Origin: Marsupella aquatica
Lineage: Eukaryota; Plantae; Marchantiophyta
Assembly: GCA_973895155.1 (NCBI GenBank)
Contig: OZ316893.1
Span: forward strand, 27,662,210-27,726,209
Direction: 5' to 3'
Length of the DNA: 64,000 bases
Numbering within the stretch: the stretch's first letter is position 1; every line of letters begins with the position of its first letter. Below the pieces are notes generated by a model that was not told the origin of the DNA, searched no databases, and was given only the letters and a program-made list of their open reading frames with translations. This document shows, piece by piece, positions 1 through 64,000 of the stretch. Made by a program: the position numbers and the translations under genes.

Positions 1-846
1 GGCTGCAAGATGATCCTTCCTATGTGCCCCTTTTATTACTTGTAGGGCTGACTTCAAGTCTTCAAAACTCGCTTTCATTGAGGCGTCCATCTTAGGGCAA
101 CCAGTTTTGGAAGGGTGTAGGTCTTTCAAACCAGGATTATGCCAGAACTTTTGAAGCGCTAACTTCTTGCTCGCTAAGTTGTGAAACTTGGTGCTCTCAT
201 GAAATACTTTGAACAAATTGCTTGCTATTGCTTTCACCCTTCTTGCTCCTCTGTTTGGTTGATCCAAACCTGAGTCCTCACATTCGGGCGTTGCTACGCT
301 CTGTTGCTGTTGCAAGACTTTTTGCTTCCAGTAATATCTTCTAGCCCTTTCAGCATTCCGTGCTCGAATTTGTTCTGAATTGACACTAGTTGGCCGCACA
401 TCTACAACTGCAGGTCTATGCCCTTCAATGTTGCTCTCAATCAGACACCATCTCTCTGTGGCAGAAGCTATACAACTATCAATTACTGCTTTAGAGACCT
501 CAGCTGCATCTACAAGGGCCTTGGCCTCCTCCCTCGCTTTCTTTAGAATGCTTTCGGCTTCTTTTATAGCGTCGTTCTTTCTTTCCTCAATTTCTGCTAG
601 GGCTTCCTTCTTGCTTTCTGCAATTTCATCGAGCAGGCGAGACTTCTCAACTAAGCGTCTCCTCTTCAAGAAATTCCTATGTTCTCTTTTCTGATTGATA
701 ACATCCATCCCGACAGCAAGTGAATGGGAGGTCAAACAAGATCTCAAAGATCCCGAATAGCCCGAAGCCAAAGCCCTCCCACTTCGCACTAGCTTGCTTC
801 CAGGTACGTAGCTTGTTTGTAGAGGTACCACTGCAGCAGCCTCCAT
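1..846 (-). CDS. Uncharacterised ORF (>=282 aa, open at the window's left edge) with a coiled-coil-like segment; probably TE-associated
   Basis: Manual translation finds no stop from the ATG at 846-844 to base 1 (upstream in-frame TGA at 873-871): MEAAAVVPLQ...KRRRLVEKSRLLDEIAESKKEALAEIEERKNDAIKEAESILKKAREEAKALVDAAE...LQVIKGAHRKDHLAA. It is absent from the ORF track because it has no stop inside the window. Confidence 0.6.
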   Translation of the reverse strand, partial: MEAAAVVPLQTSYVPGSKLVRSGRALASGYSGSLRSCLTSHSLAVGMDVINQKREHRNFLKRRRLVEKSRLLDEIAESKKEALAEIEERKNDAIKEAESILKKAREEAKALVDAAEVSKAVIDSCIASATERWCLIESNIEGHRPAVVDVRPTSVNSEQIRARNAERARRYYWKQKVLQQQQSVATPECEDSGLDQPNRGARRVKAIASNLFKVFHESTKFHNLASKKLALQKFWHNPGLKDLHPSKTGCPKMDASMKASFEDLKSALQVIKGAHRKDHLAA

Positions 847-1424
847 GCCATCTTGATCAGGTCTCCAGCATCAGGACAACAAACAGGGTGGTCCACACCA
901 CCTGCCCGCGGGATTTCTGGTCTTGCCGTCACAAAAATACAACTACACAGACAGGCTGATTCGACCGGCAAAGCAAAGAGCACGACGAGTGGGAAAAGGC
1001 CTGGTGTGGTTTGGAGCTCCGAATCCTCCTCTGCAAAGTGATCGATCGTTGGCGCCCTCACTCAAGCTTCGGAACAGAACAACATCGCATTTGGGCCGAC
1101 ATTCCTTGTCGACACCCCCAACATCGACCTGACCAACCTCGTTTGAGTCTTCTTGCCGTCGATAGAGATTCCTCAATCGTGAGCAATCACTGTCACATTT
1201 CTCTGCTTCTCGAGAAATTGGCCTCATACTCACGCTCGTACCTTGTCGATCGATCTTTGTCCAGACCTTCCGCTCTCTCTACGGTCTGGAATGAGCAGTC
1301 TGTCGCAATGCAGCGATTTTGCCTTGTCATCCCGCAATGTAGCGATTACTGCCGATGAGATTGACGGGGACGTGCACATATGTTTGCTCTATAGAACTGA
1401 TGTCCCGATTGTAAGTGAGGCAGT

Positions 1425-1536
1425 GAACTCGAAGGTAGACAGTCGTGTGCTCTTGATCAGCAAAGAATATTTCGAGGAATGAACTCGAAGGTAGACACTC
1501 GTGTGCTCTTGATCAGCAAAGAATATTTCGAGGAAT
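1425..1536. repeat. 56-bp tandem duplication
   Basis: gaactcgaaggtagaca(g/c)tcgtgtgctcttgatcagcaaagaatatttcgaggaat at 1425-1480 and 1481-1536, one mismatch. Confidence 0.95.
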
Positions 1537-2017
1537 GATGCAAGACTCTCCCACTTTCAAACAACGGGACATTTTCCAAACAGAAGCCTTACTATTTCAA
1601 ACGAGGCATAAGTCGGCGTCCCCACTACTTTGTCTAATTATTACACTACCTGCTAAAGGTCACCTACTTAGTCTCATAATCACAAGTTAATCTCCTCCCT
1701 CCATTCCTTTGATTCTTGAGATTTAATCCTAGCCTTTGAGGGTTCCTTCTTGAGTAAAGTAGTCCTCCCCGGCTCTATAAGTAATTGTGAGGTTGTTAGG
1801 TACTTTTTATACCCCTTGTAACTTGCAATAGGCCTGTAACTCTAAGTGTTAATTATTTGATCCTTATAAGTAGTATGGCCTCATTAAAACTTTCCGGCTT
1901 TCTTCTGAAAGAAAGAGTGCCACTACTGTACAAGTAATAAGGTCATCGAAATACATTTAGGGTAATCTAATGAGAACCTTATAGTGAAAGTTTCGTGCAG
2001 TTTTGAGAGTTTTAGTT

Positions 2018-5000
2018 CTAGCTGTGAGTTTGTAGTAGAGTAGATAGACGACGCATCCCGATACCATGTGTGTGATCGTGGTGAACTGAAGGTGGGAGGG
2101 GCTTAGTGAAGAGATCTGCGCGATTATCTTTACTTGCAATCCAATGAACTTGAATCTGATCGCCATGCTGTTCGTGAGTGTAGAAAAATTTGGGGGCAAT
2201 ATGCTTTATCCGATCTCCTTTGATAAAGCCTTGTGTAACTTGATCGACGCAAGGGCGATTGTCCTCGTAGATAGTTGTTGGAGCGTTGAGAAGTGGACGA
2301 CCTGTATGTTGATTAATGTGATCAATGAGTTGCCTGAGCCAGATGCATTCACGACTTGCTTCGTAAAGGGCAATGATTTCTGCATGGTTCGAGGACGTTG
2401 TCGTGAGGGTCTGTTTGGAGCTTCGCCAAGATATCGCGGTGCTGCCTTGGAGAAATACATACCCGGTTTGCGATTTAGCGTCATCCAGGTCCGAAAGGTA
2501 TCCAACATCAGCAAATCCGATGAGTTCAGAAGGAGCATCGTTGGGAAAGAACAATCCCAAGTCAAGTGTGCCCTGTATGTATCAAAAAATTTGCTTTACG
2601 CCATTCCAGTGTCTTATTGTTGGTTGCGAACTATGACGAGCAAGAAGGTTAATAGCGAATGAAATGTCAGGGCGTGTGTGATTCGCTAAGTACATGAGCG
2701 CACCAATTGCTGAAAGATAGGGTTTTTCTGCTCCAAGTATCTGCTCTATTTCTGTGCGTTTCTTGAATGTATCTCGATTCGGGTCCAGAGATCTCAGTTC
2801 CATTGGAGTGCTCACTGGATGAGCTTTATCCATGTTGAACTGCTTTACAATCTTTCTTGCATAAGTCGCTTGATTAATAAGTATGCCGCCCTGCACATAG
2901 TCAAATTGAAGTCCAAGACAGTACTTGGGTTCTCCTAGATCTCGCATTTGAAATGTTGTTTTCAATGTTGCCATTGTTTCTTTAACTATTGTAGGTGTAC
3001 CGAAGATGTTAATATCGTCTACATAAATAGCGACGATTATGTAATCTGTGTCATGTTGTTTAAGAAAAAGACAGGGAGCAATGTCGTTATTGACGAAGTT
3101 CAGAGCTAGCATCTATGCCTTAAATCTTTTATACCAGGTTCGGCCACTTTGTTTGAGCCCATATAGGGATCGCAGTACTTGGACTGCCAATTGTTTTGTC
3201 TGTATAGCAGATCTGGGAAGTCGACTTCTCGCTTAATGTGCACTCGGCACCTGTAATTCATGAAGAACTGAAGGTTCGTTTTCATGTGCATGTTTTAGAA
3301 GGTACTCTATAGGAGTTTTCCTTGTTAACCCTGATTGTAGATCAGGGTTTGTATTATGTTTATTCTCCCCCTGAATTCGAAATGTCATTCGTGTGATTAA
3401 CTCAGGAGGAGCCTTCATGTAGATTGTAGTGTCCAATATGCCATAAAGGTAGGTTGTGATAACATCTAGTATGTTTAGTGTCAATTTGTGCGTAAGTGCA
3501 AATGCTATCATGTATCTATAAGTTATCGAATCCATCACGGGTGAGTAAGTAAGGTCAAAGTCACATCCTGGGATTTGCGTATAGCCTTTAGCAACCAGTC
3601 GTGCTTTGTACCGAATTATCTCTCCTTGAGCGTTTCTTTTCCGTGTGAAAATGAATTTATATCCGATAAGTGATGTGTGTAGAGGGGCAGGAATGACCGG
3701 ACCAAAGACTTCTCGTTGAATTAATGAGTCCAATTCAGAATTAAGTGCTATCTCCCACTGGGGCCAATCAGGCCGCTGCTGTGCCTCGTGGACTGACAGG
3801 GGATCTGGGGTGTCATTGGTGATATCCTGAGATATATCGAATGCAAATATATCATCTATAATTGTATCCTTTCGATGCCATAATCGACCAGTATGCATAT
3901 AATTGATGGATATTTCTTGATTTTCTTCTGGCTGAGTGAGAGAGTGGGTAGATGGTACCGGTGGAGGTGGCACATTCGTTGGGTTAGCTGGTGGTCGTCG
4001 TTGGCGAGGTTGGCTGTCTCTAGAGCCCAGTGGTCGACCTTGTTTTGCTCTTGGGGCAGCTTCAGTGGCAAGTTGGTCTGGTATTAGTATTCGGGCTGGA
4101 GCATTGGCCGCCTCTGTGTGTGAACGGATTACTTCAGTTGCATCATTAAAAGCGTCCGGGAGCTTTTCCAGCATCTGATGGAGATGTAATATGCGTCTGA
4201 CTTCTGCATCAGCTTGTCTGGTACGTGGATCAAGTCCCACCGGTAGGATGGTCTGCCATTGTAATAATTGTTTTCTGCCATTCTCATCGGATGGATGTGT
4301 AGTTAGTTTCGGAAATTTGTCTTCGAAAAAGGTACAGTCAAGGAATCTGGCCTTGAACACATCTGTTGTGGATGGTTCCAGGAACCGAATAATGGAGGGC
4401 GAGTCAAAACCAACATAAATCCCTCGTTGGCGCTGGGGGCCCATCTTGGTGCGTTTTGGGCCTAGGATAGGGACAAGGACTAAACACCCAAACGTCCGCA
4501 AGTGAGAAATGTTAGGTGGTATACCAAATGCAAGGTAATGCGGAGTATGGGTATTAAATGCGGAAGGTCTATATTTTAGGAGAGCAGCTGCATGCAATAT
4601 TGCATGTCCCCATGCTGTATGAGGAAGCTGTGTTTGCATGAGGAGTGGCCGAGCTATCATTTGTAGTCTTTTAATGAGAGATTCTGCTATGCCGTTCTGA
4701 AAATGAACATGCGGTACCAAATATTGGGTTTCTATGCCGGCAGTCTCACAAAAATCATCGAATGTTCTCAACGTGAACTCCCCGGCATTATCAACCCTGA
4801 GTGTCTTTATTGGATTGTCAGGGAACTGTAGCTTTAACTTGAGGATGTGTGATAAAATCCGTGGGAATACTAGGTTCCGGGTCGAGATCAGTGAAACTTG
4901 GGACCATTTTGATGAAGCATCAATAATGGCCAAGTAAAACCGGAATGGACCAGATGGCGGGTCAATCGGGCCACATACGTCAGCGTGAAGCCTTTCGAGG

Positions 5001-6637
5001 AATTTAGGAATGGAGTGAATTGTTTTAGATGTGGCTGGTCTGGTGATTAACTTTCCCTGTGAACACGCAAGACAGGGGCTCTTCAGAGATGATGGGCGCA
5101 CCCCTTGGGGTATGCCTATCGTATCCCGGATTATATTATGGTACATGTTGGTACCAGGGTGGCCTAGCCGATTGTGCCAGCGCTCTGTGGGAGTTGGAGG
5201 AACTATTTCTACATGTAATGCGTGTATGGTGGTGATGTATAACCCGGGAGGGTGGATAGGCAAGGTTTCACAGATTTTCATTCCAGGTGGAGAATGGTCA
5301 ATAATGTGTAGGACTTCACCCTCATTGGTCTTGCTTGTATATATGTGAAAGTTGTTAGCTCTTATGTCTCGGAAACTAATTAAATTTCGTGTGGCTTTAG
5401 GTGCGTATATTGCCGAGGTGATGTTGATTACTGTGCCCTGGGGGAAACAAACTGATGCGGGGCCGTGCCCTTCCTCAATATGATTATGTCCTGTGATGGT
5501 AGTTATGGCTCTGTGAGAAGCTATAATTGTTCGAAAAAAATGTCGATTTCTTAGGATGGAGTGGGAGGTCCCACTATCTACTATGCAATTAGATGGTGTT
5601 AATTTGCCTTGTGATTGTGCATCCATATGAGCAACGTGGGTTTCTGGAAGGGGTGTATCATGTGTATAAGCATGTATGTCTTCAGGAATTTCCATAAAAT
5701 TGCCTTGTGCATCTTCTGTTTGCCTGTTTATACTTTCTTTATAGAGCTTGACCAAGTGTGCAGGAGCCCGATATTCTTTTTGTAAATGTCCTTTTGTACC
5801 GCATCGGAAACAAGAGGGTGTAATAAACTTATCTCTTGGTTGTGCTTGGTAGCCTCTTCCTCGATTCCGTCCGCCACCTCCGCGTTGATTCCAAGTGGGG
5901 TCTCGCTGGAATTCTTGGGATTGTTGTCGGAAGCTCCCACTGCCTCTGTATCCTTGGTAAGTTCCTCTTCCAAATGCACGTCCTCGGCTCCCCCTGAAGT
6001 TGCCACGTCCGCGCCCCCGGAATCTTGAGGCCATAAGATGAGTTTCTGGTCTGGCTGGAGGGGCTGCACTCCCTGGTGGTCTTGTTTTAGCATTGTTGAG
6101 CAGTATTATCTGATGCTTCTCAGCGAGGAGCATATGTGATATCAATTGAGAATACCGCGTGAAATTCATGTTTCGATATTGAGAGGCTAGAACTATGTTA
6201 GTTACATGAAAAGTGGACAGAGTCTTTTCGATCTGCTCTTCATCATCCACTGGATTACCGCAGACAGCTAATTGGGAGGTAATTCGGAACAGTTCGCTGT
6301 TATAACTCGCAATTGTGCTGTAATCTTGTACTCGCAGGTTTATCCAATCGTGGCGGGCTGTCGGGAGTGATATGGTCCGCATATGATCGAAGCGTAATTG
6401 TAGTTTGTCCCATAGGACCCTTGGGTTGTAGTGATTGAGATATTGAGTCTTAAGCGGTTCAGCGAGATGGTGCCTGATTAGTATCAAGGCCTGAGCCTTC
6501 TGTTGTAATGTAGTACCTGCATCGGTTAAGGTTGTGTCTTGCAGGTCTTTAGATGCTAGATGTGCCTCCACATCTAAAGACCAAGACAAGTAATTTGCGC
6601 CATCGATCGCGAGAGCTTTGAAATGTAATTTCTCCAT
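2018..6637 (-). pseudogene. Copia gag-pol polyprotein (~1539 codons, one frame, three premature stops)
   Basis: ORFs 3233-6637, 2582-3112 and 2018-2560 share one frame, broken by TAA (3235-3233), TAG (3115-3113) and TGA (2584-2582). Motifs: zinc knuckle CFRCGTKGH, protease IVDSGTSH, integrase HNRLGH...CLAC and DDE core (HADVCGP / RVDNAGEF / NGIAES), RT YKARLVAKG, SLYGLKQSGR, YVDD, RNase H. Confidence 0.95.
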
Positions 6638-6858
6638 GATTGATCAATGTTGCAATTGGAAGTTCCGATGCTGGCTAGCTTGTAATAAGGTTCTTTGATA
6701 ATGCAATCGTTTATGGCTAAGGAGATGGTATCGTTCAAAACCTGATGGATTTCTCTCACCGAGTTCCAAGAATCAGTTCCAATCGAGGAATAGTGCTGCT
6801 GAAGTTTAACTGCGCGTCATCTGCCTCTATCTAAAAAACATTTGTCACACACATCAGC

Positions 6859-6872
6859 TCGTGCTGATAACG
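6859..6872 (-). promoter_or_regulatory. Primer-binding site complementary to the anticodon region of tRNA-Ile (half-tRNA priming, Bianca-type)
   Basis: Plus strand tcgtgctgataacg resembles the plant tRNA-Ile(IAU) anticodon stem-loop (…TCGTGCTAATAACG…, inosine copied as G). It directly abuts TGTT at 6873. Confidence 0.75.
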
Positions 6873-7010
6873 TGTTTCATTCAATGTATTCACCAACAAT
6901 GATCACGCTTCTCTTAGGAGTGTAAGAATATATGGGTTACATTGATGGGCAGTTATGTAACTGCCCTAACTCCTAATTGTCACTTAGAGTGTAATCTACA
7001 TCTTATAACA
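6873..7010 (-). repeat. Candidate 5' LTR of the copia element (138 bp, TGTT...AACA)
   Basis: Starts TGTT next to the PBS and ends ...ttataaca at 7010. Contains a perfect hairpin gggcagtta-tg-taactgccc (6947-6966). No second copy found, so the outer boundary is unconfirmed. Confidence 0.5.
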
Positions 7011-7111
7011 CCAAGCAATATACTCTTAATATTTAAAGGTTCCATTTTTTTATTCTTTTGTTTAGTACTTTGAAAGTAACAATGATGAAGGGGAAAGACA
7101 ACTATGTGAAA

Positions 7112-7425
7112 TACCACACGCCGAGCCGAAACTTCAAGCATGCGCACAAAAGTTGTCTTTTCCTTCAAGTTGTTACATTCCTACTCCAATCTATGTGAAA
7201 CTTATAGTTTAGATATCATTTGTAAATGTTGTGAAAATATTTACAAGAAATCGAGATATCCATGTAGAGTACCACACGCTGAGCGGAAACTCCAAGCATG
7301 CGTACATGAAAATCTCTATCCTAGCAAATTCTCCACTCAACTCACAAATGACACTAAACTGTTAAGGCGATATTATGTTCTCTCATACGAAATACCACAC
7401 GCCAAGCATAAGCTCCAAGCATGCG
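7112..7425. repeat. Three dispersed copies of a 33-bp motif
   Basis: taccacacgc(c/t)(g/a)agc-N4-a(a/g)ct(t/c)caagcatgcg at 7112-7144, 7270-7302 and 7393-7425. Confidence 0.85.
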
Positions 7426-7811
7426 CGTATGTGAGAACCATAATACCCCTCCAAATTAAAACTACATGTTAAAATCATACATGCAAGGCAAAGCATAGCA
7501 AAAAAACACTCAAAAATACTCAAAAACAAGGCAACTAAACTCAAAAATAAACAAAACATGAGGAAAAGCAAGAAAAACTCACCAAAGGCCTTTCCTGCAA
7601 GACAGCCAAAGTTAAAGAGAAGTTACTAGAGAGAATGAGAAAAAGTGAGGAGAGCTCCTCACTTTATAGGCCCGGTCCCGGTCTGCCCCCCCCCTCCCCC
7701 ACCTCGCGAGCCGTCTCCCGGGCGGCCGAGCCCGACCCCACCGGCGGCTGCCTCCCCTCACGCGCGCTTATGGGCCTTGACCTAACCCTAATCCCGGCCC
7801 CGGCCAGGCCG

Positions 7812-8056
7812 GGCCGGGGGGGCTTTAGGGTCCGGGGCCGGGGGCTTTAGGGTCCGGGGCCGGGGGCTTTAGGGTCCGGGGCGGGAGGGGTTTAGGGTCC
7901 GGGTGGAGGAGGGTGAAGGGTCCGGGCCGGGGGGGTTTAGGGTCCGGGGCCGGGAGGTGAAGGGTCCGGGGTCCGGGGAGGGGGGTTTAGGGTCCGAGAG
8001 GGTGAATGGTCCGGGCTGGGGGGGTTTAGGGTCCGGGGCCGGGAGGGAATAGGGTC
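7812..8056 (+). repeat. G-rich ~22-bp minisatellite with embedded plant telomere heptamers
   Basis: Unit gggggc-TTTAGGG-tccggggcc. TTTAGGG occurs at 7824, 7846, 7868, 7891, 7936, 7986 and 8025, with TGAAGGG variants at 7914 and 7958. Confidence 0.95.
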
Positions 8057-8827
8057 TGGAGCCGGGTCAGAACCGGGAGTTTTACTCAGGCCGGGACTGG
8101 AGGATGTACTCGGGCCGGGACCGGATAATGCCAACCGGGAGAGTCCGGGTGTCGGCTTGCCGGTTGACGGCCTTAAAACGGCCTATTTGCCGAGCAAGTC
8201 CAAACCGGGCCTTGTAGTGCATTTTTAAACTGATGTGTACCTTTTTTTTGGGTCAAAAACGTAGACCTCCTCTTGGCATTTTTAAAATCCTAGCTTGGCC
8301 CCCAAGGTCTTGTAAAGCCAAAGCCATATACAGCTAGTGCTACTACATTAATCTGCTAAAAGATAGATTAGGGACCCACTCCACCTAAAGGTCATGGTAT
8401 TCTTTGGCTTACTAGAGTCTTTCTAGTTGTGACAAGATAAGATATTATGAATAGACATGTGGGTCCCCTTTTTAATCTAAATGATTTACAATAGGAGTGG
8501 ACCAATGGGCTAGAAAAGAGAACTCCAAGAGAGGTGGTCTAAAGTGTAGGACCAAAAAGCAAAATGCTGGGCCCCGCTCCATTTCATGTAGGATTGGTAA
8601 CATGCTAGTTTTAAAGTGCCCCCAATAATTGGTAAAGTGAACAGCACCAGTTTATCCCCAATTGATGGCCCTGGTCACATATTGGCGACCAAAAAAAATG
8701 TAAACTGCCATCAAATTAGTACCAATGTCGTCTAGTAAAGCCACCCTTAGATTTATGTTCCGGAGCTGCACCATGATGGATTTGGAGATTCACACTCCTC
8801 ATAAATCACGAAGAGAGTAGATAGCGA

Positions 8828-8938
8828 GGAGTGTCTGGTTTGGAATTGAATTTAGGAGAAGGAGGCCGAGAAGTGGAGCTAGCTAGGAGTATCTGGTTTC
8901 AAATTGAATCTAGGAGAAGGAGGCCGAGAACTGGATCG
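8828..8938. repeat. ~58-bp imperfect tandem duplication
   Basis: ggagt(g/a)tctggttt..aattgaat(t/c)taggagaaggaggccgagaa occurs twice. Confidence 0.85.
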
Positions 8939-10929
8939 TTGTTTGCCAGCGGCGCTCTACCTAGAGCTGAAGAGATTGATCGTTCAAAGCAGGTAAGCAG
9001 GTAGGATTCAATTGAAAATTGTTGGCTTTTTCTTGCCTGATTGGTTTGCATTACAGAGTGCCAATCCATGTCACCTGTGTGCGTCCTCGTCCCTCCATCA
9101 TGTACCTCTGTATACGTCCTGCATAAACGAGTTAGCTAGGCAGAGACGGTCCTTTCTGGATTTCCTTTCCTGGGATTCGGTCTACGACTAGCCTTTGTCT
9201 GAGGCAAGGGCACAATCATTGTGTTGCGCAAGCGATCAAGAGCTCCATTGAATGTTGTTTTGGTTTGCTTTTAATATTTGCTCCAGGCAGTCGTCGGAAT
9301 TAAAGGGGGCCTGTTTCGCTTCCTACACTATGTAGATACATGGTTATGAATGTATCATGCTGAACTTCTGGAGAACAATGCCGTAAGTTAGAAGCATGCA
9401 CGGGAAGAACAAAATCTAACTTTAATCTCCGTACTATTTCATGGAGGTTTCAGTAAGTTTCCGTTCTTCTCTCCATTCTTCACACTATATATGTCGTTTT
9501 AGACGTGTAGGTTCAAATTCTAGGTTTACAAAACGGTGATTGTGAGCTCGATTGTTCTAGTACAATGTTTCTCTCAAGGTTCTGGATTCCAGTTGACACA
9601 TAACAATCACAAAAGTTGACAGAATTGAACGTTGGATCAGTACCGTTTATGTGATTGATGACTTACGTTCATGCCTGGAGCAGGTCCTCGCTCCGGAGTC
9701 GGTGTAGAAGATCGGATTCAAAGGTAATTGGAAAGGTCCAGAAGAAAAGAGTAAAGAATTGGAGGAAGAACAAGAGAGAATGGGATCAACAGAGAGATAT
9801 CTATCTTACACGCACAGCATGCAAATGTTCTCGCAATAGTATTATCAATTCACTGAGATCAAAGGGAGATACAATCGGAGTAGTGCATTTTCAATCTCTA
9901 GAGCTTTGAGTACAATTGCGTCAAATGGAAGAGTCCACACAGAAAAGAGTAAGAATCAGAGAAAAAATATACAAGCGAGAATAGGATCGAGAGGTATATC
10001 CAAGCTACGCAGCATCCCAATGTTAACTAGGATATGACTTAGAGGTCACCCTCCATCATGCCGACTGAAGATTTCAGGGCTCCTGAAGCTTCTTCATGGA
10101 AACCCGAGAGTAGCCCGCGCCTGTTGTGTATGGTTAATTTAAGCCTGGCTCGGTCCCTCTACGCATGAAAATAGCCTGCCTTTACATTATTTCAGAGGAT
10201 AAGAGTGCCCCACCTTCAAAATCTCCGAGGATTCTCATCTAGTATATATATAGTACGTCCTGATCACCATTTGTTCCCACGTTTCATTCTAGATGATAAA
10301 TATTGTTGGATGACTTTGCATCCACTCCTGCTGAATGAAGATTGACATGATTGACTTGGTCCGGTGTCCTTTCTGATCAGCTCTCGTCCCACGATGATTC
10401 TTGCTATCTAGAAGATTGATCCGACCGAAAGAAAAAATCAAGGCAGATGGTCTATATATAGTACATAGAATGGGTAGAAGAAACAATCCGTGGGGCCAAA
10501 TTACCGTATACCAGTGACTTCGCCCCAGTGACGCTCTTTCCTTTTGGCCTGGATCGCAATCGATGTAGCCGTTGAAACTAAAGTTCTCGTCAGGAGTTCG
10601 TGTTTCAGGAGTTGAACTTGATCAGCAAACTAAATCTTGTTACGTTTAGAACTCAACTAGAAGAGTTTGGTATGGACATAGAATCCCGCATAGAATGATT
10701 CCTATTTTTGATCGAGGAGTAGATCTCTACTCATAGATAACAGATCAACGACCGTGATTAAGAGTGTTTATATCAGTCCCCGATTTGGGTAAATCTCTAC
10801 TTATGGATTATGTAGGCGTGATATACTTTTCTATTGTTCGAATGAACGAAATGAATGATTCTCTCTTTCTCTTTTTTGCCTTGAAAAACCAAAAGAACGG
10901 GGATCACCCTCTCCGTAGTATCCTTCAAT

Positions 10930-11400
10930 TTCAGATCAAACAGCTATATCAATGCAGAAGTGGGCTGTGGAGTACTTCACATGCGCTTTTTTCTCAATGC
11001 CATACTCTCCCACAGAGAATGGCTCGCGGGTCTGGCTCAAAGTGTGTACTTCATGGAATGTCTTGAAGAAACATCTAAGAGCCACACCACCAGGACACCT
11101 GGAAGGCTGGAGAACTGTTCCTCTTTGGGGCTCACATCTCAATCACATCAATTTCACCCTGGCAAAGTGTAGTAGCAATCCCCAACGAAAAATCTAGAGA
11201 GCAGGCTTTCATTTGATGGAGGATGTTCTGGGTGCAAGGGGCAACTTTCTAAGGTGGGAAGACACTCCCACTTAATTGTGCTAATGCTCAAGCTCATAGC
11301 CAATCTCAAGAGCGTCCCTGAACTGCACAATGAACCTGAGCAAGTACTCCCAATTTTCCTGGAAACATCGCTTATTGGTGGCACATTTAAGAGGGGGACA
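10930..11400 (+). mobile_element. Possible degraded LINE ORF2 fragment
   Basis: The peptide ...VWLKVCTSWNVLKKHL...WRTVPLWGSHLNH... has the Trp-rich style of the post-RT region of plant LINEs. No catalytic motif seen. Confidence 0.3.
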
Positions 11401-12684
11401 AAGTCTCCCCAAGGTGGCAGGAGGCCCCCCAAGAAGCAGGAGCGAGTTAGGAAGAGGGCGTGGCAGGCCAGGGGCGGCAGGGCATTAATGTACGGGTGGC
11501 CCCAGGGCCGGCAGGTGTCCGCGCTTCATTTGCCATATTTTTTCCGTATTTCAGTCCGTGTCTGAGCCCATTTCGCCATATTTGGACACTGTTTACCTTA
11601 TTTGGCCGTATTTTCATATTTCTGCCGTATTTTTCCGTCATTTGGGTTGTTTCCGCGCAATTGCCGCAGCGGGAAACTTCTAGGAAGCTTCCTTTGTACC
11701 TGTTACAGCAGAAAATCCGAGAGTTGATTTATGCACTTGGCTCGGCACCATTGTGACCCCCCCCCCCCCCCGGTGGTTGCGACACCATAGCTCGATCATC
11801 TGGAGTCCATTTTGATCATCAATTACAGGGTTGGATGCGGTGGCTCGGGCTACGAGAATCAGTTGTCTGAATACGATTCTGACACATTTTATTTTTTGGC
11901 CATTTTTTAGGTGGTCTTGTTGCATTCGTTGGCAGTAGTTGCTGCCAAGTGATTGTTGTGCCGCAGGAGTGCCACAGCTTGCTGCATAGCCAAACTGGAG
12001 ACAAGAGTGACTCGCACTGGTGCCCAATTTTGACCCTTAGAAGCAAAAGGAGACATTGTGTTAGTTGGGAGCGGCACTGGCATAGACCCTGGCGTGGAGG
12101 AGGCGACGCGATTACTGTCCTGGTTGTCATTGTATTCGCGTATTAGTCCCTACAATTGGGACATGGAGCATTCCATGGATAGTCGGATTTGGAGGTTTTC
12201 GGGAGATGTTGGCACCATGGAGTTGCCACATTTCATTATGGAGTTTGAGCGGTGGTGTGATCAATAGAAGTTGCGCAGCACGTCATTCTCCCCTTTCATG
12301 GCATGGCGAGCATTGTTCCAGCACTTGGAGGGGTCACCCATGCATGACTATGAGGAGTTCCAGACGCAAGTGGTCTCCAGACTACGTCTCACTCACAGGT
12401 GACGACGTGTTCTCTCGCATGTCCTCAAAGGAGGAAGAGGGTGCTAGCAGCTCTAGCACATCATTGCCAATACCTAGGTTCAACCCGTTGGTGGAGTTCT
12501 TCAAGGTGTTGAAGAAGAATTACCAAGGTGTTCGCGTGGACAAGTTGTTGAGCCTCCAGACATTCAACAGGATGGAGGGTGAGAATTTGTGCAAGGCATA
12601 CACGCGTATGAGGCGGTTGATCAGTACCACAGAGGGAATTATTGATGCCTAGGCTATCTAGATTTGGTACCAGGCCCTGGATAA

Positions 12685-13039
12685 TATTGAGCATAGATGA
12701 CACTCGCAACGGTAAGCACATGACACATCCAACGCATAAGTAGTCGACACAAGAGATACGTGGTTCACCTCCTTGAGGCTACGTCCACGGGAACACACAA
12801 GAGAGCTTTACTGAACTCTAAGCCCGTCGGCTAAACCAAGTCTCCACAGTGTAAGCTCTCCTCATCTCTCAAGTGGCTCCATAACAATGAGCCTAAGTTC
12901 CACTTATCCAAGCAAACACCGCTTGGCATATAGTGTGCATCCTAGTTAATCTAACCACATCTCCGACTACGGTTAGTCTAACTACGGTTACATGTCGTAA
13001 CCCTAGACCTTGCGGGAGACCTTGAGTAAATACCTAATA
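12685..13039 (-). mobile_element. Solo LTR (copia-like, 355 bp) inserted in gypsy gag, 5-bp TSD GATAA
   Basis: GATAA at 12680-12684 and 13040-13044. Termini are TATT…AATA. The internal tacgtggttca…ctacgtccacggg motif is typical of antisense copia LTRs. gag-like coding resumes after it. Confidence 0.85.
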
Positions 13040-13651
13040 GATAAGGGTTCGGTTTTGGGTATTGGCCACTAATGAGAAGCTGTCAGTGGAGAAGGTTTTC
13101 CTGCTTTCTGATACCATTGACATGAACCGGTCAGAGGAGAAGGTTGCACGACCCTTGGATTTGGCAAGAAGTCCCCTAGAGGAAGTGCTGCTAGTATCTG
13201 GTGGGCAGAAACCACATTGATTGGGAAGTGTGCCAGGGCGGGCACAACCCAATGCTCCGGATGGTGCTGTTGTTGGTGGTAGGAGAGCAGTAGCACCCCA
13301 ATGTCCCTTTTAGCCTTCTTATGCCACTCAAGTGGAGTGCTGAAGCTGTAAGGGACCTAACCAGCGTGACTGCCCTAGCAGGAAAGGTCCACCACATGTG
13401 TGCAGAGCAGGGAGGAGCATCCCTAGACAGCCTGATCTTAGGCGTTGTGACCATTACCACAGAGATGGGCATACTATTGAGAGATGTTTTGAGCTGCATC
13501 CCGAGATGCGGTTTGGTGCTACGCGTAGGGGAGTTGCTCCTAGAGGTCGTGGAGGCCCCCACCCTGGTCATGGAGATGACAGGGTAGTCCCCGCAGCCGA
13601 TGCATAGACCACTGATCCAGCAGCAGCCACCAGGATCCAAGTGGTGGAGCT

Positions 13652-15011
13652 CGTCACCTAGCGCCCTCACCAATCCCGACACCCATGCCTAAGTGCCCTT
13701 GGTGCTCCAAATGCCTCCACGGAATACCTCGAGCAAGCACCTTGGTGTCCCTTGCACCACCCGCGGCCACTTTCATACGAAGCCGCACTTGCTCTCCAAC
13801 TCGACCGCTACTCAACGGTCCTCACAGTCTGCACAAACAACCAAGCACCGCGGTAAGTAACCCTTCAGGATCTAGAACCCCCCAAGTCTAGCATCCTAAC
13901 TCAAGCTCAACAGACATTGGTAAATAGATCAACGATAGGTACTCCCGACGCCATAAGCTGGAACCATAACCCATGCCCACTGTTCCTCCAGAACAACTCC
14001 TTCCTTGGGCACGGCTTGAGTTCCCCCTTGTACCTATCCATCACCAACTGACCGCCCTGACCTCAGGACATGCTCATGGCCCAAATAGCGTAGCTTGTCC
14101 CAACACGTCGGGACCATAATAGCCCCGACTCTGGCAACAAACTCCCAGTTTGCCCCACTAATGGTCTAGGGGCCAAGCACCCTTGGAACTCATCCTCCAC
14201 GCCTACTTGGCCTTGCCTCTCCAACGAAGCTCTCTTGGGAGACTGAACGCGGCTTGGCTGCTATTTTTGCAGGATTTGGCAAGCAAGCGAGATAACACCT
14301 GCAAACCCGAGAACCCATGGCGCCCCCAGACCTAGCTAATCTCAGGAAGACGTGGCCCTCCTTGAGAGCCCTGTTGGGAAGATATCGTCATTTCCATTTG
14401 GCAGTTTTCCTTAGTGTTGCGACCGCCGTGGCTCACGACTTTGGCTCACCCTTTGCCCCCAGGGAGACACCACTCCCCTCATATATGCTTCTGGAGACCT
14501 ATCACCCCCGGACCAGCTTTGGTCCCTAAACTTTTGGCCCCCAAACCGGACCCTATCTCGCATAATGGACTTTCTCGTTAGGCGTTCGCAAGCGGAGTGC
14601 CTTAGCCCATTGTGATTGGGCCGACCCAGTGCTCATGCCTAGGCCCTCATCGCCGCTTGGGGTCCTCGATCGGTCAAACCCGGATCGGGCCGTGACTCAC
14701 GCCCCAAGCGTTCGTTGCCCATGGCATCAACTCCATTGGCCTTGGGCCCAAGAGGAGCTCACACTCAAGCTCTCAAAACTCAAAGTCCGTTCGGGGTCCG
14801 GACAATCAACCTTGAGCTCGGCCCCTTTCCCCTTGACCCGACCAGCTCTCAGCTAGCCTAAGTCCTTAAAGTGTGTGACCACCAGCTTGGCGCCTTGCCT
14901 TTGCAAGTGCCACGTCTCATTGCCCGCAAGTCTCCCCATGCTAAGTCCTCCTCGGATGGCCTATCTGGGCCTGGACCATAAGGGAGCTCGGCGTCGGAGT
15001 CAGCAACGCCG
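13652..15011. mobile_element. 1.36-kb nested insertion, probably a solo LTR, TSD GAGCT
   Basis: GAGCT at 13647-13651 and 15012-15016 (GGAGCT also matches over 6 bp). The insert is C-rich and non-coding, starts cgtcacc (tgtcac-like) and interrupts the gypsy gag-PR linker. Confidence 0.7.
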
Positions 15012-16510
15012 GAGCTAAGTGTTAAGGTATTCGAGTTCTATGACTATCCAGGAGTTGGATAAACAGTTGGCAGCAGCCAATTTGGCGTTGCGGGCCCCTA
15101 GCAAAGGTGAGGCCTCTAGTTCCCGCACCATGGATAGTTCACAAATTGCTCCTGGATTCAGCGACTTGGATTACATGTGCGGTGTTGCACAATTAGACAG
15201 TGGTGCAGCTATCACTAGAGCAGTGGCTAGGGTTGCTGAGCCACAAGGTGTTGCCGTGGAGTTGGATCCACAACGAGAGGAGGCCAGTCGTCAATAGAGA
15301 TTACCAAAGAGTTTTACATTGATGGATGTTGCACGGACTTCTACTCTGGCACCCATTGCTGATAGCAGTGGACCTTTTGTCCACTCTTGTGGCCACGTGG
15401 AGCCACCCAGCATTGATCTTGACACGGTAACTAACCCAGTGTTTGGGGCGGCTAGAGCCTTGCATTGTGTCAGGTTCCATTGTTTTCTTGTGCTCAATTA
15501 TCTTCCCTTGGAGTTCCTGTTGCAGATGTGTTGCGCCAGGCAGCTGCATTGTATGATACTGGAGCAATTTTGGCATCTAGCTGTGACATAGCTGGTCCAC
15601 AGGTTGGCCCAGATGGTGCAAAGTCCCACCATTCTTTATTGATAGATGCTGAGACTTCTTGGCAGGCTTCTACCGCTTGATTGAGTGAGCTCCCTGCCAG
15701 ACCAGCCATTGATCAGAGTATTGTGACTCCCGGTGTGGTTGTGGTGGACAACCGTGCTGGTGTTTTTACATTGGTTGGCCCTAGTGGCATGGTGTATTGC
15801 CACCCCGTGTATTGTTGGATTCAGGTGCACAGTCTCTCATGCTGGGGAAAGCAACTGTCCAGGGCTTGCGCTTGAAGAAGGCTGAGGTGGACCCTTGCCC
15901 ATTTTAGATTCATACATCTCTTGGTGTCCAAGAGAAGGCACAGCACATGATGTGAGACAACCTCACTATGAGGTTAAATCCCCACCGCACTGGAGATGAT
16001 TTTGCCTTGAAGGTGAGAGTCGTTGTCACACCTGCAGAGTCAGAAGGGGGTGTCGTACTTTACCCTATGGGCTTTGTGTTGGATTACTGGCAAGAGATTG
16101 TTCACTATCAACCAGAATGGCAGTCTGGTGATGGTAGGAAGAGTGAGCTACCAGTGCACTACTTCCTGCATTGGACTGAGCCGTCATCGGAGAAGGTGAT
16201 TAGTTTGTCAGCTTGCGCTGGAGCTATCACCTGGCCAAGCAATCTCTTGGAGGGTAATGCCCATGCTACAGACATTCCCGTAGCCGAGGAGTTTCCCAGC
16301 TCCTCAGGTAATCACCACATTCCTGTTGTACCATAGGTATGGGGTTCCACTCCTAAGTTACAGCAGCATGTTGATTCCTATGTACAGGCAGCATGGAGTG
16401 AACCATTTGCCCCTTTAGAAGGGCCACGCGTGATGGATGACATTCCCAGTTTGGTCACTATGTCCCCGTTGGACACCACCCCCATTTTGTGGACATATCC
16501 TGCCGAGGGT

Positions 16511-17440
16511 ATTTTCTTGTTGGAGTTGTTTGGTGGCATGAGCACTGGTTTAGCTGCTATTTTATATGCTGGTATTAGAGTGCAGTAGTATCTCTATGTG
16601 GAGCAAGATGACACAGCCCAACGTGTCTCACTACGTCATGTTGCTCAGTTGCATCAGCAGTTGCCTGATTTGTTACCCCTATCAGCTATCAGAGGTTATC
16701 ATCACTCTTTGCCAATAGACATCTCACTTTTGGGGGCGCTGAATTTAGTACGCGTTGGTGAGATTCACCTCATGATTGCTGGTTGGCCATGCCAGGGCCA
16801 TTCCTCTGCTGGGACAGAATCTGGTCTCAAAGACCATTGTTCTCACATGTTTTGGGAGATGTTGTGTGTGATGAGGTTTTTGCAGGAGCAGCAGCATGTC
16901 TCTCCCGCCTACATTCTGGAGAATGTTCCCTTGTTGGGTGATACTAGGTCACAGATGGTGGCTAGTATGCACCAAGTGAGGTCCTGGTTAGGACCTGCTA
17001 TTTTTTAGGTGCTGCTAGTGTCGGATCGATGGCACATCATCCACAATTATGGTGGACCAACTTGATGTCACCTGAGGTTTTGCAAAGGGCATATCAGCAC
17101 ATTGTGCGGCCTGTTGGGCTCACCGTGGACCATATTTTGGATGTTGGACGTCATGCACAGTTGGTGCGCCACAATGATCGCTCCCCATTAGCAGTGGTGA
17201 ACCGGGTTGGTTAGCCACGTGTAGCACTACCCACTTTGGTGAGTTTTCCCTCATCGTATGCTTATCGTAATGGTGGACCGGGGTTAAATTGGGATTCCCA
17301 GCATAGCGAGCTGACGGAACCTATTGCTGATGAGCGTGAGCGTGCTATGGGATTTCAGACTCGCCCCACAACAGTACCCTCAATGACTAAAGTAGGACGC
17401 CGTATATTTTGGGTCAGGCTATGGATCTTAATTATTTGAC
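16511..17440 (+). pseudogene. DNMT3-like C5-cytosine DNA methyltransferase domain within gypsy pol
   Basis: Motif I LLELFGGMSTG (16517-16549); II YLYVE; III DIS; IV IAGWPCQGHS (catalytic PC 16787-16792); V GLKDHCSHMF; VI YILENV (ENV 16919-16927); VIII GSMAHHPQLWWTNL (~17023-17064); IX EPIADERERAMGF; X LGQAMDLNYL (~17409-17438). Stops at 16586 and 17212, frameshifts near 17005 and 17408. Confidence 0.92.
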
Positions 17441-17803
17441 TTAGATTGTGAGCTTAGCCTTGGCACAGCAGCGCCGATTACAATCTTCTATAACACCTCA
17501 ACATGGATGCTCTTCCTCTATTGGGTCCTTAGAGATCAAAGCAGGGGGCGACAGTGCCACAAATTGTCATCCCTAGACTTCATGGGGAATCAGTGGAGAG
17601 GCCAATGGGCTTTCTTTTTTGCAGTAGCATGGTATTGCTGCTCCTGGGGTTGCAGCATAGCAACCACAGTCGGCGTTCTCTGCACCTTCTGCCAAGGCTA
17701 CATTGACAGTTGGAAGCCAACTATTGGCCCCAAGATCACTGGAGGTGAGAGATGACGTGTACAAAAGTTTCTACGGAGTTATGGAAGTTGTTTTGCTTTC
17801 AGC

Positions 17804-18450
17804 ATGCAAGATTTGGGCATGTTAAAGGGACCAGGCATTCGGATAGATTTGGCAGTTGATGCGCCCATCTTTCGGAGACCATATCGATATTCAGATATAG
17901 AGAGGGCACTGATTCAGACAAGGTGCCAGGATTTGTTGGCAGCAGGACTTGTGAAGAAGTCATTTGGTGAGTACACTTCTACCACTGTGATGCCAGCAAA
18001 GAAGGATATGCATGGCAATTGGATTGACAGAAGGATGTGTGGAGATTATCGTCCAATTAATTGGCAGACTAAGTCTGACAGGTATGCCATGCCCACACCG
18101 GTGGAAATATTTGATGTCATTGGGCATGCAAGAGTGTTTAGCACATTGGATCTCAAAGCTAGATATCACTAGCTGCCTATCAGGATTGGTGACAGGCAGA
18201 AGATAGCATTCTGGGGGATTGATGCTCATGGGAAGGAATGATATGTTGTATCAGTGGCTATTCTTACAGTTTGGATTGAAGAATGCGCCAGCTGAGTTTC
18301 AGAGGGTCATGGATTGGATTTTGGCAGACTTGGATTTTGCCAAATGTTATATCGATGATATTATTGTCTATAGTGACACCAGTTATGGAGGAGCATGTTG
18401 TACATTTGCAGCAGGTGTTTGAGTGGCTGAGAGAGCATGGATTGAAGCTA
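17804..18450 (+). pseudogene. Ty3/gypsy reverse transcriptase (truncated)
   Basis: ORFs 17804-18172 and 18219-18422. YIDD at ~18348-18359. Confidence 0.93.
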
Positions 18451-18919
18451 CCTGGTCACTGAAGCTTCAATCCTGATGTAAGTGGATTTTGAGGTCTTGC
18501 ATAGACCTGGTCACTTACATCAGGATGCTGATGGATTGAGTTGCAATCCCTGCCCGAGCCAGAGGGATTTGACAAGAGCACGTTGGCATGATGAGGCAGA
18601 CGAGAAGATGGTGTCAGGTTGGCATGCTTCTGCTTATTTGTGCTTGTTGCACAGTGTGGATGGTCTTGGTGCAGTGGCATCTTTGGAGAGGCCCAATGCA
18701 GACTTTGTGGATCCAAAGATTTCTAGTGAGGAGTCTGCAGAACATGATATTCATGATGATGCAGATGTTGTGATGTATCTGCGCACGAGCAACATGCCAA
18801 ACAGGGTAACTGCCAAGGAGAGAGATCGGATCCTACAACGAGCTAAGAGGTTCAGATGGGAAGGATCTCACTTGTTGAGAGTTTCGGATGATCGTAGAGT
18901 GCGGTTGGTACCTCCTTTA

Positions 18920-20040
18920 TCCCAACGTGCACAATTGGTGCGACATGCTCGTGAAGAGCTTGGACATTTTGGAGTGAAGCGGACATACAGCTTACTCCAG
19001 ACTTAGTATTGGTGGCGTGGAATGCATGTTGAGGTGCAGCAGTTTGTGGCGCGGTGTACTATGTGTGATAGAGTAAGAGCATCATTTAATGCTCCTACCC
19101 TGCAACTGCATCCCTTGCCAATCATGGGTTTGGGATATCGTTAACTTAGTTTAGATTTTGCTGGACCCATACCACTGACTAGACGTCACAACCATTATGC
19201 CTTAGTGATGGTGGAGCACTTTTCTAAATGGATTGAGTTGGTTGCATTGCCAGATAAAGGTAGTGAAGGAGTTGCCTATGCCTTTTTGGACCGTGTATTG
19301 AGCCATTTTGGTGCTCCTACTGAGGTTTTGACTGACCAAGGGATTAAGTTTCATGGAGATTTTGAGGCCTTGTATGATCAAGCATTGATTGATCACCGTA
19401 CGATGTCTAGGGATCATCCGGAGGCAGATGGATTGGCAGAGAGAGTTGTCCAAACAATGAAGAGAGGATTACGGAAGTATGGCTTGCAGAAAGGTCACGT
19501 GAGTGATTGGGATATCCAACTGCCCTGGTTGGCAATGGGATATCGCTGCAGTAGGCAAGCATTGCTTGGCTGCATCCTTTTCCCTCGCCTTGTTCCCATA
19601 TTTGCTGCTCTATGGTAGGGAACCAGTGTTACCAGCAGCCATTCGATGGGAAGTTGGTGAAGTGTTGCAGTTGGATGACCCTGACATGTGGATGCGAGCT
19701 TGTTCTCAACGGGCAGACTTATTTCGGAGAGTGATACCCATGGCGTTTGAGAACTTAGCTATTGCGCAGCATCGGGATACTTTGAGGTATGTCACTATTT
19801 GGGGAGGAGGATATCGCACTAGCGTCAGGCGATTTCATTATGGGGACTATGTGTATCTGCAACAAACAGCACCTACTACTTTGAATGTCACTGCCGGACG
19901 TACTATTATACGAGTGCAAAAGGTTTGTCATCAGGCATTCTGGTTGAGATTCTGGTTCTACAAGGTTGTGATGGTATGGTTTGGAAGGATCATGTGCGCA
20001 ACTGTGCACCTTATCACCTTCCAAACATTGATGATAGCAT
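18920..20040 (+). pseudogene. Ty3/gypsy integrase (HHCC zinc finger, DDE core, C-terminal region)
   Basis: LVRHAREELGHFGVKRTY…YWWRGM…CTMCDR; SLDFAGPLP; HFSKWIELVALP; FGAPTEVLTDQG; HPEADGLAERVVQTMK; PYLLLYGREP. Confidence 0.93.
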
Positions 20041-20077
20041 AGATCCTAGTCTAGCACTGACACTTGCAGGCTTACGG

Positions 20078-20212
20078 TGTATGTTGTGTGGATCCGCTCG
20101 TGGAGCTGCAACCATGTTGATTTGTGATGGTTGCTCAAGAGGTTGGCACTTGGCGTGTTTGATGCCACCTCTTGATTCAATCCCTGAAGGACGGTGGTTG
20201 TATTGTAGATAG
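20078..20212 (+). other. PHD finger at the C-terminus of the integrase
   Basis: CMLCGSARGAATMLICDGCSRGWHLACLMPPLDSIPEGRWLYCR* fits the C4-H-C3 PHD pattern with CL.PPL..IP.G.W. The last cysteine pair is degenerate. Confidence 0.9.
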
Positions 20213-20318
20213 AAATTGGCTTTAGTTAGCATAAAACTTATTAGGTAGTATAGATTGCAGGCAGACGATTAACGATGGGGCTCCTTTGCACCCGGCCTCT
20301 TGATCTGTGCACCCAAAA

Positions 20319-20500
20319 GCTTGGGGGTCTCACTATATGGGGACCTCCCCATCACCTACAATGTTTTTAGGCCTCGGACCCCCTAAAATGTAAGAAAATT
20401 AATTATTTTTTAACCCCTATAAAGTTGGAATATTCTTGGAATATTCCAAAATTTGGATTAAAAAGACCCTAATATTCTTATAAGTCACAAAATTGAATTT
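20319..20500 (+). repeat. Non-autonomous repeat homologous to 45445-45936 (inverted)
   Basis: Shared blocks gcttgggggtctcact, catcacct, ccctaaaatgtaa and ataaagttg.aatatt…ccaaaattt.gattaaaaa.accctaat.ttctta.aag. Confidence 0.75.
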
Positions 20501-20571
20501 AAAGGACCCTATTATTCTTCTACAAAAATTCTTAAGTCTTCCCTTAGAACCAATAAAACGACCCTATCCTT

Positions 20572-21284
20572 TGTCGCACGTGATATGCCATTTTTGTGAA
20601 AGTGAAACCCCCGAGCCCAAAAGGTGTATACTTCCTTTTAGTTTTAGGGCTAGCTGTAGTTAGCGGGACCTAACCACTAGCTAGGGGGCGGTTATGGATT
20701 TTGGCGTACATGTGTTGTGTGTCGTGTGATTATCTTTTTCTTGTTTACATGGTGTGCCGCGATGTGAGTTGTGTATGGATGTGAGACTGTCCGCACGATA
20801 GCTGTCACCCCATGTTGCATTTGGGTTGCAACTTTGTTGGTTGCACATGTGTTGTGAGTTTGGGAGGGTGACCTAGTATAGCAGGTCACCTGGTAGGGGT
20901 GACCTCTTCGCCCAAGTTACCATGTCTTTGTGCCATGGGGGTATACCTTAGAGAATGAGGGATTAGCTCCTCATTCTTCCAAGTTGAGCCTCCCGACACT
21001 AGTAGAGCTCATGTGAGTGTGGCTATGGTGAGAGAGAGAGATTGTATGTCGGTTGGCATGTAGAGCGACATTAGCAGGGTTCTGCTATGTGTATAGACTT
21101 TAAGTCCCGCATGGCTAGCGGGTGAGTTTGGCTCGACTTAGTGATACCTTGCAGCGGCGTCCCATTTTGCAAGAGATTGTTATGGATTTTGGCGTACATG
21201 TGTTGTGTGTTGTGTGATTATCTTTTTCTTGTTTACATGGTGTGTCGCGATGTGACTTGTGTATGGATGTGTGTCCGCACGACA
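20572..21284 (+). mobile_element. LTR-like or TRIM-like segment with TGTCG…CGACA ends and an internal ~105-bp direct repeat
   Basis: 5-bp inverted termini. ttatggattttggcgtacatgtg…gtccgcacga at 20692-20798 and 21180-21282. No TSD (tcctt vs catta). Confidence 0.55.
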
Positions 21285-21339
21285 CATTACATCTGGGGAT
21301 TTTGGACTCAAAGACGACTCATCATGACCCAATGGCAAT

Positions 21340-22300
21340 TTGCATAGGACACCTCCTCTCCTAGGCGGACCTTTCAGGTGAACAATGGTTATCTTCACAC
21401 CTGTGAGAATTTTGCCCCTCCCATAGAGGCTACCCTGCATAGGGTACTGGTCCGGGTCCACGGCGCTGATGCTGCTCAGAGCTTCAAATTGGATGGCCCA
21501 TCGGCTTTCTGGCACCCTTGCTCCAATATGAGTGGAAGGATGGTCTTCCGTTTCTCGACACAAATACTGCCCACCTATGAACTATACAAGGGTGCTCCTC
21601 AAGGTTTCACAAGGCAATTCATAAGTGGGCAATTCGGCTAAATTGGACTCCTAGTTCCTGTCTCCTATGGTCCTCCACCTGGCTCACTTTTCACACAGCT
21701 AGGGAAAACTGCTTCCTGTGGCAGTTAATTTACCGAATCCTTGCCACATAGCACTGGCGCTTCCCGCTTCTACCACCAAGCAATCCCTCCACCTGGTGCA
21801 CTCGATGAGGACAGAACTACCAAGAGGACCTCGTCCTCTGCATTTGGGGTTGCAGTATTTCGCATTTGGTTTGGACATTGGTCCAATCCATTCTTCAGCA
21901 GTGTGCATTCTCCAACAGGTACAGGATCAAGCTACAACCGGCCCACATCTTTGTGGGGGTGGCCTTACCGGATGAGTGGGATGTGCCTGTAAGGTTGTGG
22001 CATCTAATCAGAGCAGTCATCTGTTGGAACATTTGGAAGGATCGATGTGTACACTTTATCGAACACACACAGCCCAATCCACATGGAGTCATCCGGAAAT
22101 CATGGCACCGTCTTGGTGTCTATCTACGTGAGATTGGGCCAGACACAGAGCCAGGATTAGGAAAGGGAGGATCACTTACGGCGACACCCATCATGCAATG
22201 TCAATGGCCTACGGTAACTTGGATGGCCTCTTGCAGATTCACGAAGAGTTATCCAAGTCCAGAGAGTCCCACCAAGACCACCTTGATTCCCCTTGTATGC
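21340..22300 (+). mobile_element. LINE (L1-like) ORF2 3' remnant, zf-RVT region
   Basis: CTR…EDLVLCIWGC…VWTLVQ followed by RLWHLIRAVICWNIWKDRC, the W…W.IW..R signature of plant LINE ORF2 C-termini. Confidence 0.7.
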
Positions 22301-23528
22301 AGGTTTTGAAGCTGCTCTACTATTTAGACTGATAGTTTTCCTATTGAGGAACCACTCTATGGGAACCCGCAGGTCCTTGATCACTGGCAGGTCTATAGGG
22401 GCGTGCTGCTCCTAATGTAGTCTCCAAATTTCTTGTTTGGCTGCCTTTTCTGAGGCTCAGCTTTTTCCCTGGTCCTGGCACATCGACCTATGGTCCCCTG
22501 GGTTGGTGCCCTCTTTTGAGGCCCCCCTCTTTGTATGCTAACTAAATGATTCACTCTTTTTGTAAGAGACGATTATTGATTTCAGATCGGAATGAAATTC
22601 CTCGTCACATAATCACAAAACGGAATTAATACTTTTGCAAAATTGTTTTGCTCTCACAATCACGTCCTATCGCTAACAAATGGTCAGATACCATCCCAGT
22701 CACAAACCGTCTCACGTCCACATTTCTCAAACCTTGCTGCTGGCAATATACTATTTCCTTCTTTCGTTTTTTGCCTCGAGAAAACCAATTGAATTACATT
22801 TTCTACTGACTTATCAATTCTAGTAATTGTCATAAATAAATGAAGCCTCGTATAATCGAGTAACTCCATTTTTCCTAAATGTGACACACTTTTTGTTTCA
22901 TTAGACTAATATGTTCAAACATTGCAAATCTTCCACGGAATCTGAGAAAGGGCACGTCATTGGCAAGAGGCTTTCACGTAAGATGAAACACTTGGATGAC
23001 AAACAGTAAAGCTCTTAAACCAAATGGGAAGATCTTACAAGTGAAAGAATCCCGAAGTCTGGCGCTCAGATGTTTTAAGACTTGACTTTTTGTATACCAA
23101 TCATCTGTGAACTGAGTCAGTTTCTGAGACATGCTAGCAAAACGTGGCAATTTCTTCCAAACTTTGCTCTCGAAACATATTTTTAATGGGCTGTAAAACA
23201 ATTAATGGCCTCTTTGAGCGGGCAAGCTTATCCTACTAGATGCAGTACTTCAACAGCCCTGAAATATCATCTAAGCACTTCCTCCGATGGAGCAATGTAG
23301 CTTCATCAATCCTTCAAAACTGTAAATACCTTGGGAGGGTCCACCCTCCGTGGCTCAGATGAATGCAAGAGCAATCCACAAGCCAAAGGCGAGGGGAACT
23401 AAGATCCAAAAGATCGACAACGACTTGGAGAAGACAGGGGAACGAGTTCCAGTGCCATTGAATTGCTTCCTCTCAACAGTATGTCATTTACTCAGCCAAG
23501 CCATATTCAAGCCGTGCATGTCAGACGA

Positions 23529-26500
23529 TCACTGTCTCTTTCCTGAAGGTTTATAAGATGTACTTAATTTGCCCTTTGATGCCTGGAAGAAACCACACTT
23601 CGTCAAAACATCTTAAATATATTTTTGTAAGAATATGACAGCCCAAATCAAAACGCACGAATCCGTGAGCTACTGTAAAGAGGGAGGGGGGATGAAGGGG
23701 GCAATGAACAGAATCAATGGAAAGAAAGATGGTAAGAGCATACCAATTTGGATTTCCTCTTGTTCTTGCCCTTTATCCTGTTCTTTGGGGGCTTCAACTT
23801 GTAGATGCGAACCATCCAATGGTGAGTTGTAAATACCTGAGGTGAAATATAGGTGAGTAGAACGAGTAAAAGAGCACCTGCCTGAAGGCAAGGCAGGCGA
23901 GAGAGGCTAACACAGATTCCCGAGGTCATCCCAAGTATAGAGACTAAAAGACAACGAAGCAGGTGATTTGGGAGAGAAGTCCAAGCAAATGGCTCAATAG
24001 CAAAAGCAAAGAGCATTAAATGCACGATCAAGACAAACTTTGCAGTCAATTACTGTCAACAACAAAAATTCAACTCAGTCGAGTCTGGGCAAATGACAAG
24101 CAACTAGTTCAGGTTTTGACGCACCTCCTCAAAGTGAGTAAGTTTGGAAACTTTCTTTCCGATCTCAGTTCTTCTGACTCGATCATATCCCTTCCCGTCC
24201 ATTGTTGCTTCTGCAAATCTGCAACAAAGCACCCAAAAAAAATACATCATTCCATTTCCTTTTCAAAGAAGATGGGGACATTATCCGATTATATACACCG
24301 CGGCGGATGAACTTGGATATGCAGATTGCGGCCCGACACAAAATGAGGTAGTCATCAAGTACATACCTATAGTATGACAATTTGTACATCAGACAATTTA
24401 ACATTGTCGGTGTTGCTTGTGCATCAATACGATACTGTCCATCCCGCTGTTCAACATTCCGTTATCTTTGTCAGGAGACTTCGAATAGCTTTATCATCAA
24501 ACGACATCTTGCAAAATGGAATATGAACATTTTTGAAGCCATGTGCTTCAGTGCTTTAAACCTTACAAGGTAATCAGGCTCCTTGATGTGAGGAAAAACT
24601 CCTCCCCCAATGCGGACCATCCAAAGGAACTTATTAATATCATCACTGGGATATCCTACTAAACCTGCAGCCAAAATTTATCGACATCGTTAGGAGCTTT
24701 TCTTTGTAATTTGTTTCTACAGAATTCAACCAGATATAATCTTTAAGTTCACAGAGTTTATTCACTTATTATTACGATAAAACAAAAACAAACATGCATG
24801 CTTTCAAAGAAGTGTTCATACCTCCAAAAATGACAAAGACATATTTGACATCTAAACTCTGGTATATCTCCCAAGCCTGCCGCTCTGGGGAGGACATTGC
24901 CATGCCTACAGTTGCTATGTGTGTATTGTTCCAAGTGTTGTTGTCTACAATTACTGTTCTGTTTGCCATGGCAGTTGCTTGGTACCCATAATCCCACCAT
25001 GAGGCAACCTGGAGTGAACACAATACCGTCAGACAGTGCTTGAAATTTCCTTGACACCAAAAGCAGACGTCATAAATACATGTAAACATAAGAGACAAAT
25101 GTCCGGCGCCTATCAACCTATCCCTGCTTAACTATGAAACCTAATGAGCTGTCTGTTGGTTGTTTGCAGATGGTCATTACTACTTGACCCTGGTTGAGAT
25201 TGCATGACACAAGCAACTTAAGAAAGACAAAATTGCACCTTATCATTTGGGTCAGTGTTGTGACCGAGCCAAGCGTAAGCCTCTCGAAAATCATCAAACA
25301 CGTGGACACCGTCGGCAGTATGGCTGGTGAGAACAACAGATGGAGCTGAGTAGGCCTCTGCAGCCGCCCACACGCAATGTATCTGCAGTAGTTTCAAGAT
25401 AGCACTATCAAGATTTTGTTTCCCTTTCAATTGAAGGTCTGCAATTTGGGACCCTTAAGTTTGGAGGGATTAGGTGGTAATTCCTTCACTATCAAGCCAG
25501 CGCTATGAGCTTCTAGACAGTAACAGTGTATAAATGGACACTACAAATGAACAATTGGTTTACTTTACAATTCAATCAATCTCTGTGGGGCTAGGCTCTG
25601 CAGACGGTAACAGGTCTACTGACCACATAAAACGAAGTCAATAATATAAGTAACGCAATGGCAACCGCAGAAGCCTCCAGAGGCAACAACTTGGCTGTCT
25701 TCACTTTGGGTTTCTTGGGAACAATCTTCTCATTCGTTTCCCTGTCCTTCTTTCGAATTCTCTTGGCTGATCTCTCCCTTAATGAATCCTTTCCTTTCTC
25801 ACTACCACTCTTCAGTTTAGTTGCTGTCTCGGCAATCGCTGAGGTTGCGGCGAGGATTGGTGCTAGATTGGTTTCAGTCTGCAAAACCAGAGCAACAGCC
25901 AGTTATTCTTGTTCGTGCCATGCTCGCCACCAGCAACGGTTATTTAGTCCAAGGGAAATGAGCTCTCCCCTATCATTCAAGAAATCAGATCATCAAATAT
26001 TCTGCAAATTTCCAAGGGACACTAAGTTTCTATCACTTGTGGTAGTTCCGAATATCAAATATTGAAAGTGCGTTGATATTGTGCGTTACGATCAGCGACA
26101 TGGCAGCGTTCAATGCGATGGCCTAAACTGTAATTCTTCTTCACCTTAACAGGTTGAGGCTCAATAGCCTCAGGAAGGTCAATTTGGTACTTGATGGACA
26201 GTGTGAACGTTGCAAAAGCTTCCGAAAGGGCAATCCCTCCCATTATACAGGCTGCTGGTGCCAGGACGAGCATCAGACGAACCTGTGCAAAGACATTGCG
26301 ATCCAACCAAAGATATCAATCCACGAAACCCACAATTTCAATAAGCAGTACTGTTGATATTGCATCCTCGTCTGTTCTAAAAACAAAGCTGTAGCACTTA
26401 ATAGAGAGAAATCATGCACGTGATTGTGAAGACTCCATCCACACTTCCAACTCCTACACAACGAAAAGTACCAGCCTGATACATAAGGAAATGTCACAAC

Positions 26501-29500
26501 TTAAGGGCTTCAGCAGGACCTTGATAATCTGGCCCATCCAAACACAGATGCACTTACCATGACACCAGAGAAGTATACAGCTGTGACCAGGTACAAGACT
26601 GCAAATGTGCTGGCATCTGAAAGGGGTAGGAAACAAGCCTGCAAAAGACGGACATGTAAATATCAAAAAGTCCTCCTCGGTCTCTCATTCTACATGCCAA
26701 GTTTTCAAGTCCAGTTTTACCTGGCAACTTAATGCCAAGAAATAATCTCGTTTTAGGACATGAATCTCATTCCCTAAGTATGCTAAAATTTGGAGAACAA
26801 GTATTGGAAGACGTCCATTTTGGATTCAGTCACGAAAACGAGCAAGCTCTCCAAGAATCCCCCTATACTAATGAACTGGCAACATTCTTTGGACCACGCT
26901 TTTCTCACGGGAGTGTTTCCACCCTCTATTCAACAAATATCAACAGAGAGTAATTAAGAACCCAGAGCAAGCATCAACGACATGCGAGCCGTGAACATAA
27001 GTCACCGACGCGTCAAATGACTTACAATAATTCCAGCAGGGACCAGAAAAGCTAGAATATTGATGTCCATGAAGTATGACGGCCACGTAGGTGGTTGATG
27101 TTCACTGACACTTGCAATAATTGGAATGTACTTGCTTGCGTAGGTGCTGTAGTCAAGAACAACTTGATTAGTTAAAACTCACATTGCGGTATTGCGCACC
27201 CAAGGACCAGCAGCTGCTCTAGTATGATCAGAAGGGAAAACCCATGAAAAAAGCGACAAATTCATTTATGGTAGAAACGTTTTGCATCAAACCCGTATTC
27301 AAAACCTATATCTAGAGGTCAATTCGCCAGAAGTCCAGCTGCAAGCGAAATTTCAGATCAAAGACAAGTGCTAAGAAACTCACGGATCGAGCAAGCTCAA
27401 ACTGCGTCCACTCCAACCACCAGTAGGACTTGTGGCAACCATTGCCACCAGAACTGCCAACAAAATCAATGCAGCAGCCCTATTGTAGCAACAACCCAAA
27501 AAGTCAGGTTATTGATATCCCAATCGTCTCATGTGTTTATTCCAGTATGTTAGAGATTCCACGTGGGGAGGAAATATCCTGAAAACCTTTGCTGAAGGCC
27601 AAAAGAAGTCTATGGTATACCCAAATTCCTTCCTCTATAGATCAAGCGAGAATGCAGAAGCACACTATTCTGAGAGAGGGATAGACATTTCGTACGTGCC
27701 AACTGATATCACAATAGTCACAGCCATACGGAATTGCTTGGGTGTGAGCATGCGCTTGATGTAATAAGCCAAAGCCACCACTTGGATTATCACAAATACC
27801 TGCAGATAGATGATGCCCCAAGTTGGCACCAAGTTGACAACAAGATGAGTTAGTTCCATCCATAACATCAACAAAGCGTTAGCATAATTGGGAATTCCAC
27901 CCGACTCCGAGTAACCAAAACCACTTGCACTGAATGCTACTCCATATTCTCAAGGCCAGAGCAATCAATACAAGAGGTAAATAATGCAAGTACATATAGA
28001 CATCTGATAGAAGTCACTAGATAGCATCATTGACTGCCAAAGGATATTATGGACAGTCGACCCACATCCTGCCACTCTTCACAGAAGGTCTACAGATCAG
28101 ACACTAACCAGGAAAGATGCGAAGTGCTCAGATGTCATGACAGCGTTGAAGCCCACAACTGGGACAAGTGCAGCCAACAGCGTTCCCAATAACACCTGCC
28201 AAAGAGCAACAATAGTATTGATCAGAATAATACCGTCTGGCGAGGTAAAATAATCTATCCTTTAGAAGAGACACCTGAAAGAGGATCCAACTTCATTCAC
28301 TAATAGATTTTAACCCAAAAGCAGCTTACCAAGGGGACATATGCGATATACACACGGGATGAGTAGCGCCCAGTCACAATCAAAAGTAACACGTGCATTG
28401 GAATGAGGTTGATGATAAAAGTGTACCCGCCCCACGAACAAACCTGTATCATGTCAACGTAGAATTAACAATCACTACGCACTGTAAATACAATACAATA
28501 CAATACAATACAAAACTCTTAGGGTCTTCAGTTGTCATATTTATATCCACGTCTGCATCGAATACGTTGGCATTATGTTTGCTTAAGTCAATTGCAAGGA
28601 AAATGCGAGTAGGAAGCTAATCTTCCATACGCTTGTTCCCTGTCTGTCTTCTCATTCGAAGACAATCTAATCCCAACTCAAGAGGTACTTCATTGTATGT
28701 GAGGGGAACATCAACCGACCAACCCTCATTCTGATCTCTACAACGTCCTCAATGGAAATCAGCCCACTCGAATACGTAGATTCTCACCAAACAATATAAG
28801 AGAGTAGGTCCATACCATATAGAAATAAGCCAAGGAATTCAAGGTAGCATAAAAGAGGGAACCAGTGTTCAACGTCTGCAGCAACACACCATGGACGCTT
28901 TGTTAAAGTATGGTAAAGAAAGGTATTGCGAAAATGGCGTCCCCATGACTTCTACGGGAGCACCAGGGACAGACGAACAAAACAACACTTGGAGAGGAAA
29001 AGAAGACTCGAATTACCAGTATAACCAAAGCTCTCTGAGACCTAAGATTTGCTAGCTGTTTGCAGGAGAATATCAAGAAGGGCTGCTCTTCAGATAGTCG
29101 TAGAGACTAGTTGACTAACCCCCAAATGATGTCAGATAAGTAGAGACAGCCTGACTAATTATGATGAGAGGAAGACAACACATGGGCCTTTGAACATCAC
29201 TACTACAACGCTACACACCATATGACTAAGTGAATTTTTGCATATCGTAACCTTCGACAACATTGCCTACTGATACACAGAAACAATTTTCAAAGAAATT
29301 CCACTGACCTTCAGATATAGGTAGAATGTGAACACCAGTGCAAATATGGCAACACCCTCGTTGTCATAACTACCAGCTACAGACCTTGATATATATGAAG
29401 GAACCTGCACCGCGTCAAACAATGAGAGGAAAGTTACGTCAACAGCCTAAATTAAATAGTTAGTAAAAGAAAACGTTTTGCCATGTTGTACGAATGAACT

Positions 29501-31381
29501 CACAATGGCAAGTAATGCTGCCGCAGTAAGGCCGGCACCAACTCCTTTCACCTCCTGCAGACAACATACAGAGACATTAGCATACACAATCAAATGCTCC
29601 ACAAAAGGTACCATCAGGGCAACCCCCAGTCTACATTCAATGGAAGTAACATTTTCAACATATGGCTGGCTTGCCAACCACAGACACAAAGATTAATGAT
29701 TTTCCAGGCAATTCGAGATCTGTTTACGACGAAATAGTGCTCCCACACTTGAAATAGGCTCTGATTTTTCATTCGACAAGAATAGGAGAGTTCACAATCA
29801 GAGAGACCCGAACAGGTTCACGGTGAGAAACCACACGTGAAGACAGAAAACACAAACCTTCGTCAGAGCGTAGGCGGACCAAGCAGCAAATGCGGAGAAC
29901 ACCGGTGCAGTGAATACACACACAGTTTCAACTGATAGCGGAATATTCAACGAATTTGCAATCCTGCACACATCCAGTCGGTACTCTTTTCACATGAGAA
30001 ATTCTACAAGTTGCCTCGGTGTATATGGAGAGCTCACAGTTTTTTAAGAACTTATCCTCGTTCAATCCAAGTTTGAGCAGAAGTCCAACTGCAGGGAATA
30101 GCACATTGGCTCGGCCGATTCTATCATCCCTTACCACCACATAGTTCCCGCAGTTAGGGTGAGCCCAGGGTAGACTGTGCCACCAACAACACGACCCAAG
30201 GGATACCTGCATTACCATGGAAATCCCCAATTTTGTAAGTCTACAAATCAAAACAACACAATCGACCACCAAAAGTGGAGTGGTACTCTGATTGGTACCT
30301 ATTTATTCATGGTCACGCCACAATAGCGATAACAGGCGACGAACGAAAGTCAAGCTTACATCCCCATGTTACAGAACACACGAGCTTGGTTGCACTTACC
30401 AAGTTCTATCATCAAACCAATTCCAGAACTCGTAGATTCCAGCCTTTGAAAGATACTGGAAATCCAAAGCAGCATGTAAATAAATTGATCAGGCAAACGT
30501 CACATAACAAGAAACACGTCTCCAGCAGTCTAAGAGACCAAAGGATGACCAGAGGAAATGAAGGTCTTCATACAGAAAATGCAGAGGGCACACGAAATAA
30601 ATGAAAGTTCTGCATAAATACTTTAATCAAGGACACTAGTTGTAAGCTTAAGCTACGTGTGATAGCTTACCTGAGTGACTCTGTAGTTGAAGTAGGGATC
30701 AAACTCATGAATCACACTCTCATACTTGATCACCTGAACACTCGACGCAAATGATTAGCATAAATCCTGGCCTAGGGGTTCAAACGTAGACAAGACTCTC
30801 ACCACAAGTGTCAATTCCTCCGTCTCTGTTTTAAAAGTTTATGCGGTCATGAATCCTGGCCGTACACAATGAAATCCAGCGGAGAACTATCTTTCATTTC
30901 GTTTCATTTCGAAATCTAAGTCTGTATGCATATTATACATACATCCAAAAATCTTTCCAGTATTAAGAGTGACCAATGTATCCAGCACTAAATGCCAAGT
31001 TCTCCGTTCCTAGTTTTTAATATGGGAAAACGCACCGCGGACGGTGGCGATTTGCAATTCTGACTGCGGAAAGAGCCACAAACAGGTAACACCGACCAAA
31101 GGACGACTAAACCAATCAATTACATCAAGGTCGAGTGCATATAGACACGCATTATTGAAGTCAAACGCAAAACCAAACAGTGAAAGATCCATGAAGGGCC
31201 CCAGATAGAAGTAACTCACGGAGAAGAGGCGGATGGAGAAGGCCAAAATGCCGATGAGCATCAAAGTCGCGAAAGCAAGAATCGAAGCCCACGGACCTCC
31301 GGCTCCTCGCCTCTCGCTCGCAGGAGCACGAGGAGCAGCAGCAGTATGGGCCAGGGAGGCTGATTCTCCACTGCTCGCCAT
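23529..31381 (-). CDS. STT3A: Oligosaccharyltransferase catalytic subunit STT3A (~23 exons)
   Basis: ATG 31381, TGA 23531-23529. Approximate exons: 31220-31381, 30671-30733 ([18 protein letters not shown]), 30400-30456, 30136-30207, 29858-29963, 29503-29554, 29309-29404 ([11 protein letters not shown]), 28816-28875, 28330-28443, 28109-28195, 27697-27799, 27383-27480, 27026-27146 (SVSEHQP), 26558-26638, 26145-26282, 25625-25878, 25239-25382, 24822-25008 (WWDYG…DNNTWNN), 24567-24664 ([11 protein letters not shown]), 24368-24447, 24126-24218, 23743-23837, 23529-23582. The C-terminus (SSPE…[35 protein letters not shown]) is STT3A-type. Confidence 0.95.
28487..28512. repeat. (ATACA)n microsatellite in an STT3A intron
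   Basis: atacaatacaatacaatacaatacaa. Confidence 0.9.
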
Positions 31382-32577
31382 GATGAAAAATTCACTCAAA
31401 ACCACGCCGCATGCATTCGATCGCTAATCTCTCATCTCCTCTCCTCTCGACCAAACGCTGCCGGACGGACGGACGGAGCTCAGACTCTGCAGCCTACTCA
31501 GAAGCGCTCCGTCTTCTCCCCTCTCCCTCTCGATCCGTGCAGGACAACAATGACCGGCAGACCGATCGAAGATGCAACAATAACCTTAATAAATGGATGT
31601 TTTGTCTTCACGAGACACTGACAATCACGAGCATGAGTCCCACAAGAGACAACAAGACAGTCTTCTTCGTATTAGGCACAATCAAGAAGTGCATCATCGC
31701 ATTACATTACAGTAATCATAATTAATGTAACCAGTATCGTAATACGATTCGCGAAACGGAGCAGAGCATTGGAAAGACCGGTCATCGGGAAGCGGAGTCT
31801 CGGGGAAGGGCAAGACGGCCGCAACTAGAAGGGAGAGCGGGCGGCATCGGGAAGTGCAGTCGGCATCGGCAGAGCAGTCGTACTGTGGTTAGTAGTAACT
31901 CCAGCTACAATAATCTGATTTGTTTGTGTCCCCGGCCCTCCCTCTAACAGAAGAGAAGCCAAGATTTGTTTGTTTCCCAGGCCAGAGGATAATTGAAGTG
32001 AAGATAAGGAAACTTGAAACTCCCACAGACTCATCGCCAAGGCTGATTTTGTTGCTCTCGTGGTCAGCATCCATATATGTCCCACTTGGCAAACTCGGTT
32101 ACTACACTAGGCGTGCACCATTAGATCATGGCATGATTGCAATGGGAGATTTTTAGTTCTCATTTCTTTCTTCTATTTTTAATTTTTTTGAAAGAATCAG
32201 CCAATCTTATTAGAGTCAATAAGCTAATATTCACTCACTTTAGTACCTAGCTTTATATTATTTACACTAACCATCATAGATAATACTTGAAGTTAGAGTC
32301 AGTCTAGTTATTAGTACCTGATTATGGTTAAACTGATTAAAGTTACATGGTAATTCTAGACTAAAGAGTACATACCTAACACACAGAAACCAAAAAAATT
32401 ATTTGATACTTTTTCCACCAAAGTTTTATAAAGTGTTTGAAAGAAAATAAAGTCTTTGTGTTTACACGAAAAACAAAAAATGTTCCTTATTGTATACTTT
32501 TGCAAGGAAAACTCCGAATCACTCCTTATTACGAGAAAGTCAACCATATGGGTGTCATAACAAAATATGTTCAATAA

Positions 32578-32653
32578 GAAGCACAAACTGCTCAACTGAC
32601 AGGCCAACTTCACGAGAAGCACAAACTGCTCAACTGACAGGCCAACTTCACGA
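32578..32653. repeat. 38-bp perfect tandem duplication in the STT3A-MAP1A intergenic region
   Basis: gaagcacaaactgctcaactgacaggccaacttcacga x2. Confidence 0.95.
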
Positions 32654-33497
32654 GTCATTCTTTTTGGGAGAAGCCCTGGATGAGTACGGTGTTTGCATAG
32701 AATCTAGGTGGCACAATAGAATGTTGAGTTGATTTAAATTATCTTCATAGTTCAGTCCATTCTTATTATGTACACTACATACAATAACAGGTGAGGGTTT
32801 GTTTGCACTCAGCCTTGCCAGGACTATACCTTGCCAGGATAAGTTAAAGGTGTCCACTCTTTGTCGTTGATAGAACAATGCTCTAAGGCTTGGACCAGGG
32901 GCCAATAGGGGGGTCTCAAAACTCAAAACTTGATGGAACTTAACTTAGAAGTTAAGGTTATGGACAGAACAAATTATCTATTCTCAAATTCATAACATTT
33001 TGCCATAAAGATTGGTCCTATCCGCATCACCCTAAGTCACTGTAGAGGCTACTGAAAACTTTTTAAAATAAACTTTTAGAGAACACTCCAAAATTGCCGT
33101 GGCCATTTGTTTATGGCTAAAAGTCATCATATGTAACCATTAACCATCCAAAATATACATGGCCATTTGTTTATGGCCAAACACCATCATCGGCCAAACA
33201 CCATCATCGGCCAAACTCCTTCCCTCATGCTCATAGTTACAAGTTGCAACGGGTAACCTTTGTAACGGTGGTCCGTGGCACAAACGTTTTTTTTCCTCCC
33301 TTAAGGACTCTCTAGGAACGGAACATTTCTCTCTTAAAAGCTAAGGCGGGGGGGGGGGGGGCGCATTTCTGTCAAAACTCGCGCAAAGCACATAAAATCC
33401 GATCAGCACAGGAAAGAGAGGAACAGAGGCGCTGTAGAGGTCTGAGTCTCTGAGAGCGGCGGGTGAATTGATTAGTTGTTTTCTTTCTTGCTCGGCG

Positions 33498-36400
33498 ATG
33501 GGACTCCCGAGTAGCGAGGGCGCCCCTGGAGACGGTGCTTCGAACACACCACAGCAAAATGGCGGCACCACGGTGACCGATTCGAATGGAGCTGATGCTC
33601 TTCAGGTTTTAGCTTGCCAACGCTGCAGCAAGCTCGCCAAGCTCCAGTAAGTGCATTTCAGCATCAAGGTCTTTTGCTTTTGTTGTAGACCATGAATGCT
33701 CTCGACTTCCGGAATTCTTCTCCCGGTGGAGGATTGGGTTTTGCTCGAGACTTGTTGGGACCAGACACATTCGTTATTGCGAACTGGTTTGGTCGAATTC
33801 TTTCATTTACTGAGTCAGAATTAACCAATGAATCAAAGGATTAGGTTACAAGGCGACCAGTGAGTAAAGAGCACTTATCATAAAGTTGAATTTCAACTGT
33901 GTGGCACTGTCTGGCTCAATCTCCTTGGCGGTCAATCCCTTGTATATCGCAGGACGTAAAAAATTAGATACTTGCTTGCCCTGAATTCGGCAAAGGGACT
34001 GTACCTCTTCAATTGCCGCCCTGATTCCTTGTGAATTGCCCTCCATGTAGGTGCCCAAAGTGCTTGGAGCTGAAACTTCCTCGTGGCGCTGGGTCTTTCT
34101 GGTGAGGTTCATTGATGTGAGAAAGTTGCGATTGCCTCTGTGTAATTGTCGCATCCAGTCGTTCATCTGTGTCTGACACTTTGAAACAGAAACAGCTATT
34201 GAATCCGAAGATACTTTGAAATAACATAACAGGCCGTTAATTGTGTTGGTCCAGCTCTCAAGATTGCTTCAAGGCAGCGTGGGGCTCACATAAGTCCGTG
34301 CATTCTGATGTCAGCCAGAATGCTTTTCAGGCTCTAGTTAGTGCGAGCGGTAAAGATGATATCTCAGAATCCTTCTTCCAGGGTTGGCTGTATTGTATAC
34401 ACAAGGGACAGAGACGAACAGCACGAATGCCTGTGTGGGCTTGGACTGGGTATGGCATTGTATTTCGTCGTTTGCCAACTGTTGGTCATCTTTCTTGTTG
34501 TGTATTATAAGAAAGCAACGTGTGCCAGAACGTCATATATAGTTTTCAATGTAAGTTTTAATCTACGTTATAATCTTAGGTCTCTTTTGGTTGTTAAACA
34601 GTATTCGTGCAGCATCTTAGCATGTTGTTCTAAGCGCTGGTGCATGTTTCATGCAAAATAATGCTGTGATTGGTTTCTCTCTTCGCAAGCAGTCATGGTA
34701 AGAGATCTCCAGTTGGGTCTCAGCACCATGTAATACTCGAAACTGTGGCTCTGGTCCTTTTGACCGTCCGATTTATGGTGTCTAAGTCCTCTTTTTTTAT
34801 CGTAGTTAATCTTTTTGGGTGAGTCTTAGCAGTACGTGTCTACCTGGCAGTAATTCTATGGATCACCGTTCTCAGCTTGCCAACCACGAATTTGCAGGCC
34901 ATTGCGCCCATATCCTATTTCTCCGAGACGTCTACTTCCAGATAACATTCCTCGGCCTGAATGGGCTTCCGAAGTAAGTGCTAGGGTGGGACTCATCGGA
35001 GAATTTATTCTTTAATTTGGTAGTAATTTATTTGTCGATTGTCATTCTAATTTCATGCGATGTCCTGAGATTCAGTCTTGTCGACGTTGGTTGTCGCAGG
35101 GATTTGCAGACCAAGAGAGAGATAGTGAGTGGCAGAAAAGTGTGGAGGTATCATTTGCGCCCTCGTCTTTGATCGCTCTCCGTGAACGCACTGGTTCTGT
35201 TTAGCAGCATATTTCTGAATGTTTGGATGCTTTGATTATTCCTGGATGGAGAACTCATTTGCCATGACATGCGACTTGATCAGATCAAGACTCCAGCACA
35301 AATAGAAAAAATGCGGGCTGCTTGCAAGGTACTTGTTGTCGATTGCCATCTGGGTAGGACACATTGATGTAGGAATATCTTGAAGTTTCTAAGAGGAAAA
35401 ATCGAACGAGAAGCACACTAGTGATTGCGTTGCACATTTGAATTTTCTCCTCGTTGTTTCACTCGTAGATGCACGTCATCTCCTTTCATTTGGGCCATGT
35501 CATTGCATGGATGTTGTGAAAGATGGTTATAGACGCCGAGCATAGCCCTGACTGCCAATATCTGTTATTCTGCTCTTCAATACGTGCTTTTGCTTCACCT
35601 GCAAGACTGTGGAAAGCAAGGGCTGATTAGTGACCATAGACAACAAGAAAAATGGCTCAGGATCGGTGATGTTTATTATGTGGATGTAGCTTGGAAGAGA
35701 GGCGCTGGATGCAGCGGCTAGAGCAATTAGACCAGGAGTGACTACAGATGAGATTGATGCAGTCGTGCATGAAGTATGCATTAATGGAGGTTGTTATGCT
35801 CGACTCAATTCATTCGTGTGTGTCAACGTTTTTCCATGAAACCTGCTAGATCCTTTGTTGTTGAGCAATGATAGTCGCTGAGAGTGAAATTTCCATAATC
35901 AAGTTGAGAAGTGAATGGCTTTTTGCAGGTGGCTATCCATCACCTCTGAACTACCACTTTTTCCCAAAATCTTGTTGCACGTGAGTCCTAACTACCTGCC
36001 CAGAATTAACAGATTGGCAATGTTGTTGTAGACGTACTAGCTTGCATATATCAATGACCAATTTCGAAAACCCTTCAGAAGATGGTTTTCTGCGTAGTAC
36101 ATGTAGAATTTCCAGAGTGTCGTTAGATGCTGTGGACTTTTGTCCTAAATGGTTGCGTAGCTGAAGTGTTGTCATGAGATGATTTTGTCGTTCAGCTCAA
36201 TATTACTTTAATCTAGATTGTTGCAACTGTTTATATTGCCTTCGATGCCGATGAGCGAGGCATCTATTTAGACTGAAACACTCGATGCAGTCCAGGTGTC
36301 GCAGTCTTACGAATTGTGCAAATGTTGTTTTCCTTATGCAGGTCTGTAAATGAGGTCATATGCCACGGCATTCCTGATGCGAGGTGCCTCCTAAAACGCT

Positions 36401-39153
36401 GTGTAAATAACGTATTATTATTACTAAGTTTTCGTTGAGTAAATCTTGTGGGGACGTGTATATCTTAGTAGCAAAATGTCACAACGATTTTATTCCCGCA
36501 ATGTTTTCATTTGTCTAGGTGGAGCAATTTGCTGACACAAACAATTCAATGAAACGATATTCTAACTTCGATTTGGGCAGGCGATTGGAAGACGGTGATA
36601 TCGTAGATGTGGACGTCACCGTCTGGCTCGATGGTTATCATGGTAAAGTTTTCAAACCCAATTTTCCAGTTACTTGGAAAGAACTCCGTTGGTTTACCAC
36701 TTTCACTTTCGGTGCAGGGAGAAATGTTTGTGTACCCGTGAACGAGTTGTTTAGCAAGTGCGTAGTTACTATAGGAAGGTGCATCGAAAGAATACTCAGC
36801 AAGGCTGTAGAGACTAGTTGGTACGATAACTTTTTTCTTCAGGCAAAGCAAATGACGGTTCTTAATCTATTTCGGAGTCGAAGGTTGCTGACGCAAACCG
36901 TCTTTGGGTGGCAATTAAATGTCAGCAGCTTTTAACTAGCGTATGTGCTACATCTGGTGGTTGCGGTCTGGGCATTTACAGGTGACCTTAATGAAAGCTT
37001 TTTGGTTGGCAACGTGGATGAGGCTTCAAAACGGCTTGTGCAGGTCACCTACGAATGCTTGGACAAAGCAATTGCTATAGGTGATATTTCTTTCTTGGAT
37101 ACTGGAGTTTCTCCTGAGAGAAACTGGGTCATCTCGTTAGGTTCACTTTGTCCGTGAGGGAGGTCAGTAGACATTTATGTCGGATTGCAATGGAAGATTC
37201 AAGGCCTGTATATGTCTACAATTCGCTTCTTCTGATTCTTATAGTGAGGCATCTGTCCTTGCATTTTATTTCAGTTTGTTTTAGGCTAGCCTTTGTTAAT
37301 GTCCAGATCTGTCTTTCTCTCAATTTTCTCGTAGTGAGGCGCTGGTCCTATTTATGGTCCTTGCATTTTATTTTCAGTTTTCTCTTGTGGTATCATGGGA
37401 AAGTAGGCAGCTGAAGACTAGATGCCATCATCTTCCTGTCGAACATATAAAGAGACTGTCATCATATAACGTCGTCGATCGTCAATTTGCAGTCAAGCCA
37501 GGAGTCAGATATCGAGAGATTGGAGAGGTTATCGGTCGCCATGCATCCCTTAATGGGTTTTCAGTGGTAAACCCATATGACCACTCGAATAGGCTTGGTA
37601 CAGATATAAACGATTTAGCCTCTTGAGGGCTTTTGTTAGTTCATTGGACAAATTTCTCTTAACTAGGGTTCTGTGTGGACGGCTGGTCTCAAATACTTCT
37701 ATCGATTATTTGATTATTTGATGGCGCTTGGCTTGAAAGAAAATATATTTAAAATTCTAAAACTTGGCTGATGACTTGATGGAGGAGCTGCTGCGCTTAG
37801 GAGCTCATGGGTTCAAGCTTTATGTAACGTTTTTAGTTACTCTTCTTTCCCATGGATAGGAGATGGAAAGGTTTTCTGCTCATAACTTCGATATCGATGC
37901 ACTTTTTGCTTGTCAAGCATTATCATTAATTACTCTCCATTCTGCCGTTGGAACAGGTGAAATCCTACTGTGGGCATGGCATTGGCGAACTGTTCCATTG
38001 TGCCCCAAACATTCCACATTATGCACGTATCCATCGCTGGGTTGAGTCTATAATGAGCCATTGCAGCTGTGTAGATTTGATGAATGGAATTACTTCGATT
38101 AGTGGCTGGTTTCATACTTGACCCCTCCCACTGAATTAGTTTTCCGGCATGGACGTACTTTATCAGACGTTATAAAAACTCTCTCACGAAGGTGCCACTT
38201 GTTATCTGTAGCAGATGTTAAGATTTATGGCAAGACGAAATGAATTTGCTTGGAGGTATATATATTTGCAGATGCTGAGCTTTTGACATTCAGTAAGTTG
38301 GTCAAGCTTTGGTTGCTATTCTTAACCGATTATCAGGGAACAGAGCTGTTGGAATGATGAAGGCAGGCCAAACTTTCACCATTGAACCCATGATCAATGC
38401 AGGTGAGTTTCAGTCTTTTCTTCTTCGCATTGTAGTACGTGGCTGTCCTATTCTGTCTGGAAAGACCGCAAGCTGTCTTATGTTTAGAGACTTGTCGTTG
38501 TTTTAAAACTCATCTGCTATATGAATAACGAACAGTTTATCTACGTTTCGTGGAAAGTGTGGAAGGAAAAACTTGTTTATGATGTGACACGTAGATGTTG
38601 ATTTGTGTCTAATCATTAGTTCACAATGCTCCTGCTTAAGTTATTCATTTGACCAAACAAACTTTGTTGTAAAATATGTAGATGGGATGTAAGGTCCCTA
38701 TGAAGATGTTGATCCTTTGGCTTGTTATCTTTTTACAACCCTGTTCTGAAAGATGTGTCAATTGTTCGAAACAGGAGTATGGCAGGACAAAATGTGGCCT
38801 GATGGTTGGACTTCAGTAACAGCTGATGGGAAGAGGAGTGCCCAATTTGAGCACACACTGCTGGTAAGTCAGTTTAGAGCTCTTGGGCATACGACTAGAA
38901 TATCTGTCCTGGATTGTTTATGCCATGGGATTGAATGCGTCCTTGGGGATCCCGTTGGGCATGGGACCAGCATGTCGCCATAGTTGTAGGAAACATCTCT
39001 TCACATTCTAAAACTTTGCACTTCAGGTCCTTCGTCGTGCTTTATCCTGTTCTAATGCCTAAGACTTGTTGTCCTTAGGTGACGGACACAGGTTGTGAAG
39101 TGTTGACTGCTCGACTGCCTACCTCACCAGATGTCTTTCCTTGGCTCCGGTGA
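33498..39153 (+). CDS. MAP1A: Methionine aminopeptidase 1A (cytosolic type I MetAP with N-terminal zinc finger), multi-exon
   Basis: ATG 33498, TGA 39151-39153. Exon peptides: [11 protein letters not shown] / CPKCLELKL…FC / [16 protein letters not shown] (zinc finger); PLRPYPIS; [14 protein letters not shown]; PGVTTDEID; [16 protein letters not shown] / [12 protein letters not shown]; [10 protein letters not shown]…YHGDLNE; [19 protein letters not shown]; FTIEPMIN; SAQFEHTLL; [13 protein letters not shown]. Confidence 0.95.
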
Positions 39154-42100
39154 TAGCTTTTCAGCATCCGATTTGTTCCTTTCACTTTGGTGTGGTGATG
39201 AAGGCGTTTCCAATCAATTTAGTTTTGTTGGCAGAGGCATTATTGAGTGCATGTAGGTTCACACTGGCTTTGTTTTCTGTAGGGGATGCCATGCATTTTG
39301 TTAAGAACATTGCACGCATCTTAGGGACTAGGAAAATAGTTAGGGAATTCCTTAATACAGCATGTGTACAGAGAATTTGTTTGCTATGAATGAGCAACTT
39401 TTCGACAACCCTACCCATGGCAGGCTTTCCAAATGGCTGGCGTGATCTCTATTTTGTGGAGAGAAAGTTCTGTAGAGATTGCTAATTTGTACTGTTCATG
39501 GCTCGGAGAACCTTTCCCATTCAGTTGAAAATTGACCATCCATTATTTCCAGAAATTTGCAAAAGAAGAGTAAAAACCAGTCACTACAAGAGATAGATCA
39601 CCATGCATTTGTTATGGTTAATCACGGGAATTCAGGCTGAACCACAAAGCTGATGGCGAAGACCCTGACCTATTAAAAAGTTCGGTGGCCATGCTCAAGG
39701 TTATTTGCTTCCTACACTTTTCCACATGCATGACACGCAGGTAATTCACCAAGGAGTTCTAAAACTGATAGGTAGGAAAGAGGCGGATTTCAATCCGATT
39801 AGTCCAAGTCACCTGTTGTCTGTAAGAGACCAACAAATCTGGTTCAAAACAGATGGAGACATGGCCAGGGCATGAATTACTCTGCAAATAGCCTGAGTCC
39901 CAGCGACAGATCGACCCTGAGGAAAATCGAAGGACGTGCGCTGACACCCTTGCAATGACTTCAGAGTCATGGTATTATTCAAAGACTATATTTCACGAAC
40001 TTCACTACGAGAGCGAGCCTATTGGTAATGCTCGCTGGAGACTTTCTTAAAATGGACCAAGGCAACCACATCTCCTCGCCCCTTAATTCAATAGTCAATC
40101 AATTACCATCGCATGACCGTCATCCTCCACCACAGGCCATAGTTACAAACTGAGCGTCATTAAAGGAAGGAACGAGAACACTCGTAACCTCGACTTAATC
40201 AGTCGGTGCACGTGAGATATTCTTGGAGGCCACCATCTTGACCTGAAGGTTGGTGAAAGGAGCTCTAGACTTATGGAGCGCCTCAAAGGCAACAATATTC
40301 AACTACACAGCTTTGCTCCTCAGCGCCTATGCTCCTTGCAGGAGAGATAGAAGGATATGGCAACAATATTCAACTTCCAAGCAACAGTAGATCAAATTGT
40401 AGCGAAGTGTTAAATTTACCCCATACTTCCAAACATTCGCACCAATTTTGTAAATACACAACCCTGACCTGCTTGAGTCAATATTGTCTCTTCCTAGTTC
40501 CGAAAGTTTTCTATCAACAAAATTGACTTTCAATTTCTCCCTTGACATGCGGTAAAATTGTTTGTTCATGGGTTCGTTTCAATCTTTGACATTCAATTTC
40601 TCCCTTGATATGGACCAGAATTGATTCTTGAGATCATTAGACAAATGTTCCCAAACTCTAACATCACCAAGTCTCAGTAAGAATTGAGAGACTCGTAAAT
40701 TTGCAAACATTACCCCATCCCTCAGGATCTGTCCCTCAGTATACACTTTTCCTGCTTTCGAAAGTTTTCAATTAACAACTGGGCTGATAAAAGGTGGATA
40801 TAATGGAGTCCCCCCCCCCCCCCCCAAAAAAAATAAAACCAAAAATAAAACCAAAAATAAAAAATAAAAAATGAAAGAAAGAAAGATTACAAGTGTACAC
40901 AACGGCAGGTCACAACATGGCATGTTACAGTTACCTGGTTTCCAACAATTTCATGATTTAACTTGACATTTGGGGCAATCAAGGAACTAAATACACCCCA
41001 AAGAGGGGACCATTGCATCTCCAGTCCGATCAGCTGCAAAATTGGAAATTCAGGGATAGTTGTCCTTTTCTCCCCCAGATATTAACACCTTCCAAGAAAC
41101 TACTTTGCCCATGATATGCATCATTCATTTCCATTTATCTCATATACCAACTCCCCAGTCAACACCTAAACCTTCCGTGTATTATAGTATTAATAATAAC
41201 TTGAAGTTGAAGCTTGACAGGACCAATGCTAAAACCACCCCAAATTTATGAAACCGCCCAAAAGTTTGTGTTTCCAAAACAGCCAAAATTGGCTATAGTG
41301 TAAAAACTTGAACATATTTGTCTCTGGCTTAGTTCACACACTTGAAACCTGGGGAGTTGCCGCTCTGAGGAATCTTCATGTTCTGTTGCATTTGCCTAAA
41401 TGCTCGAATGGAGTTTTGCACTTGAGATGGACTGCAGTGAAACCCTCTTCTTGCCCAGACGATACACATTACACGGGAGGGTGGAATGTGAATAAAACAA
41501 GATGATATATTTGGAAATTCATAGCCTGAATTCTCAATGAAAGTAAGAGATTTGTTGAAAAGTTCTTTCCAAGCCCCTTAAAATGAACGCAAGAACAGAA
41601 AATTGTGCTGCCTATCAAGGGAGAAATTGAAAGTCCAAAGTTGCTGATCAGAATCTTTAGAAGCTGAAAAAATTTACAATGAATGATGGAGTAGTCTTGG
41701 AAAATTCACAACTGTCTTAATTCAAATTGAAACTTGGTGACAGTAAGGCTGTGGGAAACTTTAAGATCTTCCTACTTTTTCTACCAAGCTAGGAACAACC
41801 AATTGTGTTACATATCAAGGAAGAAATTTCAAGTTGATAGAAGAGTATGGTTTGTTCTTTATGATTATTAAAATGATGATATTTTTTATTATTTCATTAA
41901 TCTTCAAAGAATGTGAATAAGGAGTATTTTTGGTGACATTTTTATTGTCCTCCCCATTATTTATGTTCAAAGAACGGGTAGTTAGGGCTAGTCTACAACT
42001 ATAATAAGGGATATCGTATTTTTTTGTCTTTTATACCAATACAAAAGAGCTCCTGGATGGGAAAGATTCACAGCCATTGGATTCGATTAGTTATTTTCTC

Positions 42101-45100
42101 TAACCATTGAAAAGTAAATGTGCATCCCTGATAAATTATCTCATTATAAAGAAACAACATATCAATTTAACTTAGTGTATACATTCTAGTCCTAAAAATA
42201 GTCATAATTTTGTCTAATAAATTTGTTCTCTTATTACACTAAGGTTTGAGTAGTCTCGGAAAGTACACATAACCAACCTTTTGTGTGTGCGAGCTTATCT
42301 TTGGTCTAACCTTAGTAGTAGGGAACATAATGGTTTTCGAGTGCTGGCTGTGGAGTCCTGTAACGGCCGTCGCCGTCGCCGTCATGATGTTGAACTCCAG
42401 TCGAATTCAAATAAATGATTATTTATTAGGCGCTCCCGAGGCCCGAGGATTTGATCGGTACAGTCCCGTTAAGCGATTCTGTCGTCATCGCGATCGTCCC
42501 CTGAAGGGAATCAAAGCAATCCGGCCCTAAACGTAGACATACAATTACCTGTAATATTCGTAACCCGGCCCACCTGAGTCGACCCGGGAACCCTGCAACG
42601 GACCTGATCTTCTCTCCCGGGCAAGAGCCACGAAATGACGGGATTCAAATGAATGCTTTTTCACCGGACACTGACGATGGTCAGAGTAGTACTGTAGTAG
42701 CTGACCTGTAACCCAACCTGTCAAGATCTGCAGAGGCTGCCACCTGACTCGACCAAGCCTTGTATCATATTTATTTTTATTCCACCGCACAGTTTTACTA
42801 TATGGGTCGTAACGAAGTGCACCATGCACAAAGTGCAAGGCTAGTCTTCCTTCCTAAAATTTGGGCGTTCTCTTAAAATGCATATGAGATAAAGTGCCAT
42901 TATTTTGGTCGAATTACATATTTTCCATTCTTTTTAATTTAATCCTTCACAGCTGGCTAAGCCAAATAACTTTGGCCAGTTTGGAATGATCCCACGGTGA
43001 TCATCTTGCAAGTTTTTCATCATTGGACAGTCATGAGTGTTCTTAAGTTGACGTTATCACCCTGTCTCACCCTTGACCAGGGGGCAAAGGAGTGGGGTCT
43101 CGGTAACTGCACATAAAAATATGATATATATGATATACGACACCCCTCATACCATGATAACCCTAGGTTTTTTCTTTCAATCAATGAATGCAGCCACATT
43201 TTGATATGTGATTACCAGCAGGGAGAGGAGTGGGTCCACAAACCAGGAGGGGGCGGAGCAGGTGCACAGTAAAAGACCCAACCCAATGTTAAGGGTTGAA
43301 AAGGGTGTTGTTGTCAGATGACATGCCCAACCTTCCAATGGCAGGATGTTAACCGCCAAATTGTTTTGAGCTAACTCAAGCTAATTTGCTTTACCAGCAG
43401 TGGAAAATATTACAATGTCAGAAACAATCCCACAAAATATCTGGTTAGATACAAAAGAGTGACAATGTACTAATATATATGCAAAATAAAATATAGGTTT
43501 TGAAGGTGCCCATAGAATCGATAAATACTTGCAATTGCTCACATTGCAAGTGTGATAAGAGACCTTTATTGATAAATGCATGACATTTTGCTTCCCGCCA
43601 CCCCTCTCCCATCTCTCTTAAGTTGTTTCTTGCATGTTATTCTCCTCTCCCCATTCTTGTGTAGTGCCCTCCCATCCATTCTAGCAGACCATTCCTGGGA
43701 AACTCACTTATGTGCTGCCTCACTTCTAAGAAGTTGTATGTGGTCCATTTTCATTGAAGTGTTGCTAGGAAGGACAGGAATAGGCTCAAAAAGATTCGAA
43801 GTGCCAAATCTTTCTTGTGCAACAGGGCTTTGGTGAACTCCAATTTGAAGTGGACGTTTGTCCAAAGCTACCGCATTAGGTATATGATCTTGTGACAACA
43901 CCCAACAACGCTATGTTTTGTTACCAGTAGTATAAGTATACTAGTCTGGACAACCAAAGGCACACGCATTTTGTTATTCTCTAGATATTTAGATGTAGTG
44001 AAGACAACTTACCACATTCATGATTTCACGTTCTGCAAGGGGCAGGGTCGGATCAGGGCATTTTATGGGCAGCATTTGGTGGCAGGGCCCTTTCTCTATC
44101 ACTAAATAATGCAGTTACTTTCCAAGAATGCTCTACCAGAATTCCCATTGTACCATTGATTAAGGACAAGAGATATGTAATTAAAGAGGTTGCTTCTTGC
44201 CAATCCTTGACCCTAGTGGTATTGGGTTACATACTAGTCAAGCAGAGCTCCACAAATCAGCCACACCCTGGGTGAGTGGTAGACCAGGTGAGTGGGGCTG
44301 ATTGGGTATTGAGCTTGAATCCTGCTAGCGGCAGTTTGAACCTTGTTTAGACACATCCCGCAAAGGTTTGCAACTAGTTACACTTGGAAATAATTGGAAA
44401 GAGCGGGGTGCAGACAAAGGGCAATCCAAGAGTGCAGCAAATATAAAGCGTGTGTAGTTAGGTACAAGACTCAAACTGAAGTTCAAGGTTGCCTTCTGTC
44501 CTAAATGTACTATATGTTGTACTATTGGGGAGGGTGCAGGGTAACTATTGTAGTATCGTCCCCAAGTTTCTCTCTCAACTCCTCACGTGCAGGGAAGGAG
44601 AAGCTCATGCATGCCCACCCCACGTTGCCTGCATCTTTGGATAGCCCTATGCTTGCGCTGCCTCATGCCTACATGGCCTGCATTTGTACATTGCCCACAC
44701 ACTGAGCTAGTATTTAGTAACAAGACTAACAAGAGCAAAAACATGTGGGATCATATATGAGAGTAGTTAGATCGAAGTCAGATATTATCTCACACTGATC
44801 CATGAATTGTTGAGGTCCCAGCATCCTCTCAAGTAGAGATTAAACTATGGATACTTAGAGAGTGCAAAGTCTTTGTGCTTGCACTTATAGCAAGTACTTA
44901 GTGGACCGGTGCAAAGTGAATTGTGCCTTCATTTATAGCATCATTCACATTGGATGGAAACTCTATGATCAATCTGATCATTTGCCTATTTAAGATGACA
45001 ATCATTTATAGGCCTTGACCCCCTTGTTCTTGATCATGGGCTTGGACAAAAAAGCCAACATGTGGAAAATATTGGGGATGCTTTTTGGTATCATCGGGCT

Positions 45101-45515
45101 TAGAGCATTAGCATTATTTAGTACTTCACAAAGGGCCCTGCACTAGTATTAGAGTCATTTAGAGCCTCTACATGGGTGCCTTGGGTTAAGACAGGTGCCT
45201 ACAACACATCACTTTTGGGATGTGAGAACTAAGGCTTTTGGGCTTGTACCCGTACCCTAGATCCCCAAATGCTTTCCCCATTGCAGGATCATTGGAAATC
45301 CAGACTTGGAATTTGGCCACATATTCCAAACAGCCTCAAGGGTTTCACTTCCATAGAATTGACACATCAGGTGCAACAAAGAATATGGTAATTTTATTGG
45401 TTTTAGGGGAACTTGGAAATTTTTGTGGAAAAATTTTAGGGTCTTGTAAGAACATTAGGGTATTTTTAATCAAAATTTTGGAATATTTCAACTTTATGGG
45501 GTGTTACAAATACAG

Positions 45516-45840
45516 ATTTTTACTAACCTGTCCCCTAAACTACCCAATATTATTAGCATGTCCCCCACACAAAATTAATTATCAACCTATCCTCTGTTTT
45601 GTATTTGGGTTAAAGTTAACTCGTATATGGGTTCCCATAGCCAAGTGAGGCCAAGGAAGGGGGTCCAAGGGGAGTCGCGATGGGCTCAAGCTATCAAGTA
45701 GCAATTTTCCACATGGCAATGGGAACCCTTATACAAGTTAATTTTAACACAAATACGAAATGGGGTACATGTTGATAATTAATTTTTTGGGGGGGGTAGG
45801 TTAGCAATATTGGCTAATTTGGGGGACAGGTTAGTAAAAT
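45516..45840. mobile_element. Foldback or MITE-like insert with ~130-bp imperfect inverted arms
   Basis: The left arm (ttttactaacctgtcccc…tatatgggttcccatagccaagtg, 45516-45648) pairs with the right arm (cacatggcaatgggaacccttatac…ggggacaggttagtaaaat, 45710-45840). Confidence 0.85.
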
Positions 45841-46974
45841 GTTGTTTACATTTTTTATTTTTTTACATTTTAGGGGGTGTAGGGCTTAAAAATGTCACAG
45901 GTGATGGGGGGCCTCTATGCAGTGAGACCCCCAAGCAAGCAGCAAAAACTTTTCCTTTGCCTGGCTAACCAATCTACGCCCTTGTCCATTGTTGGTGTCA
46001 CACACAAGGTCACACACTTCGTTTGAGGAACACGTGCATTTCTCCACTCTGCAGTGTTCTCACCTTCAATCAACTCGTCATCCACCTTTTCATTGCATAC
46101 AATCTCCATACAAAGTCTGCAATCTCCATTGTTTTCAAGCACGGATGCACACTGGGGGAAGAATTAGTGCGCCAGAGTTAATTGTGCTATAGCTTTTAGA
46201 GATATTGCAAGATCATGTATTGGGTAAGGGCAAAAGAAGAATAGCTTGTGGGAGTGCGTTGTACAATATTGTAAGGAAAGCAAGCTAGGAGGTACCAAAC
46301 TCAGAGGTACCAAGCTCAAAACAACCAAGTCTCTCGAAGGAAGTTGGGTGAGATACATAAGCCTCTAGATTTATTTGATGTCACAATATAGAAGCTCTCG
46401 ATAAGCAGCAATGCTCAGGACACAATAGATAAGGCTAGAAAGCTCTACAAGCAACGTCACCCCAAAGGCAATAAATTATTAGTTTGCTGGCACATTTTGA
46501 AAGATTGTCCAAGGTGGGAAATGCTGCAAGATGCCAGGACCCAAATCAATTTGATGGTGAGTAGTCAGACATGGAGAATTTCCCTCGGCTTTCCAATGGC
46601 AACATTGATTATGATATTGACAAGGAGCCCCACCACAATGGCAGTGCAATGGGAGCATCAACAAAAAGATCCCCTCACAACAGAGCTGTCAATATATTGT
46701 CTTAATGTTGTCTGAATTTTATCAATGTCTACAAGCACCACAATAGTGCCAAAATTTCAGATTACCATCAATTTCAAATATGGAATGTCCGTAAGCAATG
46801 TTGCATCATAATCTAAAAACATTGGAGCTATTGGAGTAGCTTTCTATCTGTAGCTCTACTTGTAAATGTTGTTCTCACTCCACATATATTTCACATTAAT
46901 TCAAAGTGTCTATCACTCAAGTGCTAAATTTTCATATGTTTAATCCAATCTGCCATTTTCTTCTCATCCTTATG

Positions 46975-47620
46975 CTTCCATAGGCGCTCAATGAGATCAT
47001 TTTGAAAATTGAAGTGTCAAAAGTGACTTTCTAGCTGGGCGGTGGCAGCCAAGGAGTCATTCCATGACATGTTTTCCCCAAGCACTGGCAATAACTGACC
47101 ACCTCAACAATCATTGTATGAATCACAATAGATGCAATTGATCAAATCATTGTCACTTTTTTGGGGTGCCAAGATCTTGCAAACTGGTTCCTAATCTTGC
47201 CTGAAAACTCCAATAGCTCGTTCAACATCCTTTCTAGCACCTTCTTGGCAATTTTCAAATCAGCAATTCTCAGTTTGGGACTCGGCATCCTTTCTAGCAC
47301 CTTCTGGACAATTCAAACAATCATTTCTTCTCAATCTGGGACCTGTGAATGGTGGTCACAAGACAACTTTGCTTTGAATAAATGCCATCAACAAGTCAAT
47401 GAGCTTTGACAATATACTTCACCTGATCATAGTTGTCATGCAACATGTCATTTACTAGTGGAGATTGATTTAGAACATTCAGATCATTGTTCCCACCAAG
47501 CAGCCCAAAAAATTGTATGCCAAATTCACAACTATTGGTCCCCAATAGCCTCTAGCAATATTGACTTCAAACAGTCTTTGTTCGATCAATTGTCCTTGAA
47601 AGGCCACAAGACAATTCTTC
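46975..47620 (-). pseudogene. PIF/Harbinger transposase relic
   Basis: Minus-strand peptides ILLEAIGD…IWH, GNNDLNVLNQSPL, VDGIY, QEGARKDVERAIGV, IVIHTMIVE and FQNDLIERLW match the conserved plant Harbinger transposase blocks. Multiple stops, plus an internal ~60-bp duplication at ~47226/47286. Confidence 0.85.
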
Positions 47621-48012
47621 CCCTCAAAGTGCCATGCCCTTATTACCATGCCCTAATGACATCAAGATAAATACCAAGAATGAGACCATTATTTTGTCCA
47701 GGTGGCTGTGGGTACATTGGGTTTAGACTGCCTGTCTAGGGAGGTTGAGATGCAGAGTGTGAAATCCCCTGGAAACCCAATGTTTTTTTTGTCACAAATC
47801 CCACCACCCAAAAGTGAGCTTCAAACAAAGCTGTTCACACTTAAGACAAAAAACCATAATCCCGTATGTTTCCTTTTAGCTGGCAACAAAAGGGCAGCAA
47901 ACAGTCCAAAATTCCATAAATGACTTTCCAGCGCAAGGGGCCAAGGGACATGAACCACTCCGGTAACCAGTGTGGGGCTTTATTATTAACTCCACCACCG
48001 AGCTGACCCAAC

Positions 48013-48063
48013 CTCCCCTCGACCCCTCCCCCTCCCCTCTCCTCCCCTCACCTCACCTCACCT
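48013..48063 (+). promoter_or_regulatory. Pyrimidine-rich tract in the probable KCBP promoter/TSS region
   Basis: ctcccctcgacccctccccctcccctctcctcccctcacctcacctcacc, followed by CpG-rich sequence. Position suggests a promoter role. Confidence 0.35.
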
Positions 48064-49710
48064 GACGGGGCGGGACCCGGCATGGCGATGTTTTTGAAAC
48101 CAAATCCGACCCGGGCCACGGTGAGCTGATCTGTTACCGCGCATGTCACTGCTCGCTCGTTGTCGCTCTTCTCGCGTGGTGGCTGCCTCGCCCGTCCATC
48201 TCTCGTGCATTTCTTTCGCGCCTGCATTGAATCGTGGCGGACGAGAGGCGGAGTCACAGTGGTTCATACGGAGGGAGGAAGCGAGGGAAAGAAAGGACGC
48301 CTCCACACGCATAAGCATTCATTCGTTCATTCATTCATTCTCAGTTTCTCACAGTCGCAGTGGCCAGCACTGAGTGACCGTGTTGTTGTTCGTCTACCAT
48401 TGCACAATCCCACAAATCCCATTCCTCGGCATCCCACTCTTTGGGTGTGACCGAGAGTGCGTCGGACGTCGGAAGTCGGAACAGGAAATTTCATTAGGCG
48501 CGGCAGGAAGCAACGATCGGATTGTCGGCCAACCAGCCAGGCGGGGAGTGGAGAGGAAGGTAGGAGAGAAGAATCGTTGTTGCACTTTGTCGTTTTCGTT
48601 TAGGATTGTGTACTGTAGTAGTCGATTTTACGAGGTTTCTGCTGACAATGTGTGAATGTACGGGACAGGAAGGACGGGAATGTGGTCGAATGACTGACGG
48701 AGGGATGAGATGGAAGTCTGATGCACGAGAATGAGGAGGGCGAGATTTTGTGAGGGAGGAGGAGGTTGCTGATTCGGTTGGATCTCGTTGTGTTTGAGAT
48801 CATCTATCACTGGCGCGGGAGTACATTACCGGACAGGGCACGGCAGGGCAGGGCAATACAGGGCTATGAAGATAGGTGTGACTCTTTTTGCTGTTCAGCA
48901 ACGGAGGCAGGCAGGCAGGCAGCGAGGAAGGAGGATAGTTCTTTCATTGTAGATAACGAGCATTGCTCTCACGATCGTGTTAAAATTTTGCGGGAGTTAC
49001 AGATTTTTACGGCTTATTGTGTTGCACTGTATATACCATCCGAGTTTTTCGAGTACTTGGACGCTTTGGGATCAGCAGCGCATTGGTGCCAGGGGTTTGC
49101 TCAACTGTCGGGTGTGCGAGCGGGCTCGGTGGCTTATCCTTAGGGTGTCGTCTTGATCTTCGCAACGCGCCTGTCATCGAGTTTTGCGTACCAACTGGTC
49201 TCGTCTAAGAGCAGTGCTCGAGTGCACTTCTCGTCCGGAAATCGCCAATTGTGCATCTTATTACTCCTCACAAGAAGTTTTTTATGGAAAGCGTGGAGCC
49301 CGGACTACCATTCTCAATCGAAGTTTCCGCAACCGCATGAATCCGTTCTTTTGGATCATTGGAGATTTCGGCTCGGTTCTTGTCGTCTATTGGCGGTCAC
49401 CATGGTATTGGCAGACGCGTGCATCGAGTGTCTCTCAAGGTCTCGACCGCGCTTGTTTTGCGATCGATAGCGGTAAAGCGCTCGGTTCTTACGCACATTG
49501 ACCGTGGTGGAAAAACTACTCGGCTGTAGCGACACATCTTTCACGCATTTCGATGTGGGGATAGGATCGCAAGGCGCGAATCGCAGATTGGTTTGGATTG
49601 CTTGGAGGAAGAAGATTGGCAGTTTTGGAATGGGGCGTTACCTGAGGATTTGATTGAGAAGTTCCCTGCTTCGTTCGCGCCCTTAGCAACTTGCGGCTGG
49701 AAATCGAATA

Positions 49711-52700
49711 ATGTCAGACACTCCCACAGACGAGAGTGCTCATCATGGAGTAAGTAAAAGGTCTTCACTGAGCTCCAATGATAGCACTCCATTGCATCCC
49801 CATGCAGCGGGAGCACCCGGTAATGATGACGACTATGACAGTGATGGTGACTCACCCTCGTACGATTCTTACCATTGATCTCATTCATTCATTGGTCAAA
49901 TGAGGGAGAGGCACCGAGTCATTTGTGCGCATCATTATTTCTCCCGGGCGGGCTTACTGAGTTTTGGTGTATAGTTTTTGGATCATTCGATCTATCTCGC
50001 GCAGTTGCAGTTAGGGGAATCCTCTCTCCTTAATATGAACGACGGATAAATGACCTCCGTGCCCCTGTCGAATTAACTGTAATAAGTCCGTTGCGCATTT
50101 CAATTTTGCAAACTTTCGTGCTTTGTGTTATTGTGTGCTAATACGTAGAATTAAGCTTTCGTTGGTATTGCAGCCTTCCCATAGTGGGACTCACGTGCTG
50201 TCTTTATGAACACTCTTCTCACAGTTCTCATTAAGCTTCCGACAATGTAGATTCTTTATATAGTGGCCATCGTAGCTTTTGTTATTTACATCAGATCTAA
50301 ATCAATCACAGCTCTTTTAGCGGGGAAGCAAATTCGCTTAACGGCGGGGAGCAGTTTGATGGCATGAAAGATGGTAATCTTGCCGGTTCCAATGGGGATC
50401 AAAGGTGTGTTGACTTTCAGAGTTTCCTTCGCTCACTTGATATGCAATTCAATGATGATGTTTCCCTCTGCTGTCTCGGGCAGTTAGGTAGTTACTTTTC
50501 TGCGGCTGTGGTTGTCCATCCTCATTCGTATAGCGGGAAATTTATGAGTTGCCCTACATGATCTAACAAAAGTTGAAATGGAGTAAGGCAGGACGGTTTA
50601 ACGAGTTCATGATTAGTTTTGTTAGTAACACTGTTATCGTAGAAAATCCAATGTTGTATACCTGTTGCCCCGCGTGTCATATTCTTTTTCCATGACCTTT
50701 CAGTATTCCGTTGGTCTACTAGCAGATCCTGTAGAAATGCCTCAGTGTGATGGAACTTACGTCTTGATCTGTTATATTTTGGCAGAGCTAGTATTGTCTC
50801 CACTTTATTGGTTCCTGAGCTTGCTGGCGCTGCTACTGTTCTGGACAAGTTTCAGGTAACGTAGTAGGGCTTTTTCACTGGACTTGAGTCCACTGTGCTA
50901 GACTCTCCTCCTATCTTGACAAAGTACTGTTTGCAACCGGCGGGAATTACGAGATTTTGTACTTAACTCGAGATGTTGTCTGCCGACAATTTTGAGGATT
51001 GAAAGCGTCCTCACTGTAAAGTGTCTGGGTTTAATAAGAAACTTCAGTTAGTGCTTTAAGTTGATCTGTTTCGTAATGCGTGCAAACGTGACGTCCTGCT
51101 TTACCGGCTCCTTCAACGGAACTGTAGCTCTTTCGTGCGTGTAGTTTCACAACCTAAGAGTCTGGAAACTCCTCAACTTCTCATGATCATCATTTGATGT
51201 TTCCACCTGGTGGTGGTCTCGTCCTTTCATCTGGCGTCTTTCATTCTGAGAGGCTCATTTTCTTATTGATTGAATCGATTTGAAAGGGTAATGTCGTTGA
51301 ACCGCTATGAGTGATCGGATGTAGATTGTCACGAACTGGAAAATTTCTGATTGAGATAGACGACGACACGTCTGTAGGGACGGATAATTGAAACCACTAC
51401 CCACTGACGTAAAATTCAATTGCAAAGCATTCCTTATATTCAACTCGAAGAGATCGTGGAAACCATTCGAAAGATTCGCCGTTTGAAGTTAGTCAAGAGG
51501 AAAGTAGACTGCTAAGTGTAAACAGGGAGCACTTTGGGAGAAATGGCGCTTCGCAGATTATTTCTTGGTGCAAAATTAGGTGCCGTCGAGTCTGTTTTCA
51601 TGGATTGTACGTAATGTAGGTGGAGGCCTTCCTAAGGGCTATGCAGAAGCAGTTACAAGCTGGTGGAAGACGAAGTTTCTTTGGAAAAAAGGCCGTGGCG
51701 CCGCAAGGGCGAGATAAGTACACCTTGGAGGACATGCTTTGCTTCCAACGAGTAAGCTCTCAATCGTATTTAATCGTACCTATTGTCGTGAAAGCTCAAG
51801 CCAAGTCAAAACTTTCTTCCCAAGGTTCCCGTTGGATGAGTTATTGCTTATTTGCAAGTACATTCGCTAGGGGATATATGTCGCCAAAAATATGAATTGG
51901 GGATTGTCTCCTGTTGATGTGCCCTTGATTGAACTCATCTTGTTGTCGTACTTGCAGGAACCCATTCCTACATCCCTCCTGAAAATGAACAGTGAGTTGA
52001 TGAGCCGGGCTGTGAAACTTTTTCAAGTAGTTCTGAAGTACACTGGTGCCGATGTTAGTGTTGGGACGACACCACCTACAGCGCAAGAACAGATTGACTA
52101 TGTTCTGAAACTTTACAAGCACACCTTAAAACGTCAGGAGCTACGTGATGAGCTATTTGCTCAGCTATCTAAACAGACACGCAACAATCCAGACAGGTTG
52201 TCTATCGTTTTCCAACAAAAAGTTCTAGACTGTTTGTCGCTTACGTATCTGAGTCGACATCTTTAGTGCTTCCTATCACTAATTAACTTAATTGTATGAC
52301 TTTACAGACCATCCCTGTTGAAGGCTTGGGAACTCATGTACTTGTGTGCGTCAGCTATGCCTCCGGGCAAGGAGCTGGGAGCATACTTATCGGAGTACGT
52401 CCATGATGTGGCAACTGCCTCAGGGGGGGACCATGAGGTGCAGGCGGTAGCTCTCAATACGTGGAATGCGTTGAAAAGGTCCGTCAAAGGAGGACCGAGG
52501 AGACTCAGTCCTGCACAGGAAGAAATTGAGGCCTTGTTAGCCGGTCGTAAACTCACTACGATTGCTTTCTTTCTGGATGAGACTTTTGAAGAGATCACTT
52601 ACGATATGACTACAACGGTTTCTGATGCCGTTGAGGTAAGGGTTTGGCGGATTTCGGCGCTTTTCGCACTTTCTTATCTTATGCTTTGATCTAGTTTTCT

Positions 52701-55700
52701 CATTCAGTTTCCCAAAGGCTGGACAATTTGAGGTTAGTTTCGGGGAGCATTCAATCAAGATCTAATCTGGATTTTTCTTCATTGCTTTTCTCAATATAAC
52801 CTTTTAATTCAGGCAACCCTTAATTATTTGAGAATCTCAATGGACCCTTGCGCTGACGAATAGGCATTGTATTTTCTCAGGAGCTTGCAGGAATTATTAA
52901 GCTGACATCATATAACACTTTCAGTTTATTTGAATGTCGTAAGGCTGTGACTGGATCCAAAGCGATCGATAATGGAAGTGGTAAGCTATTGAGATTCTCT
53001 CAGCTCCCAGAATGTTGGTGATGAATTCCCTTAAAATGTCCCACTATTACTTCACTTGATTGCGTCCCGCTGGAGTTCATGACCTATGGCGATTACTGGT
53101 GATCATCCATTGGACGTCGTACTTCGAAAATTTTCTTGGCACATGACCTACACCCCACCCCGTCCCCTTGTCTATTCTAGCATTATTCGCAAATGACCAG
53201 AAAGTCTCAAACTTGAGGTAGCCCCTGGACGCAGCAGTCTTACTTCCGATTGTGCTTTCTTAGATTCGAAAGCCTTTGGAAGGCAACTCTTTCGTGCCTT
53301 TTGTTTCCGAGGCAGGTAAAGTAGAAAGTGAGGAAACCGGGCATCTTGTGGATTGGAGCTACCAGAGCTTTAGTCGCAAGAGTCCAATGCTTTTAATCCT
53401 AGTAGATGTAAAATGCACCTGTTAAGCATTTGATACGTTGGTTGTCTACAGAGGAGCACATCAGCTTGGACGATAATAAGTACATTGGGGACATTGTTGC
53501 TGAGTTTAAGGCATCGAAGGAGCGTAATAAAGGAGAAGTTGTACAATGTAAACTCCTTTTCAAGAAGAGACTCTTTAGAGAGTCCGATGAGGCGATCACC
53601 GAACCGATGTTTGTACAGCTATCGTATGTGCAGGTACTTAAGCATGCATTTTCGAAATTCTCGTGGATTTTCTGAAAGACACTGGATGGTACATAGAACC
53701 CATTCGATGCAGTATATTACAACGCAACTTCTTCGGAGGAATGGACGAACGTACCAATCTTTTGTTTTGCTCTACAGCATTTATGGATCTCTGAGTACCA
53801 ATTAAAGTAGGTGGTCGGCGGTTTAGAGCACTGATGTAATCATTGGAATGTGTAAAACTGCCCTTGGCCTTCTCTGATATATGAATGAATCTACTGTGAA
53901 AGTTTAGTCACTCAGCGGTGTTCTGTCCATTCGATGCAGTCACAACATGACTACATGCTCGGAAATTACCCAGTTGGTAGAGATGATGCAGCTCAACTCG
54001 GAGCTCTGCAAATACTAGCAGAACTTGGCTCAGTTGCCAATCCAGAGACGGGCATGTAAGTTCTGCTTCATTCTCTTCAACTAGCAGTGGTTTGTGGACA
54101 ACTCTCGTACAAAATCTTGCTATGATTCCAGATATACTACTCAATCTCACCTTTCCGAGTTCAAAGAAACGTATATTCGGATGACAATGGCAGGGTTTTG
54201 CCCTCACCTTTAAATGGGTATGTAAGTTCCTGGTTCATTCATCTTGAAGTAGCAATGGCTCGGGACAACTCTCGTACACAACCTTGTTGTGATTCCAGAT
54301 ATGCGGCTCATTCTGATCTTGCAGAGTTCAAAGCAACGGATATTCGGATGACAGTGGCAGGGTTTTGCCTTTACCTTTGAATGCTCTAGTTGTGTTATGT
54401 GGTTTGGCAATTATGAGATTCATGAGGAAGCTAGTGTTCTACTTGTACTGTGTATTGACGAGAATGCTGTGATTTGCAGGGATTGGTCTCAGCTGGTGGA
54501 TCGGGTCTTGCCGAAACAAGTTGCAGTCACGCGGCCGAAGAGAGAGTGGGAGCCTGATATATTGACGCGCTACCGGGCATTGGTGAGATTAAAAGAAACG
54601 GTCCTCACTCTTCTATTTCTGTGGCTAAGTTTGTGTCAGGAATCTTTCTTATCGCAGTTTCCCGGTCCATGAAGGTTTATCTGACAGTTATTTGCTGTAC
54701 GGCAGGCACACTTATCGAAGGATGATGCAAGGCAACAGCTGCTGCGCATTCTACGATCCCTGCCGTATGGGAATTCTGTCTTTTTCAGTGTTCGGAAGAT
54801 CGAAGATCCAATTGGCCTTCTGCCGGGGCGAATCATTCTAGGCATCAATAAGCGAGGGGTAGGTGCATTGACAAAGGATGCTGTTGCTGGTTGTGCCGCT
54901 GGTCAGCTTTGGAACCTCTTAGATATAGGGTCACAGTCAGTTTATCAACCTGTGAACGGTTAATAATTGTAAAACCTGAAGGGACAGTTTAGCCAAGTGA
55001 TCAATCACTTTCTTGTGCTGTACGTTGGAGCAATTTTGATCGGCTTCCGATGTGTTCTCTTGTTTCCCATCCCTATCTACAGAAGCTAGAATCAACTTTT
55101 TATTTATCTTATATTTGGTCGCGCAGGTGCATTTTTTCCGACCCGTACCGAAAGAGTATTTGCATTCAGCAGAGTTGAGAGACATCATGCAGTTTGGCAG
55201 CAGCAATACAGCGGTGTTCTTCAAGATGAGGGTGGCCGGTGTGCTGCACATCTTTCAATTCGAAACGAAACAGGTTGCTACAGTTCTTTTTGTCTCATGG
55301 CTTAGAGAACTAAAACTTTCACTCCAGTTTCTTGTCCAAGGCAAGAGGAAATCGAGTTTAGGGATAAGAAACTTTAAGGGAGAGTTTTTTTTCATTCAGC
55401 TTGTGTATTTTGAAAGCTAGGCACTCATGTCGTGCTTCTGCTTCTTGTCGTCTACAGGGTGAAGATATTTGTGTTGCTTTGCAAACTCATATCAATGATG
55501 TCATGCTGAGGCGTTACTCAAGGACTCGGAACTTAGCCAATGGAAACGCTCCAAATGGGGCAGAGCAAGTCAGTGTAACCAGTACCAAACCCCCCGGTGT
55601 CGAAGTTTACGAGAAACATGTGCAAGAGATCACTAGGCTTTTGGAAGACTCTCAGAAGAAGATTGACCAGGCAAGCGTCTATGATTCATTGCTTATTGAG

Positions 55701-58700
55701 TGCTTTGACTGTGCAGTTTATCGTCTTGCCAGATACTACCCTCTTGATATGATTTTTAGCTAAAGGTCTACACTCCTGTTCTTCCCGGCACCCCTCCTTC
55801 GTCTTCCGTATTAGTGGCATGGTAATTATAAACTTTCTCGAAATGGATATGTATCTGATATTGGCTCATACTGGAAGAAGGGAAATCCCTGCAGCACGTT
55901 TCACCATGGAAAGTTTGTGGCTTGTTAAGATTTTTAATAGTTCAATAGTTAATGGGTGACATCTATGATGCCACCTCTGTTTGTGTTCATTTTTCCAACC
56001 GTGTTACTTTCCTACAGCTTTCGGAAGAGCTAAGGTCGAGAGAAAAGAGAGAAAAGGAGATGGTGGAGGAACTAGCAGGGTTGAAGGATGCGCTTAAAGC
56101 CGAAGAACAGACGCGCACTGAGCTCTCTGAGGAAAGAGACCGCCTGTCAACGCAGCTTGCAGAGGTAGAGGTACGTGTTCATTAATTCCTTGAGTGCAAA
56201 GTTTTCTGGTTGAACTCTTTTCGCTTAAGCTTGGGCCCTAACAATCGAAGCGATAACATCCATCTCCATGCAAGGCAGTGTCTGTGCTCCTTCTAGTCAA
56301 TCTGATCACGAGGCTCTGTAAGGAATTGTCATCCTAATGTATGTTAGTTCCAAGAGTCCTAGGAACCAGGGTAAGAGGGCTTGCTAATTTTGAGAAATTC
56401 CTTGGTTAGCCTGTGCACCATCGTGGATTCGTTTTGCGATCTCTGATTATATCATGGCCTCTGTTTGTTGCAGTCTGCCCTTGCAGAAAAGGGATCTGGA
56501 GAAGATGCGAGTGGGTTGGAATCTGATAGTACTCCAACAAAAAAAGGAGCTCGTGCATCATTATCCAGGCGAGACAGAGACTTGCCTCCGGCTGGGAAAG
56601 ATAAAGCGAATCTTGAACATCAGGTGGAGGGCACTGTTACCATCCATTCGGGTTACTTTGCAGTGTTGACATACGAAATTTCTGAGAGCTTAAGTTCATG
56701 TCAAATGCCTGACAATTGTAATGTTCCATGTGTCTCAGCGGTGCCTTTTCTAACCCTTCGACATTCTATTAAACCTGTGGTCTTTGTTGGTTTTTCAGTT
56801 GAGAGTGAAGACCGAAGAGTTACGGAAGTCAGAACAGTCCTTGAAAACTCTTGCAAGAGAAAAGCAACTTCTTGAGCAAAAGATTGCGCGACTGGAGTCT
56901 AACAAGACAACGGAAGTAAGGCTTATGAGACACGACATCTTTAGGATATGAAGTGATTTGCATAGGGGATACTTCATTGAATTAAATGAGTTTTTGACGA
57001 GCCACCGTGGCTGCGCTGATTAAGGGTTCTTGTACGAATGAAGTAAAGTAGATTATTCGAAATGGTATCCAAGGTGCCCTTGTCAGCTCATTATCTGTCG
57101 GCGGTCCTAACATATTTTGAGTTGTTCCAGACGAAACAGCTGGAGGAAGGTTTTAAGCACGAGCGTGATGAACTCAGGGTCCGTGTGGCCGATTTAGAAA
57201 AGAAATTACAAGAGCGCACACAAGAACTTAGCGCATCTGAAAGTACTCTTGCTACGCGAGGGGCGGATTTTGATTCCTTGCAGACAAATATCAAGGAGTT
57301 AGAAGATCTTCGAGAGATGAAAGAGGTAAGCTTTTGGTCGCTCTACAACTCTTCCCAACTGCAAAACACTTTCGGATGTGTATCTCAGGATTATAGAAAG
57401 TCTTCTGGCATCAACCCATAAGTCATATGACACAGTAACTCATGATGAAGAGTATAATATTGTTCAGGATACGTCCACGTACAGCACAGTAGTAATTTCA
57501 ATCCCGACTAAGACCTGCGGGATGTAGTCGGAGTCGGAGTGATGGGATCATTGGGCTGGGGACATTGCTTGCTCTTCGACTAACATCCTATTCTCCACAG
57601 GATATTGACCGCAAGAATGAGCAGACAGCTGCTATTGTGAAAAGACAGGCTGATCAAATTGTAGAACTTGAAGGTTTATACAAAGAAGAGCAGATACTAC
57701 GCAAGCGTTATTTCAACATGATGGAAGGTCTGTTGCTCCTTATATTATAGCACTAACTAGACCAGTTGCCACATTGGTGATTCGACACAAGTACTAGCAC
57801 TCTTTTACAAGCTTGGCTCCGCTGTAGTACATACTTTGGCTGCTCCTATCCATGGGATTGCCACAAATGTAGATCTTCTGCTTGGAGTCAACTTTAGAAT
57901 TTCTTCGAGTTCCAATCATCAGAGCACTTCTAAAAAAACAGAGATGTCTTCTTTATCTCTTACCTAGTAAACTGCAGGCATATTTGTATTTAAATTCCGT
58001 GCCATGTTTCCTGCTGCAGATATGAAAGGTAAAATTAGAGTGTATGCAAGGTGGAGACCTTTGAGTGATAAGGAAATAAGAGAGAACCAGAGAGTGGCTC
58101 TCCAGTCTCCTGACGAGTTCACTGTAGAGCACCCATGGAAGGATGAGAAGAAGCAACATCAATTCGACCATGTCTTTGACGATGTCAGCACACAAGAAGA
58201 TATATTTGAGGATACTAAGGTAAGCCCCTGAGCACAAGTATGTTGCGGGAAGGGCGGACGTCGTCTGCATCTTCTCTAGCAAGTTCTTTCGAAGTGTACG
58301 GAAATCGCACTCGAGCTATGTTTGTCGATATGTGTAATCCTCACAAACAATCCGCTGGATGCGTTTGGTGCAGTATTTGGTGCAATCAGCAGTCGATGGG
58401 TTCAATGTCTGCATATTTGCTTATGGGCAGACTGGTTCTGGGAAAACTTTTACCATTTATGGTACAGCGCAAAATCCTGGGATCACTCCCAGGGCTACTC
58501 GAGAGCTTTTCAATATCATGAAGAGAGATGCCAACAAGTTCTCTTTCTGCTTAAAGGTCTGATCTCCTTGCTCTCCCATAATGATGAGGTACAATGGTAG
58601 GCCGATCTCCTTGCTCTTGCATAATTTAAACTAGCTGAAGTGACTATATATGTAAACTTCAGTGCATTCGTAAAACATCAAAACCGTGTATACTGGGCAG

Positions 58701-60207
58701 CTTACGAAGGAATGTGGTATCAGTCATCCAGCGCCGTCTCTTACCCCAGTCACTTTAGCCTCGAGCTCTTACAAACCTAGAGACCCAAATAAACCGGGCA
58801 GTAGCACTTAATTTACGTGGAGTTCACCATGGAAGATTTCACGTTTGTCATTCATTGTTTCTGCGGGTAATCTGGGCCCAGGTGTACATGCTTGAAATCT
58901 ATCAAGACACTTTGGTGGATCTTCTGGCCCCACCAACTGGAAGGGCTAGTATCAAGCCCAGGAAACTGGAAATTAAGAAGGACTTGAAGGTGAGTTCTCT
59001 TTGTCCATTTAAGACTGTCCTGTGATTTACTTTTTGGTTGTTATTGACAATCAATACCTCCGAATGTCACGACTTGGGCTGCTGCTAAGTTGACTTTGGA
59101 TTTGATGCAGGGTATGGTTGTGGTAGAAGGAGCGACACTACTTACGGTGGCAACTTTGGATGAATTGGAATTAATTCTTGCAGAGGGCACGAAGAGGCGA
59201 CATGTGTCAGGGACTCAAATGAATACTGAGAGTTCTCGTTCTCATCTGATATTGTCTATAATTATTGAGAGCACCAATCTGCAAACGCAGGTCCTTGTGA
59301 AGGGCAAGGTAAAGTTATCTAGTAAAGTAACCCAGCGAATAGTCATTCCTCGCTATCGTCACAGACTTTGGCAATTCTAGCTCGACTTTTTGATTGAAAC
59401 AAAAACACTGGCAAGCTGTTAGTCTGTAATTGTGAAGTGTATCTCAGCAATTGTGAAATCTCAATTCTCAAATATTTAGAAGCTGATTAACTTCATGGTT
59501 TTTTCCCTTCTTTTGCAGCTAAGTTTCGTTGACTTGGCTGGGTCTGAGAGAGTGAAGAAGTCTGGTTCAAGTGGAGAGCAACTAAAAGAGGCTCAAAGCA
59601 TCAACAAATCTTTGTCAGCCCTGGGTGATGTCATCAGTGCACTGGCAACTGATGAACCGCACATTCCTTACCGTAATCATAAACTGACAATGCTCATGAG
59701 TGACTCTTTGGGTGGTAATGCGAAAACACTCATGTTTGTAAATATATCTCCTACAGAATCAAACCTCGACGAAACATACAATTCTCTGTGGTGAGTGTTC
59801 CCCTTCTAATTTGATCGGAAGTGTCTAATGCCTGCAAATGTGGTGTCATGTCGCAGTGAATCGTGTGCTTTGTTGAGGGCAATAGCAGGCGTTTTAAAGA
59901 AACATTGGGGGATTTACTATGCTAATTGATGAGATTGGACTAATGAGGGTTTTGGATGTCGTAACACAGCTATGCCACTCGAGTGCGGTCCATCATCAAT
60001 GAAGCTAGCAAAAATCTTACTACCAAAGAGATACTGAAATTGAAAAAGCAAATCGCGCATTGGAAGGAGCAAGCGGGCAAGAAACCCGAAGACGAGGATC
60101 TTGAAGATGTTTCACAGGATCGCGCTACAACGCAGGACCGGGGAGGAACAGCAGCTCCTACCCAGGAGCGATCTCCCAAAACACCAGCTCCGAAAACCCC
60201 CGAGTGA
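49711..60207 (+). CDS. KCBP: Kinesin-like calmodulin-binding protein (kinesin-14; MyTH4-FERM-coiled coil-C-terminal motor-CaM-binding helix), ~24 exons
   Basis: Probable ATG 49711 (MSDTPTDES…TPLH…DDYDSDG), stop 60205-60207. MyTH4 (EPIPTSLLK…[19 protein letters not shown], 51958-52635); FERM (52881-55273: [27 protein letters not shown]); coiled coil 56018-57727; motor ([45 protein letters not shown]); CaM-binding [23 protein letters not shown]. Confidence 0.96.
54056..54387 (+). repeat. ~166-bp diverged tandem duplication at the start of a KCBP intron
   Basis: Units start gtaagttc at 54056 and 54222 and share ggacaactctcgtaca, gattccagatat, gagttcaaag and tattcggatgaca.tggcagggttttgcc. Confidence 0.9.
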
Positions 60208-61367
60208 TGGGTTCTTTTAACAGTGCGTTGAAAGCATAGCGGGAGAAGATGAATTTGAGAAGAGTGTTTCCTTCGAGGAGATAGCCCGGGTGTTAATATT
60301 TGCCCTGCCGCGGGGCTCAATTTTTTCTTCCTTTTTTCATTTCTGATATTGGTCATGGAAGTCAGTTGTTGAGAGCAAAGTAGAGGGTCTAGTATATTTA
60401 TAAAAAACGGCTTTCCTCTTCAAATTTTAGGAGGGCAGCGTCGAGCACATTGAGCTGTAATTGTAAGGTTGTGAATGCAGGTAATTTTTCTCCAAGTGTC
60501 TGCTCTGCACCCTTCCCATGGTATATCTGACACTCTGCAAAGTGGTGCGACCATCTTTTAGTGCGATGTACTTGCTCATAGATATTTATGGAGATTTTTG
60601 CCGACCTCCTTCACGGAAGATCTAACCCGCTGTCACTTTCTCAAGCTCATCTCTCGCATGGTTGACAGCATTGAGTGTGGTATTTGTTGGAGAATCGTGC
60701 GCTTTTTGTGTATTGTCCACGCGTCTCATGGTTTATATCGAATCTCTGGTAACACGCAATGCAAGCCTCATACAAAAAGTGGAGATGGCTTCTCTCTTGC
60801 CGGATGAGGACGCGGTCCTGATCTGGGTCCCTCTGATATGTGAGCATGTGTTACTTGCGGTGCGGGATGGGTGAGCGCTTCCAGAAGGCTGGGAGCAGGC
60901 ATAGTTTTCTACTGAATTCCATCTGTATTTTATAGAAGGGAAGTAAGGATTCGACAGTAGTACAAATAGAGTAAACTAGTGAAATACAATCGCGCGTGTG
61001 AGTTTCTGACAATGTGGTACAACCACAGACAGAAACCGTCGAAAGAGGAAACGAGATAACAAATCCAAACCAACATTCAGTTTCAGGGCGTGAAACATAC
61101 ATGAGGAAGTAGATGCTTCGCACTTCATTACACGAGAAACTTTTGAAATACAATCAGGCGTGTCATTTAGTAGATTGGAGATAGAAACCGTTAAATTAGA
61201 AAAGGAGATGACAAACCCAAACCAATAATTTCGAGGTCGGGGCGTGAATCTATTGAATGTCGTACTGTATGCTCCGTAATTCATTACACGAAAAACCAAG
61301 ATGTTCCGTAATTAATTACACCTGGAACAAAGTAGACCGATCTGTGCTCAAATGAAGCATGGTCCTA

Positions 61368-61455
61368 GTACATCCATGTGCTTAGAGGAGAGTTCTTTTA
61401 CCCACTGATTAGTCTTGTACATCCATGTGCTTAGAGGAGAGTTCTATTAGCCATT
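61368..61455. repeat. 49-bp-period tandem duplication
   Basis: gtacatccatgtgcttagaggagagttct at 61368 and 61417. Confidence 0.9.
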
Positions 61456-61605
61456 GACTGACAGTAAATCACATAAAATAATTGTAGGGTGGTCACCCTA
61501 ATACTTTGATTCGCACTTGTTATTGACGGATCAATTGAATTATGCAAGCTAATTGTATACCGAAGTGTATTTCTTGTCAAAATTTACACCGAAGGCAATA
61601 TAGAT

Positions 61606-61667
61606 TTGCAGATCCGATTTGCAGATCCGATTTTCGAATTTTGGATGTCTGCAAATCGGATCTGCAA
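61606..61667. repeat. Perfect 20-bp inverted repeat (22-nt loop)
   Basis: ttgcagatccgatttgcaga (61606-61625) and tctgcaaatcggatctgcaa (61648-61667). Confidence 0.95.
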
Positions 61668-64000
61668 GAGGGTGCAAGGGTTTAACATAGGTGAGAGAAG
61701 GTTCTGATTCTTGCGTGCATTCCTATAGGATTATAACGTCCCGTGCCTTGGAGTTGTGAGTTTGAACTCCAACATTGATTGGGTCAATGGCCAGGACAAA
61801 ATTGGGGAAACCCACTGGACGAGTCTTCAAATCTGTTGATGGACTTTCAAGTGCTGAAGCAATTCTCAAACATTTCTTGTAGGCCTTCAGGGAAGAACAC
61901 GTTTCCAGATTCTCTGGGAATTTCCTGGAGGATGAATATTGATTGCAATGCCTAACAAGGGTTCAAGGGTATGGCGCACTGTTTCATTCCAATCTCAAGG
62001 AAAGATAGGTTGGTTCAAGTATTTAAGGCACACAAAGTGGAACATGATCAGTACAGCACTGTCACGACTGATTTTGTTGTTGCCAAGGCATGGCAGCAGG
62101 TACTCGAGCATTTGCTACGATTATCCTAGCTTGTTTTAATTATTACTTTGGAGCAAAGCAGGATGTGCTATTTGTGGATCAACTTGAGTGTAACAGAGCG
62201 ATTGATCATCAGCACTTTCCGTTGCATTTGAGGGGAGACATTTCTATGACATCATATCCCAGGTGAGAAGAAGCCAATTGAAATCTCTCCTTTGTCTGAA
62301 GACATGGTCAACGGACTCCAGCAGGGGAATGCCAAGGGGCTGAGAATGTGGATGCCATGAGTGCTAGCCTCAATGCATTAATATCTACATTCTTGGGTGG
62401 TCCTGTGGTGCACTGTGCATCATGCAATCTCGGATGGTAGCTGACATAAAGGTGAATCCATTCATTTCAGTCTATGGACATTTGGGCATTATATATTATT
62501 CAGTGTACATTTGGTTTCAAAAAGTGTACATTTGGGCAAGCATTTCAGTCATGGCCATTAGACTTACCACCATGTTTATACTAGGCTTCGTAAATGAACT
62601 AAGACTAGACTCTTTCTTGGAAAAATCCCTTTTGTCCCCTCAAGTTTACAATTGACCATTTAGGTGTAGAGTAGTGTAATATAGACAGTGTACATTTTAG
62701 TGTTAAAAAGTGTATATTGAGAGACCAAAAAATGAACATGTAGGGGCCCTAAAAGTGAACACAAGAAATACACTTTTGATGAATAGAGTGATTCACCTTG
62801 AGCTAAATGAATCTCAATGCGCTTAGTTGGTAGACAAGCAAGAGGAGTGAGGAGCTGAAGCAAAGAAAAAACACAAGATGCAGACATGACGGCTCTTGAG
62901 CTGGACAATGCCATATTCATGTGACAGACTGCAGAGGCAAATTGTCATGGCTGAGGCGGAATGCCATAGGAAATGGAAGGAAGTTCCGATGTTCCAGAAA
63001 TCCACTATAGCTGCAGAGATCAGGGGCAGTTTCAAGAGTTGAGGACTGATACAGGCAGAGTGGCTGAAACTGTGAAATCACCAACAACCTCAATCATCAA
63101 CAGATCTACAAAAGGAGCTTGATGTGGGCTTACCTTCAAAAGCAGCCAGCCAACAAGAAGCCCTTTCTCCATCCGAGATATTCTGGAACTTTCACCTGCC
63201 GAGAGAGCTATCCAGGATAGATTGCTTGGGGCACATTATTGCAGAGAAGGACCCAAAGGAGGTTTGGATAAGTTGCCGCCTCTTTGGATGTAGATGCCAA
63301 GGAAGTCACAAACGCCAACGAGAGTACAATGCAGGCTCAAGAGCAGATGTCTCGACATTATGAGTGCTCAAAAGAGCTGAAGTTTACCTTCAAATTGTTT
63401 GCATGCCAAGCTTTTTGCAACAGAAATGGTCAGTTGGTACATAGCGTCCTGATTTTTGCTTGGATTCTTGGGTAATTGACAGTTCTTTGCACTCTGTATG
63501 TAATACTTGGGAAAGATCTGACCCTCGATCACTACAAGCTAGCATTCGATTTGGGCCATAATCCCTGGCCTACCCACATTTTCCAGGTGTGCCAACATTT
63601 TATTACTAACCATGATGGTAAAATCACCGTGTGCGGACCTCATTACGCCAGGCCCAATCCCAGCCTGGGACCAGAATGCGCAACCGGTTGTAACCAAATT
63701 CCTTCGTCTGTCTTGGTCCTCAAAGATGGTGACTTGGAGCATGGAGCTGTGTGTGCAACTTGTGGATCTTTAATATACCTGTCTATTTCTTGATGCCCTT
63801 CCTGATTTTTCCCTCTATATTTTCTTTCCCTTCATGATTTTCCCTTTGTATTTTTCAGGGCATCCTGGGAGCAGAAAGCCAAAGTCGAGATCTGGATCAC
63901 TCCTCTTTAGGGAGATTCTCCTCTGCTTTTACTAAAGTCTAAGAAACAAGATCTATCAGATCTTTAAGTGTAGTAAGATCCTGTTTCGAAGACGTCATAG

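What the first reader, a model, noticed from the sequence alone, without database searches (positions are those of the whole stretch)
16511..17440. A Ty3/gypsy retrotransposon carrying its own DNMT3-like cytosine methyltransferase, in a land-plant genome
Seen in sequence: between the protease (LLDSGA, ~15812) and RT (17804 onward) lies an intron-free C5-MTase domain on the same strand as pol. Its motifs run in canonical order: I ELFGGMSTG, IV GWPCQG with the catalytic Cys, VI ENV, VIII AHHPQLWWTNL, IX ERERAMGF, X LGQAMDL. The short variable region and the motif VIII/IX wording resemble DNMT3 (AHRARYFWGNL, ELERVFGF) rather than MET1/CMT or the circularly permuted DRMs. Established: retrotransposon-borne DNMTs were reported in dinoflagellates and the charophyte Klebsormidium (de Mendoza et al. 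2018, Nat Commun). Standard land-plant gypsy lineages are not described with this domain. Inference: a DNMT-bearing gypsy lineage persisted in, or entered, embryophytes. It may methylate its own cDNA or insertion sites for self-silencing, host mimicry or protection. This copy is dead, but intact relatives may exist.
Basis: partly seen in the sequence, partly recalled or inferred. Interest (0 to 1): 0.95.

Follow-up and report, generated by a model that had tools for sequence, protein, structure and literature searches.

The report
Bryophyte retrotransposon carrying DNMT3-like methyltransferase
A dead jumping gene in a liverwort belongs to a family, shared by liverworts and peat mosses, that carries its own DNMT3-like DNA methyltransferase ahead of a conserved stop codon, so the enzyme is likely made in excess of the copying enzymes and would mark the element's own DNA copy, which likely integrates from a circle.

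Summary
Observation confirmed. Window 16505-17465 is a decayed C5 cytosine methyltransferase domain (Pfam PF00145). An intact relative matches DNMT3 best by sequence and fold. It lies between protease and RT of a Ty3/gypsy element with a C-terminal PHD finger, in a leafy liverwort. It is not a one-off: colinear relatives at up to 67% identity are gene models in Marchantia, Calypogeia and Sphagnum, and the domain is under purifying selection (dN/dS 0.09-0.18). The kind is known (KnitGypsy-Dnmt3 of Klebsormidium); I found no paper on it in land plants. (1) An in-frame stop with a TMV-type readthrough context separates DNMT from RT in five divergent lineages (58 of 66 loci), so the DNMT likely rides with Gag. 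(2) The ends are permuted LTR halves (A-body-B or A-body-B-A-B) with 4-bp target duplications (8 of 10), which points to integration of a circularised cDNA. Activity, target and purpose are untested; the Klebsormidium domain was inactive in yeast.

The parts
12163..13600 (+). gag with zinc knuckle (13446-13487), decayed, split by a nested insertion
   Evidence: tblastn to Marchantia Mp4g09160 residues 13-361, 34-63%; motifs located
15097..15800 (+). Gag-protease linker, resumes after a large nested insertion
   Evidence: tblastn to P0006 and P0008, 39-43%
15797..16096 (+). aspartic protease, LLDSGA at 15812
   Evidence: homologues P0014, P0031 and P0037 hit PF13650
16505..17465 (+). DNMT3-like C5 cytosine methyltransferase domain, motifs I-X in order, broken by stops and two frame changes
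   Evidence: PF00145 E 1e-8; homologues; DNMT3A/B best for relative P0003 by sequence and fold
17658..17666 (+). conserved stop TAG followed by CAA CCA, predicted readthrough site between Gag-PR-DNMT and RT-RH-IN-PHD
   Evidence: no variant listed at 17656-17667 in contigs of three runs
17705..18470 (+). reverse transcriptase (YIDD at 18348); end of RT and most of RNase H deleted near 18455-18470
   Evidence: PF00078; P0018 residues 907 and 1094 map to adjacent positions
18737..19600 (+). DDE integrase, zinc-binding and core domains
   Evidence: PF17921 and PF00665
20078..20212 (+). C-terminal PHD finger and stop
   Evidence: PF00628 E 1.4e-8
20665..20690 (+). conserved stretch ending in the G-rich polypurine-tract-like run before repeat B
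   Evidence: 87-89% to moss-like loci over 20645-20688
20691..20800 (+). terminal repeat B1
   Evidence: 93.5% to B2 over 108 nt; repeat D3
20793..20807 (+). B|A junction, right-end and left-end motifs facing each other across 2 bp; predicted integrase attachment site
   Evidence: same arrangement in L043, L063, L068 and L075, L076
20803..21171 (+). repeat A2 (rest of the LTR, TATA-like box near 20942 and hairpin); no matching A1 survives upstream of gag
21179..21284 (+). terminal repeat B2, right end of the element

Best explanation
This is a dead copy of a bryophyte Ty3/gypsy family whose Gag-protease frame ends in a DNMT3-like cytosine methyltransferase ahead of a conserved stop codon, so the enzyme is likely made at Gag levels and would methylate the element's own cDNA, which likely integrates from a circle. 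Shown: domain order gag-PR-DNMT-stop-RT-RH-IN-PHD, conserved catalytic residues, purifying selection, permuted ends with 4-bp target duplications. Inferred: (a) UAG-CARYYA readthrough yields the minority RT-RH-IN-PHD product (about 0.85); (b) the protease frees the DNMT inside the particle; (c) reverse transcription is self-primed and gives a cDNA with LTR = B+A; (d) the DDE integrase uses an attachment site in the middle of the LTR, giving A-body-B, and A-body-B-A-B from an end-joined two-LTR circle (about 0.6); (e) the DNMT puts 5mC, most likely at CG, on that extrachromosomal DNA so that new copies arrive pre-marked as silent host-like repeat DNA (about 0.5).
For: RT starts downstream of the DNMT end in 57 of 72 loci that reach the DNMT end. 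Enzyme: motif IV Cys in 203 of 203 and motif VI Glu in 207 of 207 aligned relatives; dN/dS 0.09-0.18 between families, like the protease; model of P0003 (pLDDT 87) matches DNMT3B at Z 28.6, rmsd 2.7 over 279 residues. Readthrough: 58 of 66 loci have TAR-CARYY at this site against 7 of 550 decay stops inside domains. L076 has one stop between positions 976 and 8227, at this site. The context differs in letters and amino acids among lineages (CAACCA, CAATCA, CAGTTA) yet fits CARYYA. Five Marchantia proteins of 1278-1281 aa end 95 residues after motif X. CAR YYA is essential for TMV readthrough at about 10% (PMC2754532, passages). Ends: exact 4-bp duplications in 8 of 10 loci with both ends; B|A junction constant; A2|B2 junction differs in four copies, two with filler. 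Priming: 11-16 nt after A1 are complementary to a site 26-31 nt past the TATA box in 3 of 6 loci, 9 nt in a fourth. CG observed/expected is 0.40 in the element against 0.68 in a neighbouring copia and 0.69 in a host gene region.
Against: No activity, expression or particle data. The Klebsormidium domain gave no methylation in yeast, called inconclusive by the authors (PMC5890265). The moss-like family has CAACCC, one letter off the consensus, and 16 of its loci read TAA. 76 of the 80 loci are one family with duplicates, so the independent count is five lineages. A related clade (P0053, P0223) has PR-DNMT-RT in one frame with no stop, so the stop is not needed everywhere. CG depletion is weak in L075 (0.68) and L076 (0.54), and host MET1 would also cause it. 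L040 lacks a target duplication and L031 matches 3 of 4; 2 of 6 loci showed no priming match. A-body-B needs no circle. This copy has lost A1, so its own target duplication is not established.
Confidence: 0.6

Rival explanations
1. The DNMT is active but works on host chromatin: the insertion site, sibling copies or competing elements. Gag-level output would supply enzyme in trans and limit the family's own spread.
For: The DNMT is on the Gag side of the stop, not fused to RT or integrase in the main product; the PHD finger suggests chromatin reading; de Mendoza et al. list host benefit and insertion-site effects as options.
Against: In a large sister clade the same domain sits between RNase H and integrase (33 of 194 proteins with the full RT-RH-MT-IN-PHD order), which ties it to the cDNA complex.
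Confidence: 0.2
2. The domain is kept for a role other than DNA methylation: binding the cDNA or the attachment site, or modifying RNA.
For: The Klebsormidium domain was inactive in yeast; motif IV reads EC instead of PC in 80 of 203 relatives.
Against: Catalytic Cys, Glu and both motif VIII Arg are nearly invariant; the fold is DNMT3-like rather than DNMT2-like (Z 28.6 against 20.8-22.1); SymbioDIRS-Dnmt3 domains methylate CG.
Confidence: 0.12
3. The odd ends come without a circle: the integrase trims a linear cDNA at internal sites, and B-A-B ends arise from tandem insertion or recombination between copies.
For: A-body-B is the commoner form among loci and follows from internal cutting of a linear molecule; contigs of repeats can be chimeric.
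Against: Three A-body-B-A-B copies and a rearranged fourth have matching 4-bp duplications outside A1 and B2, so each entered as one unit, and their A2|B2 junctions vary as end-joined junctions do.
Confidence: 0.25
4. The domain is a one-off capture or a separate insertion in this copy.
For: This copy does hold three nested insertions elsewhere.
Against: Colinear DNA and protein homology across protease, DNMT and RT in Marchantia, Calypogeia, Sphagnum and metagenome loci; RT and DNMT trees give the same main groups for this architecture.
Confidence: 0.01

Closest known systems
KnitGypsy-Dnmt3 of Klebsormidium nitens (de Mendoza et al. 2018, PMC5890265; main text parts 1-4 of 7 and supplement passages read, figures not visible)
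   Same: Gypsy domains plus an intron-free, unpermuted DNMT3-like domain under purifying selection; DIRS-like split repeats per the Fig. 4c legend; Klebsormidium gene model KFL_013780020 has zinc knuckle-protease-DNMT order.
   Different: Host is a land plant. The authors place the DNMT in the same frame as RT and RNase H (peer-review file); here a conserved stop separates them. The bryophyte clade is not shown to be sister to the Klebsormidium model (37% identity, deep nodes unsupported). Readthrough, target duplications and an internal attachment site are not in the text I read.
SymbioDIRS-Dnmt3 of Symbiodinium (same paper)
   Same: Retroelement DNMT3 with A-coding-B-A-B repeats; groups with the gypsy domains against five phage methylases (UFBoot 99); methylates CG in yeast.
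   Different: Tyrosine recombinase, not DDE integrase; DNMT within Pol; very distant (branch 1.3-1.9 substitutions per site).
Plant and animal DNMT3 (PpDNMT3b, MpDNMT3b, human DNMT3A/B)
   Same: Motif order and fold; bryophytes keep true DNMT3 (PMC6453930, passages).
   Different: About 23% identity to human DNMT3; intron-free, inside Gag-protease; no plant host DNMT3 sequence was on hand for a tree.
TMV-type UAG-CAR-YYA readthrough (PMC2754532, passages)
   Same: Stop and six-base context; polymerase part downstream.
   Different: Here predicted only; the paper notes candidate cases in rice gypsy elements but verified plant cases only in viruses.
Tcn1 chromoviruses of mosses and Gypsy-7a_cRei of Chlamydomonas (PMC6317226, PMC9940879, passages)
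   Same: Predicted self-priming (Tcn1); PHD finger in a Gypsy polyprotein (Gypsy-7a).
   Different: No chromodomain seen here; both are described with near-paired LTRs and without a DNMT.

Membership tests
Ty3/gypsy LTR retrotransposons | Order gag-PR-RT-RH-IN with DDE integrase | tested here: met
   RNase H mostly deleted in this copy, present in relatives
Ty3/gypsy LTR retrotransposons | Paired full LTRs at both ends | tested here: not met
   A-body-B or A-body-B-A-B in the loci with both ends; window has B-A-B at the 3' end
Ty3/gypsy LTR retrotransposons | TG...CA termini and a short target-site duplication | tested here: met
   exact 4-bp duplications in 8 of 10 loci; not established for the window copy
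C5 cytosine methyltransferases | Motifs I, IV (Cys), VI (ENV), VIII (RxR), IX, X in order, and the fold | tested here: met
   the window copy has lost both motif VIII Arg
C5 cytosine methyltransferases | SAM-dependent 5mC formation on DNA | not testable with these tools
   needs an assay
DNMT3 clade | Closest solved relatives are DNMT3, unpermuted | tested here: met
   DNMT3A E 6e-12 ahead of DRM and HhaI; DNMT3B Z 28.6, DNMT3A 27.4, M.MpeI 25.1, DNMT1 19.1
DNMT3 clade | Nests with host DNMT3 in a tree | tested here: inconclusive
   no host DNMT3 available; groups with two Symbiodinium proteins against five phage methylases; phage methylases reach 24-31% identity
KnitGypsy-Dnmt3 | Intron-free DNMT3-like domain in a Gypsy coding region, purifying selection | tested here: met
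KnitGypsy-Dnmt3 | DIRS-like repeat arrangement A-coding-B-A-B | tested here: met
   L043, L063, L068; window 3' end
KnitGypsy-Dnmt3 | DNMT in the same open frame as RT and RNase H | tested here: not met
   conserved stop between DNMT and RT; the Klebsormidium model P0112 and four relatives also end 10-11 aa after the domain
KnitGypsy-Dnmt3 | One clade with the Klebsormidium elements | tested here: inconclusive
   deep nodes UFBoot 20-57; no Klebsormidium RT on hand
DIRS/PAT tyrosine-recombinase elements | Tyrosine recombinase, no DDE integrase | tested here: not met
   rve integrase and protease present; 4-bp duplications
Tcn1 chromoviruses | RT placement and chromodomain | not tested
   no reference RT set; Pfam gave PHD, not chromo, at the C-terminus

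The most novel reading that the evidence does not exclude
An old green-lineage clade of Ty3 elements, present in liverworts, peat mosses, Klebsormidium, Mesostigma and chlorophytes, packages a Gag-level DNMT3 by stop-codon readthrough, methylates its own circular cDNA, and integrates that circle with a DDE integrase at a site in the middle of the LTR. That is a DIRS-like life cycle run by retroviral-type enzymes, invisible to paired-LTR finders, with unbroken methyltransferase frames annotated as host genes in Marchantia, where it can be tested.
Probability: 0.3. Interest if true: 0.9.

Novelty: new variant of a known kind. Interest (0 to 1): 0.72.

Why it matters
Why transposons carry the enzyme that silences them is open since 2018, and the one gypsy example gave no activity in yeast. 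This family puts the question into Marchantia, a genetic model with methylation mutants, where several gene models of about 1280 aa keep the catalytic motifs. The predicted readthrough sets the enzyme's dose relative to RT and integrase. The permuted ends suggest an integration route not usual for DDE retroelements, and explain why catalogues built on paired LTRs would miss the family (REXdb method, PMC6317226). These gene models can also inflate DNA methyltransferase counts in bryophyte genomes.

Tried and rejected
No whole genome is held, so copy number and paired ends in this host were not counted. No RNA holder was listed; nothing on expression. Contig depth in three runs is raised over protease, DNMT and RT alike, but the tool says depth is no copy number, so it is not used as a count. 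Loci were picked by the DNMT, so DNMT-less family members could not appear. Run X6 laid nothing on the stop region. Viral contigs gave no hit and one 34% match. The ESM Atlas returned PF00145 clusters, plant and phage alike. Phage origin: matches are 24-31% and fall outside the retroelement group; not favoured, not excluded. No vascular-plant name among 37 and 60 hits; these searches are word-limited and length-limited, so this is not absence. The 5' repeat A1 was not found by self-alignment; 11752 resembles the left-end motif but its flank does not cleanly match the right flank. Folding downstream of the stop gave hairpins with no shared structure that I tested. The RT/DNMT distance correlation (0.59) is not read as co-evolution because kin share both. 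Paper searches without a land-plant report; on readthrough or ends.

Full report
Observation. The open piece 16589-17005 hits PF00145 at E 1e-8; neighbouring pieces hit RT, integrase and a PHD finger (5 of 20 pieces scanned had a hit). The copy is dead: three stops and two frame changes lie in the domain, both motif VIII arginines are replaced, and most of RNase H is deleted.

Host. An exon at 52300-52686 is 98% identical to the kinesin-like calmodulin-binding protein of Calypogeia fissa, 88% to Marchantia, 82-83% to Sphagnum and 75% or less to listed angiosperms. The host is a leafy liverwort. No whole genome is held.

Family. The N-terminal half of the domain found 37 longer proteins: 13 named Marchantia polymorpha, 3 Calypogeia fissa, 2 Sphagnum, 19 without an organism name; the best are 60-67% identical. 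They align to the window colinearly from gag (12193) through protease and DNMT to RT and integrase. A full HMMER search with relative P0003 gave 269 cluster representatives at E up to 1e-30. A profile search added Klebsormidium KFL_013780020, Mesostigma Mv19666, Haematococcus and Tetraselmis, and a cluster look-up named Hariotina. Two architectures occur: protease-DNMT-RT, as in the window, the bryophytes, Klebsormidium and Mesostigma; and RT-RNase H-DNMT-integrase-PHD, a supported clade (UFBoot 99-100) that holds the chlorophytes Haematococcus and Hariotina. The window falls in a bryophyte clade with support 1.0 or 100; deeper nodes are unresolved. The trees used 208, 45 and 30 sequences; domains that were too short were left out. 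Eighty metagenome loci were kept from 134 confirmed; 76 form one Sphagnum-like family with duplicates, and L034, L075, L076 and L078 are divergent. RT starts downstream of the DNMT end in 57 of the 72 loci that reach that end.

Enzyme. P0003 matches DNMT3A first among solved sequences (E 6e-12). Its model (pLDDT 87) matches DNMT3A/B first by Foldseek and by the wide search (DNMT3B Z 28.6, rmsd 2.7, 279 aligned; M.MpeI 25.1; DNMT1 19.1). Motif IV Cys is kept in 203 of 203 and motif VI Glu in 207 of 207 aligned relatives. dN/dS of the domain is 0.09-0.18 in the five between-family pairs with finite dS and 0.35-0.45 between decayed copies of one family. Five Marchantia gene models of 1278-1281 aa were checked; four keep all seven motifs. 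Phage methylases are 24-31% identical and fall outside a group of gypsy and Symbiodinium domains (UFBoot 99). No host DNMT3 was on hand, so the donor is not fixed.

Conserved stop. Marchantia, Calypogeia and unnamed proteins of the clade end 77-83 residues after the domain. In DNA the DNMT and RT frames are the same but an in-frame stop lies between them. 58 of 66 loci with enough sequence have TAG or TAA followed by CARYY there, 3 have a decayed form, 5 have none (frame not enforced in that count), against 7 of 550 decay stops inside domains. Window and L034 read TAG CAA CCA, L075 TAG CAA TCA, L076 and L078 TAG CAG TTA, the moss-like family TAG CAA CCC. L076 has this one stop in a frame from 976 to 8227. 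Contigs of three runs list no variant at 17656-17667, while flanking positions vary. CAR YYA after UAG is the essential TMV readthrough context, about 10% efficient (PMC2754532, passages). I infer that Gag-PR-DNMT is the main product and RT-RH-IN-PHD the readthrough product. Against generality: the clade of P0053 and P0223 has one open frame.

Ends. Self-alignment showed A-body-B-A-B in L043, L063 and L068, the arrangement that the Fig. 4c legend of de Mendoza et al. gives for KnitGypsy-Dnmt3. Of 10 loci with both ends, 8 have exact 4-bp target duplications, L031 matches 3 of 4, L040 none; six are A-body-B and four have the longer 3' end. B follows a G-rich tract. The B|A junction puts the right-end and left-end motifs face to face across 2 bp in the moss-like family, L075, L076 and the window. 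The A2|B2 junction differs in the four long copies, two with filler, and the window has 7 extra bases there. The bases after A1 pair with a site 26-31 nt past the TATA box in 3 of 6 loci over 11-16 nt, as expected for self-priming, which is predicted for moss Tcn1 elements (PMC6317226, passages). The simplest model: the true LTR is B+A; the integrase attachment site lies inside it; an end-joined two-LTR circle opened there gives A-body-B-A-B, and a one-LTR circle or internally cut linear DNA gives A-body-B. Only the long form would keep the terminal repeat needed for another round. The window copy has the long 3' end; its A1 is lost.

Mechanism and odds. Shown: anatomy, conservation, selection, ends. 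Inferred: readthrough (0.85), circle route (0.6), methylation of the element's own extrachromosomal DNA (0.5). CG observed/expected is 0.40 in the element and 0.26 in L034, with no CWG loss, against 0.68 for a neighbouring copia; but L075 and L076 give 0.68 and 0.54, and host enzymes would also deplete CG. The Klebsormidium domain was inactive in yeast, while SymbioDIRS domains methylated CG.

What is known. De Mendoza et al. 2018 (PMC5890265; main text parts 1-4 of 7, passages of the peer-review file and species table; the large supplementary PDF could not be read) describe the Klebsormidium element. Marchantia and Sphagnum give 0 hits in the three readable supplements. The authors state that the DNMT shares a frame with RT and RNase H. 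A 2025 paper (PMC12344493, passages) and a 2026 preprint (10.64898/2026.05.21.726589, passages) say 'streptophytes' for such elements; their supplementary trees were not visible and could hold land-plant sequences (one search held only 19,200 characters). Passages of PMC10952607, PMC6453930 and 10.1101/2021.02.12.428880 on bryophyte DNMT3 do not mention such elements. Ten searches found no paper on land-plant copies, the stop or the target duplications; subscription journals and Repbase are outside this library. Two earlier notes of this scan report the same kind in mosses; they agree but are not independent support.

Verdict. Real; a new variant of a known kind. The land-plant range is solid. 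The readthrough site and the permuted ends are the more surprising additions and are directly testable in Marchantia. Interest 0.72.

Noticed in passing
proteins P0038, P0046, P0208, P0227 and others: A large supported clade, with chlorophyte members (Haematococcus, Hariotina), carries the same DNMT between RNase H and integrase in one open Pol frame; not in the papers I read.
   Followed up: partly
window 12698-13036: 339-bp insertion in gag with a 5-bp target duplication and TG...TA ends, very high contig depth; looks like a solo LTR of another family.
   Followed up: partly
window about 13630-15060: GC-rich insertion of about 1.4 kb between zinc knuckle and protease linker, with the highest contig depth of the region and many internal deletion variants.
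   Followed up: no
window 20320-20615 and 45335-45936: 296-bp insertion with an 8-bp target duplication and short inverted ends, hAT-type MITE by those features (label recalled); a related inverted copy lies near 45335-45936.
   Followed up: partly
window 2021-6643, - strand: Copia-like element with a 1136-aa open frame (label from motifs, recalled).
   Followed up: no
window 7787-8060: Degenerate 22-23-bp tandem repeat holding TTTAGGG, the plant telomere unit (unit recalled).
   Followed up: no
window 23700-31400 (-), 36500-37600 (+), 51870-59800 (+): Host genes: STT3-like oligosaccharyltransferase and methionine aminopeptidase-like exons (motifs recalled), and kinesin-like calmodulin-binding protein.
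   Followed up: partly
proteins P0441, P0442, P0443, P0446: Four of 15 listed members of the Marchantia cluster lie on the V sex chromosome.
   Followed up: no
L038 14739-16598 and L017 1-1896: Pieces of other gypsy elements abut DNMT-bearing copies; the one in L038 has integrase plus PHD and starts right after repeat B.
   Followed up: no
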